Below are positions 1 to 47,223 of a stretch of 47,223 bases of DNA, in pieces. Position numbers and translations under genes: made by a program. The first letter of the stretch is position 1, and each line of letters starts with the position of its first letter. Under the pieces are notes generated by a model, which did not search any database, had not been told where the DNA came from, and worked only from the letters and a program-made list of their open reading frames with translations. This DNA comes from Thermoplasmata archaeon (lineage in GTDB: Archaea; Thermoplasmatota; Thermoplasmata; Lutacidiplasmatales; UBA184), in assembly GCA_049799275.1 (NCBI GenBank), contig JBARHO010000247.1, forward strand, positions 1 to 47,223, in the 5' to 3' direction.

Positions 1-183
1 ATCGACGACGTCCTGGACCACGGTGCGAAGGGACCGATGACGGTCCCGGCGGAGGAGCGGGAGGATCTGCCCCCGGAGGAACCGGATCGCCTCCCGAACG
101 GTGGGGTCCGCGCGGGAGGAAGGCGCAGAGCCCTCCGAGGCCCGGGGCTCCATCGCGGAATCATCCGAGGAAGGGATCTCCAT
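1..183 (-). CDS. Partial CDS of unknown function (first 61 codons, runs off the left edge)
   Basis: Reverse-strand ATG at 183, 7 nt downstream of the methyltransferase stop, open to position 1: MEIPSSDDSAMEPRASEGSAPSSRADPTVREAIRFLRGQILPLLRRDRHRSLRTVVQDVVD. No recognisable motif. Absent from the ORF track because it has no stop in the window. Confidence 0.3.
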   Translation of the reverse strand, partial: MEIPSSDDSAMEPRASEGSAPSSRADPTVREAIRFLRGQILPLLRRDRHRSLRTVVQDVVD

Positions 184-189
184 CGTTCG

Positions 190-1128
190 CTAGCCCCGCG
201 GTGAAGGGGGACGTTCGGTGGAACGGGAACGGCCTCTTGAGGTCCGCGGGTCGGCGGGGCCCGCCCTCCCGTTCTCCCGGACCCGCTGGGCGGCGATCGC
301 GAGATACCCCGCATCGATGTCGAAGCCCGTGAACGGGACATCCACGGCCAGGGCGGCGATCGCGGAGCTCCCGATCCCGACGAACGGATCCACGCTCTGA
401 CGGATGCGAGCGCGCCCGTGGAGCCGTAAGCATCGCTCGGCGAGCTCCGGAGGGAAGCTCGCGGGATGGGGGCGCTGCTCGGCGCGGGAGCGGATCGTGG
501 GGTACGGAAGGAACCAAGTGTTCCCCCGGCAACGGACCCCTTGGGCCCCGCCGCGCCATCGGTCCACATTACTGGTGTCCTGATAGGGGACCCCGATCGC
601 CAGGCGGTCCAGAGGGACCTCCCCGCTCTTCGTGAAGTGGAAGATGTACTCCTGGGCCCCGTGAAGGTACCGGGCCGATCGGAGGGGCTTGTAGTGCCCC
701 ACGGCGAGGTCCCGGTCGAGCCCGGTCGCCTGACCCACCGTCCCATGGTCGATCGCGATCGATTTCACCCAGTGGATGACGTTCTGGAGGACGAAGTGGT
801 TCCCGATCTCCCTCGCGACATCCCATGGGAGCCACGGGTCCTTGGGGCCCCCTCCGATGTTCAAGAAGAACGACCCCGCCTCCGACATCAGGGGTTCGAG
901 GGCTCCGGCGAGATCCCCCATCCAGCGAAGGTACGAGGCCCGCGGACGCCGGTCGTGGTAGACCCCGTACTTCATCCCCCGGTTGTACGGGGGCGAGGTC
1001 ACCACCACGTCCACCGAGGCGGGCGGAAGATGTCGCACGAGACCGGTCAACGCGTCCTCTTCCCAGAGGACCACGCGCGGCGAGCCGGTGCTCGGCCACG
1101 CGAAGAACGGCGCTTGATGGCGATCCAC
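190..1128 (-). CDS. Site-specific DNA methyltransferase, beta-class amino-MTase (N4-cytosine or N6-adenine)
   Basis: 312-aa ORF with a GTG start. Motif IV TSPPY lies near the N-terminus; HPASFPPEL and motif I DPFVGIGSS lie near the C-terminus (IV->I order = beta class). SPPY rather than DPPY favours N4-cytosine. Confidence 0.8.
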   Translation of the reverse strand: MDRHQAPFFAWPSTGSPRVVLWEEDALTGLVRHLPPASVDVVVTSPPYNRGMKYGVYHDRRPRASYLRWMGDLAGALEPLMSEAGSFFLNIGGGPKDPWLPWDVAREIGNHFVLQNVIHWVKSIAIDHGTVGQATGLDRDLAVGHYKPLRSARYLHGAQEYIFHFTKSGEVPLDRLAIGVPYQDTSNVDRWRGGAQGVRCRGNTWFLPYPTIRSRAEQRPHPASFPPELAERCLRLHGRARIRQSVDPFVGIGSSAIAALAVDVPFTGFDIDAGYLAIAAQRVRENGRAGPADPRTSRGRSRSTERPPSPRG

Positions 1129-1172
1129 GCCGGACCCGAGGCCGGTGAAGGGAATAATGCGGCGGGCCCGAT

Positions 1173-2945
1173 CTAGCCCGCGGGTGCGGTCTTCGGGGCC
1201 GCTCCCTTCTGCATCTCGGCGCGGGCTTCCGCCAGGGCCTCGGCGGGTTCCTTGTAATAGTACGAGACCAGCCGGCCGACGTCGCGGTGGGTGAACGGCT
1301 TCTGGCGGGTCGCCCGGGTATCGAGGAAGCGGAGGTACTCGAGCATCTCGACCCGGTTACGGACCTCGCGCTCCATCTCCTTCATCGACCAGTTCTTCAT
1401 GATCGCGACGCGCTCGTAGATGTACGAGTGGCCGCTGAAGAGGAACGTGTCGTCGGCCGGGTTCCACGAGTAGACCGAGTTGGTGATGAGCTCGTTCGTC
1501 TCGGGGTCGAGACCGACGATCTCGGTGAGCGACGAGACGCGTCGGGTCATCTTGTTGCCGACCTTGACCTGCCGCTGCAGGAGGACGAGATTGAGCGCGC
1601 TCACGAGCGACCGGGGGAGCGAGATGGGAGGGTTCTCCATCCGGTGGACCATCGCCGACACGCTCTCCGCGTGGAACGTCGTATAGCAGGTCTTCCCCGT
1701 GGCCATCGCCTGGAACACGATGAACGCCTCCGCCCCTCGAACCTCCCCGACCATCAGGTACTGGGGGCGCTGGCGGAGCGAGGTCGCGAGCAGGTCGAAC
1801 ATGTCGATCTCCCCTGGGGCCTTGCCGCTCGTGACGTTCTTCGCGCCGAAGCCGGCGCGCGTGAGCGAGGGCACCCAGTTCTCGTGGGGCAGGTTGAGCT
1901 CCCGGGTATCCTCGATCGAGACGATCTTCATCTGGGGCGGGATGAAGAGCAGCGTCGCGTTGAGCGTCGTGGTCTTCCCGCTCGCCGTACCCCCGCAGAC
2001 CATCATCGACTGACCGTGCTCGATGGCGATCCAGAGGTACGACATCATCTCGGGGCTCATCGTCTTGAATTTCATCAGGTCGACCGGGGTGAACGGATTG
2101 TCCCGGAACCGTCGGATGGTGAACGAGCTCCCCCGCTTCGTGACATGCATCCCGAGCGTGGCCTGGAGCCGCGAGCCGTCCGGTACCGTCGCATCCAGCA
2201 TCGGGTTCGCGACCGAGATGTGCTTACCGGACCGCTGGGCGATCCAGACGACGAACGAGTCCACCTGTTCTGAGGACTCGAACCGGAGGTTCGATCGGAT
2301 CGATCCGAACTTCCGGTGGTAGATGAAGATCGGGATGCGGACGCCGTCGCACGAGATATCCTCGACCTCGCTGTCCGTCATCGGGACGTCGACGACGCCG
2401 TAGCCGATGAAGTCCCGTTCGAGGTAGTACAGGATCCGTCCCTTGGTGACGGGGCTCGGAGAGAGCTCCCACTCGTGGAACTGATCGTCCACCATCTTGC
2501 GGAGCACGCGCCGCTTGGTCTCGGGGTCGATCTCCGGGAGGGGCTCGAACTGATCCAGCAGCGTCTCCTTGAAACGGTTGAGCAGGCCCTTCTCGATCGC
2601 GGAGAGCGGCGGCTCGATGACCTCGTACAGGTACTCGTTCCGCACGTTGTGGAAGGTGATGCGGACGTAAGAGAACCCCTCGCGGATCGGGGCGAGGTCG
2701 AGCTCTTTCAGGTCGGGGTCGGTGAGCGGGGGGACCGGACAGACCTCTCCGTCGCTGCCCTGTCCCGAGAGACCGAGGCGGGCGAGCTTGACCGGCCGGG
2801 AATCGCTCGAGCCTTTCCGCATCGCGGCGCCGAACCGGAGCCACGAGGGGAAGGACGACTTGGGTCGCTGGGAACGCGGGATCAGGTCGCTGTCGCCGGC
2901 CGCGTCCTCGTCGACCGGTGCGGGTTCGATCGCTTCTCCTGCCAT
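1173..2945 (-). CDS. Type IV filament / archaellum-type secretion ATPase (FlaI/TadA/PilB family), copy B
   Basis: Internal ATG at 2945 preceded by GGAGGAGGA. Motifs: Walker A GGTASGKTTTLNA, Asp box VSIEDTRELNL, Walker B YLMVGEVRG, His box TTFHAES. The first 178 codons of the 768-aa track ORF overlap the upstream gene and are R/G-rich junk. Confidence 0.9.
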   Translation of the reverse strand: MAGEAIEPAPVDEDAAGDSDLIPRSQRPKSSFPSWLRFGAAMRKGSSDSRPVKLARLGLSGQGSDGEVCPVPPLTDPDLKELDLAPIREGFSYVRITFHNVRNEYLYEVIEPPLSAIEKGLLNRFKETLLDQFEPLPEIDPETKRRVLRKMVDDQFHEWELSPSPVTKGRILYYLERDFIGYGVVDVPMTDSEVEDISCDGVRIPIFIYHRKFGSIRSNLRFESSEQVDSFVVWIAQRSGKHISVANPMLDATVPDGSRLQATLGMHVTKRGSSFTIRRFRDNPFTPVDLMKFKTMSPEMMSYLWIAIEHGQSMMVCGGTASGKTTTLNATLLFIPPQMKIVSIEDTRELNLPHENWVPSLTRAGFGAKNVTSGKAPGEIDMFDLLATSLRQRPQYLMVGEVRGAEAFIVFQAMATGKTCYTTFHAESVSAMVHRMENPPISLPRSLVSALNLVLLQRQVKVGNKMTRRVSSLTEIVGLDPETNELITNSVYSWNPADDTFLFSGHSYIYERVAIMKNWSMKEMEREVRNRVEMLEYLRFLDTRATRQKPFTHRDVGRLVSYYYKEPAEALAEARAEMQKGAAPKTAPAG

Positions 2946-2959
2946 CGTTCTCCTCCTCC

Positions 2960-3934
2960 TTAGTTCAGCACCGGGACCATGAACCGCATGATGGCCCAGC
3001 CGACCACGAGCATGATCGTCGCGTGCTGCATCCCGTCCGAGATGCGGCCGTTGAGCAGGACGCCCGCCATGATGCCGTCCCCGACCGCGTGGACGATGAC
3101 GGCCACCAGGAAGGCGATGAACAGGACGGGGACGTAGTTGAACGATAGATTGACGGCCGTGGAGCCGAGGGAGCTCGCCGAGATCCCCTCGCCGGCGAGG
3201 ACCATCTGCGGCAGGAAGACCGCCGCCATGATGTAGATCGTGACGAGGAACACGAAGAACGAGATGTAGATGACCGTCACGTAGGTGAGCATCGAGATCT
3301 GGCGCTCCTGCAGGGAGAGCTGGACCTCGCGGGTGTCGTGCGCCACCATCGAGAGCACATCGGCGACATTGCCCCCGGCCTCGTTGGCGCGGGTCACGAT
3401 CGAGACGACGCGCTGGACCAACGGGGTCGGAACGCGCTCCTCGAACAGGCGAAGGGCCGTCATCACCGGGACCCCCCACTCGAGCTGGCTCGCCATCCGC
3501 TTGATCTCCTCGGTCAGGAGCCCATAGCGGCCCCGGCTGGCGACGATGATCGCATCCGGCAGGGTCATCCCGAACCGGCCCGCCTCGGCAACGTCCCGGA
3601 GGAAGTCCGGCAGGCGGTCCTCGATCTTCTTGACCCGTCGGGTCTCCGCGCTCGCGATGAAGCCGTACGGGGCGAGGATGGCGATCAGCCCGAAGACCAT
3701 GAAGTCGAGAGCCGGATTGATCCCGGCGCCCTCTCCCGCGCGTACCTCGATGTTCATGACGCCTACGGCGTTCAGGAACCCGACGACCCAGAGCACGGCG
3801 GCGACGGCGGTGCCGGCGACCAGGAGGATCTGGTCCTTCGTGAGCAGCGCGCGATGGTCGACCTTCGCCATCGCCCCGGCGAAGGCCTTCGATCGAACGA
3901 TCTTCGCGGTCGCGTTCGAGTCAGCGGTCGCCAT
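2960..3934 (-). CDS. Half-size type IV filament platform protein (single T2SSF domain, TadC / FlaJ C-half-like)
   Basis: 324 aa. N-terminal TM hairpin, cytosolic helical block RLPDFLRDVAEAGRFGMTLPDAIIVA...ANEAGGNVADVL, then C-terminal TMs. The ATG at 3934 directly abuts the TAG of the upstream gene. Confidence 0.8.
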   Translation of the reverse strand: MATADSNATAKIVRSKAFAGAMAKVDHRALLTKDQILLVAGTAVAAVLWVVGFLNAVGVMNIEVRAGEGAGINPALDFMVFGLIAILAPYGFIASAETRRVKKIEDRLPDFLRDVAEAGRFGMTLPDAIIVASRGRYGLLTEEIKRMASQLEWGVPVMTALRLFEERVPTPLVQRVVSIVTRANEAGGNVADVLSMVAHDTREVQLSLQERQISMLTYVTVIYISFFVFLVTIYIMAAVFLPQMVLAGEGISASSLGSTAVNLSFNYVPVLFIAFLVAVIVHAVGDGIMAGVLLNGRISDGMQHATIMLVVGWAIMRFMVPVLN

Positions 3935-4909
3935 CTAGGCCTCCTGCGTGAGAACGTACATGAAGAAAATGAACCCGAACTGGGAGACCGGGATCATGCA
4001 GAGGATGATCCCCCAGAGGACGTCGATCATGAACTGGCCGCCCCCGCCGATGATCGCGAAGATCGCGATGATGATGACCAGGAAGAGGGGGAACGCCACG
4101 ACGACCGTGACGAACGTCTCGGCGAGGAGACCCATCGTCTCGACCCGGCGGAGCGCGTCGAGCTTGCTCTCGCGCTGGAACTGCTCGGCCTTGAGCAGGA
4201 AGTACGGTTTGAGCTGTCCACCGGACGTCGCCGTCGTGACGACCCCCTGGAGGAAGTCCTGGAAGCGCTTGGACGGGCTGCGCGCCGCCCCGTTACGGAC
4301 CGCGGTGAGGATGTCGACCCCGAGCAGCTCGGTGTCGCGGGTGATCCACGCGGCCTCCTCGGCGACCTCTCCGTAGATCTTCTGCCGGGCGAGCTCCTTG
4401 AAGATCGCGTCGACGTTGACATCGGCGCTCGCCATCGCACTGACGAAGCTCATCGCCGCGCTGATCTTCATGTCGATCTTCTTCCCGCGGCTCCGGGCGG
4501 CGGAGGCGGGGGCCCCCTTGAGGACCGCGAACGTGCCCAGCGTTCCGAAGACCGGGAGGCCGATCGCGAGCAGAAGTCCGATCAGGAAGTCATTGAGGAG
4601 GAAGATGAAGAATATCCCGAGCCCGAGGCCGATCACGGTCGTGGCGATCCCGGTCACCACCGTGGACGCGTAGACCGTCGCGAGGTACTCGTCGCCCCGG
4701 ATGCGCATGTGGGCCTTGAAGAGGTTCTCCTCCAGGATGGGGTCGGGGGGCTTGGCCGTCACGCGCGCGCGGAACGTGCGCCAGGCCCACTGCTGGAAGC
4801 CCGTGATGGGCGAGTGGGTCGGCTGGGCGCCCTTCTTGACGCGGATGGTGGGGAAGACCGTCTCGGTCCGGGTCGGGACCGCGGCCGCCGGGGCGTCGGC
4901 CGAGCTCAT
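3935..4909 (-). CDS. Half-size type IV filament platform protein (single T2SSF domain, TadB / FlaJ N-half-like)
   Basis: ATG at 4909 overlaps the ATPase stop (ATGA). 324 aa. TM hairpin, cytosolic block ISAAMSFVSAMASADVNVDAIFKELA...FLQGVVTTATSGGQL, then C-terminal TMs. The upstream part of the 660-aa track ORF overlaps the ATPase gene. Confidence 0.8.
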   Translation of the reverse strand: MSSADAPAAAVPTRTETVFPTIRVKKGAQPTHSPITGFQQWAWRTFRARVTAKPPDPILEENLFKAHMRIRGDEYLATVYASTVVTGIATTVIGLGLGIFFIFLLNDFLIGLLLAIGLPVFGTLGTFAVLKGAPASAARSRGKKIDMKISAAMSFVSAMASADVNVDAIFKELARQKIYGEVAEEAAWITRDTELLGVDILTAVRNGAARSPSKRFQDFLQGVVTTATSGGQLKPYFLLKAEQFQRESKLDALRRVETMGLLAETFVTVVVAFPLFLVIIIAIFAIIGGGGQFMIDVLWGIILCMIPVSQFGFIFFMYVLTQEA

Positions 4910-6540
4910 GCGGGAGCCTCCGGGGTGACCCCGATCCGCGCGAGGACCTCCTTGGGGTCCCGGTAGTAGGAGCTCACGAGGCTCCAAAGCTGGCGATAGT
5001 CGTTGATCTTGTGCGCGACGAGATACCGGATGACCGCGACGCGGCGCTGGAACTCCTGGTCCATCTCGTCGGTCGTGTAGTTCTTGAGATCCATGATCTT
5101 GTCGAACAGGAACGAGTGTCCCTTGAACACGAACTTGTCGCCGGACGGCTCCCATTCGTAGACGGTGTTCGTGATGAGCTCGTTCGTTTCGGGCTCGAAC
5201 CCCACGATCTCGAGGACCTGCTTCAGGCGCCGAACGACGCCCTTCTCGGTCCGGGCCTGGATCTGGATGATGACGTTGTTGAGCGCCGAGAGGAGGATCC
5301 TCGGGGTGTTGATCGGAGGGTTCTCGAGACGGTTGACCATCGACTTCACGCTGTCCGCGTGCATCGTCGAGTAGGTCGTGTGGCCCGTGGCCATCGCCTG
5401 GAACATCGTGTACGTCTCTTTGCCCCGGACCTCTCCCACGATGATGTAGTTCGGCCGCTGGCGAAGGGCCGCGCGCACCAGGTCGAACATGTCGACCTCG
5501 CCGGCCGCCTTCCCGTCGGGCCCGCGGTCGCCGGTCCCGCTGCGGGTCGCCCCCGGGATCCAGTTCTCGTGCGGAAGGTTGACCTCGCGCGTGTCCTCGA
5601 TCGAGACGATCTTCGAGGTGGGTGGGATGAACAGGGCGATGGCGTTGAGCGTGCTCGTCTTGCCCGCGGCGGGGCCGCCGCAGATGATGAGCGATTCCCC
5701 CTGCTCGGCCGCGAGCCAGAAGTAGGCGATCATCTCCTCGTTGGCGCTTCCCGTGAGGACGAGGTCGACCGGGGTGAACGGGCGTTCCTTGAACCGCCGG
5801 ATGGTGAAGCTGCCGCCCCGGGTCGTGATCTCCTTCGAGTAGGTGGCCTGGACCCGGTGACCTTCGGGTGTCGTCCCGTCCAGGATCGGGTTCGAGACGG
5901 AGACCGCCTTGCCGCACCGTTGCCCGAGCTGGACGACGAAGGAGTTGAGGGTGTCCTCGTCCGGGAAGACCACCGAGGTCTTCATGGACTCGAACTTGGA
6001 GTGGAAGACGAAGAGGGGGACGTCGACCCCATCGCAGGAGATGTCCTCGACCTGGATGTCCTGGATCAGGGTGTCGATGGGACCGTACCCGACGAAGTCG
6101 CGCTGGATGTAGTAGACGACGCGTTCGGTCGAGAGCGGGCTCAAGGTGATCTGCCGGGTCTTGAGATAGTTCTCGACCTCTCCCCGAAGGTACGTCCGCT
6201 TCTCGGTCATCGAGAGCGTCGCGACCTCGGAACCCATGATCTTCGTGAGCGTGGTCTTGAGGTGGAGGATGAGCTCGCGTTCGTGGCGCGTGAGCTGCGG
6301 TTCGATGACCTCGTAGAGGTACTCCTTGGTCCGGTCGTTGTAGCTGATCCGGGCGTAACAGTAGGGAGGGTTGATCGCCGTGACCTCGAGCTCCTTCATG
6401 TCGGGGTCGCCGAGGGGCGGCATCGCGGTGATGAACGTCCCGGGGACGTCGGTACGACGCTCCCCGGTCGCGGTGGCCGGAACGACGTCGTCGGAAGAGG
6501 AATTGCGCGGGATCCGAACTCGGAACTGTGAACTACTCAT
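4906..6540 (-). CDS. Type IV filament / archaellum-type secretion ATPase (FlaI/TadA/PilB family), copy A
   Basis: 544 aa. Motifs: Walker A GGPAAGKTSTLNA, VSIEDTREVNL, Walker B YIIVGEVRG, STMHADS. The N-domain is paralogous to copy B (EYLYEVIEP in both). AGGAGA lies upstream of the ATG. Confidence 0.9.
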   Translation of the reverse strand: MSSSQFRVRIPRNSSSDDVVPATATGERRTDVPGTFITAMPPLGDPDMKELEVTAINPPYCYARISYNDRTKEYLYEVIEPQLTRHERELILHLKTTLTKIMGSEVATLSMTEKRTYLRGEVENYLKTRQITLSPLSTERVVYYIQRDFVGYGPIDTLIQDIQVEDISCDGVDVPLFVFHSKFESMKTSVVFPDEDTLNSFVVQLGQRCGKAVSVSNPILDGTTPEGHRVQATYSKEITTRGGSFTIRRFKERPFTPVDLVLTGSANEEMIAYFWLAAEQGESLIICGGPAAGKTSTLNAIALFIPPTSKIVSIEDTREVNLPHENWIPGATRSGTGDRGPDGKAAGEVDMFDLVRAALRQRPNYIIVGEVRGKETYTMFQAMATGHTTYSTMHADSVKSMVNRLENPPINTPRILLSALNNVIIQIQARTEKGVVRRLKQVLEIVGFEPETNELITNTVYEWEPSGDKFVFKGHSFLFDKIMDLKNYTTDEMDQEFQRRVAVIRYLVAHKINDYRQLWSLVSSYYRDPKEVLARIGVTPEAPA

Positions 6541-6549
6541 CGTTCTCCT

Positions 6550-7527
6550 TTACGAGGCCCCGACCCCGGTGGTCAACCGGACCTCTCCTCGAATGTACGA
6601 AAAGCTCGTGACGTCGGTCAGGGTCAGCGAGACCGGCACCATCGCCGAGGTCTGTGAAACGCAGCCCGAGTTGGCGATCGTCGCGACGACCGGGCTCGTA
6701 AGGCCGGCGCGTGCCACCGTCTGATTGAACAGTCCCCACCAGGCGCACGGGAAGTGCGTGTAGACGCCCATGGTGATGGTGAGGCCGCCCGTGAAGCCCG
6801 CCACCGCGCTCGAATTGTTGAACGTGACCGGCGCGGCGCCGATCAGATGCGAGTACATGTCCTGGGTGCCGGCGTAGGAGCTGGAGGTCGAGTTCCCCGT
6901 CAGCTGCGTGACCTCCATCGCGACGCTGAAGTTGCCCGAGGTCTGGGTGAGACTGATGAAGGGCGGATAGGCGATGTACTGGTTCGTTGCGGTCTGGCTC
7001 ACGATCACGGCATCGTCCTCGAGCTGGATCGTCTGGGCCGAGTAGTATCGGTTGGGAAGGTTCATCGAGACGAACCCGGTCGAGTAGTTCGCCCAGAGGG
7101 GTTTGGCCACTCCGGGATAGGCGATCTTGAGGAAGACGAACGGGGTCTCTTGGTATCCCGGATGCGTCGAGAGATTGAGCGTCGAGTAGTACGCGGCCCC
7201 CAGGAACGTGAGGCTTCCCTGGGTCCCTTGGGCGAAGAGCGGGATGCCTTGGGATTGCAGATTGAAGGTGGTCGCGAACGTGGGCGGGGACCCGAAGGCG
7301 ATCTGCTGCTCAAGGCTCGACTGCAGTTGGGCCATCGAGGTCTGCGCCGCGGTGGACCATTGGGACTCGTTCTCGGTCATCCACACCGGCACGTACTCCG
7401 TGAGGAAGATCCCGAAGAGCGCGAAGAACACGAGGAGGGACAGCAGGGTCCCGACGACCGAGACGACGCCGCGCGAATCTCGTTGAAGGTGGCGACGGCG
7501 GCGATACCGTCGTCGATCGTTCCGCAC
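6550..7527 (-). CDS. Pilin-like / pilus-associated protein with class III (type IV pilin-like) signal peptide
   Basis: GTG start. Arg-rich N-terminus, then RDSRG|VVSVVGTLLSLLVFFALFGIFL. The large Ser/Thr/Asn-rich extracellular domain carries many N-x-S/T sequons. It is the first gene of the filament operon. Confidence 0.6.
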   Translation of the reverse strand: MRNDRRRYRRRRHLQRDSRGVVSVVGTLLSLLVFFALFGIFLTEYVPVWMTENESQWSTAAQTSMAQLQSSLEQQIAFGSPPTFATTFNLQSQGIPLFAQGTQGSLTFLGAAYYSTLNLSTHPGYQETPFVFLKIAYPGVAKPLWANYSTGFVSMNLPNRYYSAQTIQLEDDAVIVSQTATNQYIAYPPFISLTQTSGNFSVAMEVTQLTGNSTSSSYAGTQDMYSHLIGAAPVTFNNSSAVAGFTGGLTITMGVYTHFPCAWWGLFNQTVARAGLTSPVVATIANSGCVSQTSAMVPVSLTLTDVTSFSYIRGEVRLTTGVGAS

Positions 7528-7599
7528 GCTTGAGTCCCCCCTGACCGTCGGGTCCTGGACCCGTCGGTGCTGGGTACTCGAATTTAGTCTATCTCGTGG

Positions 7600-7607
7600 T
7601 ATAAAAA
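7600..7607 (-). promoter_or_regulatory. Candidate archaeal TATA box for the filament operon
   Basis: The reverse strand reads TTTTTATA in the AT-rich 157-nt divergent intergenic region, about 75 nt upstream of the GTG at 7527. Confidence 0.25.
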
Positions 7608-7684
7608 CACTCGCGGGAAAGCGACACGTACCACTCTCGTCAAGCGCAGGTCTTTAGCTATCCCCGGCCTCAATCCTCCACGTC

Positions 7685-8173
7685 ATGGTCCTCAAGGAGA
7701 TCTCGCTCAAGCTGCCGAACCGGGCGGGAAGTCTGGTGGGGGTCGCACGGATCCTCGCCGAGCATCGGATCAATCTTGCCGCGATCTCGGTCGACTCCAA
7801 CTCCCGTGTCGGGAACGTTCGGCTGGTCGTGAGCAACCCCGAGCGGGCCGTTCGCCTGCTCGAGAAGGCGCAGTACCGACCCGAGGTGCACGACCTATTG
7901 GCCGTCCACCTCGAGGACCGCGCCGGAACGTTCCTCCGGGTCCTCGATCTCCTGGCCCGAGAACGGCTCAACGTGCGAGGCGTGGTCATTCTCGTGGTGC
8001 GTCAAGGAACGCGCACCCTGGTCGGACTCGAGCTGGACGAGATCGAGCGGGCGCGGCAGGTACTGGTCCAGGCCGGGTTCTTCTCCGAGGAGGTCGAGCG
8101 TCTCATCAGCAACGCGGACCTCGTCGCCGCCGCGCCCGTGATCCCCGCGGAGTCGGTCGGGATGCTCCTCTGA
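7685..8173 (+). CDS. ACT-domain (tandem) small-molecule-binding protein
   Basis: 162 aa. Two repeats of the ACT-like pattern (LPNRAGSLVGVARILAEHRINL... and LEDRAGTFLRVLDLLARERLNV...). Confidence 0.6.
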   Translation: MVLKEISLKLPNRAGSLVGVARILAEHRINLAAISVDSNSRVGNVRLVVSNPERAVRLLEKAQYRPEVHDLLAVHLEDRAGTFLRVLDLLARERLNVRGVVILVVRQGTRTLVGLELDEIERARQVLVQAGFFSEEVERLISNADLVAAAPVIPAESVGMLL

Positions 8174-8220
8174 ACCGGCCCGCAAAAACCTGATGAGCCG
8201 TACGCGTTGCCGGGGAACGC

Positions 8221-8292
8221 GCGGTTGTGGTCTAGTGGTTAGGACGGCAGCTTCCCAAGCTACCTACCCGGGTTCAAATCCCGGCAACCGCA
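8221..8292 (+). tRNA. tRNA-Gly (anticodon CCC)
   Basis: Manual cloverleaf: acceptor GCGGTTG/CAACCGC, D arm, anticodon loop TT-CCC-AA, T arm CCGGG-TTCAAAT-CCCGG, discriminator A. One C-A mismatch in the anticodon stem. No encoded CCA. Confidence 0.85.
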
Positions 8293-8698
8293 TCCTTCGA
8301 GCTGGGCGAACGGAACGCTTCGCGCCCGGATAGAGGCCGGTACCGCGGGCCCCAGCGTCTGAGGGCAGATCCCCGTAGGCCGGTCGCCGGGCCTCAGCGC
8401 GCTCGGGAACGCTTGGACCGTCCCTTGCCGCGGGAGCCTTCGGCCGCGACCTGGCTCTGCGCGAAAAGAAAGAGCGCGGGGACGAACCGGGCCCGGCCAA
8501 TATGCGCATGAGAAGGGATCCCGCTCGAGAGCGGGCTCGCTCCCGTGGACTGCGGGCCGGAGTTCGGGATCGGCGGGGCGACGCGGAGAGAACGGCCGTC
8601 CGGATGGTGGGATGGACGCCGGTTCAGCGTAGTAGCAGCCAACTTGGGAAATCGTCGCGCGACCCGCCGAACCCTCGCGAGCTGTCGCCCCATTTTGG
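8293..8698 (+). ncRNA. Candidate structured non-coding RNA of unknown family
   Basis: No protein-like ORF in any frame. Many GC helices, e.g. the 8-bp helix GGGGCGAC (8575-8582) / GTCGCCCC (8684-8691) enclosing nested hairpins, followed by ATTTTGG (8692-8698). Strand and ends are uncertain. Confidence 0.25.
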
Positions 8699-8838
8699 TG
8701 GTCTTGAGAAAACCGCGTGCGAATTATATAGTCCGGACCTATTGGCCAGATTAGTTCATAACCGGAAGGATAGTCAGTGACTGCTTGGTTACGGAGTATG
8801 CACGGGTGGTCTCGTCCCCCCTCGTCTGGGACCGAGCG

Positions 8839-9357
8839 ATGCGTGAGGTCCTCGTGATGCGGAAACCGGTCTCGGATCTGGATCGACGTTTCCGCGAGTT
8901 CACCGTGATGGCCGAGACGTTCTCCCGAGAGTTCGTGGCCCATTCCGGTCCCATCCTATCTCGCGACCCCGTTCGTTCGGCCGCGCTCAATCTCGACCTC
9001 GCCAAGACGGTGTTCGGAAAGTGGTCGATCGAGATCTTGACGGTCCTCTACACGGCGAAGACCGTGGGCTTTGAGGATCTGCGCCGGAGCCTCCGCGGGA
9101 TCAGCGCGCGGGTGCTCTCCCAAAAGCTTCGGGTCCTGGAGGATCGGGGTCTCGTGCACCGGAACGTCCTCCCTACCCGACCGACCCGCGTCCAATACTC
9201 CCTGACACCGGATGGTCTCACCGTGGCAAAGCTCGGTGAGCCGGTCTTCCTGTACCTGCGGTACCGGGGGGACGGCGGCCAGGGCGGAGGGGGCCACGAC
9301 CAGAACGTGGACTGGACCTCCATGCCGACCGGGACCTCCGGTGTGGCCCGAACCTGA
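8839..9357 (+). CDS. HxlR-family winged-helix transcriptional regulator
   Basis: GKWSIEILTVLYTAKTVGFEDLRRSLRGISARVLSQKLRVLEDRGLVHRNV...VQYSLTPDG. The start is uncertain: TTG 8785, or ATG at 8839, 8857 or 8908. Confidence 0.7.
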   Translation: MREVLVMRKPVSDLDRRFREFTVMAETFSREFVAHSGPILSRDPVRSAALNLDLAKTVFGKWSIEILTVLYTAKTVGFEDLRRSLRGISARVLSQKLRVLEDRGLVHRNVLPTRPTRVQYSLTPDGLTVAKLGEPVFLYLRYRGDGGQGGGGHDQNVDWTSMPTGTSGVART

Positions 9358-9550
9358 TCCGTTGGACCATTCTCGGGCGACGGGACGCTCGATCCCCCGC
9401 TTGGATGGAACGAAGATCCCCTGGGCCCTTTTTCATTCTGTGCCGGTCCTCTAGGTCACCTACTCCCGTCGGGAGACTGCCAGCGCCTCGGGTGCACGGT
9501 GCCCAGCAAGGTCTTACTCATCCGGGTCTCGTATCGCCCCTCCTCCAGTG

Positions 9551-10078
9551 ATGCAGATCCTTCTTGTCCGCCACGGACCGGCCGCCACCCGGGACCCCGC
9601 CCGCTGGCCTGGGGACGAGGGACGACCCCTCACCCGCGAAGGGCGGGAACAGACCCGTCTGGTCGCTAGAGGTCTGGCCCGTCTGGGACTCCCGCGACCG
9701 CTGCTCGTGAGCAGCCCGCTCACCCGGGCCCGGTCGACGGCCGAGATCGTTCGCAAGGATCTCTCTTCGATCCTGCCTCTCCAGCTGTGGGAGGAGCTCC
9801 GACCCGGCGGTTCGGCCGTCGATACCCTGAAGCACGTCGGCCGGGCGAAGCGGAGGACACCGCTCGTCCTTCTCGTCGGGCACGAGCCCGAGCTGAGCAA
9901 GATCATCGGGCTGGCCCTGACCGGGGAATCGATCGGACTGACCCGTCTCAAGAAGGCCGGTGCGGCGCTGCTCTCGTTCTCGGGCGGCGTGGTCCCGAGC
10001 GGTGGAGAGCTCGAATGGCTCCTTACCCGGAGACAGCTCATCGCCCTGGGACGGGCGAAAGGCAAGCGGCGGATCTAG
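9551..10078 (+). CDS. sixA: Histidine phosphatase superfamily protein, SixA-like phosphohistidine phosphatase
   Basis: N-terminal LLVRHGPA (RHG motif), SSPLTRARSTAE and GHEPEL. About 175 aa. Confidence 0.7.
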   Translation: MQILLVRHGPAATRDPARWPGDEGRPLTREGREQTRLVARGLARLGLPRPLLVSSPLTRARSTAEIVRKDLSSILPLQLWEELRPGGSAVDTLKHVGRAKRRTPLVLLVGHEPELSKIIGLALTGESIGLTRLKKAGAALLSFSGGVVPSGGELEWLLTRRQLIALGRAKGKRRI

Positions 10079-10842
10079 TCCAGCTCGGCCTGCACCGGCG
10101 AGGAGAGCGTTCGCACGCGCGCTTCCTCCTTGGAGCGGGCCTCGGCCTCGACGCGCACCTGCGAGCCGTAGACGGACGCGAGGATCGTCTTCACGTCCCG
10201 GTGGACCTGGAGCGGGGGCCGATTGGCATCGACCCGCGAGAAACCGTACTCCTTGGCCATCCACTCGAACTCGTCGCTCAGGAGCTTCTGGTAGAGGAAG
10301 AAGCTCTCGAACCGGTCGCGCGACAGGGAGAGGTCCATCCCGCTCTCCCAGTAATCGAGGGAGCCGTACTTCGAGATGGCGCGATGCAAGAGGATGTCGC
10401 TGCTCGCGTCCAGGAAGATGGTGAGATCGGGGACGAGCGCGAAGCCATAGAGCTTCCGGGCCCAGTCGCGGGAGGCGCCCCGGACCGTCGCGCGCGCCAT
10501 CAGGGTGTAGATGTAGCGGTCGGCGAGAACGGTGCTGCCGGCCGACATCGCCGGGATGATCTTGTTCTCGAGCTGGTCCGCGAAATCGGCGGCGTACATC
10601 AGGGCCAGCGTGGTCGCTCCGAGCGTATGGCCCTGCTTCGCCTCATCGATCTGCTTCATGACCAGCGTCGATCGACGAAGCCCCGTATCGACGACCGGCC
10701 GGCCCTGGATCTCGAGCCATTCGCGGAGGAGCTCGACCTCGGTCGTCCGTCCCGAGCCGTCGGCCCCTTCGAGGACGATGAGCTTGCCGCGCAACGGCTC
10801 CTTCGGCATCCCGGGGATCGGCGTTCCGAACGTCTTACGCAT
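10075..10842 (-). CDS. Thymidylate kinase-like P-loop kinase, paralog 2
   Basis: LIVLEGADGSGRTT P-loop and ADRYIYT (DRY-type motif), with a long C-terminal tail. The alternative start at 10809 removes the 8-nt overlap with paralog 1. Confidence 0.65.
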   Translation of the reverse strand: MRKTFGTPIPGMPKEPLRGKLIVLEGADGSGRTTEVELLREWLEIQGRPVVDTGLRRSTLVMKQIDEAKQGHTLGATTLALMYAADFADQLENKIIPAMSAGSTVLADRYIYTLMARATVRGASRDWARKLYGFALVPDLTIFLDASSDILLHRAISKYGSLDYWESGMDLSLSRDRFESFFLYQKLLSDEFEWMAKEYGFSRVDANRPPLQVHRDVKTILASVYGSQVRVEAEARSKEEARVRTLSSPVQAELD

Positions 10843-11512
10843 GGGTCAGCATCTCCGTCTTCGGGAAGTGGTTCAGGAGCGGTCGGATCTCCTTGCGGAC
10901 CGTCGAGAGCACGTTCTCGACGGGTCGGTCCGCCTCGATGATCGCCAAGCGGTCCGTGCTCGCGAGGTGGTCGTACCCCCGCTTGAGGCGGGTCTGGAAC
11001 TTCTCGTAGCTGTCGACGACGTCGTCGGAGAGATGGAGGTCCATCCCGGCCTCGTAGTAGGAGATCGGCTGGCGCGAGGCCAGCTTGCGCCGGAGCGACG
11101 TCTGGACCGGGACGCGAAAGTAGAACGTGATGTCCGGTCGGGGAGCGAAGTCGTAGATGTTCCGGACCCAGTCCGGGTCGCACCCCCGCGCCGTGTCCCG
11201 GACGAACGCGGTGTAGACGTACCGGTCGCAGACAACGATGTAGCCCGCCCGCAGGGGAGGAAGGATGTGGCGCTCGAACCGGTCCGCGAAATCGGTGGCG
11301 TGGAGGAGCGAGAACGTCGTCGGGGTCAGGAGGCCCTTCTTCTTGCCCCGGCGGATGATCCGCGAGACGAGCTCGGAGGAGTTCCACTCCGTGAAGAAGA
11401 CCCGGTAGCCCCGGGAGGCCAGCCACTTCATCAGGAGACGGGCCTGGGTGGACTTTCCGCTCCCGTCGAGCCCCTCGAACACGAGGAGCCGGCCCGCATA
11501 GGGACGGGTCAT
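10835..11512 (-). CDS. tmk: Thymidylate kinase-like P-loop kinase, paralog 1
   Basis: LLVFEGLDGSGKSTQARLL, CDRYVYTAF and RPDITFYF (PDLT-like). 225 aa, typical Tmk length. Confidence 0.7.
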   Translation of the reverse strand: MTRPYAGRLLVFEGLDGSGKSTQARLLMKWLASRGYRVFFTEWNSSELVSRIIRRGKKKGLLTPTTFSLLHATDFADRFERHILPPLRAGYIVVCDRYVYTAFVRDTARGCDPDWVRNIYDFAPRPDITFYFRVPVQTSLRRKLASRQPISYYEAGMDLHLSDDVVDSYEKFQTRLKRGYDHLASTDRLAIIEADRPVENVLSTVRKEIRPLLNHFPKTEMLTHA

Positions 11513-11525
11513 CTCGGCGACGGGC

Positions 11526-13079
11526 TTAGTTGGCGTCGGTCATCACCTCGAGGCCCAGCACGCGTCGGAACGGTTTACGTAGACGCTCGGTCGTCCGGTC
11601 CGACGGGGCGAGCCATTTGGGCCCCGCGGGGCGGATGATGAGCGCCCGCGGCGAGCGACGCAACCGGAAGCGGACCGCGGAACCGTCCAGCGTCTCTGCG
11701 GTGAACAACAAGAGGCCTAGCCCGCGCGCGATCGTGTCGTCCCGGGGGCGAAGAGGGGGTCGCCACTGATGCACCCAGTCCCCGGGAGGCTCATCGCCCT
11801 CATGCATCGCGGCCGCGAGGGAGGCCAGCAGCGTCTGGCGATGGGAGAGCCCGAAGACCGCCGCGTGGCGCAAGAGGTAGGCCGAGTGGACGGGGTGTCG
11901 CCAGATCTCGATCACGCTGCCGACATCGTGCATCCAGGCCGCGACCATGAGCGCCAATCGCTCCTCGCGCTGCCATCCGTACCGACCGGCGAGGAGGTCG
12001 AACAGCTCGACCGCGGTGCGGCAGACCTGATCGCCGTGCGGGAGGGAGAAGCCGAACGCCCGGGCCGCCGCGGTCACGGACCGGTGGGCGAGGATCTCGG
12101 ACGGGCCCGGTAGCGGGACCTGGAGCCGGTCGTAGACGATCCCCTCGCGGATACCGGTCCCGCTGACGGTGATGCCGGGAAGGTCGAACCGGTCCAAGAG
12201 CTCCTCGGCGACGAGGCAGCCGGCGATGATGACGTCGGCCCGGTGCCCGCTCAACCCTTCGATGTCCCGGCGCCGGTCGGTCTTGAGATGAACGAACCGC
12301 TCGCACAGCTCCTCGATCTCGACCCGGGAGAGGGCATACCCATGTACCTGGGGGAGCGGATAGTGACGGTGGGAGATCGACACGCGCGCGACGCTCCGCA
12401 TGGTGCCCCCGACCGCGAAGAGCTTGGAGTCCTTCCGGGGCTGGAAGCGGGGGACGTGCCGGAGCTCGGCCTCGACGTGGGAACGGAGATCGTCGATCTC
12501 GTGGCGCTTGGGGGGATCGTGGCGGAGGAACCGGTCGGTCAGTCGAAGGGCGCCGAGCCGCACGCTCTCGACGTGGTCGATCTTTCCCTCCTGGGTCGTG
12601 ATGGCCTGAAGGGACCCTCCTCCGAGGTCGAAGATCGCGTCCCGGTCGAGCTCCCAGGCCCCGGCGACCCCGAGGTACGCCAGCCGGGCCTCCTCCTCTG
12701 GAGGGATGATACGGAGCGCGATGTTCGCGTCCCGACGGACCCGGCGCACGAACTCGGGACCGTTCGGCGCATCCCGGACCGCGCTCGTCGCGACCGCGAT
12801 GACCGGGGGTTCGCCCATCATCTCGAGCTGTCGAGCGAACCGTCGCATCGCCCGGTACCCGCGCTCGATCGCCGCGGGCGCCAGGGAGTGATCGGGACCG
12901 AGGTCCTGTCCGAGACGCGGGATCTCCTTCGTCTCGTAGACGGAGCGTAGGCCACCCGCCGGTGTGGTCTCGAACAGCACCAGCCGGGTCGTGTTGGAGC
13001 CCACATCGATCACCGCGATGTCCGCGGTGGGGTTCACTCCGTGCGCGAGATCGCTGCGGACCAGCTCGACCTCCGACAT
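11526..13079 (-). CDS. ppx: Exopolyphosphatase / guanosine pentaphosphate phosphohydrolase (Ppx/GppA family)
   Basis: IAVIDVGSNTTRLVLFE, FDLGGGSLQ (ASKHA phosphate motifs), and a C-terminal HD-like helical domain (WMHDVGS). Confidence 0.85.
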   Translation of the reverse strand: MSEVELVRSDLAHGVNPTADIAVIDVGSNTTRLVLFETTPAGGLRSVYETKEIPRLGQDLGPDHSLAPAAIERGYRAMRRFARQLEMMGEPPVIAVATSAVRDAPNGPEFVRRVRRDANIALRIIPPEEEARLAYLGVAGAWELDRDAIFDLGGGSLQAITTQEGKIDHVESVRLGALRLTDRFLRHDPPKRHEIDDLRSHVEAELRHVPRFQPRKDSKLFAVGGTMRSVARVSISHRHYPLPQVHGYALSRVEIEELCERFVHLKTDRRRDIEGLSGHRADVIIAGCLVAEELLDRFDLPGITVSGTGIREGIVYDRLQVPLPGPSEILAHRSVTAAARAFGFSLPHGDQVCRTAVELFDLLAGRYGWQREERLALMVAAWMHDVGSVIEIWRHPVHSAYLLRHAAVFGLSHRQTLLASLAAAMHEGDEPPGDWVHQWRPPLRPRDDTIARGLGLLLFTAETLDGSAVRFRLRRSPRALIIRPAGPKWLAPSDRTTERLRKPFRRVLGLEVMTDAN

Positions 13080-13197
13080 CCGCCGGTGGAATCACGTCCC
13101 TTCAGATACGTAAACCCGCCGGGCCGATCGAAGTCCCGACGGCCCGTGTATGTGCTGGTGTATAGAGAGGCCGGCGATCCCTGCGAAAGGGCCTGGC

Positions 13198-14085
13198 TCA
13201 CCGGGGCGCCGGCGGGAACCGTGCGACGGCCTTCCGGACCTTCTTCTTGGAAAGGGTGCGATGGATCCGTCGGGCCCATTTCCTCCGAGAACGGACCGCG
13301 TGGCGTTCGAGGCAATCGGCCGTGATCCTCGGCGGCGCGTGGGCGATCGTCCGCTGGAGGACATCGAAGTCGTGGAGGCGCCCGATGCGATGCTGGAGCC
13401 GGACGAGAGGGACCACCGGCGAGCCCCCGGCCGGCCCAGGGCCCGATCCGACCTCGCTCAGGAGGTCCCGGGAGTTGCGGATCTCCTTGCGGAGCTGGTG
13501 CAGGCGGCGGGACGAGGGCCTTCCGTGGGCCTTCCGCAACGCCCGCTTGAGACGACGGTGGCGTCGCGCCAGTTCGTCCCCGAGCGCCGAGCTGAACTTG
13601 TCCTCGGTCGCGGAGGGAGGGCGCTCGATCATCTGGGTGACCTGCTCGAGGGCCTTCCGGGTCCCCGCGCCGCGCAGGAGCCGACCCAGGGCGGCCCGAC
13701 GTTGTTCCCTCAGGGCCCGGACGTGGTCCAGTACGGCGTCCACCTCGTCGGCGGAGACCTCCGAGGCCCGGCCATCCAGCCCGTTGAGCATCTCTTCCAT
13801 CACGTCCGAGTCCCGGACCGCCCCGAGCGCGCGAGCGATGGAGCGCAGCCGAGCATCCACGGACCTCAGAGCGGGATCGATCGGGTCGCCCGCGATCCGC
13901 TCCACCACGGCGAGGTCGAGGCGGAGCCGGCGTACCTGACGGTGGAGCTCATGGACCCCCTCGGGGGCCATGGCGGTCCCGCCGCCGTGCCCATCGAACC
14001 CTTGTTCCACCGAGGCGATCTGACGTCGCAGGTGGGCAAAGAACGATCGAGCGCCCGGAGCCGGGAACGTGGGACGAGAGGACAT
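13198..14085 (-). CDS. CHAD domain-containing protein (polyphosphate-associated)
   Basis: Repeated conserved His/Arg helices: VHELHRQVRRLRLDL, LHQLRKEIRNSRDLLEV, LQHRIGRLHDFDVL. Start taken at the ATG giving MSSRPTF; the track ORF extends to 14151. Confidence 0.65.
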   Translation of the reverse strand: MSSRPTFPAPGARSFFAHLRRQIASVEQGFDGHGGGTAMAPEGVHELHRQVRRLRLDLAVVERIAGDPIDPALRSVDARLRSIARALGAVRDSDVMEEMLNGLDGRASEVSADEVDAVLDHVRALREQRRAALGRLLRGAGTRKALEQVTQMIERPPSATEDKFSSALGDELARRHRRLKRALRKAHGRPSSRRLHQLRKEIRNSRDLLSEVGSGPGPAGGSPVVPLVRLQHRIGRLHDFDVLQRTIAHAPPRITADCLERHAVRSRRKWARRIHRTLSKKKVRKAVARFPPAPR

Positions 14086-14188
14086 GGTACGAAGATAGAG
14101 AGCCCCCGATCGCACTTGAAGGTCCCCTTGAGCGCGCGGGGACATGCGCATCGGCCATGCAACCCCCCGGTGCTAGAGAGCGCTCAGG

Positions 14189-14294
14189 TCCCGGCTGCCT
14201 GACTCGAACAGGCGACCTGAGGATGTCCACGGGGGCCGCCGGTGACCGGCGGTCGCTACTACAGTCCCCCGCTCTACCACTGAGCTAAGCCGGG
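14189..14294 (-). tRNA. tRNA-Tyr (anticodon GTA) with a 34-nt intron
   Basis: Reverse strand: acceptor CCCGGCT/AGCCGGG, D arm TAGCTCAGTGGTAGAGC, anticodon stem GGGGA/TCCTC with loop CT-GTA-G[intron]A, T arm GCCTG-TTCGAGT-CAGGC. Confidence 0.85.
14225..14258 (-). other. tRNA-Tyr intron at the canonical 37/38 position
   Basis: 34 nt (TAGCGACCGCCGGTCACCGGCGGCCCCCGTGGAC on the RNA strand) interrupting the anticodon loop after position 37. It contains its own GC helix. Confidence 0.75.
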
Positions 14295-14318
14295 TACCGG
14301 TCGGGAGCGGGGGGGGTC

Positions 14319-14966
14319 CTATAAGCCTTCGTTCGAACGACCGAGGGCCTCGAGGATCCGGCGGCTCACCTCGGCCAGTGTTCCCGTGGCATCGATCGTG
14401 CGCAGCGATCCCGACTTCTGGTAGTGGGCGAGGAGCGGCGCGGTCTTCTCCCGGTACACCGAGAGACGCGTCCGGACCGCCGACTCGGTATCGTCCGAGC
14501 GCTGTACCAGCGGGGTCCCGTCGTTATCGCAGATCCCCGGCCGCTGGGGTGGTCGGGTCTTGAGGTTGTACGCCGTGCCGCACTTCGGGCACGTCCACCG
14601 CTGGGTCAATCGCTCCACCAGATCGGCCTCGGGGATCTCGAAGGCCAGGACGACATCGATCGGGGTGATCTTGGCCAGCTCCTCCGCCTGCGCGATGTTG
14701 CGCGGGTACCCATCGAGGAGGAACCCGTTCTGGGCATCGGGTTCCGCCAAGCGTTCCTTGAGGATCCGGAGCACGAGATCGTCCGGGACGAGCTGTCCCT
14801 GGGTCATGAACCGGTCCGCCTCGAGCCCCAGCGGCGTCCGTCGCGACACGGCCGCGCGCAGAAGGTCCCCCGTCGAAAGGTGGGGGATCCCCAGCCGCCG
14901 AGAGAGCTCGGCGGCCTGGGTCCCCTTTCCGGCACCGGGCGGTCCCACCAGGACGATCCGGGGCAT
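14319..14966 (-). CDS. adk: Adenylate kinase (long form with Zn-finger-like LID)
   Basis: IVLVGPPGAGKGTQA, and a LID with CPKCGTAYN...ICDNDG. Confidence 0.95.
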   Translation of the reverse strand: MPRIVLVGPPGAGKGTQAAELSRRLGIPHLSTGDLLRAAVSRRTPLGLEADRFMTQGQLVPDDLVLRILKERLAEPDAQNGFLLDGYPRNIAQAEELAKITPIDVVLAFEIPEADLVERLTQRWTCPKCGTAYNLKTRPPQRPGICDNDGTPLVQRSDDTESAVRTRLSVYREKTAPLLAHYQKSGSLRTIDATGTLAEVSRRILEALGRSNEGL

Positions 14967-15004
14967 GGGCGCACCGACCCCATCGAGAGTATAGCGATTT
15001 GCGG

Positions 15005-15748
15005 TCAGCCGACCCGGGTCCCGTGGAACGCGAGCCCGCGCAGGGCCGCTTCGAGGTTGTCGAGGTCGCGCCCGTTCACGATCCGCAGCGGGATCCCGGC
15101 GCGCGCGAGGAGGTCGGCCCCGAGCCGGTCGAAGACGTACTCCTGGCCCGCCTCTTGCACTCCCGTGGCCTGCTGGACCATGTGCCGGAACTTGGACCAG
15201 GTCAGTCGGGGGAGCAAGCGGGCGCCCGGGACCTTCCGGGGATCGGCGTCGTAGACCCCATCGACCCGGGTGGCGTTGACCAATCGGCTCGCCCGGAGCC
15301 GGGCCGCCAGGAGCGCCGCGACCCCATCGGTCGTGTGGCCCGGTTCGGTGCCTCCCAGGACCACCAGCGAACCCCGGTGGGCCTCATGGACGGCGGCCGC
15401 GATGGAGGTCGGTGGATGGGCGGGGGCCGGTGGCCCGATACGGGCCGCGAGGATCCGGGCATGGAGCCGCGTCACCTCGATCCCGATCTCGTCGAGCTCC
15501 ACCTCGGTCAGTCCGAGCGCTCGCCCCAATCGGATGTACTCGCGCGCCGTTCGACCACCGCCCGTCGTGACGACGAGCGGGAACTCGCGTTCCAGCGTGC
15601 GCAGGAGCTGGGAGAGCTTGTCGATGTACACGGCGTCCCCGTCCCCGGTCGCGAGCACCGAGCCGCCGACCGACAGCACGACCGGGGCCCTCCGCGGACG
15701 GCGAGAACGGATCGGGGCCATCGGGCGCCGGACGAGGGGAGGGGACAT
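15005..15748 (-). CDS. pyrH: UMP kinase, archaeal type
   Basis: VLSVGGSVL, VVTTGGGRTAREYI, LGGTEPGHTTDGVAALLA. The start is uncertain (15748 or the ATG at 15721). Confidence 0.85.
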   Translation of the reverse strand: MSPPLVRRPMAPIRSRRPRRAPVVLSVGGSVLATGDGDAVYIDKLSQLLRTLEREFPLVVTTGGGRTAREYIRLGRALGLTEVELDEIGIEVTRLHARILAARIGPPAPAHPPTSIAAAVHEAHRGSLVVLGGTEPGHTTDGVAALLAARLRASRLVNATRVDGVYDADPRKVPGARLLPRLTWSKFRHMVQQATGVQEAGQEYVFDRLGADLLARAGIPLRIVNGRDLDNLEAALRGLAFHGTRVG

Positions 15749-15813
15749 CTTACTTCCGCTCGAACGACCGGGCGAACGGTTATCAGGTTCGCCGTCACCG
15801 ACGACCGATAGCG

Positions 15814-16533
15814 ATGGCCGCGATGACCGAGGTGGAGGCCGAGAAGCAGCGGGCCGCGGTCGTCGCGGTGGACCGCGTCCGGCCCGGGATGGTCCTCGCG
15901 CTCGGTACCGGCTCGACCGCCGCCTACGCGGTCCGGGCGCTCGCCGCGCGACTTCCTGAGCTCGCCTCGCTCGTGACCGTGGCCAGTTCGAGGGCCACGG
16001 AGGATCTGGCGCGGAACCTCGGGCTCCGGGTGCGGGACCTCGAGGCCGACGAAGAGTTCGACCTGATGATCGACGGGGCGGATGAGGTCGGGCCGCATCT
16101 CGAGCTGACCAAGGGCGGCGGAGGGGCGATGTTCCGGGAGAAGTTCCTGGCCCGCCTTTCCAAGGAGATCGTGATCGTGGTGGACCACACGAAGCTGGTG
16201 GACCATCTCGGGAGCCGGGTCCCCATCCCGATCGAGGTCGTCCCGTTCGCCCGTCCGGTGATCATCCGCCAGCTGGCCCGCCGCGGGTTGGCGGCCCGAT
16301 CGCGCATGGGGGGCACCGAGGTGGTGCGGACCGACAACGGCAACGAGATCCTCGACCTCTTCCCGTTCCCTCCGCTCACGGACCCGAAGGCGCTGGACCG
16401 GGAGCTCCGGGACATTCCGGGCGTCGTCGAGACGGGGATCTTCATCGATCTGGCCGACCGCGTCCTCGTCGGTCTCACGGACGGGTCCGTTCGTGAGATA
16501 TTGCCCAGCTCCCCTCGAACGCGGAGCGGGTAG
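15814..16533 (+). CDS. rpiA: Ribose-5-phosphate isomerase A
   Basis: LGTGSTAAYA, IDGADEV, LTKGGGGAMFREK. Confidence 0.9.
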   Translation: MAAMTEVEAEKQRAAVVAVDRVRPGMVLALGTGSTAAYAVRALAARLPELASLVTVASSRATEDLARNLGLRVRDLEADEEFDLMIDGADEVGPHLELTKGGGGAMFREKFLARLSKEIVIVVDHTKLVDHLGSRVPIPIEVVPFARPVIIRQLARRGLAARSRMGGTEVVRTDNGNEILDLFPFPPLTDPKALDRELRDIPGVVETGIFIDLADRVLVGLTDGSVREILPSSPRTRSG

Positions 16534-16617
16534 CGGCCCGCGACGATCCGCCTCCCCTGCCGTCAGCTTTAATGCGCGCGCCCGGTTCGCCGGCCCCCCG
16601 CTCGCACGAGGTAGTAC

Positions 16618-17400
16618 ATGGAAGGAAAGTACGTCAAGACCCGGGTCGACGACCACATCGGTTTCATCGAGATCTCCAAGGGAAAGGCCAACACCTACGA
16701 TCTCGACATGATGCGCGACCTCGATGCGGCCATCGAGGAGCTCCGCTTCGACGACCAGGCGCGGGCGATCGTCCTCACGAGCGCGCTCAGCGGCTTCTTC
16801 AGCGCGGGCGCGGACATCGAGATGCTCCGCAAGAGCCAGCCGGACTTCAAGGCGATGTTCTGCCTGCACTGCCAGGAGACGCTCAACAAGTTCGCCTCGA
16901 CGCCGAAGATCGTGATCGCCGCGATCAACGGCCACTGCGTCGGAGGCGGCCTCGAGATCGCCCTCTCCTGCGATCTGCGGATGATGGCCCAGGGTTCGGG
17001 CAAGATCGGTCTACCGGAAGTGACCCTCGGGGTCCTTCCCGGGACCGGCGGCACCCAGCGGTTGCCGCGCCTCGTCGGGACCTCCCGGGCGCTCGACATG
17101 ATGATCACGGGGAAGCTCCTGACACCGGACGAGGCGCTCGCGATCGGGCTCGTCAATTACGTGTACCCGAAGGAGTCGTTCCAGCAGGACGTCCTCGCGT
17201 ACGCGAGCGCGTTGACCCACGGACCCTCTCGCGCCGTGAACCTCATCAAACGCTCCGTGATGGAAGGGGTCGAGATGCCGCTCACCGCGGGCCTGGCGCT
17301 CGAACGGGAGCTCCAGAACCGGCTCTTCATCACCGAGGACGCGAAAGAAGGGCTCAGTGCCTTCGCAGAAAAGAGAAAGCCCGCCTTCCAGGGGCGTTGA
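16618..17400 (+). CDS. Enoyl-CoA hydratase/isomerase (crotonase) family protein
   Basis: FFSAGADI and [24 protein letters not shown]. 260 aa. Confidence 0.85.
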
Positions 17401-17443
17401 GACTTTAAGGGGCCCGGGCCTCCGTAAGAACACCGAGGGTACC

Positions 17444-18301
17444 ATGTCCACTCCCCCCACCGCGCCCAGCTCCCCATCGGCCCCCGCCCCCCGACCATCG
17501 GGGCCCGGAGCGAAGAGCCTCAAAGAGGGAGGCACGATCGAACCCATCCGTGAGATCCTTTGGGGCGATCAGGCCGGTACCCGAAAGTACGAGACCTCCC
17601 AGGAGCTCCCCGAGGACCTGAGGAAGTTGATCATCAAGCTGATGGTCGTCCAGGCCGACACTGAGTTCGCTTCCATCCAACAGCACCGTCCCTGGTTGGA
17701 CAACGCCCCGACGCTGGAGGACCGCTGGATCGAGGCCCGGATCGTCGCCGACGAGGCCCGGCATGGTCTCCAGGCCTGTCGTATCCTGCGGGACTTCGGT
17801 GAGGAAGGGCAGCGCTACATCGACGAGCTCCTGACCAAGCGCGAGGGCGAGCACAAGCTCGATGCGTTCAACATGAAGTTCGACCGCTGGAGCGATGTCG
17901 GCGCGTTCACCTGCTTCGTCGACCGGGTGGGCGTCTATCAGCTCCGGGCCTTCCAGGAATGCTCGTACGGTCCCCTTGCGCGGGCGATGCCGCTCATGCT
18001 CTCCGAGGAGCAGCTCCACCTGAACTTCGGGTCCAGCGTCCTGAAACGGATGGCCAAGGACGGCGCCAAGTACTACGGGAGCAAGGAAGAGGCCCAGGCA
18101 TCGATCGGCAAGTGGTATCCCCGTGCCCTCGACATGTTCGGACATTCCAATTCGGAGACCAGCCGCAAGGCGATCGCCTTCGGCCTCAAGCGATGGACCA
18201 ACGAGGAAGCTCGCCAACGGTTCATCGACGAGGTGACCCCGCTCGTGGGATCGATGGGTCTCGAGCTCCCGTCGCCCGAGCTCGACCGTCACATCCTGTA
18301 G
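17444..18301 (+). CDS. Ferritin-like di-iron protein of the phenylacetate-CoA oxygenase PaaA/PaaC family
   Basis: ATG at 17444 after the ECH stop. Helices with E..H-type ligands: QADTEFASIQQH, ADEARHGLQ, LSEEQLHLNF. Confidence 0.55.
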   Translation: MSTPPTAPSSPSAPAPRPSGPGAKSLKEGGTIEPIREILWGDQAGTRKYETSQELPEDLRKLIIKLMVVQADTEFASIQQHRPWLDNAPTLEDRWIEARIVADEARHGLQACRILRDFGEEGQRYIDELLTKREGEHKLDAFNMKFDRWSDVGAFTCFVDRVGVYQLRAFQECSYGPLARAMPLMLSEEQLHLNFGSSVLKRMAKDGAKYYGSKEEAQASIGKWYPRALDMFGHSNSETSRKAIAFGLKRWTNEEARQRFIDEVTPLVGSMGLELPSPELDRHIL

Positions 18302-18349
18302 GGCCGGGACCGGGCGGACGCGTTCCCCGGGCCATCGAAGAGGATCCGG

Positions 18350-18901
18350 ATGTCGGGCTCGGTCGTTCCCGGTGCGGGCGGGGTACCGGCGCGGCTCGGG
18401 CATCTCTCCTTCGAGGTCGCGGACCTTGCGCGGACGACGTGGTTCTACGACCGTTTCCTGCGCCGGTTGGGGTTCGAGCGGTTCGTGGCCGAGGCCTCGT
18501 ACGCCGGGTACCGGACGAGCGATCTGACCATCTGGTTCCTTCACGAGACCCCCGAGCGGGTCCGTCGAAGGGCCATCACCGGGGAGGAGAACGTCGTGGC
18601 CGAGCACCTCGCGTTCTTCGTGCGCTCGGCCGGCGAGGTCGAACGGGTCCAGGCGGACCTCGAGAAGGTCGAGGTCTATCCGACCTTCCGGGCGGCCGAG
18701 CATCCCGAGTTCCACGCGGGATACTTCTCGGCGACCTGGATCGACCCCGACCAGATCGCGCTCGAGGTCTATACGATCCCGGAAGGGACCGCTCGCTCCC
18801 GGCCCTCGGCCCGTACCTCGACCCAGAAGGTCCGACCGAAGCTCAGGGCGCGACCCCGTTCGCCGCCGAAGAAGAAAAAGAAGGTCCCGCGCGCCCGGTG
18901 A
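18350..18901 (+). CDS. VOC/glyoxalase-family protein with a basic Lys/Arg-rich C-terminal tail
   Basis: LGHLSFEVADLARTTWFYDRFL...EHLAFFV. The tail RPKLRARPRSPPKKKKKVPRAR overlaps the 3' end of the convergent MVD gene. Confidence 0.6.
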   Translation: MSGSVVPGAGGVPARLGHLSFEVADLARTTWFYDRFLRRLGFERFVAEASYAGYRTSDLTIWFLHETPERVRRRAITGEENVVAEHLAFFVRSAGEVERVQADLEKVEVYPTFRAAEHPEFHAGYFSATWIDPDQIALEVYTIPEGTARSRPSARTSTQKVRPKLRARPRSPPKKKKKVPRAR

Positions 18902-19901
18902 TCAGGTGCCCTCCGGGCCCCGGGCGAAGGGTCCGGAGCTCGGCGACCCCGGGCACACGGCCCAGGATGCGGTGGACCCGAGCATGGTCCGGTTCCAACG
19001 TGAACACATGGACGTGGGCGCCGGCGTCGTGGGTGTACGCCGCGACGTAGTGGCCCGCCTCCTCGTTGATCTCCCGCACGGCCGTGAGGACGCGTCGCGA
19101 CGTGTCGGTCAGGTAATCGAACGCGGGACGTGTCGTTTCGCAGATCTCACGGAACTCATCGCATTCCTCCATGATCAGCGGAAAGAGCCGCTCGGGATCC
19201 TTCCGGCGAAGGGCGCGCCGCAGTTCGGCCAGCCGGCGCGGGACCGCTTCGATGCGCGCGGCATATCCCGGGGCCGTTCGGATGCTGAACTGCATGGCCC
19301 GGGCGGAGCGTCGTTTCTTCGGGACCGCATCGGCCACGAGGACCGCGACGTCCCGGAACTCGGGCCAATGGGACTCGGGCAGCACGGCCCGGGCGTAGCA
19401 ATCGCCCCCGTCCTCGCGCGTCCCGGCCCGCCATTCGACGAACCCACCAAAGAGCGAGCGACACGCGCTCCCGGACCCGAACCGGGCCAGCTGCGACAGT
19501 CGCTGCGGGGAGAGCCTGAGACCGGCCGCGTACGCGCCGGCCCCGGCCAGTGCGGCGAACCCGCTGGCGCTGCTCGCCATCCCGCTCGCCGTCGGGATAT
19601 TGTTCGACGAGGTGACGCGCGCGTGATCCGATCGCCCCGCTTCGGTCCGGATCCGGTCGAGCAGGGCCGAGACCGCCTTCCGGGGCGAGCCGTGATCCAC
19701 GACCCCGTTCATGACGAGCTCGTCCTCCCTCACCTTGGGATCGAAGACGACCCGGGTGCGGCTGCGGACGCGGTCGAGGGTCACCGAGAGCGACGGATTG
19801 TACGGAAGGACCAGGGCCTCGTCCCGGAGCCCCCAGTACTTGATCAGGGCGATGTTCGCGGGTGCCTCGTACGTGGCTTCGTTCATCGTCCTCGAGGTCA
19901 T
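18843..19901 (-). CDS. Mevalonate (di/bis)phosphate decarboxylase family, GHMP kinase fold
   Basis: APANIALIKYWGLRD, NNIPTASGMASSASGFAAL, GSGSACRSLFGGFVEW. Substrate (MVAPP, MVAP or 3,5-bisphosphate) cannot be assigned from sequence. Confidence 0.85.
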   Translation of the reverse strand: MTSRTMNEATYEAPANIALIKYWGLRDEALVLPYNPSLSVTLDRVRSRTRVVFDPKVREDELVMNGVVDHGSPRKAVSALLDRIRTEAGRSDHARVTSSNNIPTASGMASSASGFAALAGAGAYAAGLRLSPQRLSQLARFGSGSACRSLFGGFVEWRAGTREDGGDCYARAVLPESHWPEFRDVAVLVADAVPKKRRSARAMQFSIRTAPGYAARIEAVPRRLAELRRALRRKDPERLFPLIMEECDEFREICETTRPAFDYLTDTSRRVLTAVREINEEAGHYVAAYTHDAGAHVHVFTLEPDHARVHRILGRVPGVAELRTLRPGPGGHLITGRAGPSFSSSAANGVAP

Positions 19902-19954
19902 TTGTCCCGCCGGACGGCAGAGACTACTTATGCCCGCCGGAAGGTGGCGGCCCG

Positions 19955-20464
19955 ATGCCGCCGACCGAGCCCGTGAGCGGACCTCGACCGGCCCGCCCGC
20001 CGGCGGACTGGTTGCGTACCCCAGGGCTCGGCGGCTTCCACGCGTCGGTCGGCTTCTCGGTCGATCCCGAGGCCACCGGGAACGGCGCCTGCGTGGTCCG
20101 CGGGACGGTCGAGGAACGGCACCTCAACATCAACCGCGTCGTTCATGGGGGCGTCTACGCGACGATCCTCGACACGGCCATGGGCGGTTCGGTCGTCACC
20201 CTGCTCAAGAAGGAAGAGGTCACGGCGACGACGTCCCTGTACATCGAGTTCCTCCGGCCGGCCGAGCTCGGGGAGACGCTCTGGGCCAAGGGGGAAGTCG
20301 TCCGACGCGGCCGCCACCTGGCGTTCGTCGAGGGCAACCTGTTCGATCGCTCCGGGCGACGGCTCAGTCAGGCCCACGGGACCTGGTACATCTGGTCCGC
20401 GGGGGACGGTACGTGGCAGAAGAAGCCCGGGGGCCCGTCGGCCCGCCCGACCAAGGTTAAATAG
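19955..20464 (+). CDS. PaaI-family hotdog-fold thioesterase
   Basis: ATG at 19955 preceded by GGAAGGTGG. Motifs NRVVHGGVYATILDTAMG and GRHLAFVEGNL. Confidence 0.75.
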   Translation: MPPTEPVSGPRPARPPADWLRTPGLGGFHASVGFSVDPEATGNGACVVRGTVEERHLNINRVVHGGVYATILDTAMGGSVVTLLKKEEVTATTSLYIEFLRPAELGETLWAKGEVVRRGRHLAFVEGNLFDRSGRRLSQAHGTWYIWSAGDGTWQKKPGGPSARPTKVK

Positions 20465-20485
20465 CGCTTCCCAGATGGCCCGAGC

Positions 20486-20608
20486 GGCTGACGGCCAAAG
20501 CGGTGGGGAAACACCCGGTCTCATTCCGAACCCGGCAGTTAAGCCCACTGGCGTTCCGCGCGGTACTGAAGTGCGCGAGCCTACGGGAACCGTGGAAAGC
20601 TGTCAGCC
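20486..20608 (+). rRNA. rrf: 5S ribosomal RNA (stand-alone)
   Basis: Helix I GGCTGAC.../...GTCAGCC, and the conserved core ACACCCGGTCTCATTCCGAACCCGGCAGTTAAGCC...GTACTG...GCGAGCC..CGGGAA. No 16S or 23S in the window. Confidence 0.9.
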
Positions 20609-20648
20609 TCCTCCCTGTTCGCGCGGAGGCGCGGTCCGGGTTGGCACC

Positions 20649-20656
20649 TTTTAAGA
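20649..20656 (+). promoter_or_regulatory. Candidate TATA box for nfo (leaderless-type spacing)
   Basis: TTTTAAGA centred about 27 nt upstream of the nfo ATG at 20679. Confidence 0.3.
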
Positions 20657-20678
20657 GCCGCGACCGGGTCGTGGGGCC

Positions 20679-21620
20679 ATGCGCCTGGGTGCCCACATCG
20701 GTATAACCGACGGGTTCGATTCCGCCGCTCACACGGCGAAGAAGATCGGATGCGAGAGCATGCAGATCTTCTCGAAGAGCCCGCAGATGTGGAAAGGGGC
20801 CGCGATCTCGGACGAGTCCGCCGCCCGGTTCCGAGCGGCCGTCGAGGAGGACGCCGTCACCCCCATCGCGATCCACCACGGATACCTGCTCAACCTGGCG
20901 AGCCCGAAGGCGTTCATGTTGAAGCGCTCCCGCGGGGCCTTCGTCGATGAGCTCGAGCGGGCGGTGAAGCTGGGGGTCGACCAGCTGATCTTCCACCCGG
21001 GGGCACACCTGGGGAGCGGACCCGAGGAGGGGCTCCGGACGATCGTCGAGAGCCTCAACTGGGCCTTCTCCGAGACCCCCGATCTCCAGGTCCGGGCGCT
21101 CTTGGAGAACTGTGCGGGGCAGGGGACCGGCCTCTGCAGCAGTTTCGAGGAGCTCCAGGGGATCTTGGACCGGCTCGATCAGCCGGAGCGCGCGGCGGTC
21201 GTGCTCGACACCTGTCATCTCTTCGCTGCTGGGAACGACTTCCGGACCGACGAGCAGTACGGCGAGATGGTCGATCGCATCCGGGACTCGATCGGCGCGG
21301 AGCGCGTTCAGGCGTTCCACCTCAACGATGCTAAGGCCCCATTGGGTTCGCACCTCGATCGCCATGAGAACATCGGGAACGGGCAGATCGGGGTGGAAGG
21401 GTTCCGTCATCTCGTGAACGATCCCACCTGGCGGACGACCCCGGGGTATCTCGAGACCCCCATCGACGACGAGGAGTACACCCGGTACATCGAGGACCTG
21501 AAGACGCTCCGCCGTCTCGTGACCTCCCTGCCGAAGAGATTGGATCGGCCCACGGTCGAGCATCGCCCTCCGCGCAAGCGATCCCCCCGGGCCGGGGCGA
21601 AGGGAGCCGCGGATTCGTGA
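20679..21620 (+). CDS. nfo: Endonuclease IV (AP endonuclease, xylose-isomerase-like TIM barrel)
   Basis: MRLGAHIG, IAIHHGYLLNLASP, IFHPGAHLG, FHLNDAK. It has a C-terminal basic extension. Confidence 0.9.
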   Translation: MRLGAHIGITDGFDSAAHTAKKIGCESMQIFSKSPQMWKGAAISDESAARFRAAVEEDAVTPIAIHHGYLLNLASPKAFMLKRSRGAFVDELERAVKLGVDQLIFHPGAHLGSGPEEGLRTIVESLNWAFSETPDLQVRALLENCAGQGTGLCSSFEELQGILDRLDQPERAAVVLDTCHLFAAGNDFRTDEQYGEMVDRIRDSIGAERVQAFHLNDAKAPLGSHLDRHENIGNGQIGVEGFRHLVNDPTWRTTPGYLETPIDDEEYTRYIEDLKTLRRLVTSLPKRLDRPTVEHRPPRKRSPRAGAKGAADS

Positions 21621-22549
21621 GCACCCTCGTCGAGGTACTTCGGACCGAGCTTCCCCATCGACTGACGACCCATCCCGAGATCCGGGTACGGATCCCCCGC
21701 GGCGAGCCGCTCGCGAGCCGCTCGACCGGGGAGCTTCCGGCCGAACGCGTCACCGAGATCGACGGCCCGGCGACCGCCTTGCTGTCGGCCGCGACCCCGT
21801 CCTCGGAAGAGGGATCGCACTCCCTGGTGATCGCGCCCGCCTCGTACCTACTCCCGGATGGATACCCGACGCTCCGATCGCCCATCAGTCGCGACCGCCT
21901 CCCGATCACGGTCCTCGCGCTCGAATCGGGCCTCTTCGAGCCCCTGCCTCCGTCCGGCCCGGCGTCCCTCGAGGACCTCGGTGCGCTCCGGGCGTTCCCC
22001 CATCTGGCCCTCGTCGTGCCGCCCGACCCGGGTTCGCTCAAGGCCGTCCTCACCGAGGCGTCCTCGTGGGATGGACCCGTGTACCTGCGCCTGAACGGGG
22101 GGGATCTTCCCGAGCTCTCGGACCGTCCGTTCGCGATCGGCCGAGCGCGCGAGCTCCATCCGGGATCCGACCTCACGATCGCCTCGGCCGGGCCGCTGAT
22201 CGGAATGGCCCTCGAAGCGGCCCAGGAGCTGGCCCGGGTCGGGATCGAAGCGCGGGTGCTCGATCTCAGCAGCGTGAAGCCGTTCGATGAGAAGGCGGTG
22301 CTCCGGGCCGCGCGCGACACCGGGGCCATCTTGACCGTGGAGGACCACTCCAGCCTGACCGGTCTCGGCGCCCTGGTGGCCGCGACCACGTCGGAGAACT
22401 ATCCGGTCCCGGTCCGCCGGATCGGGGTCCCCGATCTCTTCCTGCGGCCGGAGGCCTCGGGAACGGTCCTCGCGCGGTACGGCCTCGGGCCCTCCAGCAT
22501 CCTCGACGAGGCCTGGGAGCTCCTGCGACAGAGGGGCAAGGTTGACTAG
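21617..22549 (+). CDS. Transketolase C-terminal-subunit-like protein, apparently catalytically degenerate
   Basis: GTG overlaps the nfo stop (GTGA). Collinear with TktC along its full length ([38 protein letters not shown]). However, the GIAEQN block reads DGPATA and GPTHQ reads GPASL. Confidence 0.65.
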
Positions 22550-22584
22550 GGGAGCGTTCTAGCCCCCTCGGAGAAGGACCGTCG

Positions 22585-23232
22585 ATGAAGCTGTTCCTGG
22601 ATACCGCGAGCGTGGACGAGATCAAAGAGATGTGGGACGTCGGGATCCTCGATGGCGTCACGACCAACCCGACCCTCGTCGCGAAGGAGGGCAAGAAGTT
22701 CGAGGACGTTCTGCACCAGATCACGGCGCTCGGGATCCCGTCGGTCTCCGCGGAGGTCGTCGGTACCGACGTGGACACGATGCTGAAGGAGGGCCGGCAT
22801 CTGCGGGGCATCCATTCGTCCATCTACGTGAAATGCCCGATGACGCCCGCCGGTCTCAAAGCGACGAAGATCCTCGCCGGAGAAGGGACCCGGGTCAACA
22901 TGACCCTCGTGTTCTCCGCGAACCAAGCGCTCCTGGCCGCCAAGGTCGGGGCGGCGTACGTGAGCCCCTTCATCGGCCGGCTCGACGATCAGAGCCAGAA
23001 CGGTCTCGAGCTCGTCGACGACATCGTCCAGATCTACCGGAACTACCACTACAAGACCGAGGTCCTCGTCGCCAGCGTCCGGCACCCCGTGCACGTCCTC
23101 GAGGCGGCGAAGATCGGGGCCGACATCTGCACGATGCCCTTCGAGGTCATGAAGAAGCTACCGAACCACCCCTTGACCGATCTCGGGCTCGCTCGCTTCC
23201 TGAAGGATTGGGAAAAGGTGCCGAAGGGCTGA
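22585..23232 (+). CDS. tal: Transaldolase / fructose-6-phosphate aldolase (short, subfamily 3B type)
   Basis: [39 protein letters not shown]. Confidence 0.9.
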
Positions 23233-23278
23233 GCCCGGGCCCCCGCGTTCCCCGGGCCGGGACGACCCGGGGGCGCCG

Positions 23279-23286
23279 CTATATAT
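23279..23286 (+). promoter_or_regulatory. Candidate TATA box upstream of the DUF357/translin pair
   Basis: CTATATAT about 39 nt upstream of the ATG at 23322, in an otherwise GC-rich spacer. Confidence 0.3.
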
Positions 23287-23321
23287 CGGCGGTCGAGGTC
23301 CGCGATCCCACGGGAGAGACC

Positions 23322-23606
23322 ATGGCCGAACCTCCGCTCCTGGAAAAGTACCTGACCCTGACCCGGGAGGCGCTGGACCGATTGCGGCCCGCGCCCCCGC
23401 CCCGATCCTTCCTGATCGGAGCGTCCGAGGATTTCCTGTCGATGGCCCGGAACTACCTCGCCGACGCCGAGCACTTCCAGACCGCCGGGGATCGCGACCG
23501 GGCCCTGGCCGCGGCGAGCTACGCCCACGGATGGCTCGATGCCGGGGTACGCCTCGGCCTGCTCGATGGAGGGGACGACGATGTCCGGTTCACCCTCTAC
23601 CGCTAG
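23322..23606 (+). CDS. Small helical protein, DUF357-like
   Basis: 94 aa. ...YLADAEHFQTAGDRDRALAAASYAHGWLDAGVRLG... matches my recollection of the archaeal DUF357 pattern. It sits in a different frame inside the spurious 324-aa track ORF. Confidence 0.5.
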   Translation: MAEPPLLEKYLTLTREALDRLRPAPPPRSFLIGASEDFLSMARNYLADAEHFQTAGDRDRALAAASYAHGWLDAGVRLGLLDGGDDDVRFTLYR

Positions 23607-24237
23607 GGCGCCCGATCCCTCGGGGATCCCGGAGGCCGTGCTGGCCGGTATCGAGGCCCATCTGCGGCAACGCGAGCTCCGCCGGGAGGAGATCTACCAG
23701 CGGGCCCGTCGCCTCCGGCGGCTCGCGCAGGGGACGATGGGCCGGCTCCATGAAGGCGGTACCGTGACCGCCGAGCTCGCGGAGATCAAACGGAGCACCT
23801 CCGAGCTGGCCGGTTGGCTCCTCCGGGAGGGACGGGGCGATGAGGCGATCGCCCACGACGCCTTCCAGGAGAGCGTGGAGGCCACGCTTCTCGGCGCGGT
23901 CGTGTCCCGGCAGGCCCTCCCCGGACCCCAAGAGCTAGGGGTGGAGCCCGAGTCGTATCTCCTCGGGGTCGGCGATCTGGTGGGGGAGATCCGTCGTCTC
24001 ACGCTCGACCGCCTCGCCCATGGGGAGCTGGCCCAGGCGGATCGGTACCTCGCGCTCATGGACTCGATCTACCGGTCGCTCCTTCGGTTCGATACGACCC
24101 GTGCCATCGTTCAGCTGAAACCGAAACAGGACACCGCTCGGGCCCTGCTCGAGCGGACCCGCGGAGAGGTGACGATGGCCCGGCTATTGGCCCGCGCGAA
24201 CCTGTCGCCAGCGGCCGGTCCGGGGGACCCACCGTGA
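23581..24237 (+). CDS. Translin/TRAX-family protein (archaeal C3PO-like)
   Basis: Helical protein with ESYLLGVGDLVGEIRRLTLD and RYLALMDSIY. The start is uncertain (23539, 23566 or 23581) and overlaps the DUF357 gene. Confidence 0.6.
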   Translation: MSGSPSTARAPDPSGIPEAVLAGIEAHLRQRELRREEIYQRARRLRRLAQGTMGRLHEGGTVTAELAEIKRSTSELAGWLLREGRGDEAIAHDAFQESVEATLLGAVVSRQALPGPQELGVEPESYLLGVGDLVGEIRRLTLDRLAHGELAQADRYLALMDSIYRSLLRFDTTRAIVQLKPKQDTARALLERTRGEVTMARLLARANLSPAAGPGDPP

Positions 24238-25022
24238 CCTCTCCGCGTCAGACCATCGGGGTCATCGGTGGCTCTGGGATCTCGGAGTTCTTCTCGACCC
24301 CGACCAAGAGCCACTCCCTCACCACCCCCTGGGGTGCCCCCTCCGCGCCGGTCTTCGAAGGGATGGTGGGGTCGGTGCGGGTCCTGTTCCTTCCTCGGCA
24401 CGGCATCCGCCATACGATCCCTCCGCACCGGGTGAACTACCGGGCCAACATCGAGGCCCTGGTGACCCTCGGCGCCCAGGCGATCGTGACCGTGAGCTCG
24501 GTCGGCTCGCTCCAAGAGGAGCTCCAGCCCGGGACGCTCGTGCTGCCGGACCAGTTCATCGACCTGACCAAGCAGCGTCCGACGACGTTCTATGACGCGG
24601 ACAAGGTCTACCATGTCTCGCTCGCGGATCCCTTTTGCCCCGATCTCTCGCGAAAGGCCGCGGCCGCCGGTCGAGCGGTCGGGATCCCGTTCGCGGAAGG
24701 GAAGACGTACGTCTGCGTGGAAGGTCCGCGGTTCTCGACGCGCGCCGAGTCGAGATATTTCCGGCAGTTCGCCGACATCATCGGGATGACCCTGGTCCCG
24801 GAGGTCACGCTCGCGCGGGAACGTGCGGTCTGCTACCTGTGCATGGCGATGGTGACGGATTTCGATGTGTGGGCGGATCATCCGGTGGACGCGCACGACA
24901 TCGTGCGTGTCATGCGCGAGAACGTGAGCAAGGTCCGCAACGTCCTCGATCGACTGATCCCCGAGATCGCTGCCCCGCCGGAATGCGAGTGCGCGAACGC
25001 GCTCGCTTCAGCCGGTGTCTAG
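24234..25022 (+). CDS. mtnP: S-methyl-5'-thioadenosine phosphorylase
   Basis: GTG overlaps the translin stop. Motifs [54 protein letters not shown]. Confidence 0.9.
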
Positions 25023-25279
25023 TTCGATCGTCCCGTGCCGCGGCGCACCGTCATGGGGATGACACCGCCGGCGAACTCGCGCTCGGCGATCTCGACCGGG
25101 TCGATGAGGTCGGCCGGTACATCGATCAGGATCGGAGCGCCCAAGGAGATCTGCAGCGCGCGGGCCCCCAGGATCCGCGCTCGCTCGAACCGGGTGTAGA
25201 TTTCAGAGTTGGGCGATCCCGAAGGGTTCTGAGCCACTAGTACACCATTCAGGGCCGCCTCCAGCGCCGCGGCCGTCAA
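25019..25279 (-). CDS. rpoK: DNA-directed RNA polymerase subunit K (Rpo6)
   Basis: [21 protein letters not shown]...[21 protein letters not shown]. The TTG at 25279 is the longest start; the true start is uncertain. Confidence 0.85.
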
Positions 25280-25460
25280 GGCAGCGGCCAGCTAGACTTT
25301 CCTATTTACGCTTTGCGTGGAGTCGGCCGCGGTCCAAGAACGGATCCGTGTGCGGCGGTCGCTCGCCGAGCGGATGTCGCTTTCAGCCGCGCTCGGGGAA
25401 TGATCCGCGCCCCCCCGCGGGGCCCTGGATACGGCCGATCGCGGACCCGGTCCCGGTGAT

Positions 25461-25733
25461 CTAGGACGGAGGACGCGGCCCCGCAGCGCCGGTAGAGGTG
25501 TCGCGCGGAGGGACCGGCCGTGTGGGTGCCCATCCGAAGGAGTGCCCGGTGATGCCCGCGGCCAAGCGGTCGATCCCAATGAAGAGCAACGCGAAACCAA
25601 GGAGGAAGACGAGCGTCAAGAGCGCGATCCCCGGAAAGACGAAGACCACGATCGCCGCGCCGAGCGAGATCAGTCCTACGACTATGGCCAAGGCCCTGGC
25701 CCAGATCGGGAGCGTTGCGACCGCGCTCGTCAT
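25461..25733 (-). CDS. Small membrane protein, DUF308/HdeD-like
   Basis: Two or three TM helices with a GxxxG-rich pattern: IVVGLISLGAAIVVFVFPGIALLTLVFLLGFALLFIGIDRL. Confidence 0.5.
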   Translation of the reverse strand: MTSAVATLPIWARALAIVVGLISLGAAIVVFVFPGIALLTLVFLLGFALLFIGIDRLAAGITGHSFGWAPTRPVPPRDTSTGAAGPRPPS

Positions 25734-25992
25734 GATCGTCCCTAGGACGGGGATCGGAGGTCCCACAATAAATGTGCCGATGCGAGCAGGCGGTTCTGGA
25801 TCAGGATCTGCACGCTCTCGATCCGACGCACGGTCCGTCCTGGGTCCGAACGACCCATCGATCCCTCCGTGGCGGACCCGAACGATCGGGGATCGACGCG
25901 ACGGGGCCCGTCGCCGCTGGTCCGGATCCTGACCGAGGAGAATTCCGGTGTTGGTGTTTTATAGACCCCACCGCGGTGCCGCACGAAATCTC

Positions 25993-27270
25993 ATGGTCGA
26001 GCTGAGCACCCTCGCCTACTACGCTCTCCTCGAGATCTTCATCCTTCTGGCGCTGGCCGAGGTGGTCCATACCCTCGGTAACCGTATCGGACTGCCGCAG
26101 ATCGTTGCGGACCTCCTCGTCGGTCTGGTCGTCGGCGGCTATGCGGTAGGCGGCGTGATCAATCGGCTCATCGGGTTCTCCCTGTTCGATGTCACGAACG
26201 ACTACGTCCAGGTCTTCGCGTTGTTCTCGGTCGTCCTGCTCCTGTTCGCCGCCGGCCTCAGCGCCGGCTTCTCCAGCCTTCGGGCCGCGGGCCCCTACGC
26301 GGTGATCGCGGCCATCGCGGGAGATCTCCTCGCGTTCTCGTTCAGCTTCCTCGTCTTCTCCCGGTTCTACCCGCTTGCGGCGGCCCTGTACATCGGTGTG
26401 GCCTGCGCGGCGACCAGCACCGCCGTGGTCGCGTCGCTCATCCGGTCCGAGGGGATCGGCGATACCCAGGGCGCCCAGTTCCTGATCACGGTCGCGGCGA
26501 TGGACGACGTCGTCGCGTTGATCCTCCTCTCCGTCGTGCTGACGATCGTGGGCGGGAAGCTCGACATCCTCGTCGTCACGGGGACCGCCGTCGAGGCCCT
26601 GGTCGCCTGGGTGGTGCTTCTTTTCGCCTCGGTCCTCGTGATCCCGCGGCTGCTCCGGCTGCGCGGGATCCGAGAGATCCAGGATATGCCCCTCGTCATC
26701 CTGTTCGCTCTCGTCGCCATCGTCGTGTCCCTGGGCTTCTCGGCCGTCGTCGGGGCGTTCATCGCCGGATTGGCGGTCGCGGAGAGCCTGGTCGCTCCAC
26801 GCACCCGCCAGATCACCGAGGTCTTGCTCGCCATCTTCGGTTCGCTGTTCTTCGTCGTGGTGGGCGCGGAGTTCGACGTAGGGCTCCTGCGGAACCCCTC
26901 CCTCGTCGTGCTCGCGCTCCTGCTATCGGCCCTCGCCATCGGAGGCAAGGCGCTCGGGGTCTATCCGTTCGCCCGATTGCGGCTCGAGAGCGCCGCCGAT
27001 GCCCGCGCCGTCACGCTGGGGATGATCCCCCGCGGGGAGATCGCCCTCATCATCGGGGCGATCGGGCTTACGGCCGGCGTCCTGGACCAGCAGATGCTGG
27101 GGGAGATCCTCCTGATGGCCATCCTCACGACCCTGATCGGGGCGGTCCTGTTCCGCCGGGACGTCACGCTCATCCGGCAGCGTCGGGCGATCGGGGCCTC
27201 CTGGGATACGGGCGAAGGGACCCCCGACGAGACGAAGGTAGGACCCGGCGAGACGCCTAGTCCCCCGTGA
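25993..27270 (+). CDS. Cation:proton antiporter (CPA2/Kef-NapA type)
   Basis: About 12 TM helices. N-terminal LLALAEVVHTLGNRIGLPQIVADLLVGLVVGG is typical of Na+/H+ exchanger family proteins. Confidence 0.75.
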   Translation: MVELSTLAYYALLEIFILLALAEVVHTLGNRIGLPQIVADLLVGLVVGGYAVGGVINRLIGFSLFDVTNDYVQVFALFSVVLLLFAAGLSAGFSSLRAAGPYAVIAAIAGDLLAFSFSFLVFSRFYPLAAALYIGVACAATSTAVVASLIRSEGIGDTQGAQFLITVAAMDDVVALILLSVVLTIVGGKLDILVVTGTAVEALVAWVVLLFASVLVIPRLLRLRGIREIQDMPLVILFALVAIVVSLGFSAVVGAFIAGLAVAESLVAPRTRQITEVLLAIFGSLFFVVVGAEFDVGLLRNPSLVVLALLLSALAIGGKALGVYPFARLRLESAADARAVTLGMIPRGEIALIIGAIGLTAGVLDQQMLGEILLMAILTTLIGAVLFRRDVTLIRQRRAIGASWDTGEGTPDETKVGPGETPSPP

Positions 27271-28168
27271 CGTCCAGCAGGAACTCCCGGATGGTTCCGA
27301 TGAACTCGCGCGATTGCTCGTGGATCGCGAAGTGGCTGCTGTGGGGGAGCACCCGCAGATGCGCGGGCACGATCCGATCCGCCATCTCCCGCGAGGCGTC
27401 CAGGAAATAGTCGTACCGACCGACGAGCACCAACGTCGGGACCTCGATCTGGGAGTAGTACCGTCGACCGTCCCACCGGGCGATCGTCCCATCGATCTTG
27501 GACGCATCCCCCGTCCGGCTCATCATCGCCCGGTAGACCTCCGGGTTGAACTTGGTCGCCTTCCAGTCCTTGGGTGGCGATGTGAGGAACCGCATCGAGA
27601 ACGGTCGCTCGACCTCGTCGTTCAGAGCTTGGTACTCGGGCGAGTCGAACGCCTTCTCCCGCTCCAGCGCCCGGAGCCGGCGCCGCTGTTCGGGGGTCGC
27701 GGCCGAACGGACCCATCGGATCGATTGGCGTACCTCTTCGGCGCTCCCCGCGGTCGCGCACAGTAGGAGCGAGGTCAGCCGCGAGGGGTGACGGTGGGCG
27801 TACTCGAGGGCGGCAAAGCCGCCCGCCGAGTACCCGAGCAGGTGGAGCTCCTTGATGTCCAAACGGGCCCGGATCGCTTCGATGTCCTCGGCCTCCTGGG
27901 TCAAGGTGTAGGCGCTGGCCCGTCGGGGCTTCCACGAGTGGCCGACGCCGCGCGGATTGAACAGGATCACTCGGAGATGGGAGCTGGCCAGCTTCAGGAG
28001 CGGTCGAAGGTAATGGTAGGTCAGACCCGGACCGCCGGAGTGCACCAGCAGGGTGGCCGGTCCCTTCCCCTGCGCGACGTACTCGAAGGCCCGATTGCCG
28101 CGGACCGTCACCCATCGAGATCGGGCCATCCCCCGGGCAACCGGGTCCGGGCCATAAAGGTCGTGCAA
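27257..28168 (-). CDS. Alpha/beta hydrolase (proline iminopeptidase-like)
   Basis: LLVHSGGPGLT, nucleophile elbow LLGYSAGG, and a C-terminal HSSH region. Confidence 0.75.
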   Translation of the reverse strand: MHDLYGPDPVARGMARSRWVTVRGNRAFEYVAQGKGPATLLVHSGGPGLTYHYLRPLLKLASSHLRVILFNPRGVGHSWKPRRASAYTLTQEAEDIEAIRARLDIKELHLLGYSAGGFAALEYAHRHPSRLTSLLLCATAGSAEEVRQSIRWVRSAATPEQRRRLRALEREKAFDSPEYQALNDEVERPFSMRFLTSPPKDWKATKFNPEVYRAMMSRTGDASKIDGTIARWDGRRYYSQIEVPTLVLVGRYDYFLDASREMADRIVPAHLRVLPHSSHFAIHEQSREFIGTIREFLLDVTGD

Positions 28169-28422
28169 AGCACGAGCCGTCGGTCACGCGAGCTCCCCAC
28201 CGTCACGCCGGGTCGGGCCGATCCGGACCCCCGGATCCCATGGCCCGGGCCCGCCCGGCACTCGCATCCGGAGGGCCACGGCCGCGCCGCTCGGTCTACG
28301 GCGTACCGGATATGTCGGGCTCAGGCCCTCGTCCGGTTTGGGACAATAGCACGAACGAGCATATCTCTAAATACGCTATCCCACCGATTCTACAGGCGAG
28401 GTCGTACGCCGGGCGAGCTCGC

Positions 28423-29184
28423 ATGCTGATTCGGTTCCGTTTGCCCGGCACCCGCCCCCGATCCCGCCGAGCGGTCAGTCCGGTCATCGCGACCGTGCTC
28501 TTGGTCGCGATCACGATGGTCCTCGTGGCGGTGCTCTATGGGTACATCCAACCGAACTACCCTTCCCAGCAGCCCCAGTTGAACTTCGTCGCGGAAGGGG
28601 ACCAGAGCCAGCAGACGTGGGGGGATCCCACGGACTGCTCGAACACCACGAACGACGCGCAATGCAACAGCATCCCGGCCATCTTCGTGGTCTTCACGTC
28701 CTTCACGCCGGCGGTCATCCCGCTCCAGGACCTGCAGCTCTACCTGTACTGCAACGGAACGAGCCTCATCAACGGGACCTTCGCGTCGCTCGAGCTCATC
28801 CCCGGGACCGGTCAGAACCCCCCGTCGGGCTCGCCGACGCTCGGCGCCTGCGGAGGATGGTCCCCCAACCCGGTCGGTACCCACGCCACCTGGTTCAACC
28901 GGCTCCTCTACTTCCAGCAGGTGCAGACGAACCGCACCGTGCTCGCGGTCGGGGACATGTTCGTCGTCTACGCGCACCCTCCGCTGGGGTTCAAGGACTG
29001 GGGATGCACGCACGGGCTCTACCCCCCCGACTCGACCGAGTGCAGCGGGGAGGATGACGACTTCCACGGCGCTCCTCCCTGGTGCTACCAGGAGCCCGGT
29101 CTGTGCTCGGTCGTCTTCTACGACACGGCCGGCTCCGGCGCGGTCGTGGGCCAGGTACCGCTCTACGGCCTCGCTCCGCCCTAG
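28423..29184 (+). CDS. Archaeal type IV pilin-like protein (DUF1628-type N-terminus), Cys-rich ectodomain
   Basis: ATG at 28423. RSRRAVSPVIATVLLVAITMVLVAVLYGYI is the classic class III signal peptide plus hydrophobic helix. The ectodomain has 8 Cys and several N-x-S/T sequons. Confidence 0.75.
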   Translation: MLIRFRLPGTRPRSRRAVSPVIATVLLVAITMVLVAVLYGYIQPNYPSQQPQLNFVAEGDQSQQTWGDPTDCSNTTNDAQCNSIPAIFVVFTSFTPAVIPLQDLQLYLYCNGTSLINGTFASLELIPGTGQNPPSGSPTLGACGGWSPNPVGTHATWFNRLLYFQQVQTNRTVLAVGDMFVVYAHPPLGFKDWGCTHGLYPPDSTECSGEDDDFHGAPPWCYQEPGLCSVVFYDTAGSGAVVGQVPLYGLAPP

Positions 29185-29290
29185 ACCGCTCTCGCGTTCG
29201 AGCTCTCCGAGCCCTCCCCGTTCGGGACCGGTGTCGTTCGTCCGATCGCCCTTCCACGCGCGGATCGAGATCGCCGTACGCACTGTGGGC

Positions 29291-31234
29291 CTAGGTCCCG
29301 CTCACGAGGTGGAACGTACCGGCCAGCAGTAGGATGGTCAACCCTCCGAGAACGGTCAGCCGGAGGATCGCGGCGAAGGCGATCCGAAGGCGGTCGGGCG
29401 CGACGTCGGAGGTACCATCGTCGGTGGGGCGATCGGCCCGGACCACGTGCCCGGAGCTCGCACCGTCAGTTCCCCGCAACGCAAGCGGGAGACCGGCGAG
29501 AAGGAACCCTACGATGAACCCGATGACGGCGAGGGCACCGAACCCGAGGCCCAGCACGAGCACCCCGACCGTGAGGAGGGCCAGCGGTACGAGGGTCCGC
29601 GTGGACCGCCAGGCGATCGCCTCCCCCTGCCCGGAGGAGCGAGCGATCTCGACCTTCCGAACGTCCGTAAAGAGGATCCAATCGAGAACGATGGCCCCGA
29701 GCGCCCCGATCATCAGGCCGAAGAACACGAACGGATCGTTCACCGCCAACTGGGTCGCCAGAGAGACGACGGTGATGCTCTCCGCATTCGCGAGGACCAC
29801 CACATAGGACGCCAGGAGACCCAACGCGGTGATCGCGGCGATCACCGGGGCGAGCCCGGCCGCGGCCGTCCGGGCCGCGACGGCGGAACGATGGAAGAAA
29901 TCCCCGAGCTCGGACGAGATGGTCGAACTGGTGGCGGCCCCGGCGACCGCGGCGGTGGACCCACAGGTCATGGCGACCCCGCCGAGCATCAGGGCCGGGC
30001 CGGCGAAACCGACCATCGCGGCCCCCGCGATGACCAATCCGAACAGGTTGAAGTCGAGGCCGACCCCGGCGAGATCCGTGGGTCCGCCTCCCCAACCGAC
30101 CGCGGCATACGCGCCGACCGAACCCAGCGTCACTGCGCCGAAGGCGAGCGCGGCCGACGCGCGTCCCGACCACCGGGCCGCGGTGGCGACCTCGGGCACC
30201 CGCTCCCCCGTCGGGCCCAGGTCACCGGAGGACCCCTCAGAACGGGACGACCAGGGGAGCAGGAACGCTGCCATCGCCACGAACCCGGCCGCCGTCCCCG
30301 AGAGCCCGGCCAAGAAGACCCCGAAGTTGGAGCTCATCACGAGAATGACCAGCATGGCCTGACCCAGGACCGTCACGAAGACCGCGACGAGCAATCCGAG
30401 ATAGAGCGCCCCCGGCGTCGGCCCCGGTCTCGAGTTCGAGGCGATCGCCGTCCCCACGATCGCGGCGACGACGCCCCACGCGCCGATCAAGAGCGGAAAG
30501 AGGATGCCGTTCGAGAAGAGATCGCGAGGTACCGAGTCCCGGTACGCGAAGAGCGCCGCCGCACCCGCGCCGACCAACAGGGACGCGAGGAGGTCGCTCG
30601 AGAGCAGAGCTCCCTCAGAGAGCGCCGCCGAGAACGATCCTACCGGGTCCCGCGTCGGTCGAGCGGAGGGGACGGGACCGGTCGGACGGAGGCTGCGCAG
30701 GGTGAGCGCGCTCAGGCTGATCAGCGAGGCGCCGACGGCCACCCCGACCAGATCGGCCACGTTCCCGTTCGAGGCGAGATAGACCGCCAAGAGCATCCCG
30801 AACACGCCGGCCAGGATCGCGCATCCGAACGCCGAGGCCGCGACGACCGGCTCGGAACGGGCGCGTATGGGACGCTCCCCCTCGAGATCGTGCGTGAGGC
30901 TAAGGAACGTACCGACGCAGGCCACGACGGCCAGCAGCATCAGGAGGAACGCGCCGACCGCGCCGACCAGGAGGCTGAGGGCGATCCCGGAAGAAAGGTG
31001 CGACGGAACGGAAACGATGAGGATCGCCAGGACGGCGGCGAGGCCAAGTCCCGGTCCGTACTCCTTTCCGATGGATCGGGCCCCGGCCCGACGCAAGGCC
31101 TGGCCCTGCTTACGGACCTGCTCGGTCGGGCGATGACGCCCCCGAAGGAAGACGAACTGCATCGCGGAGTACGCGATCGCGGCGGCCGTCAGCAGCATGA
31201 TCGCCGCTTCGACATCGAGCTGCGACCACGTCAT
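29291..31234 (-). CDS. Polytopic membrane protein, divergent membrane-integral pyrophosphatase (H+/Na+-PPase) homolog lacking most catalytic motifs
   Basis: 647 aa, about 14-16 TM helices. Collinear blocks against the recalled M-PPase sequence are GKEY near the N-terminus, AFGCAILA...VY....ADLVG, SSDLLASLLVGA and SAVAARTAAAG. The DNVGDNVGD and [10 protein letters not shown] positions are replaced. Confidence 0.55.
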   Translation of the reverse strand: MTWSQLDVEAAIMLLTAAAIAYSAMQFVFLRGRHRPTEQVRKQGQALRRAGARSIGKEYGPGLGLAAVLAILIVSVPSHLSSGIALSLLVGAVGAFLLMLLAVVACVGTFLSLTHDLEGERPIRARSEPVVAASAFGCAILAGVFGMLLAVYLASNGNVADLVGVAVGASLISLSALTLRSLRPTGPVPSARPTRDPVGSFSAALSEGALLSSDLLASLLVGAGAAALFAYRDSVPRDLFSNGILFPLLIGAWGVVAAIVGTAIASNSRPGPTPGALYLGLLVAVFVTVLGQAMLVILVMSSNFGVFLAGLSGTAAGFVAMAAFLLPWSSRSEGSSGDLGPTGERVPEVATAARWSGRASAALAFGAVTLGSVGAYAAVGWGGGPTDLAGVGLDFNLFGLVIAGAAMVGFAGPALMLGGVAMTCGSTAAVAGAATSSTISSELGDFFHRSAVAARTAAAGLAPVIAAITALGLLASYVVVLANAESITVVSLATQLAVNDPFVFFGLMIGALGAIVLDWILFTDVRKVEIARSSGQGEAIAWRSTRTLVPLALLTVGVLVLGLGFGALAVIGFIVGFLLAGLPLALRGTDGASSGHVVRADRPTDDGTSDVAPDRLRIAFAAILRLTVLGGLTILLLAGTFHLVSGT

Positions 31235-31370
31235 CGATCATGTGGCGTTCGGTCGCGTTGGCTCCGACCGGAACGGTCGAGGAATTTACCTCTGGACCGG
31301 CATTTATAACCTTGGACCGATCATAAAACCGCGCGTGGGGCGATGCGGTCGCTGCGGACGCTCGCGCGCG

Positions 31371-32687
31371 ATGGGGCGGGGGGCGCTGCTCACGATCTCC
31401 GTGATCGTGCTCCTGGGCTCTGCTCTGGATCTGGGGGCCGTTCGCACGGAGGCCCGAGGGATCGGCCCGGACCCGGGGTCGCGATCCTTCTCGACGGGGG
31501 CGGACGCGACCGCACCCGGGGCGTACATTCCTGGTTGGTCGAACATCACCGGGCCGGGGGACGTCCAAGTGCTTCCCGGGTCCCGACAGGGCGCGGCGTG
31601 GGCCTACGATCCGGCTCTGGGCCGTGTGGTCCTGTACGGCGGAACGGGGCCGGGGAACGTCGTCCTGAACGACACCTGGACCCTCGTGCCTCGGAACATC
31701 ACGTGGGTGCCGGCCGACCCGGCCGAGGTGAGCGCGGACCCCTCCCACCTTCCGGAGCCCTTGCCGCCATTGACCAATGCTTCGATGGCCTACGATGCGG
31801 TCGACGGATACCTGCTCCTCTTTGGCGGAGAGCTCCCGAACGGGAGCGCGTACAACGGCACCTGGTCCCTCTCGGGATCGGTGTCGGCCGGCCTTGAGTG
31901 GACGGATCTCACGCCCACGCTCGCGAGCGGACCCGGACCTTGTGCGTCTCCCAAGATGGTCTACGACAACGAGTCCGGTTCGATCTTCCTCTATACGGGG
32001 GAGGCCCGCAACAGCACCTGGCAGTATCATGACGGCAGTTGGGGACGGCTTCCCAGCGTGTCGATCCCCCCGCCGAGGCGAGGAGGAGCGCTCGCGTACC
32101 TGCCGGGCGACGAGGGGGTCCTCCTGTTCGGGGGGGAGTCGATCGCTACCGTCTTCCGACCGTCGGTGGCCCTCAACGATACCTGGCTCTATGAGGACGG
32201 CGGGTGGTCGACCCGCCCGCTCAACGGCTCTCCCCCGGCCCTTCCCTACGTAGGGATGGATTACGACGGCGTCCTGGACAAGGTCTTCGTGGTCGCGGGC
32301 GGACCGACCCTGCAGACCTGGACGCTCTCCCCCGAGAGCTGGACGTCGGACTGGACGAACGTGACGGCGGCCGGACCGACGACACCCTCGGGTCGGACCG
32401 GCTACGGGGTGCTCTACGACCCGGTCGATGGCTGGACGATGCTCTTCGGGGGCCAGACGTGGGGCTCGTCCTCCGCGGAGCTCAATGACCTCTGGGTCTG
32501 GGACCATCCGGCCTCTTCCCAGGACCCGGCCACGGCGGCGGCCCCCATCCCGTGGATCCTCTGGGTCGGTGCGGCCCTGGGCGGCTCGGTCGCGATCGCC
32601 CTCGCGGTCGTATGGGTCCGGTGGCCCCGCCAGCGAAGTTCCGCCCCGGTCCCGAACGGTCCCCCTTCCGCGCCGGCCGAACGATGA
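31371..32687 (+). CDS. Secreted Kelch-repeat beta-propeller protein with C-terminal TM anchor
   Basis: Signal peptide MGRGALLTISVIVLLGSA. Six blades marked by LYGG/LFGG...NDTW repeats. C-terminal WILWVGAALGGSVAIALAVVWV plus a basic stop-transfer sequence. Many sequons. Confidence 0.75.
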   Translation: MGRGALLTISVIVLLGSALDLGAVRTEARGIGPDPGSRSFSTGADATAPGAYIPGWSNITGPGDVQVLPGSRQGAAWAYDPALGRVVLYGGTGPGNVVLNDTWTLVPRNITWVPADPAEVSADPSHLPEPLPPLTNASMAYDAVDGYLLLFGGELPNGSAYNGTWSLSGSVSAGLEWTDLTPTLASGPGPCASPKMVYDNESGSIFLYTGEARNSTWQYHDGSWGRLPSVSIPPPRRGGALAYLPGDEGVLLFGGESIATVFRPSVALNDTWLYEDGGWSTRPLNGSPPALPYVGMDYDGVLDKVFVVAGGPTLQTWTLSPESWTSDWTNVTAAGPTTPSGRTGYGVLYDPVDGWTMLFGGQTWGSSSAELNDLWVWDHPASSQDPATAAAPIPWILWVGAALGGSVAIALAVVWVRWPRQRSSAPVPNGPPSAPAER

Positions 32688-32752
32688 GACCCGGCCTGAA
32701 GGTACGTCTAAAAAATCCGCGGGTCGGACCGCCGGCGCCGCCGGATCGGCCG

Positions 32753-34300
32753 TCAGATCAATCGGGTCAGTGAGTACGGCGCGGGCGACCGAAGGTCCTG
32801 TTCCAGCACATACTCCGGGGTGTAGGGACGCTCCCCGCGGACGACGATGCGGCCGCGACGATTGCTGATCCGAAGGTGCACGGCCGCGACCGTCGTGGAC
32901 TCGCGGAAGTCGGGATCGTCGCTCCGTCCGATGCCCACGAGGTACGTGTTCCGGGGACCGAACATCATTCGGGCGAGCCGAGGGAACATCTCGCGGACGC
33001 GGATGTCCGCCGAGGGAGGGACCAATGCCTCGATCCCCGACAGGTACGAGATGAGCAGGTTCGGGCCCGGCCGCCTTCTCGCCGCCCTCGTGAAGGCAGC
33101 GTCCGGAACGCCGGGGATCGAGAGCTCCTTCCGGGTCCACGTGATCCGCTGGGGCGAGAGGAAGAGCGATGGGGCCTCTCGGGCCATCGTGGCGTTCGGG
33201 AACAGGCTCAGGATGCGGAGCCGGTTCTGAAGTTCGTTGGCGGGGATCTGGTCGCGGATCCCTACAAAGAAATCCTGGGTATCGAGCGTCGGAGGTGGTA
33301 CGAGCAGGACCCGGCCCTTGCACCGCATGGCGACGGTCATGATCGGAAAGAGCAGGATGCGGTGGACCGACCGCGGTACCTGAGGTTCGAGCTCGATGAG
33401 CGTCAGGGCGTTCGGTTGCAGCCGACCAAAGGCCCTCTCGAGGTCGCGGCTGCCCGGGAACATGGAAGAGATGTTCTCGGAGCGATCGGGCTCCGGGGGA
33501 CGCGGCGTTGCGCCCGACGGGGGGAACCGCGGGAACACTCGGAACCGGGCACCGTCGAGGGTGAAGGGATAGTTCGCGGTCTCGATGCGAACGCTACGCA
33601 ACTTCTCGAAGGAGAGCCACCGCTCGATGTGCTCACCGGAGGCCTCGGAGGCGATCACGCAGATCCCGTCCACCAGGTAGTCCAGGTGGGTGCGCTCGGC
33701 GGACTCGTTGATCAGGACCGTCTTGAGGTTCTCGCTTTGCAGCAGGGAGAGGAGGAACCGCTCCATGTCCTCCCGGGCGGGGACCCCGTCCACCAAGGGC
33801 TCGGAGCGCCCCAGGTACTGCTCGATGAACGCGTCCCAGCTATCGAGGACGACCATGCACGGGGTCGAGCGGTCAAGTCGCGCCCAGGCCTCCTGGACCG
33901 CGCCCGGGAGCCACAGTCGCTCGTTCCGGGTGCGGTCCTCATGGTCCTGTCGCACCCGGTTCACCAGGACGGAGAGCCGGGCGGCCTCCTCCGCGGAGCT
34001 CGGGCTCGCGCTCAGGTCCAGGACCTTCCACGGGTCCTTCACGCGCGCGAGCGGGAGCCACGGGAACGACCGGGCGAGGTCGCTCGGGCGTACCCGACCC
34101 GAGATGTAGAAGCGCTGGCCCGCGAAGAGCTCGAGGAGCGAGAGCGCGAGCGTTGTCTTTCCAGAACCGGGAGCTCCTCGGACGAGCAGGGTCTGTGGTC
34201 CCGGTCCGCTGAAGAACTGGCGCAGCTCGTGGGGGAGTACGATCCGGCTCGAGCTGGCGGATGGCTTCAATCCGAGGGCTGCTACGGGCGGAGCGCACAA
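32753..34300 (-). CDS. Two-domain RecA-superfamily ATPase, KaiC-like / GvpD-like
   Basis: Walker A LLVRGAPGSGKTTLALSLL and Walker B CMVVLDSWDAF. KaiC-type ending FTLDGARFRVFP, then a second P-loop-less domain of similar size. TTG start, uncertain. Confidence 0.6.
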   Translation of the reverse strand: MCAPPVAALGLKPSASSSRIVLPHELRQFFSGPGPQTLLVRGAPGSGKTTLALSLLELFAGQRFYISGRVRPSDLARSFPWLPLARVKDPWKVLDLSASPSSAEEAARLSVLVNRVRQDHEDRTRNERLWLPGAVQEAWARLDRSTPCMVVLDSWDAFIEQYLGRSEPLVDGVPAREDMERFLLSLLQSENLKTVLINESAERTHLDYLVDGICVIASEASGEHIERWLSFEKLRSVRIETANYPFTLDGARFRVFPRFPPSGATPRPPEPDRSENISSMFPGSRDLERAFGRLQPNALTLIELEPQVPRSVHRILLFPIMTVAMRCKGRVLLVPPPTLDTQDFFVGIRDQIPANELQNRLRILSLFPNATMAREAPSLFLSPQRITWTRKELSIPGVPDAAFTRAARRRPGPNLLISYLSGIEALVPPSADIRVREMFPRLARMMFGPRNTYLVGIGRSDDPDFRESTTVAAVHLRISNRRGRIVVRGERPYTPEYVLEQDLRSPAPYSLTRLI

Positions 34301-34603
34301 AACGCTTCGCGCGATGGGCGTGGTCCGACCGACGGTCCCTTCTGCGTCGGTCGCCCCGATCCCATCTTATGGACGCGGGACGGGCGGCCCGTTCTCCCCG
34401 TTCGGACGGTCGGGTCACCGGGGTCCGGGGACCCGCACTCTTCCGGCTCGTTCCGGCGTGTCGGGGACGATCCCGGGAGCGTTCCGACGGAGCCCGTACG
34501 ACCCCTGTCCTACAAGTGAGGTCATTTCTGAGAAAGTGAACCCTTAAGGTCCCGACCAGGGTCCCGGTCACAACGTGCCGGGAACGTCGAGGGCCGAGCG
34601 GGC

Positions 34604-34987
34604 ATGACGCGGAACCACTGGGGCTCCCCGGTCTCGTTCCCCTGCCCGGTGCCGAAGTGCACGGATTTCTACCATAGTAGCAGCGGGCTCGAGAGCCACT
34701 TGAGGACGGAGCACTCGTTCCTGAGCCAACGGGAGCGGTCGCTGTTGAGCGAACAGGTCCGGCGACAGCTGGGATGGCCGAGCCGTAGCTCGCACCGACG
34801 CGAGGAGGAAGAGCAGGCCTGGAAGGACGCGGTGGTCCCCCAGATCTATCGAAGGCTGGGGGTCACGATGCTCGACTCGAACGCGCCCGACGCCAAAGAG
34901 AGCGAGATCCTGCCCGGCGCGGTCGCCCCGGCTCCCAAACCGGTTCCAAGGGCCCGATCCGCGCGAAAACGTCGTCGACCGTCCTGA
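34604..34987 (+). CDS. Small C2H2 zinc-finger protein with a basic C-terminal tail
   Basis: CPVPKC-x12-HLRTEH fits C-x4-C-x12-H-x4-H. The C-terminus is PRARSARKRRRPS. Confidence 0.55.
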   Translation: MTRNHWGSPVSFPCPVPKCTDFYHSSSGLESHLRTEHSFLSQRERSLLSEQVRRQLGWPSRSSHRREEEEQAWKDAVVPQIYRRLGVTMLDSNAPDAKESEILPGAVAPAPKPVPRARSARKRRRPS

Positions 34988-35089
34988 AGCGAGGTCACGA
35001 TCGGCCGCCGTCCCCGCGGGATCCGGATCGGCCGAGCTGGTTGACCGAGGGAGCACCAGCGCGGGAACGTCCGAGGGAGCTCGCGACCC

Positions 35090-37267
35090 TTAGGCCGTCA
35101 GCTTCAGAACGCCGAGGTTGAGGTTCGACCCCGAGACCGTCACGAGCTTGGTCAAGTAGGTGTACCCGGGAGCGACCACGGTGAACCCGTAGGTCTCCCC
35201 TCCGGGAACATAGAACGTGGCCACTCCGTGGCTCCCGATCGAGGTCGATTCGGTCTCCCCCGCCACGATGAAGTTCACCGTGCCGGAGGTCACGGGGGAC
35301 CCCGAGGAGGATTCGATCGTGACCGTGACCGAACGGAGCACGGCCGTCGCGAAGTAGGGCAGGATCTCCAGCCAGCCATTGTCCACGGTCCCGGTCATGA
35401 CCTCCCAGATCAGGCCGGACCGTTGCATCGTCCAGACGTACTCTCCGTTCGGCAGCCACTCCAAGAGGTACCCATTGGGGTTCGAGACCATCTGGGTCAC
35501 GCCGGTCTGGTTGAAGGTAGATACCGTGGCGCCCGCGAGCGACGTACCGTTCGAATAGTCCGTTCGGCCGGTGACACGGAAATTGGTCGTGGGCGAGAGG
35601 GTCGCGAGCTTGAACGTCGCGACCGACTCGGCCGCCCCGGAGACGACGAGCGCGATCAGGGCCGGTTCATACCCCTTCGCGTTCGCCTGAAGGAAATAGG
35701 TCCCGTTCGGGATCTGGGCGGTGAACTGGCCCTTCGAGCTGGTGGAGCTCGTCATGAGGGAACCGTTCTGGATCCAGTCTATCATCGCCTTTCCGATCGG
35801 CACGGAGGATGAGGTCTCGACGGTCCCCGTGATCGCATACTTCGTGAAGTAGATGGGGTTCGGGGCGAGGACCAGATCGAAGTTCGAGATCGACGCTCCA
35901 TTGACGGTGAGGGTCTGTTCGTCCGGGAAGTATCCCGCAGCGGTGCCGGTCACGTTGTAGGTCCCGTTCGCCGGGGAGAGCGTGAACGTCCCTGCGGATC
36001 TGGAGGTGGTCCACGTGTAGACGGGGTCCGTGATGTTCGCGCCGGCCAGCACGGTGCCGGACGAGGAGGTGACCGTCCCGGTCACGGAATAGATAGGGTC
36101 GAAGGTGAAGAGGTCGGTCATCGGGGGCGATCGCGTCCACGAATCATTGTGGCCGGTGCGTCCCAGGTCGAGCAGCCATTCCGTGGTCGTGAGCAGGCTC
36201 ACGGTGTCGTAGGGGATCACGGAGGCGAGACCATGGCGGGCGTACGGGCTGACCGCGATCGTGAGGATCTGCCCCCCCCCGGTCCCGTACGGGAGGTTCC
36301 CGTAGCCCTCATCGAACGTGATGAAGAAGACCGTGTTCGAGAAGATCGAGGAGTCGTTGACGAGCGGGGAAAGGAAGGACTTCAGCCAGTCGTTGGCCGC
36401 CGTCAGGTTCCCCGGACCCGGGGCTCCGTGCCCGTCGTCGATCTGGTTGGGGCTGATCCAGGAGTAGGCGGGGAGAGCGCTGGCGTTCACGTCGGCACTG
36501 AAGTTCGTGAGCGGGAGCACCTTGGCCTTGCAGACCGACGGGTTCGACGCGATGTCCTGGTAATGGATGAACGGGTCGTGGCCGGGGTTGTACAGCGTGG
36601 TATTGGTGACATCGCACGGGTAGGGGATGGATTGCATGAAGCTCCCCCAGGAAAGGCCCGCGGTGTCCAGGAGGTCGCCGATGTTCGTCTCGGTCTGGTT
36701 GAAGGCCAAGCTCGTGACCCCGGACGTGGCCGCGATGTAGTCATTGAGCGAATTGTGGTGGACCGCGAAGAAATTGTCCGAGTAGGCGTAGGTGTGCGCG
36801 AGATAGCTGAAGAAGGGCTGGGCTAGCGCAGCGGCGATCGCAGCGTTCTCGTCCATGATGACGACGACGTGTCGGATCGGGGTGGGGAACGATCCGCTCG
36901 AGGATCTGGATAGGGACATCGTCGTCGTCGAACTGGCGCCGTTGATCGTGACATTGGTATAGGTAGCCGAAAATCCGGCGGCCGTGGCCCGGAGCTCGTA
37001 GGTACCGTCCGCGAAATTACCGGAGGTGTACCCGGCAGCGGTGGTGGGATCCCCGATCTGGACCCAGGTCGATCCGGAGCGGTACGAGACGATGGCCCCG
37101 GAGACCGGAGAGCCGCTGGACAGGACCCGGATCGTTAGCTTGTAGGTGGTCGATGCGGAAGTAAGGGGTGCGGACAGCAGCAGAGCTGCGAGGACCGCGA
37201 TCGATATCGCGAGGGCTCTTTGGAGCGTCCTGCTCCTTCTCCCGGATCTCCGGTAACCTTCGGTCAT
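35090..37267 (-). CDS. Secreted phosphoesterase (PLC/AcpA-type, PF04185-like) flanked by CarboxypepD_reg/Ig-like domains
   Basis: ATG at 37267 and a signal peptide. N-terminal Ig-like domain; IRHVVVIMDENAA, HHNSLNDY, YSWISPNQIDDGHG, ITFDEGYG; then about four repeats of the pattern GTV..S.G..L.GA.I. The C-terminal region is dense in sequons. Confidence 0.7.
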   Translation of the reverse strand: MTEGYRRSGRRSRTLQRALAISIAVLAALLLSAPLTSASTTYKLTIRVLSSGSPVSGAIVSYRSGSTWVQIGDPTTAAGYTSGNFADGTYELRATAAGFSATYTNVTINGASSTTTMSLSRSSSGSFPTPIRHVVVIMDENAAIAAALAQPFFSYLAHTYAYSDNFFAVHHNSLNDYIAATSGVTSLAFNQTETNIGDLLDTAGLSWGSFMQSIPYPCDVTNTTLYNPGHDPFIHYQDIASNPSVCKAKVLPLTNFSADVNASALPAYSWISPNQIDDGHGAPGPGNLTAANDWLKSFLSPLVNDSSIFSNTVFFITFDEGYGNLPYGTGGGQILTIAVSPYARHGLASVIPYDTVSLLTTTEWLLDLGRTGHNDSWTRSPPMTDLFTFDPIYSVTGTVTSSSGTVLAGANITDPVYTWTTSRSAGTFTLSPANGTYNVTGTAAGYFPDEQTLTVNGASISNFDLVLAPNPIYFTKYAITGTVETSSSVPIGKAMIDWIQNGSLMTSSTSSKGQFTAQIPNGTYFLQANAKGYEPALIALVVSGAAESVATFKLATLSPTTNFRVTGRTDYSNGTSLAGATVSTFNQTGVTQMVSNPNGYLLEWLPNGEYVWTMQRSGLIWEVMTGTVDNGWLEILPYFATAVLRSVTVTIESSSGSPVTSGTVNFIVAGETESTSIGSHGVATFYVPGGETYGFTVVAPGYTYLTKLVTVSGSNLNLGVLKLTA

Positions 37268-37456
37268 GGCTGGTCGCTCTACGGCGTCCCCCCGAGGGCG
37301 TCGACCGCCAGAGGCGGATATAGACTCGTCCCACCCAACTCGCCAGCTCTGGCTGGGCCGGGAGCGGAAGTGGGTCGTCGAGCTCTCCGTCGGCTGCCGG
37401 CTGGCTTCGCCGCAGCGCTGTGCGTGAACGGTGGGGAAACGCGAGCCTGGGGCCCG

Positions 37457-37530
37457 TGCGGGCACCGGGATTTGAACCCGGGTTATAGGCTTGGCAAGCC
37501 TATGTGATAACCAGACTACACTATGCCCGC
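37457..37530 (-). tRNA. tRNA-Gly (anticodon GCC)
   Basis: Reverse strand: acceptor GCGGGCA/TGCCCGC, D arm TAGTGTAGTCTGGTTATCAC, anticodon stem-loop TAGGC-TT-GCC-AA-GCCTA, T arm CCGGG-TTCAAAT-CCCGG. Confidence 0.9.
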
Positions 37531-37591
37531 GCTGGCGGGCGCACTACTTCTAGGGATATTTGACCGCGACGGCCCGAACGGCGTTCGGAAA

Positions 37592-37617
37592 GGTTCGAGG
37601 TCCATCGACCTCGAACC
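37592..37617. terminator. Perfect 11-bp hairpin (possible bidirectional terminator or RNA element)
   Basis: GGTTCGAGGTC-CATC-GACCTCGAACC, preceded by a second hairpin CCGAAC-GGC-GTTCGG (37573-37587). It lies between tRNA-Gly(GCC) and the 3' end of the Lrp-like gene. Confidence 0.3.
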
Positions 37618-37701
37618 GAGCACGGCCGCCCGGGGCCCTCGCTAGGATCGGGGCCGTTTGGCCATGGTCCCACAGTGAACGAGGGCGGGCCTTCGAGGAC
37701 G

Positions 37702-38775
37702 TTACCGAGCGGGTTCGCTCGATCGCAGGACGGTCTCGATCCGCTCGTTCAACCAAGGCCGGATCGGCAAGATGGATCGGCCGTACCAGAGGAACACGTG
37801 GCGTACGCCTGGGATATGGGCCACGTGCGCGGTCAGTTCATCGAGCTCTGCGGTCGTTGGCGCAGAGACCCAAAGGGACAGGGTCGCCGTCTCCCCGTTC
37901 GGATCGGGCGGCGTCGGGCCCCAACAGGGGATGGCTTGCGGAGACAGTCCTCGGATCTGACGGGTGATCCTCTCACTGGTCTCGGGGGGTCCGACGGTAG
38001 CGACCAGGACCGCGAGCGTCTGGTAGAAACGGGAGAACTCGAAGATCGGATCGAACATCAGCGCTCCTTCATCGAGCAGGGAATCGAACCTGCGGGACGT
38101 CGCCCTCGCGGATCGACCGACCTCCGCCGCGAGTTCCGCCATGCTCGCCTCAGGATCCTGCCGAAGCGCGAGCACGAGCCGCCAGTCCGGACGTGACATT
38201 CGGCGCGAGCACGGAGGGAACTCGAAGGACATCTCGGGCCCGATCTCTTTCGTCCCCCCGGCGATCTGAAGTTGCCTCGATCGCCGTTCGGCCCCCGGCT
38301 CCGAGTCGACGAAGTAGATCGCCAATAGCGTGGTCCGGGCCGGAACGATCTGGATCATCCCGTCCATGAGGCTCAGGGGATCGATGGCCCTCTCTTGGGC
38401 GACCGGATCCGGAAAATCGATCATTCGGGCGGCCAAGCGGCCCCCCAGCAGCCCGGGATGGGGAAGGACGTCGTACCCGAGGAGGAAACCCCGAGTGCGC
38501 CACACAGACAGGTGGCGACGTACCGTCGCCGGACCAACTCCGAGTCGCTTGGCGATGAGTTCCGGCGACCGCCTCGGATCGAACCCCAGTCCGGCGGGCC
38601 CCTCGCCCGAGCACTCTCGCAGGATAGCGAGATCCAAGGAACCGAGCGCGCTGCCCCGTTCGCTGGTTGACCGAGGACGGGCACGCCCGCTGCCAGCGAG
38701 CTGCGTTCGGGGGGCGCTGTCCAGCGCTCGCCCAACGCTCGGAAGCGACGGGGCGGCCGATCCCACTCTCGACAT
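37702..38775 (-). CDS. Duplicated Lrp/AsnC-type regulator (two HTH plus two RAM-like modules in one chain)
   Basis: LDLAILRE...SPELIAKRLGVGPATVRRHLSVWRTRGFL and, later, DWRLVLALRQDPEASMAELAAEVGRSARATSRRFDSLLDEGAL. Each is followed by an alpha/beta module. Confidence 0.6.
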   Translation of the reverse strand: MSRVGSAAPSLPSVGRALDSAPRTQLAGSGRARPRSTSERGSALGSLDLAILRECSGEGPAGLGFDPRRSPELIAKRLGVGPATVRRHLSVWRTRGFLLGYDVLPHPGLLGGRLAARMIDFPDPVAQERAIDPLSLMDGMIQIVPARTTLLAIYFVDSEPGAERRSRQLQIAGGTKEIGPEMSFEFPPCSRRMSRPDWRLVLALRQDPEASMAELAAEVGRSARATSRRFDSLLDEGALMFDPIFEFSRFYQTLAVLVATVGPPETSERITRQIRGLSPQAIPCWGPTPPDPNGETATLSLWVSAPTTAELDELTAHVAHIPGVRHVFLWYGRSILPIRPWLNERIETVLRSSEPAR

Positions 38776-38923
38776 TCCCTGACGGCGCTATCGTTCGCAC
38801 TGCTCTTCAACATTTGATCCCGGTCACGCGGTGATCGAAATCTGCCGTTTCCGCCGCCGACCGTCGGATCCCGGTCATCCGCTAAGCGCCAGCATTGAGC
38901 CTCCGATCGCGATCGCACCAGCC

Positions 38924-40507
38924 ATGGGGCTGTGGCGTCCGGGAGCTCGAGCGGGTTCGGCTGGGATCTTCCGCCGGGGATCGACCCTCATCGCGTCCGT
39001 TGGTATCGCGGTGCTGGTGCTGTGTAGCTCGGCAGGCTTCGTGGCGCTCGCTGGGGACATCCTCCCCGCAGCCTCTCACGGCCCCGGCTCCAAGACGGCT
39101 CTCGACCTGCAGACCGTGTATCTGGGAAGGACGGTCGCGTCGGACCAGCCGAGCCCGTACTGTAACTTCGGGAACGCAAGTAGCCCTTTGATCCTCCTGT
39201 GCTACACCCCCGCGGATCTGAAGGTCGCCTACAACTTCCCGTCCGACCTGGATGGTTCCGGTCAGACGGTCGTCATCGTGGACGCCTTCGGGTACCCCGA
39301 GGTACAGGCGGACCTGAACACCTTCGATGCCATGTTCGGACTACCCTACACGAAGATCCAGATCGTCTGCCAGGCCGGCGTCTGCCCGGTCTTCGACCCG
39401 AACGACCCGGACCAGGTCGGATGGAGCAACGAGATCGCCGAGGATGTCCAGTCGGTCCACTCGCTGGCACCGGGCGCGCACATCGTTCTGTTCGTCGCCG
39501 CCAACGACGAGGATCTTACGCTGGAGGAGGCCGTACTGTCGGCCGTCCAGATCTTCCCGCACAGCATCCTGTCGCAGAGCTGGGGCGACCCGGAGCTCGA
39601 CATGCTCCATGGCACGTGCTTCGACGACACCGACCACCCGTCCGGCGACTGTAGCCCGGCCTATGTCCAGGAGACGCTCGCTGTCGGCGAGCAGGCCTAC
39701 CGTCTCGCCGCCGCGGGGGGCACCACCGTCTTCGCGGCCGCCGGTGACTGGGGAGCCGACAACTCCGGGCTCTGCGATGCGTTCCCGAGCCCCTGTGGCT
39801 TCACCTCGGCGAACCCGATCTACCCGTCGTCCTCGCCGTGGGTCACGGCGGTCGGGGGCACCCAAGGGGACCCGTACTATGAGGGGACCACGATCCCGCA
39901 TTGCGGGACAGCGACCGTGTGCAGCCTGGGATTGGTCACGTTCCTGAACACGCCCTCCTGCCAGCTGAACGTCCTGATCCCTCGGTCACCGGCGGCATGC
40001 ACGGCGGCCGGGTACGGAGGCGAACAGGTCTGGAACGAGCCCGAGTTCGACCTCGCCTCGGGAGGCGCGCCCAGCCTGATCTTCCCCACGCCGTGGTACC
40101 AGAGCGGGCTCGGCCTTCCATCGCGGGCGACCCCGGACGTCTCGGCCGACGCCGCGGCGTCGGGGGCGGGCTACATGTACTCGAGCGCGGTCGCCTCGCA
40201 AGCCGGGTGGAGCCTCGCGGTCGGAACGAGCTTCGGGTCGCCAGAGTGGTCGTCGATCGCCGCCCTCGCGGACCAATACGCCGCCGAGCACCACCGGGGC
40301 TCGATCGGGTTCATCAATCCCACCCTGTATCTGATCGGTGAGATACCCCTGCTCTACCACCTGGCCTTCCACGACATCACGGCCGGCAACAATGCCGTGT
40401 ATGGGAGCGCGGTCGGGTTCAACGCGAGATCCGGATGGGACGACGCCTCAGGCTGGGGCACGCCGAACGTGGCGAACCTCGTGCCGCTGCTCGTGGCCTT
40501 CTCGTAG
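38924..40507 (+). CDS. Secreted serine-carboxyl peptidase, sedolisin (S53) family
   Basis: Signal/TM after the ATG at 38924. A prodomain-like region, then VVIVDAFGYP, NEIAEDV (Glu/Asp of the SED triad), AAAGDWGADN, SGGAPS, VGTSFGSPEWS (Ser) and SGWGTPN. Confidence 0.8.
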   Translation: MGLWRPGARAGSAGIFRRGSTLIASVGIAVLVLCSSAGFVALAGDILPAASHGPGSKTALDLQTVYLGRTVASDQPSPYCNFGNASSPLILLCYTPADLKVAYNFPSDLDGSGQTVVIVDAFGYPEVQADLNTFDAMFGLPYTKIQIVCQAGVCPVFDPNDPDQVGWSNEIAEDVQSVHSLAPGAHIVLFVAANDEDLTLEEAVLSAVQIFPHSILSQSWGDPELDMLHGTCFDDTDHPSGDCSPAYVQETLAVGEQAYRLAAAGGTTVFAAAGDWGADNSGLCDAFPSPCGFTSANPIYPSSSPWVTAVGGTQGDPYYEGTTIPHCGTATVCSLGLVTFLNTPSCQLNVLIPRSPAACTAAGYGGEQVWNEPEFDLASGGAPSLIFPTPWYQSGLGLPSRATPDVSADAAASGAGYMYSSAVASQAGWSLAVGTSFGSPEWSSIAALADQYAAEHHRGSIGFINPTLYLIGEIPLLYHLAFHDITAGNNAVYGSAVGFNARSGWDDASGWGTPNVANLVPLLVAFS

Positions 40508-40643
40508 GCGGCGACGCGCGCCCGTTCCTCACTCGAGCGGGGACATGCCTAGGCGATCGCGACCAGGTCGGTACGAGCTCCGGGACGGCGAGCCTAGGCC
40601 TGAGCTCCTCCGCCCGGCTCCGGTTGGGATCCGGGAGGACCCC

Positions 40644-41042
40644 CTATCTCGGATCTGATCGAGCGCCCGGTTCTCGGAGCGAGGTGAACCACCACTCGTT
40701 CCCCCAAGCGTCCCGGACGCCGCCTCGCTTGTCCCCATTCGGTGCGATGGTGGGGTCTTGTACCTTCGATGCCCCCGCCTTCAGAGCTCGTGCATAGGCG
40801 GCATCCGCATCGGGGACGTACAGATGGAGCATCGCAGGGAACAGCGGCCGCTCGGAGGGAACGTCCGCGATCATGAGGAGCCCGTCCGCTACGCGGACCT
40901 CTGCGTGTCCGAGGGTGCCGTCCGGTCGTTTCTCTTGGAACCCGGCGATGCCGCCCATAGCCTCTTCGATGAAGCGGACCAGTCCCCCCGCGTTCTTCAC
41001 CGCGAGATACGGGGCCAGTCGCGGCGTCAGGTTCGGTTGCAT
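40644..41042 (-). CDS. VOC-family protein (PhnB/glyoxalase-like)
   Basis: LAPYLAVKNAGGLVRFIEEAMG...GHAEVRVADGLLMIAD...DAWGNEWWF. The start is probably the ATG giving MQPNLTP. Confidence 0.6.
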   Translation of the reverse strand: MQPNLTPRLAPYLAVKNAGGLVRFIEEAMGGIAGFQEKRPDGTLGHAEVRVADGLLMIADVPSERPLFPAMLHLYVPDADAAYARALKAGASKVQDPTIAPNGDKRGGVRDAWGNEWWFTSLREPGARSDPR

Positions 41043-41174
41043 GGGGATCTGGAAAGGACGGGTGGATTTACGGTCGCCGGAGGTCGTCACCCGCGATCTT
41101 CGGTCCCCCCCCCGTCCCGTTCCCCTCCCGGTCGGGGTGGACCCATGGATATCGGCGTGAGATGTTCCCCGTCC

Positions 41175-43103
41175 CTAGGTGAGCTTCAATCGGCGTAGGA
41201 GCCTCGAAAATCGGGGATCGGACCTGAGACGATCGAACCGGGGCTCGACCTTGATCCAGGCCAGCCAGGCGGACCGCTCCTTGTCCGCTCGCTCCAGCCA
41301 TTCGAAGGCATGGTCCGCGTCGCCGAGACCGACGTACACCATGGCGATCCAGTACGAGGGCACGTACGCGGACCGCGCCCGGTCGCGCAGTACGCCCAGG
41401 ATCCGGTTCGCCTGGCGTCGCTGCCCGGCCGAAGCGTAGGCGTGCCCGAGTACCGCGAGGCTCATCGTGCTCTTGTGGGACAGTCGGACCGCCGCACGGA
41501 CCTCCGTGATCGCCTCCGTGAACATTCCCTTCTCCAGGAACGGTCGACCGAACCACAGTCGGGCCTGAGCGAAGTTGGGATCCAAGCGGAGCGCCTTCCG
41601 ATACTGCTCGATCGCCGCGTCGTACTGTCGGCTGAGGTAGAGGACATGTCCGAGGGCCGTGTTGATCGCCAAGGACAACGGGTCGAGCTCGAGGGCCCGG
41701 CGCACCTCCAATTGGGCCTCGTCGAGACGTCCGACGGCCTTCAGCAGATCCGAATAGAACTGGTGGGCGACGGGATAGTTCGGATTGAGCGAGATGGCGC
41801 GACGGAACTCCCGTTCCGCCTCCAACCAGGACCGGTCGTAGAGGAACTGCACGAATCCCAGCGAGGTGTGCGCTTCCGCGAGAGAGGGATCGAGCTCGAT
41901 CGCCCTCAGCGCGGCCTTCTTGGCCTGAGGAAAGGCCTCTCGGGGGCGGAGGAACTCGAGCCAGGCGAGGAGGCTGTATGCGTCCGCCAGGCCCGCCTGG
42001 GCCTCGGCGAGATGAGGATCCAATCTAAGTGCGGTCCGGAAGCTCTCCAACGAGCTGAACAGTGGCTCCCGGCTGCGCTGGTTGAGAAGATAGCGCCCCT
42101 TCAGGTACGCCGAGTGGGCGGCAGAGTCCGAGGTGATGGGCCGACGCAACACGTTCTGCTCGCGACCCACCATCTCGACCCTCAGTGCGCTCGCCACGCG
42201 CTCGGCGATCTCCGTTTGGACCCGGAACACGTCGCCGATCTCCCGGTCGTAGGTCTCGGACCAGAGGGACTCCTCGCTGCGGCCATCCAAGAGCCGGACC
42301 GTCACCCGGAGGCGATTCCCCGCGGTCCGGATCGATCCTTCGACGATCGCGTTGGCCCCGAGCTCTCGCGCGATCTCCGAGGGTGGGCGCGTGCTACCTT
42401 TGAACCGCATGGTGGAGCTTCGGCCGATCGTCCGGAGGCCCACGATCCCGGACATCGTCTGGATCAGTTCCTCGGTGATCCCGTCCGCGAAGTACTCGTC
42501 CTCGGTCCGGCCGCCGATGTTGAGGAGAGGCAGAACGCCGACACGGGGCTGGCCCTGGCTGGGGGCGGAAGGGGTCGCCGGTCGAGCGGAAGGAAGATCG
42601 ATCCGGAACACCGCGATCGGCAAGCGAATGTTCTTGAGCTCGGGGGTGCCGATCGACTCGAATCGGGCACCGACCTTGTTCCGAACCTGATCATAGACCT
42701 GCTGCGTCACGCACACGCCCCCCGGCTCCGCGATCGGTTCGATCCGGGCGACGATGTTCACCGCGTCGCCGAACACGTCCTTTCCCCGTCGAACGATATC
42801 TCCCAGGTGAACCCCGATCCGGAGCTCGATGCGCTCCGCGGCGGAGGGGGGGAACGCGCGTGAGACCGCCCTCTGAACGCGGATCGCGCAGTTCACGGCC
42901 GATAGGGCGCTCGGGAACTCCACGAGGAACCCGTCGCCGAGGCTCTTGACCACGCGACCTCGAAAGCTACGAAAGACCGGACGGACGCACCGCTCTTGGG
43001 CCCGAAGGAGCTGGAGCGCCCGTCGCTCGTCCCGCTGGGTCAGGGACGAGTACCCGACGATGTCGGTGAGCAGCATCGCGGCGAGCTGGCGCGTGGGGGG
43101 CAC
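41175..43103 (-). CDS. Class III adenylate/guanylate cyclase fused to a TolB-N-like linker domain and TPR repeats
   Basis: AAMLLTDIVGYSSL, KSLGDGFLVEF, RIGVHLGDIV, DVFGDAVNIVARIE. The C-terminal half is made of repeated TPR units (A..Y..AL.LDP). Confidence 0.85.
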   Translation of the reverse strand: MPPTRQLAAMLLTDIVGYSSLTQRDERRALQLLRAQERCVRPVFRSFRGRVVKSLGDGFLVEFPSALSAVNCAIRVQRAVSRAFPPSAAERIELRIGVHLGDIVRRGKDVFGDAVNIVARIEPIAEPGGVCVTQQVYDQVRNKVGARFESIGTPELKNIRLPIAVFRIDLPSARPATPSAPSQGQPRVGVLPLLNIGGRTEDEYFADGITEELIQTMSGIVGLRTIGRSSTMRFKGSTRPPSEIARELGANAIVEGSIRTAGNRLRVTVRLLDGRSEESLWSETYDREIGDVFRVQTEIAERVASALRVEMVGREQNVLRRPITSDSAAHSAYLKGRYLLNQRSREPLFSSLESFRTALRLDPHLAEAQAGLADAYSLLAWLEFLRPREAFPQAKKAALRAIELDPSLAEAHTSLGFVQFLYDRSWLEAEREFRRAISLNPNYPVAHQFYSDLLKAVGRLDEAQLEVRRALELDPLSLAINTALGHVLYLSRQYDAAIEQYRKALRLDPNFAQARLWFGRPFLEKGMFTEAITEVRAAVRLSHKSTMSLAVLGHAYASAGQRRQANRILGVLRDRARSAYVPSYWIAMVYVGLGDADHAFEWLERADKERSAWLAWIKVEPRFDRLRSDPRFSRLLRRLKLT

Positions 43104-43282
43104 TTCCCTGTCATGGGCTCCCGGAATTTACAGCCTCGCCCCGGCGCAGCAAGCGGGCTGGCCCATCGGGTCCCGGTCCGCCGAAGGCGCCGGGGATCTG
43201 CCCCGGGCAGGAGGACGCGCGCTGTGATCGCTGGTGGGGGCTTTCCGTGCGGCCGTGAAAGCCGGGAGCGCGCGAAGGCACG

Positions 43283-44275
43283 CTACGGATGGAGACCCAG
43301 GGCGATCGCGAGCGAGATCACCCCTGCTCCAGCGAGGAGTCCCGAGATCGGTCCCACCGCCCACCCGACGAGGATCCCGCGGAGGACGGGCCAGTGGATG
43401 GTCCGTTCTCCCCGGGCGAGGCCGGCCCCGGCCATTCCCCCGACCAGCGCCTGGTTCATCGAGGTGAAGGCGCCGAGCAGCACCACGCTGGTCAAGATGA
43501 CGGCCGCCTGGGCCGATTGGGCGGCGATGGCCATGGGCCGGTCCACCGTTACAATGTCCGTTGCGACGGTCGACAGGAGGCGCCCGCCCCACGTGAGGAC
43601 GCCGACGGCGAGCGCGATACCTCCGATGACCCCCGCTAGGAGGACACCGGTGAGCCCGGTGGAAACGAAGACCGCCGTTGCGTTCGCAACGTCGTTCGCC
43701 CCCATCGCGAACGAAGCGGCGAGGGCCATGACCACCAGAAGTTGGGCCGACGAGGTCCCGCCCCAGCGGACCACGTTCCCGGTCCCTCCCTTGGAAGGCC
43801 GATCCCGGGGCAACGCGCGAGTGACGAGGTAGCCGATCGCAAGGGCGGCAATGGGGGCGCCCACCCAGACGGCGACGAGCCCACCGATGTTCTCCCAGTG
43901 TACCGGGACGTGGTCCCCCAGCGCGACGCCGATCAACGAGAAAACGAAGATCTGGATGGTCGACGTGGGGATCTTGTAGTAGTTGTAGGCGGTCGTCAGC
44001 GCGAACGCCGTGAGGACCACGGCGGCCGCGGCGACGACGGAGAGCTCGGATGCCGCAACGAGGTCGAGACCGATGTTCCCGACGACCTTACCGCTCGCGA
44101 TCGCCGCTCCCGCGACCGTCAGGAGGGCCATTCCGATCAGTGCGCGATCCCGTCCGATCGCACCGGAACCGTAGGCCATCCCCATGCACGCTCCCGTGTA
44201 GTGGGCCCCGATGCTCCACGCGAACGCGAGCGCGGCGACGACGAGGACGACGACCGGGAGACTCAGCGCGAGCAT
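43283..44275 (-). CDS. PiT/PHO4-family inorganic phosphate (or related anion) transporter
   Basis: About 10 TM helices. The C-half signature FAMGANDVANATAVF is present. The N-half equivalent reads WSIGAHYTGACMGMAYGSGAI. Confidence 0.75.
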   Translation of the reverse strand: MLALSLPVVVLVVAALAFAWSIGAHYTGACMGMAYGSGAIGRDRALIGMALLTVAGAAIASGKVVGNIGLDLVAASELSVVAAAAVVLTAFALTTAYNYYKIPTSTIQIFVFSLIGVALGDHVPVHWENIGGLVAVWVGAPIAALAIGYLVTRALPRDRPSKGGTGNVVRWGGTSSAQLLVVMALAASFAMGANDVANATAVFVSTGLTGVLLAGVIGGIALAVGVLTWGGRLLSTVATDIVTVDRPMAIAAQSAQAAVILTSVVLLGAFTSMNQALVGGMAGAGLARGERTIHWPVLRGILVGWAVGPISGLLAGAGVISLAIALGLHP

Positions 44276-44308
44276 CGGACCACCCGTCCCGCGTTGTCCG
44301 AGCGTTCC

Positions 44309-45004
44309 CTACGGGCAGCGGAACGCCGAAAGTCCCAGACGCTCTCGGCGTATGGGTGCGGCGGCCCGGCGCACCGCCCAGCGCCGGAGACTGGGGCAGA
44401 TCTCCTGCGTCCCACCATGGTCCACCAGCGCGACGGATCCCGAATGAAAGCGCCGATCGATGAACGAGAACTCCCGGAACGCCCGCGGGTCCGAGTGCGG
44501 CACATCGTACAGGAACAGGTCGATCTCCCCCAGCTCCTCGGCCAGCAAGGGAAGGACCTCTTTCTTGTCCCCGATCCGCAGGTCCCATCGTTTCCGCAGA
44601 CGGAACGGGACCGCCCAGCCGGATGAACGGCCGGGCGGGATGCTCCAGGACGGGTTCCGACGCGACGCAGCCGACCGAGTGTCGGGTTTGGGCAGATCGA
44701 CGGAGTGCAAGGTTCCCCGCTCGTTCCGCTCGAGCGCACGCAGGAAGTACGCCGACGAGACGCCCGAGGAGACCCCCACCTCCACGACGTGTCGAGGGCG
44801 GAGGAGACGGACCAGGGCATAGAGCTCGATCGGGGCGTCGATCTCGATGTACGAGCCCCGCCCTTCCTCACGATGCATCTGGTCGAGCTGTCGGAAGAGC
44901 CCCTTCTCTGCCTGGCCGTCCCGGATCGCTCCGATCGACCGCGCGGCGCTGACCGCAGCGAGTTCGGAGACCCAGGGGGCATCCGGGTCCGATTCAGGTT
45001 GCAT
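44309..45004 (-). CDS. Class I SAM-dependent methyltransferase (Methyltransf_24 / O-MT-like)
   Basis: VVEVGVSSGVSSAYFL (motif I-like), LHSVDL and IDLFLYDVPHS (motif IV-like). Confidence 0.5.
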   Translation of the reverse strand: MQPESDPDAPWVSELAAVSAARSIGAIRDGQAEKGLFRQLDQMHREEGRGSYIEIDAPIELYALVRLLRPRHVVEVGVSSGVSSAYFLRALERNERGTLHSVDLPKPDTRSAASRRNPSWSIPPGRSSGWAVPFRLRKRWDLRIGDKKEVLPLLAEELGEIDLFLYDVPHSDPRAFREFSFIDRRFHSGSVALVDHGGTQEICPSLRRWAVRRAAAPIRRERLGLSAFRCP

Positions 45005-45023
45005 GGGGAGGTCCTCGCGGGGC

Positions 45024-45467
45024 CTACGGCTCGAGCTCCTTCCAGTTCCCGATCCACTCGCGTGCGGTCTCCACCTTCGGGCGGACCGCGCGGATCCGCG
45101 AGTAGGCCTCCTCTAGGGAGAGCTTCTCGTTGCGATGGAGGTACCACGCGGCGGCGAGCGGGGACCGACGCACCCCGTGTCCGCAGAACACGAGCACGGG
45201 CTCGTGTGCCCGGTGAGCGGCGGCCATCTCGGTCGCGACCCGATCCAGGTTCGGGAGGATCGGGGCGTCCGTCCCCGCGTCGTAGATCGGAACGTGCGTG
45301 GCCGGGGGCATGTCCTTCGGAGCCTCGTCGAGCACACAGAACCGTTTTCCCGAAAAGTGGAGCGCGTCGTTCCAGCCTCCAAGGAAGATCCCCGGCGCGA
45401 TCTCTTGAGGGCTCGGGGGCGTCCCCTTCGCCGAGGTAGCTCGCTTGGTGCGTTTCGTTGTCGCCAT
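45024..45467 (-). CDS. Dual-specificity (Cys-based) protein phosphatase
   Basis: ATG at 45467. IFLGGW... and the active-site loop VFCGHGVRRSP (C-x5-R-S). Confidence 0.7.
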   Translation of the reverse strand: MATTKRTKRATSAKGTPPSPQEIAPGIFLGGWNDALHFSGKRFCVLDEAPKDMPPATHVPIYDAGTDAPILPNLDRVATEMAAAHRAHEPVLVFCGHGVRRSPLAAAWYLHRNEKLSLEEAYSRIRAVRPKVETAREWIGNWKELEP

Positions 45468-45586
45468 GGTAGGCTCGATCCCGTCACAGATTATCAAGCA
45501 ACTGGCTACTGGAACAGTTAGTGTGAAACTTATCATTTGTCCCACTTCCCGATGGGGCTAAGAGCCCATTCCCCCTCACTTCCGGC

Positions 45587-46687
45587 GTGCGCGTCGCGCC
45601 GCCCGTCGACCTGAGCCCGGAGGAACGGGCGCTCCTGCTACGTTGGTCCCGCGGCAATCCATCACGCGACGTGAGGGCCCTGCGGGCTCGGATCGTTCTC
45701 CGAGCCGCGGCCGGCCTGGAGGACATCGAGATCGGCCGACAGCTCGGGGTGAGCCGACTCACCGCGGCGCGCTGGAGACGGCGATTCCTGACCGCGCGGC
45801 TTCGAGGGATCCAGCGGTCGAGCGTCCGGGTCCCGAGGGGAGGGGGGATACCGGATCCCCGGGTCCAGGAGATCCTGCGGGCCTCGACCCTGGGCGCCCG
45901 GCTCGGCCCCCGGCGGGTGAGCACGCGGACCCTCGCCCGGCGGTTCGATGTCAGCCACACGACCGTACGCCGGCTCTGGACGGAGTTCGGGGTGCGACCG
46001 GCGAGCATCGAGGCATTGCCCCTTCGCCCGGATCCCGTCCTGCCCCTCGAACCATGCGATGTGGTCGGCCTCTATCTCCGCTCGCCGGATCTCGCGTTCG
46101 CTCTTCTGTTGGGACCCCGTGCGCCGGGACCGTTGGATCGCCAGGGAAGTGGACCGGACCGTCCTGTGCAAGATCTCTCCCGCCGGTGGGCGCGGGAAGT
46201 ACTCCCCCTCCCCTCGGGCGTCGGGTCCGTTCTTCTTCCCGCGACCCCATCCCCTGCCCCTCGCCTTCGAGAGTTCCTCCGGTTCCTCGGAGAGGTCGAA
46301 CAGGCGACGGGGCGGGGCCGACCTGTAAGCATCGTCGCCACGCTACCGGGCCTCTCGGCCGAGAGAGAGCTCGGTTCGTGGCAGGCTCGGCGCCCCAACT
46401 TTCGTCTGGACCGGTTGGAGACCCGAGAGGCGTGGAGGAGCCGGGTAGAACGAGATCTCGACCGGACCGGTCGTCGCGGGGTCTCTCGACGAGGATCGCA
46501 CGGTCGTAGCGAAACGACCCGGGCCATCCGATTGTTCCTTTCCACGTACTCGGACGCGAGCGGTCCGTTCTCGTGGGTAGCGTCCCCCCATGAGGTAGGT
46601 ACGAAGGACGCCGGATCCCGCTTACGCTACGACCTCAGCGTTACGGGCCACCACGGGTTCAAGAAGCCCGCCGCGGTTGTCGCGCCA
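45587..46687 (+). mobile_element. IS630-family transposase-like ORF, catalytically degenerate (remnant or domesticated), with no stop codon before the next gene
   Basis: Frame opens after the TGA at 45524, with a GTG at 45587. Two HTH modules (LSPEERALLLRWSRG...IGRQLGVSRLTAARWRRRF; VSTRTLARRFDVSHTTVRRLW), then DVVGLYL, EFLRFL and PFSW. The DDE Asp positions read LLLG and IVATLPG. No terminal inverted repeats were found. Confidence 0.6.
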
Positions 46688-47223
46688 ATGCGGACCCCTC
46701 CACCTCCGGACCCGCGCGCTCGCGAGATGGCCCGAGTGGTGCTCGGAAAGTGTCTGCATGTTCGGTCGGGCGAACATGTCGTCGTGGAGAGCTGGTCCGA
46801 GACGCTGGACTACGCGAACGCGTTCATCCTCGAAACGCTCCGCTTGGGGGCCCGGCCCCTTCTCCTCTACCAGGACGAGCCGACCTACTGGGCGGCGGTC
46901 GCTGAGAACCGCCCGTCGAACCTGGGGCGAGTGGGCGACCACCTTCGGGCGGCGATCGCGAGGTCGGATGCGCTCGTCACCTTTTTCGGACCGAGCGATC
47001 GGGAGCGGTTCCATGCGCTCCCCACCTCGACGATCTTCCGCCTCAGCGAGTACCGGGATTCGCTCTACGCCGCGGCTGCGAAGGCGCGCACCCGGGCGGT
47101 GCAGATCGCCTTGGGCCGTGCCTCTCCCGCCTCCGCACAGATGTACGGGGTCGACCTCGCGGCGTGGAGGACCGAGCTCGTCGACGGGACCACGGTCGAT
47201 CCGGAGGTGTTGCATCGGAGGGC
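46688..47223 (+). CDS. Aminopeptidase, M29 (AmpS/PepS/aminopeptidase T) family, partial at the right edge
   Basis: MRTPPPPDPRAREMARVVLGKCLHVRSGEHVVVESWSETLDYANAFILETLRLGARPLLLY... It is absent from the ORF track because there is no stop in the window. The antisense 197-aa track ORF is its shadow. Confidence 0.6.
   Translation, partial: MRTPPPPDPRAREMARVVLGKCLHVRSGEHVVVESWSETLDYANAFILETLRLGARPLLLYQDEPTYWAAVAENRPSNLGRVGDHLRAAIARSDALVTFFGPSDRERFHALPTSTIFRLSEYRDSLYAAAAKARTRAVQIALGRASPASAQMYGVDLAAWRTELVDGTTVDPEVLHRR

Follow-up and report, generated by a model that had tools for sequence, protein, structure and literature searches.

The window, i.e., the whole 47,223-nucleotide (47-kb) stretch of DNA analysed here, comes from a Lutacidiplasmatales-like order, to go by the names that its closest homologues carry. 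Five open reading frames, all on the minus strand and with the boundaries given in the original prediction when read from the 47-kb window, encode a prepilin-like protein, an ATPase (ATPase A), two half-size platform proteins (P1 and P2) and a second ATPase (ATPase B) (Table 1). The prepilin-like gene is separated from ATPase A by 9 nt containing AGGAG, ATPase A and P1 overlap by 4 nt (ATGA), the TAG of P1 abuts the ATG of P2 (0 nt), and 14 nt containing GGAGGAGGAG lie between P2 and ATPase B. The tight coupling originally described therefore holds for the overlap, the abutting TAG/ATG and the 14-nt gap, but the first gap is 9 nt and not 10 nt. A methyltransferase gene follows ATPase B in the same direction, 44 nt downstream. 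The 150 nt upstream of each of the six co-directional genes contain no TATA-like hexamer other than TTTTTATA, which is likely to act as the operon promoter. Both ATPases have a T2SSE match in Pfam, and PilB3_N and PilB3_C domains were also matched. Together with the T2SSF domains, the open reading frames and their junctions bear out the prediction of a type IV filament assembly operon: the five genes form a real, tightly packed operon encoding an archaeal type IV pilus-like machine.

Table 1. Coordinates of the operon genes and of associated features in the window.
Feature	Position	Strand	Description
Prepilin-like gene	6550..7527	(-)	325 aa, GTG start
ATPase A	4906..6540	(-)	544 aa; FlaI/GspE2-type secretion ATPase
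Platform N-half (P1)	3935..4909	(-)	324 aa; single T2SSF domain (Pfam)
Platform C-half (P2)	2960..3934	(-)	324 aa; single T2SSF domain (Pfam)
ATPase B	1173..2945	(-)	590 aa; paralogue of ATPase A
N6/N4 DNA methyltransferase	190..1128	(-)	312 aa; Pfam PF01555
TATA-like box TTTTTATA	7600..7607	(-)	80 nt upstream of the GTG start of the prepilin-like gene
Pilin_N-domain protein, candidate in-trans substrate	28423..29184	(+)	Pfam PF07790, E = 1.9e-7; motif scan

The two ATPases are 48% identical, and ATPase B has longer N- and C-terminal tails. ATPase A carries the Walker A motif GGPAAGKTS, the Asp box IEDTRE, the Walker B motif LRQRPNYIIVGEVRG and the His box TMHA; the corresponding motifs of ATPase B are GGTASGKTT, IEDTRE, LRQRPQYLMVGEVRG and TFHA. 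All four motifs are also intact in the ATPase A and ATPase B orthologues of more than 130 other loci, which supports the earlier view that two intact ATPases lie either side of the platform and that neither is a decaying copy.

The platform is encoded in two pieces. In NCBIfam alignments, P1 matches the N-terminal half of ArlJ/FlaJ, UpsF and BasF, and P2 matches the C-terminal half of ArlJ/FlaJ and UpsF. NCBIfam coordinates give the same mapping, N-half then C-half, in Cuniculiplasma, Methanomassiliicoccaceae, a second soil Thermoplasmata lineage (lineage 2) and the lineage L171, making five lineages with the window. The halves are separate open reading frames in 139/140 related loci, the one apparent fusion being located on an indel-ridden long-read contig, and the P2 start lies 0 to 4 nt from the P1 stop in 126 of 131 related loci. 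The split is thus real and not an assembly frameshift. The original prediction took it as the hallmark of the Tad/Epd-like lineage, which does not stand, as split platforms are also reported for systems 4A and 4B and for Sulfolobales clades (Makarova 2016; 2026 classification, Sivabalasarma & Albers). Since the N-then-C order of the unsplit gene is kept, the fission may be a different one from that of Tad/Epd. The labels assigned to the halves (TadB for N, TadC for C) also run opposite to those of Denise 2019, where TadC corresponds to the N-half and TadB to the C-half.

To place the ATPases, we compared them with structures in the PDB and with NCBIfam models. The best PDB match of both is afGspE (2OAP; ~408 bits, with about 42-45% identity in the core), ahead of FlaI (280-294 bits), with Sulfolobus acidocaldarius FlaI a weaker match than afGspE, and CpaF (130-148 bits). 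The top NCBIfam model for both is FlaI (411 and 401 bits, cut-off 550), while the TadA (142 bits, cut-off 373), VirB11/TrbB (119-121 bits, cut-off 250) and pilT_fam (37-45 bits, cut-off 319) scores are lower. In a neighbour-joining (NJ) tree rooted on CpaF, ATPase A, ATPase B and afGspE form a group with 100% bootstrap support, with FlaI and CpaF outside. The ATPase A orthologues and the ATPase B orthologues form separate clades across three orders, each with 100% support, so the A/B pair is older than those orders. ATPase B is nearer to afGspE than ATPase A is in 7/7 genomes, and in a published tree ATPase 2 of Aciduliprofundum is sister to the afGspE group (Makarova 2016), a parallel that lends indirect support to ATPase A corresponding to ATPase 1 and ATPase B to ATPase 2. 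The NJ trees have bootstraps of 7-36% on their deep branches and compare A and B with afGspE, FlaI and CpaF. These sequence comparisons place both ATPases in the afGspE/PilB3 clade (Clade 2 of Makarova, or System 2) and not with CpaF/Tad or FlaI, with CpaF as a proxy and the published tree as the grounds for excluding Clade 1 (Epd). afGspE itself (GI 11498267) is listed as 'Clade_2' and adjoins an unsplit 614-aa TadC with nine transmembrane (TM) segments (Makarova 2016).

This placement argues against the lineage originally proposed, in which an ancestral TadB/TadC fission of Tad/Epd type was joined by an added second ATPase. The operon does resemble Epd of Methanococcus maripaludis and bacterial Tad (TadA/CpaF, TadB, TadC) in having two half-size, single-T2SSF platform genes. 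However, both ATPases score far better against afGspE than against CpaF and against FlaI than against TadA, group with afGspE with full bootstrap support, and have orthologues in Aciduliprofundum that are labelled Clade 2 and stand apart from the Methanococcus Epd clade (Makarova 2016). The gene order differs too: platform genes precede the ATPase and a FlaH/TadZ-type secondary ATPase in Epd and Tad, whereas the window has ATPase-N-C-ATPase, and Tad has one bifunctional ATPase where the window has two paralogues. Defining traits of Epd/Tad include a short pilin without a globular domain and a dedicated peptidase (Denise 2019); the scanned parts of the window (with Pfam, up to ~15.8 kb and from ~25.3 to 40.6 kb) contained no FlaH/TadZ-like gene, no short Flp/EpdE-type pilin and no A24 peptidase. 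The Tad/Epd origin is largely refuted, and we give it only a very slim chance.

A degenerate or alternative archaellum motor is also suggested by the top NCBIfam models, FlaI for the ATPases and ArlJ for the platform halves. Both FlaI scores fall below the cut-off, though, and afGspE is the better PDB match. Archaellin, FlaF/G/H and FlaX genes were not found nearby, Lutacidiplasmatales are reported to be without archaellum genes, and Cuniculiplasma has the cluster but neither an archaellum nor motility. An archaellum motor is therefore extremely improbable.

The methyltransferase downstream of ATPase B, a neighbour conserved in the lineage, could instead point to a machine for DNA transfer or DNA uptake (VirB11-like conjugation or a competence-type pilus), as could the weak VirB11/TrbB similarity, which is common to all secretion ATPases. 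Against this, the VirB11/TrbB models score far short of their cut-offs and lower than FlaI and afGspE, the scanned parts of the window contained no VirB4, VirD4 or relaxase genes, and the neighbouring genes are housekeeping genes. The methyltransferase gene is found beside the operon in 56/80 Lutacidiplasmatales-type loci and in the divergent L172, but the clusters of four other lineages (lineage 2, Methanomassiliicoccaceae, Cuniculiplasma and Aciduliprofundum) lack it. It is a lineage-specific conserved neighbour outside the core system, and a role of the operon in DNA transfer or uptake is very improbable.

The core of the operon is widely conserved. The order A-P1-P2-B was found in all 68 informative GTDB species representatives (68/68), in 58 of the 60 loci of the second soil lineage, and also in Methanomassiliicoccaceae, Cuniculiplasma and three other lineages; A, P1, P2 and B were never found apart in any locus examined. 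ATPase A is 76-84% identical in 80 species representatives and ATPase B about 75-85% across species representatives. Between genomes in which both ATPases show about 80-84% identity, the values are about 65-72% for the platform halves, about 58% for the neighbouring ACT protein and about 36-42% for the pilin-like protein. Judged by these identities, purifying selection is shown to act much more strongly on both ATPases than on the other operon genes. Both remain ~80% identical where the pilin-like protein is ~38% identical, which means that both are needed. The synteny of related genomes does not support the rarity and novelty claimed in the original prediction: Thermoplasmatota commonly have this gene order, and it has been catalogued before, an outcome that the prediction itself named as refuting it.

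The cluster was listed in Aciduliprofundum (boonei T469 and sp. MAR08-339, genes 5-9) by Makarova et al. 2016 (Makarova, Koonin & Albers, Table S4), where both genomes have the order arCOG02911-FlaI-TadC(4 TM)-TadC(5 TM)-FlaI with both ATPases labelled Clade_2. It was also described in Cuniculiplasma divulgatum (CSP5_0712-0715 / CPM_0710-0713), a species in which pili were seen by electron microscopy and which has no archaellum genes and no motility (Golyshina et al. 2016); the link between these pili and the cluster is circumstantial. The window shares with both genera the gene order and gene sizes (an ATPase of ~545 aa, two half-size TadC genes with 4 + 5 TM segments and a second ATPase), genes that abut or overlap and, probably, pilins and a peptidase encoded elsewhere. 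A pilin-family protein of roughly 300 aa comes first in Aciduliprofundum as in the window, whereas Cuniculiplasma lacks that gene. The window differs in belonging to another order, in the longer tails of its ATPase B and in having a methyltransferase gene downstream where Aciduliprofundum has a large Zn-ribbon protein. Aciduliprofundum was compared by published gene order, sizes and clade labels. The operon in the window is a further example of a known, little-studied Thermoplasmatota arrangement.

Its relatives outside this group are PilB3-PilC3 of Haloferax volcanii and the afGspE system of Archaeoglobus fulgidus, which have the same ATPase family, an adjoining large pilin-like gene and pilins encoded in trans. 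These systems have one ATPase and an unsplit 9-TM platform of roughly 614-650 aa, whereas the window has a split platform and a second ATPase fixed in the operon. System 2 is characterised by a single platform gene (2026 classification, Sivabalasarma & Albers); in the window its place is taken by two 324-aa genes.

The prepilin-like protein has a basic N-terminus and, in the family alignment, a conserved R-[GA] followed by VVSVVGTLL, resembling a class III signal peptide, then a single TM helix and a beta-rich domain in which two Cys are conserved. Its AF2 model (pLDDT 84, pTM 0.81) shows an N-terminal helix of 60 residues leading into a beta domain. The protein from the window has no Pfam match and its model no fold match in the PDB; its orthologues have weak DUF7289 matches. 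The gene lies immediately upstream of ATPase A in 78/80 species representatives, the position held by the arCOG02911 'minor pilin' in the Aciduliprofundum locus (Makarova 2016). The features of arCOG02911-type proteins (250-550 aa, a class III signal peptide, all-beta) fit in size, motif, helix plus beta domain and position, with the weak DUF7289 matches confined to the orthologues. Based on position and architecture, the protein is a candidate member of arCOG02911.

The original prediction noted that the window holds neither a prepilin peptidase nor a small major pilin, and none was found in the parts scanned. The other pilin-like gene it mentioned, at about 28423-29184, was confirmed by its Pilin_N domain. 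The encoded protein carries RRA followed by VSPVIATVLLVA, its start is likely an internal ATG of an open reading frame at 28240-29184, and it is a candidate substrate of the operon. Aciduliprofundum encodes its small pilins and its single prepilin peptidase at other loci (Makarova 2016).

Taken together, the operon is probably the form that the euryarchaeal Clade 2 / System 2 type IV pilus-like assembly system takes in Thermoplasmatota, chromosomal and inherited vertically, as in A. boonei and C. divulgatum. In such a system, P1 and P2 would form one heterodimeric platform, the counterpart of the unsplit 9-TM TadC found at other Clade 2 loci. Powered by the ATPases, the platform would polymerise pilins from other loci, which a prepilin peptidase, also encoded elsewhere, would cut, with the large pilin-like protein as a possible minor or priming subunit. 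The product would be an adhesive, non-archaellar pilus. Both ATPases may serve the one platform with divided roles, either as alternating hexamers or as a mixed hexamer.

Alternatively, two separate modules may lie side by side, ATPase A with a P1 homodimer and ATPase B with a P2 homodimer, used under different conditions or with different pilin sets. Each ATPase does adjoin one platform gene, and Makarova 2016 treats ATPase and TadC as exchangeable modules and notes two ATPases in one A. boonei locus; its reading of 'two distinct ATPases' that share pilins is close to this one. Some Actinobacterial Tad systems have only one half-size platform gene (Denise 2019), which suggests that a single half may suffice. 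However, the halves are not equivalent copies, the first matching the N-half and the second the C-half in five lineages, and their TM counts (4 + 5) sum to that of the unsplit Clade 2 TadC (9). The near-constant 0-4 nt between P1 and P2, and the fact that the four genes never occur apart in the loci examined, also argue against separate modules, an arrangement we consider unlikely.

With a single heterodimeric platform, A and B could be obligate components of one machine that share out the work, whether as antagonistic motors for extension and retraction, as loaders acting in sequence or in a mixed A3B3 hexamer. We put this forward tentatively, as a possibility with the odds somewhat against it. 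Bacterial type IVa PilB/PilT, in which two paralogous hexameric secretion ATPases serve one PilC-type platform, is a working analogy only: A and B both keep full FlaI/GspE2-like N-terminal regions, neither is PilT-like, and their genes lie on both sides of the platform within a single operon. Archaea have no known retraction ATPase. At least five Thermoplasmatota orders, cultured species among them, share the pairing of A and B, and a two-motor machine, if true, would be a first among archaeal type IV filament systems in having a dedicated second motor.

The operon consists of five co-directional, tightly packed genes on the minus strand, as analyses of ORFs, junctions, Pfam and NCBIfam matches and motifs confirmed. 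A pilin-like gene is followed by a FlaI/GspE2-type ATPase (A), two half-size platform genes (P1 and P2) and a second ATPase of the same type (B). The genes are tightly coupled translationally: A and P1 share a 4-nt ATGA overlap, the P1 stop codon directly abuts the P2 start codon (TAG/ATG, zero spacer), and P2 and B are separated by 14 nt carrying GGAGGAGGAG. These three junctions agree with the original prediction, but the gap between the pilin-like gene and A, which contains AGGAG, is 9 nt rather than 10 nt. The TATA-like box TTTTTATA precedes the first gene and no second TATA-like box was found within 150 nt upstream of any of the genes, which is compatible with a single transcription unit. 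A mobile-element origin is ruled out by the housekeeping neighbours, the even composition of the window (~67% G+C) and the conserved synteny with an ACT-domain gene.

Features of the window, with the operon genes in reverse order of transcription
Feature	Position	Strand	Description
N6/N4 DNA methyltransferase	190-1128	-	PF01555; 44 nt 3' of B
ATPase B	2945..1173	-	590 aa; Pfam T2SSE
Platform half P2	3934..2960	-	324 aa; one T2SSF domain (Pfam)
Platform half P1	4909..3935	-	324 aa; one T2SSF domain (Pfam)
ATPase A	6540..4906	-	544 aa; Pfam T2SSE and PilB3_C
Pilin-like gene	7527..6550	-	325 aa; GTG start
TATA-like box TTTTTATA	7600-7607		80 nt 5' of first operon gene
Interval between tRNA-Gly(CCC) and HxlR gene	8293-8784		~490 nt; low-quality ORFs only
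HxlR-type HTH regulator	8785-9357	+	few kb upstream of operon
Thymidylate-kinase-family paralogues	10075-14151	-	two, tandem and overlapping; by Ppx/GppA phosphatase and CHAD-domain protein
Rfam tRNA match	14189-14294	-	106 nt; uncalled by ARAGORN
5S rRNA gene	20487-20608	+	stand-alone
Pilin_N protein	~28423-29184		class III-type candidate
Pilin_N gene and neighbours	28240-34300		647-aa membrane protein (no Pfam family), Kelch-repeat protein, KaiC/GvpD-like P-loop ATPase

In NCBIfam alignments with ArlJ/FlaJ and UpsF, P1 covers the N-terminal half and P2 the C-terminal half; the two have only the T2SSF repeat in common (29% over 170 aa). They are distinct ORFs in 139 of 140 loci from independent assemblies, so the platform is genuinely split into two genes, as predicted, and a single FlaJ gene broken by an assembly frameshift is ruled out. 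The lone apparent P1-P2 fusion (locus L018) is on an indel-ridden long-read contig with frameshifts in P1, P2 and B. NCBIfam mapping also placed the N-half first and the C-half second in four further lineages. The main alternative reading is of two adjacent modules, each formed by one ATPase and a homodimeric half-platform. This is less likely, given that P1 is always the N-half and P2 always the C-half, and that the two genes are closely coupled, with 0-4 nt between the P1 stop and the P2 start in 126 of 131 loci. The window operon encodes one platform as an N half and a C half, kept in their ancestral order.

Database homologues of A number more than 100 at 79-90% identity, all of them from Thermoplasmata metagenome-assembled genomes. 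Synteny was counted in the best 80 GTDB species representatives, many of which carry Lutacidiplasmatales-type 'AcS' isolate names. All 68 of these loci that are long enough for the four genes have A-P1-P2-B on one strand, and the pilin-like gene is immediately 5' of A in 78 of the 80 representatives. The same order was present in 58 of 60 loci from a second soil-metagenome lineage (match names 'Euryarchaeota archaeon RBG_16_68_13' and 'Thermoplasmata archaeon'), the two exceptions being frameshifted A genes; identity to the window in this lineage is ~62% for A, ~61% for B and ~26% for the pilin. To survey wider breadth, 50%-identity cluster representatives branching near A were each traced to their locus, which revealed an ATPase/T2SSF/T2SSF/ATPase block in five more lineages: Methanomassiliicoccaceae, Cuniculiplasma, a Thermoplasmatales-like contig, a relative of very high GC content in which the ACT and methyltransferase genes are again neighbours, and another archaeon. 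The block has been inherited together throughout the phylum.

Walker A, Asp box, Walker B and His box are all intact in both A and B, and these catalytic motifs are invariant or conservatively varied in all complete orthologues. Between the window and two relatives, identity is 81-83% for A and 81-82% for B, compared with 66-72% for P1 and P2, 63-65% for the methyltransferase, 57-59% for the ACT protein and 36-42% for the pilin-like protein, and the same pattern was observed across 80 species. With intact motifs and a place among the most constrained proteins of the region, neither ATPase is decaying, in line with the original prediction. Neither resembles PilT (NCBIfam). A and B are 48-50% identical to each other, and their orthologues form two separate clades, each with 100% support, in Lutacidiplasmatales, the RBG_16_68_13-like lineage and Methanomassiliicoccaceae. 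This rules out a recent tandem duplication and indicates that the duplication predates these three orders.

The description of the operon as Tad/Epd-like was not supported. A and B score 408 and 409 bits, respectively, against afGspE (the Archaeoglobus fulgidus ATPase, PDB 2OAP), 280 and 294 bits against Sulfolobus acidocaldarius FlaI, and 148 and 132 bits against CpaF; their scores are 411 and 401 bits with the NCBIfam FlaI model (cut-off 550) and 143 bits each with the TadA model (cut-off 373). Core identity in a trimmed alignment is ~42% (A) and ~45% (B) to afGspE, ~35% to FlaI and ~30% to CpaF. When A and B from seven lineages were placed in a neighbour-joining tree with afGspE, FlaI and CpaF, every A and B joined afGspE with 100% bootstrap support. 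Exclusion from Clade 1 draws on CpaF as a proxy for an Epd reference sequence and on the published tree of the syntenic Aciduliprofundum genes. Deeper nodes are weak (bootstraps of 7-36%), and we do not claim phylum-wide monophyly of A-type or B-type ATPases. B is slightly nearer to afGspE than A is in all seven genomes, which agrees with the tree of Makarova et al. 2016.

Most apparent "double ATPases" among the representatives are single ATPases split by inserts of ~450-740 aa, which are probably inteins. Database ATPases of 1000-1300 aa (P0300-P0305, P0331, P0334, P0341, P0344, P0356, P0358, P0359, P0376 and P0388-P0390) are one interrupted ATPase each, with the insert near the Walker A region or ahead of the C-terminal domain. 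Tandem secretion-ATPase domains in one polypeptide were observed in P0256 (1154 aa, two domains), P0381 (851 aa, two) and P0379 (1156 aa, three), which group with CpaF and not with the window ATPases. P0256 and P0381 were rejected as a precedent for an A-B fusion, being CpaF-like and unrelated to the A/B clade.

The arrangement has been catalogued before. Table S4 of Makarova, Koonin & Albers 2016 (PMC4858521) lists one block in Aciduliprofundum sp. MAR08-339 and A. boonei T469, with overlapping genes for an arCOG02911 'predicted pilin' (clade_2), an arCOG01817 FlaI, two arCOG01808 TadC proteins (4 TM and 5 TM) and a second arCOG01817 FlaI. Both ATPases are assigned to Clade_2; in the published tree the first groups with A. 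sulfaticallidus and a nanoarchaeote, and the sister of the second is an Archaeoglobales group including GI 11498267, which adjoins an unsplit TadC of 614 aa with 9 TM (PMC4858521). GI 11498267 is 511 aa long, matching afGspE, and this neighbouring TadC suggests that the Aciduliprofundum halves (4 + 5 TM, 332 + 290 aa) rebuild one normal Clade 2 platform. Methanococcus maripaludis GI 45357603 is presumably MMP0040/EpdL. Its Methanococcus clade stands apart in the published tree (PMC4858521). The cultured Cuniculiplasma divulgatum has ATPases CSP5_0712 and CSP5_0715 on either side of TadC CSP5_0713-14, a cluster likened to that of Aciduliprofundum, and has pili visible by electron microscopy and no archaellum genes; its genome paper names no further ATPase/TadC cluster for filament assembly (Golyshina et al. 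2016, PMC5155288). The original prediction was to be refuted if the gene order proved to be that of a widespread archaeal pilus clade classified before, and the synteny survey together with the Aciduliprofundum and Cuniculiplasma loci show that it is. A 2026 preprint (Sivabalasarma & Albers) describes System 2, equivalent to Clade 2, as having a single platform gene, places splits in Systems 1, 4A and 4B, and says nothing of two-ATPase loci; pili are not discussed in the Lutacidiplasmatales genome paper. Our literature search found no report of the phylum-wide fixity of A-P1-P2-B, of the consistent N-then-C fission, or of the equal, very strong constraint on both ATPases.

The N-terminus is basic across orthologues of the pilin-like protein, which also share an invariant R-[GA], then VVSVVGTLLxLLVFFALFG, as well as two invariant cysteines. 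In the AF2 model (42-sequence alignment; pLDDT 84, pTM 0.81) a 60-residue helix at the N-terminus leads into a beta-rich domain, a predicted shape that is the 'lollipop' of a type IV pilin. A Foldseek search with the globular part gave no PDB relative (best E = 4.9e-3, TM <0.15) and Pfam gave no match for the window protein; orthologues from two other lineages match DUF7289 weakly. In size, architecture and position the protein fits the description of arCOG02911, a proposed minor pilin (Makarova et al. 2016, PMC4858521). The scanned parts of the window (Pfam was applied to genes up to ~15.8 kb and at ~25.3-40.6 kb) yielded neither an A24 peptidase nor a small pilin, so their predicted absence holds for these parts; the one other pilin-like gene predicted is the Pilin_N gene, to which a Kelch-repeat protein can possibly be added. 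Such an absence is expected from Aciduliprofundum, in which small pilins and a single prepilin peptidase are encoded at separate loci (Makarova et al. 2016, PMC4858521). The N-terminus of the Kelch-repeat protein, encoded with a KaiC/GvpD-like ATPase gene beside the Pilin_N gene, reads MGRG then ALLTISVIVLL and is class III- or anchor-signal-like. KaiC-family ATPases are reported to occur in association with archaeal type IV pilus loci.

The methyltransferase gene is found 3' of B in 56 of the 80 species representatives, where it overlaps the B stop codon in some relatives, and in a divergent relative whose A is only ~50% identical (L172, 6653-7513); the clusters of four other Thermoplasmatota lineages lack it. 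Upstream and divergent are the ACT-domain gene, then tRNA-Gly, the HxlR regulator and housekeeping genes. In L087, a locus of the second soil lineage, a similar regulator is likewise encoded a few kb upstream (438-1091, +; 37% over 129 aa), and the shared position may be a coincidence. The interval before the window's HxlR gene has no Rfam match at the gathering threshold and may be a long leader or an unrecognised RNA. In 53 loci of the second lineage a ~1530-aa CARDB/double-zinc-ribbon protein is encoded 3' of B on the opposite strand (L087, 12160-16752, -), followed by a large Pilin_N protein (L087, 16565-18877, +). The former may be an accessory component and was not found within 8 kb of the cluster in the window's lineage; gene 10 of Aciduliprofundum, in the equivalent place, is a 'Zn-ribbon domain containing protein' (arCOG01917; PMC4858521). 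Elsewhere in the window, the thymidylate-kinase-family paralogues look like part of a polyphosphate-related cluster, the 106-nt Rfam match is probably an intron-containing archaeal tRNA, and the 5S rRNA gene is unaccompanied by 16S or 23S rRNA genes.

By sequence, the operon encodes a prepilin-like protein, two paralogous ATPases predicted to be active, and both platform halves. P1 and P2 would form a heterodimer equivalent to unsplit TadC, and the machine would polymerise pilins supplied in trans and cut by a peptidase encoded elsewhere, in which the large pilin-like protein would serve as a minor or priming subunit. The resulting filament may be an adhesive pilus similar to those of C. divulgatum. 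A and B would share this platform and divide the work between them, possibly as extension and retraction motors, in sequence, or as a mixed hexamer.

For the window itself the result is modest: a soil Thermoplasmata genome carries a pilus operon that is well conserved and had been catalogued before. Fission of the platform occurs outside the Epd/Tad lineage as well, and the single platform gene stated for System 2 does not apply to Thermoplasmatota, so models that demand an unsplit platform may overlook or misfile such loci. Archaeal type IV pili are thought to run on one ATPase alone, and the way in which some retract is a question in the field. Two slowly evolving, predicted-active ATPases around one split platform, phylum-wide, are a natural place to look for a second type of motor. 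The fixed arrangement, the N-then-C fission and the equal constraint on the ATPases suggest that the two-motor question merits experiment, and the presence of the cluster in cultured Aciduliprofundum boonei and Cuniculiplasma divulgatum makes the idea testable.

Follow-up and report, generated by a model that had tools for sequence, protein, structure and literature searches.

Membrane pyrophosphatases (M-PPases) are among the simplest primary ion pumps and are without homologs among other pumps (PMC9408878). The Asp, Asn, and Lys residues of their Mg5-PPi cage are described as "completely conserved", and the canonical Asp6.43 holds the nucleophilic water (PMC10897367). Their ion gate comprises E6.53/6.57, D6.50, S6.54, D/N16.46, and K16.50, with Glu6.53 being semi-conserved (PMC10897367), and K+ dependence is set by an Ala/Lys site at position 12.46 (PMC10897367 Table 1).

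A divergent homolog of these enzymes is encoded at 29291..31234 of the window, that is, the whole 47,223-nt stretch of Thermoplasmata archaeon DNA that was analysed; the gene and all the features given below lie on the minus strand. The ORF starts with ATG, ends with TAG, and specifies 647 residues, with a high content of Ala (16.8%), Leu (14.8%), Gly (12.4%), and Val (10.4%), and three Lys in all. Its many hydrophobic segments in hydropathy analysis are resolved to 16 long helices, predicted to be transmembrane (TM), in the AF2 model (DSSP assignment), and the first-pass annotation of a 647-aa Ala/Gly/Leu-rich polytopic protein thus agrees with ORF, composition, and hydropathy. The ATG start is supported by the conservation of the N-terminus, MTW..DVE, in P0016, which is 32% identical to the protein. 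Upstream lies a 136-bp divergent intergenic region shared with a Kelch gene, and an AT-rich TATA-like element, GTTATAAAT, located about 70 nt before the ATG (31302..31310), may be an archaeal promoter, as read from the DNA letters alone. A pilin-like gene is another neighbour. The surroundings had been thought to be rich in phosphate-handling genes, a context that was rejected: adenylate and thymidylate kinases, Ppx/GppA, and enzymes of the pentose-phosphate and mevalonate pathways are dispersed in the window as scattered housekeeping genes, none of which adjoins 29291..31234.

Relationship to canonical M-PPases

In an exhaustive phmmer search of 1.84e9 representatives, the protein matched P0005, a canonical Thermoplasmata M-PPase (E=5e-17), as well as two other canonical PF03030 proteins, P0006 (E=1e-9) and P0007 (E=1e-7), and NCBIfam Na+-PPase models also recognized it (NF001959, E=5e-11). 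Profile-profile comparison with canonical M-PPases by hhalign gave 99.6% (E=3.5e-24, 532 columns), with a range of 99.6-99.9% over 532-584 columns; either of the two divergent clusters to which the family reduces (see below) reached 99.1% and 98.1% when used alone, and the solved Tm and Pa enzymes on their own gave 96% (E=4.8e-9). As decoys, a reversed profile and an unrelated polytopic transporter yielded 1.6% and 0.2%, respectively, and the alignment with P0005 scored 78 bits vs. -7.8 bits for the best of 200 shuffles. A compositional or TM-bias artefact is ruled out by these shuffle, reversed-profile, and unrelated-transporter controls, all of which were negative.

Curated models barely reach this protein. 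Pfam PF03030, the profile proposed for checking the original assignment, gave no match even at E<=10, curated M-PPase HMM cutoffs were not attained (41.7 bits for the best NCBIfam score vs. a cutoff of 975), and P0004, a member of cluster 2, matched neither Pfam nor NCBIfam models. Nothing was retrieved from the PDB by single-sequence phmmer, nor did an HMM of divergent sequences only find PDB M-PPases, and homology was therefore demonstrated via Thermoplasmata intermediates and profile-profile comparison. When the protein and the family profile were each searched against word-indexed sequences, P0001 alone was returned. Judged from these comparisons, the protein is of common ancestry with the M-PPase superfamily, the homology being significant, collinear, and full-length. 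The H_PPase kinship that had been read from the letters is consequently borne out at the sequence-profile level by NCBIfam, phmmer, and hhalign, with negative decoys, and not by Pfam. Of the four alignment blocks first proposed, 1, 3, and 4 agree with the MAFFT and hhalign alignments, and block 2 is off by one helix: residues 135-167 correspond to TM4 followed by loop 4-5, with GNVxDxVGV also present in the Thermoplasmata enzyme, and the true counterpart of the motif is found at residues 177-188 (LTLRSLRPTGPV), where its loss still stands.

The AF2 model (pTM 0.78, 16 helices) matches only M-PPases in the PDB; they fill the top 36 places with TM scores of 0.66-0.76, the next match having a score of 0.13. 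The best fold matches are the Na+-PPase of Thermotoga maritima (4AV3/5LZQ) and the H+-PPase of Vigna radiata (4A01), to which the protein is about 16-17% identical, with no significant single-sequence phmmer match and with different functional residues. This fold match is not independent evidence, because the model depends on the canonical sequences that its MSA included; with a divergent-only MSA as a control, pLDDT was 32 and pTM 0.23.

The protein is predicted to share a collinear 16-TM architecture with the Thermoplasmata K+-independent H+-M-PPases (the P0005 cluster) and PaPPase (8B37), and its identity to P0005 is about 25-29% (29% over the phmmer-matched stretch). They have lineage-specific features in common, namely the motifs GNVxDxVGVxxGASLxSL, FxNxILFP, and GNxGVF and the lack of a TM4-5 insertion. 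D6.50 and D16.39 are likewise kept, position 6.43 is acidic, and position 12.46 is basic. Unlike these enzymes, the 647-aa protein has no PF03030 match and lacks the Asp/Asn residues of the Mg5-PPi cage, the PPi-binding Lys residues, the gate Glu6.53, and N16.46; it also has Arg16.50, shorter 5-6, 13-14, and 15-16 cytoplasmic loops, and an inverted pattern of conservation.

Remodelling of the catalytic site

Residue assignments were compared between MAFFT and global hhalign alignments, and agreement between the two is reported. Both give the substitutions R5.50L, K5.58T, D6.39A, E6.53A, D11.50G, D12.39H, N12.43V, K12.50A, and K16.38P, an Ala at 16.46, and the deletion of D15.61 and K15.64. In the metal cage, positions 5.61, 5.65, 6.35, and 6.39 are occupied by Val or a gap, an ambiguous D196, a gap, and A203; positions 11.50, 11.57, 12.39, and 12.43 by G418, G425 (by MAFFT), H448, and V452; and positions 15.61, 16.31, and 16.35 are, respectively, deleted, D606, and D610. 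The window's cluster thus keeps only 16.31, 16.35, and possibly 5.65 of the Asp/Asn cage, and the Asp residues at 16.31 and 16.35 are not reliably retained in cluster 2. The PPi-contacting lysines, assigned as K5.58, K15.64, and K16.38 partly after Lin et al. 2012 and, in general terms, after PMC10897367, are all missing: positions 5.58, 15.64, 16.38, and 12.50 correspond to T185, a deletion, P613, and A459.

These losses lie at the cytoplasmic ends of TM5, TM6, TM11, TM12, TM15, and TM16. TM5 (aa 159-182, 30689..30760, VADLVGVAVGASLISLSALTLRSL) is 50% identical to canonical Thermoplasmata M-PPases, second only to TM7 (55%), and carries S170, equivalent to S5.43, as well as L177 in place of R5.50. 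From there on, the end of TM5, loop 5-6, and the start of TM6 are rebuilt in the alignments (aa 177-206, 30617..30706), standing where the canonical R-V-GGG-x-YTK-x-AD...DLVGK...EDDPRNP...DNVGDNVG would be; K5.58 has become T185 and D6.39 has become A203, some 15 residues are missing from the loop, the net charge has shifted from -5/-6 in canonical enzymes to +2, and residues 184-194 have pLDDT values below 50 in the AF2 model. The segment from the end of TM11 to the start of TM12 (aa 417-460, 29855..29986) has D11.50, D11.57, D12.39, N12.43, and K12.50 replaced and a net charge of 0, against -3/-5 in canonical enzymes. In the shortened and poorly conserved loop 15-16 (aa 588-613, 29396..29473), the alignments show that the portion with D15.61, K15.64, and K15.65 is deleted and that K16.38 is replaced by P613, with D606 and D610 at 16.31 and 16.35; residues 589-613 are below 50 in pLDDT, and inter-cluster identity is 9%.

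The first-pass annotation had the acidic and Lys motifs stripped and replaced by small or neutral residues. In the checked alignment, the Mg/PPi-binding Asp, Asn, and Lys residues are indeed substituted or deleted, and the converse, that the acidic motifs are actually conserved, does not apply to them. The statement went too far in having every Asp lost and in the extent of the neutralisation: position 6.43, where DNVGDNVGD has its third Asp, carries Glu207, D214 and D614 are kept, the window's cluster has Asp at 16.31 and 16.35, and K16.50 is Arg625.

The acidic residues that persist raise the alternative that the protein still functions as a pyrophosphatase or as a phosphohydrolase-coupled pump, its active site having been remodelled to a minimal one made of E207, D606, D610, D614, and R455. 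Such an enzyme would make use of the carboxylates present at both nucleophile-water positions (E6.43 and D16.39), of the basic residue at 12.46, and of the D-x3-D-x3-D spacing of TM16 (D606, D610, D614), which is preserved in the window's cluster, and it would agree with the JGI pipeline label, "K+-stimulated pyrophosphate-energized sodium pump". We regard it as very improbable, given that all PPi-contacting Lys residues are lost and at least eight cage Asp/Asn residues are substituted or deleted. Furthermore, the loop to which D606 and D610 belong is disordered (pLDDT <50), cluster 2 does not conserve D606, and more than one residue occurs at D610 within cluster 1. Conservation across the family is lowest in the catalytic loops, with 7-9% identity; the JGI name is similarity-based, at 41.7 bits vs. 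the curated cutoff of 975. Since E6.43, D16.39, D16.31, and D16.35 remain, they might conceivably still make up some residual site for metal or phosphate, of a very different kind.

Multiple catalytic substitutions are also found in another M-PPase homolog, the Clostridium frigidicarnis "sodium-translocating pyrophosphatase" WP_090039840.1 (P0006/P0033), the second-best full-length canonical-type match of the 647-aa protein, which has D5.61N, D5.65N, D6.43E, D11.50N, D11.57N, D15.61N, D16.31G, and D16.35K. Unlike the 647-aa protein, it is recognized by PF03030 (E=4e-140) and keeps K5.58, D6.35/6.39, E6.53, K12.50, K15.64, K16.38, and K16.50. It looks like a case of independent, partial degeneration, since it belongs to a bacterial, unrelated lineage.

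Axial charges and the distribution of constraint

Both clusters keep five axial charges without variation: E207 (6.43), D214 (6.50), R455 (12.46), D614 (16.39), and R625 (16.50). Both nucleophilic-water carboxylates are thereby kept, by MAFFT and hhalign, as Glu207 (30614..30616), a conservative replacement of D6.43, and as Asp614 (29393..29395), the second ligand at 16.39, which is followed by an invariant R615. Arg455 (29870..29872) provides the basic residue at 12.46 that is also seen in K+-independent H+-PPases, for example P0005 and PaPPase. In the gate segment D214-L-L-A217 (30584..30595), D6.50 is retained and Glu6.53 is replaced by Ala217, the adjoining S218 (S6.54) being retained in the window's cluster only; the gate segment of TM16, A621...R625 (29360..29374), has Ala in place of D/N16.46 and Arg in place of K16.50, and D614 and R625 are 11 residues apart, as are D696 and K707 in TmPPase. 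Of the ion gate, family-wide, only D214 is kept, with Ala at 6.53, Val at 6.57, Ala at 16.46, and Arg at 16.50. With E6.53/6.57 and D/N16.46 missing, Na+ is unlikely to be coordinated. A further set of invariant columns forms a family-specific motif in cytoplasmic loop 3-4, D116-x-E118-x-E120...R-A-R126 (30857..30889), which is absent from canonical enzymes.

Identity in canonical M-PPase pairs is lower in the periplasmic half than in the cytoplasmic half (32-35% vs. 47-54%). The reverse is found for the 647-aa protein vs. P0005 (31.6% vs. 18.0%, p=8e-5) and between the two clusters (36.2% vs. 24.2%, p=8e-4), conservation statistics that rest on few independent lineages since the known sequences number 13 in two clusters. 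Constraint is now strongest in the membrane core and the periplasmic half, no longer in the cytoplasmic half.

With its cage dismantled, the protein would be unable to bind or hydrolyse Mg2PPi and hence would not be a primary pump. The acids and bases that survive would belong to the column that, in real M-PPases, links the site of the nucleophilic water with the gate in mid-membrane, and for this reason a PPi-independent module that binds or conducts H+, or is gated otherwise, is preferred. This transport step is put forward tentatively, from the residues retained. Most of the ion-binding tetrad is lost, and the D6.50-R16.50 pair could also simply form a salt bridge with a structural role that keeps the gate permanently shut.

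The conservation of the scaffold and of the periplasmic half, and not of the catalytic half, would also suit a non-catalytic regulatory or structural partner that heterodimerises with a canonical M-PPase or modulates it and conducts no ions. M-PPases function as dimers and show half-of-the-sites reactivity. Their subunits communicate across the TM10/13/15 interface (PMC5150537, PMC10897367). In the 647-aa protein, the helices of this interface, TM10, TM13, and TM15, have 29-38% identity to P0005, compared with about 26-27% for all TM helices. Canonical M-PPases, the candidate partners, are abundant in Thermoplasmata (among at least 8000 candidates, the best 120 share 83% identity or more with P0005), and they are the proteins most closely related to this one. 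Yet the helices best conserved relative to P0005 are TM7 and TM5 and not those of the interface, and the gene is monocistronic and does not adjoin hppA, the canonical locus having other neighbours (ThrRS and a metallophosphoesterase). Canonical hppA genes are present on L007 and L008, which are related high-GC Thermoplasmata contigs, not demonstrably from the same genome. A partner role appears unlikely on this balance, and a PPi-independent membrane protein derived from a K+-independent H+-PPase is favoured as the reading of these sequence features.

Selection, distribution, and implications

Out of about 15 billion sequences, 13 belong to this family, for which neither Pfam nor NCBIfam offers a model. 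The family is confined to Thermoplasmata MAGs, and the nearest canonical enzymes likewise come from such MAGs. Carriers of the gene include the window's own assembly as well as GCA_049582265.1 and ENA ERZ25039507 (contig_12365). Scans of genome and metagenome contigs, with a GTDB representative set devoid of the MAGs of the window and of P0016, returned no relatives. Cluster 1 comprises full-length 647-aa proteins in seq­uences numbering seven (the window's own and six others) from different samples, with 92-100% identity, a dN/dS of 0.19-0.20, and no indels; 21.5% of positions are substituted in loops vs. 9.1% in helices. The second cluster is 32% identical to the window protein and includes a full-length ortholog at a syntenic position with the same residue losses. 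A contig of 658 kb, L003, is also syntenic. About 150 columns, the five axial charges among them, are invariant across the two clusters.

The extreme rarity of the family and the fragmentary state of some copies (P0002, P0003, P0015, and P0017) might suggest a decaying relic, that is, a unitary pseudogene, or an assembly artefact without function. The fragments, however, reflect indel noise, as neighbouring genes are also split in those long-read ENA assemblies, and the low dN/dS, the 647-aa length shared by seven sequences from different samples, and the full-length, 32%-identical syntenic ortholog all speak against decay. Pseudogene decay was rejected on the strength of dN/dS and conserved orthologs, which makes this alternative extremely improbable. 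The gene is intact and selectively maintained. The dN/dS and ortholog surveys that had been suggested at the outset thereby revealed purifying selection and a second cluster with the same losses, largely refuting a unique decaying pseudogene.

Taken together, significant homology, loss of the cage residues, and orthologs conserved under purifying selection support the proposal, made in the first reading, of a pseudoenzyme derived from an ion-pumping PPase; the neofunctionalised channel or transporter that it also named is a possibility. The protein has the features by which pseudoenzymes are operationally recognized (homology, missing key residues, and purifying selection), its inactivity itself being predicted. 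It is very likely that catalysis has been lost with a selected function retained, and likely that the protein is a non-catalytic M-PPase paralog, most probably issued from the Thermoplasmata K+-independent H+-PPase lineage; a pump has probably been turned into something else. In a more tentative proposal, it would represent the first non-catalytic M-PPase branch, a primary pump that has lost its hydrolytic center and kept part of the proton-relay and gate column (the five axial charges), and would serve Thermoplasmata, independently of PPi, as an H+ conduit, a sensor, or a secondary transporter. To our knowledge, within the limited literature considered, no family of inactive M-PPase homologs has been described. 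The word "inactive" is absent from a 2024 review of PPases.

Reuse of an energy-coupled scaffold after the loss or repurposing of its coupling site is exemplified by CFTR within the ABC transporters and by CLC channels as opposed to CLC exchangers. The concept, and no homology, is shared with the 647-aa protein, and the parallel rests on analogy. With 13 sequences in two clusters and uncultured hosts, the immediate impact is limited. In metabolic reconstructions, the JGI label would wrongly endow these Thermoplasmata with an extra PPi-driven pump. How PPi hydrolysis and ion movement are coupled in M-PPases is debated, the models being direct coupling, a billiard-type mechanism, or pumping before hydrolysis. 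If the proposed reading is true, the family would in effect provide an M-PPase "uncoupled" by nature, in which the modules for transport and for chemistry are set apart, and a selected relative that lacks the hydrolytic center and preserves part of the funnel-and-gate charge column could show whether the channel half works or folds alone.

Homology to membrane pyrophosphatases

The gene at 29291..31234 (-) runs from an ATG to a TAG and encodes 647 aa, exactly as placed by the first-pass annotation. Its product is rich in Ala, Leu, Gly and Val, contains only three Lys and is predicted to form 16 long helices. Large antisense and overlapping ORFs across this stretch are usual for DNA at ~67% GC, and the start codon is supported by the N-terminus MTW..DVE, also present in the 32%-identical relative P0016. 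A TATA-like GTTATAAAT lies ~70 nt upstream of the ATG in a short divergent intergenic region and may be the promoter.

Descent from membrane pyrophosphatases (M-PPases) had been proposed, with the Pfam model PF03030 as a check. That check came out negative, PF03030 failing to match even at E<=10, and single-sequence phmmer against the PDB also returned no match. Three NCBIfam Na+-PPase models matched (E=5e-11 to 1e-4), with scores far under curated cutoffs. Phmmer, run exhaustively against 1.84 billion representatives, found six proteins in total, including two fragments of the query's own protein and P0004 (31% identity, E=1e-37), itself without a Pfam or NCBIfam match. The other three were bona fide M-PPases, namely the canonical Thermoplasmata enzyme P0005 (E=5e-17), the Clostridium frigidicarnis protein P0006 (1e-9) and the canonical-type P0007 (1e-7), which match PF03030 with E as low as 3.9e-242. 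P0005 matches the Pyrobaculum K+-independent H+-PPase 8B37 (PaPPase) at E=2e-160 and the Thermotoga maritima enzyme 4AV3 (TmPPase) at E=1e-142.

Profile-profile comparison with hhalign bore out the proposed ancestry. The divergent-family profile matched the canonical one at 99.6% locally (E=3.5e-24, 532 columns) and 99.9% globally (E=4.9e-34, 584 columns); its single clusters reached 99.1% and 98.1%, and the family against TmPPase and PaPPase only, 96% (E=4.8e-9). The reversed canonical profile gave 1.6% and an unrelated polytopic Na+/H+ exchanger from the window 0.2%, while 200 shuffles of the query scored at most -7.8 bits against P0005, versus 78 bits for the real sequence. These controls rule out a composition artefact and, together with the phmmer and profile matches, make homology solid at the sequence level. 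An AF2 model built from divergent plus canonical sequences (pTM 0.78, pLDDT 71.8) found M-PPases as its top 36 PDB fold matches (TM 0.66-0.76; next match, 0.13). Because a control with a divergent-only alignment failed (pLDDT 32), this fold match is consistent with homology and is not independent support.

Fate of the catalytic and ion-site residues

Functional residues were mapped by MAFFT L-INS-i and global hhalign onto TmPPase and PaPPase sequences rebuilt from HMMER alignments, with native numbering verified (K199, D202, D206, D243, E246, K707 and others). The methods agreed at every membrane-embedded functional position; their sole disagreement falls inside the rebuilt 5-6 loop, where at most one Asp (D196) is left in either alignment. 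Of the four segments aligned in the first-pass annotation, 1, 3 and 4 were essentially right. The second was off by one helix, as GNVADLVGVAVGASL covers the 4-5 loop and the start of TM5, not the DLVGK motif at its end; its P0005 counterpart is GNVLDMVGVLFGASL, and LTLRSLRPTGPV is the query counterpart of RVGGGxYTKxAD (MAFFT/hhalign).

In M-PPases, the active-site Asp, Asn and Lys residues are completely conserved; the Asp and Asn residues enclose PPi in a cage with five Mg2+, Lys residues contact PPi directly, and D16.39 and D6.43 are the ligands of the nucleophilic water (PMC10897367). The ion site comprises E6.53/57, D6.50, S6.54 and D/N16.46, and K16.50 is the gate (PMC10897367). In the query, R5.50 is replaced by L177, K5.58 by T185, D6.39 by A203, E6.53 by A217, D11.50 by G418, D12.39 by H448, N12.43 by V452, K12.50 by A459, K16.38 by P613, D/N16.46 by A621 and K16.50 by R625; D15.61 and K15.64 are deleted, and positions 6.57 and 12.46 carry V221 and the basic R455. 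S5.43 (S170), D6.50 (D214), S6.54 (S218), D16.31 (D606), D16.35 (D610) and D16.39 (D614) are kept, as is an acid, E207, at 6.43. The earlier statement that all Asp had become neutral was thus too strong: most cage residues are indeed substituted or deleted, but E207, D214 and D614 persist, and so do D606 and D610. Net charge goes from -5/-6 in canonical enzymes to +2 between the TM5 end and TM6 start, and from -3/-5 to 0 between the TM11 end and TM12 start.

By the published residue definitions, the aligned query has lost the PPi-binding machinery, and of its ion site only D6.50 survives, with S6.54 in addition in cluster 1 (the query and sequences 92-100% identical to it). Na+ binding is unlikely, as E6.53/57 and D/N16.46 are absent. 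Residual catalysis would find both water-holding carboxylate positions occupied; with the cage and PPi-contacting Lys gone, it is highly improbable.

Selection and shifted constraint

Cluster 1 comprises nine sequences: seven are complete at 647 aa, six from JGI plus the NCBI protein of the window itself, and two are fragments; 21.5% of its loop positions vary, versus 9.1% of helix positions. Cluster 2 (the P0004/P0016 group) has four members, which are collinear with the query at 32% identity, show like catalytic losses and include MGA7922434.1, a "hypothetical protein, Thermoplasmata archaeon" at NCBI. About 150 columns are invariant across both clusters, among them E207, D214, R455, D614 and R625. 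The suggested dN/dS test indicated purifying selection: against two JGI orthologs, 152 of 1944 nucleotides differ (94 synonymous and 48 non-synonymous codon changes), without indels and at dN/dS 0.19-0.20.

A decaying gene might be suspected from the fragmentary members, but these derive from ENA long-read assemblies that split adjacent genes too, a sign of indel noise; decay is extremely improbable, given the indel-free purifying selection. In the long contigs L003, L004 and L007 (ERZ25039507, ERZ25039509, ERZ25039587), many genes are split in two or three, among them the target, canonical hppA, a phosphoesterase and a Kelch gene. Such splitting is typical of long-read indel errors and accounts for the fragment proteins P0002, P0003, P0007, P0015 and P0017, which are not to be taken for pseudogenes.

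Constraint has moved within the scaffold. Canonical pairs share 47-54% identity in the cytoplasmic (catalytic) half and 32-35% in the periplasmic half; this order is reversed in the divergent family, at 18.0% and 31.6% for the query against P0005 (Fisher p=8e-5) and 24.2% and 36.2% against P0016 (p=8e-4). TM11, TM12 and loops 5-6 and 15-16, where real M-PPases are most conserved, are among its least conserved; TM5 and TM6 are still among its best conserved. Two motifs, D116-x-E-x-E...RAR in cytoplasmic loop 3-4 (30857-30889, (-)) and Y231-R-D at the periplasmic end of TM6 (30536-30544, (-)), are invariant across both clusters and absent from canonical M-PPases, and may mark a new functional surface.

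Origin, neighbourhood and possible function

Both clusters and their nearest canonical enzymes come from Thermoplasmata MAGs, and canonical M-PPases are very common in Thermoplasmata. In single-sequence searches, Thermoplasmata M-PPases gave both clusters their highest scores, and scores against TmPPase or PaPPase were not significant. K+-independent H+-PPases have a basic residue at 12.46, matched by R455. An origin from that lineage by duplication would be the most economical reading. A diphosphomevalonate-decarboxylase-like gene (18843-19901, (-)) and an amino-acid-kinase-family gene, probably isopentenyl phosphate kinase (15005-15748, (-)), fit a Thermoplasma-type modified mevalonate pathway and support a Thermoplasmata origin of the contig.

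The gene is monocistronic, convergent with an archaeal type IV pilin-like gene (28423-29184, (+)) and divergent from a Kelch-repeat membrane protein gene (31371-32687, (+)). Both neighbours also flank the cluster-2 gene (L006:434-1153 and 6224-6768; L004:8233-9898), at 54% and ~38% identity versus 32% for the target, which is inverted there relative to its flanks; this could reflect a functional link or merely conserved gene order. The phosphate-handling context noted earlier dissolved into dispersed housekeeping enzymes without functional clue. In the window that also carries the pilin-like neighbour, two T2SSE/PilB-type ATPases (768 and 544 aa) lie at 1173-6540 (-), overlapping or adjoining a T2SSF-type membrane protein (660 aa), an arrangement that resembles an archaeal locus for assembling a type IV pilus or archaellum-like structure. 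A 642-aa protein at 41175-43103 (-) joins an N-terminal class III adenylate/guanylate cyclase to C-terminal TPR repeats, a signalling combination uncommon in an archaeon. At 35090-37465 (-), three CarboxypepD_reg domains are fused to a PF04185 phosphoesterase. The longest ORF for this protein shares 10 nt with the tRNA-Gly(GCC) gene (37456-37530, (-)), so translation probably starts further downstream.

The query is thus an M-PPase-derived 16-TM protein without a PPi/Mg site, under purifying selection and with a conserved axial charge column. We infer that it neither hydrolyses PPi nor acts as a primary pump. Among the charges it retains are both carboxylates that hold the nucleophilic water (6.43, 16.39), the residue at the cationic centre (12.46) and two residues of the mid-membrane gate (6.50, 16.50). 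Their retention tentatively favours a module that binds or conducts H+ (or is gated) independently of PPi, a possible though doubtful function. The invariant D-R pair could equally form a salt bridge of structural role, in a scaffold that stays closed and serves as regulatory partner of the canonical enzyme, which seems rather unlikely.

Pfam and NCBIfam hold no model for this family. A non-catalytic branch of the M-PPases is not known to have been described, a weak negative given the limited literature search, and a 2024 review of microbial PPases mentions no inactive forms. The bacterial P0006/P0033 (WP_090039840.1), annotated as sodium-translocating pyrophosphatase (PF03030, E=4e-140), carries D5.61N, D5.65N, D6.43E, D11.50N, D11.57N, D15.61N, D16.31G and D16.35K, and given these many catalytic substitutions may be an M-PPase that has partly degenerated independently. 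The cluster-2 member is labelled hypothetical at NCBI, and JGI/IMG calls cluster 1 a "K(+)-stimulated pyrophosphate-energized sodium pump" although PPi-binding residues are absent; this label is probably an error carried over by similarity, and metabolic reconstructions would be distorted by it. Rare and of putative function only, the family would offer M-PPase specialists a natural uncoupling experiment.
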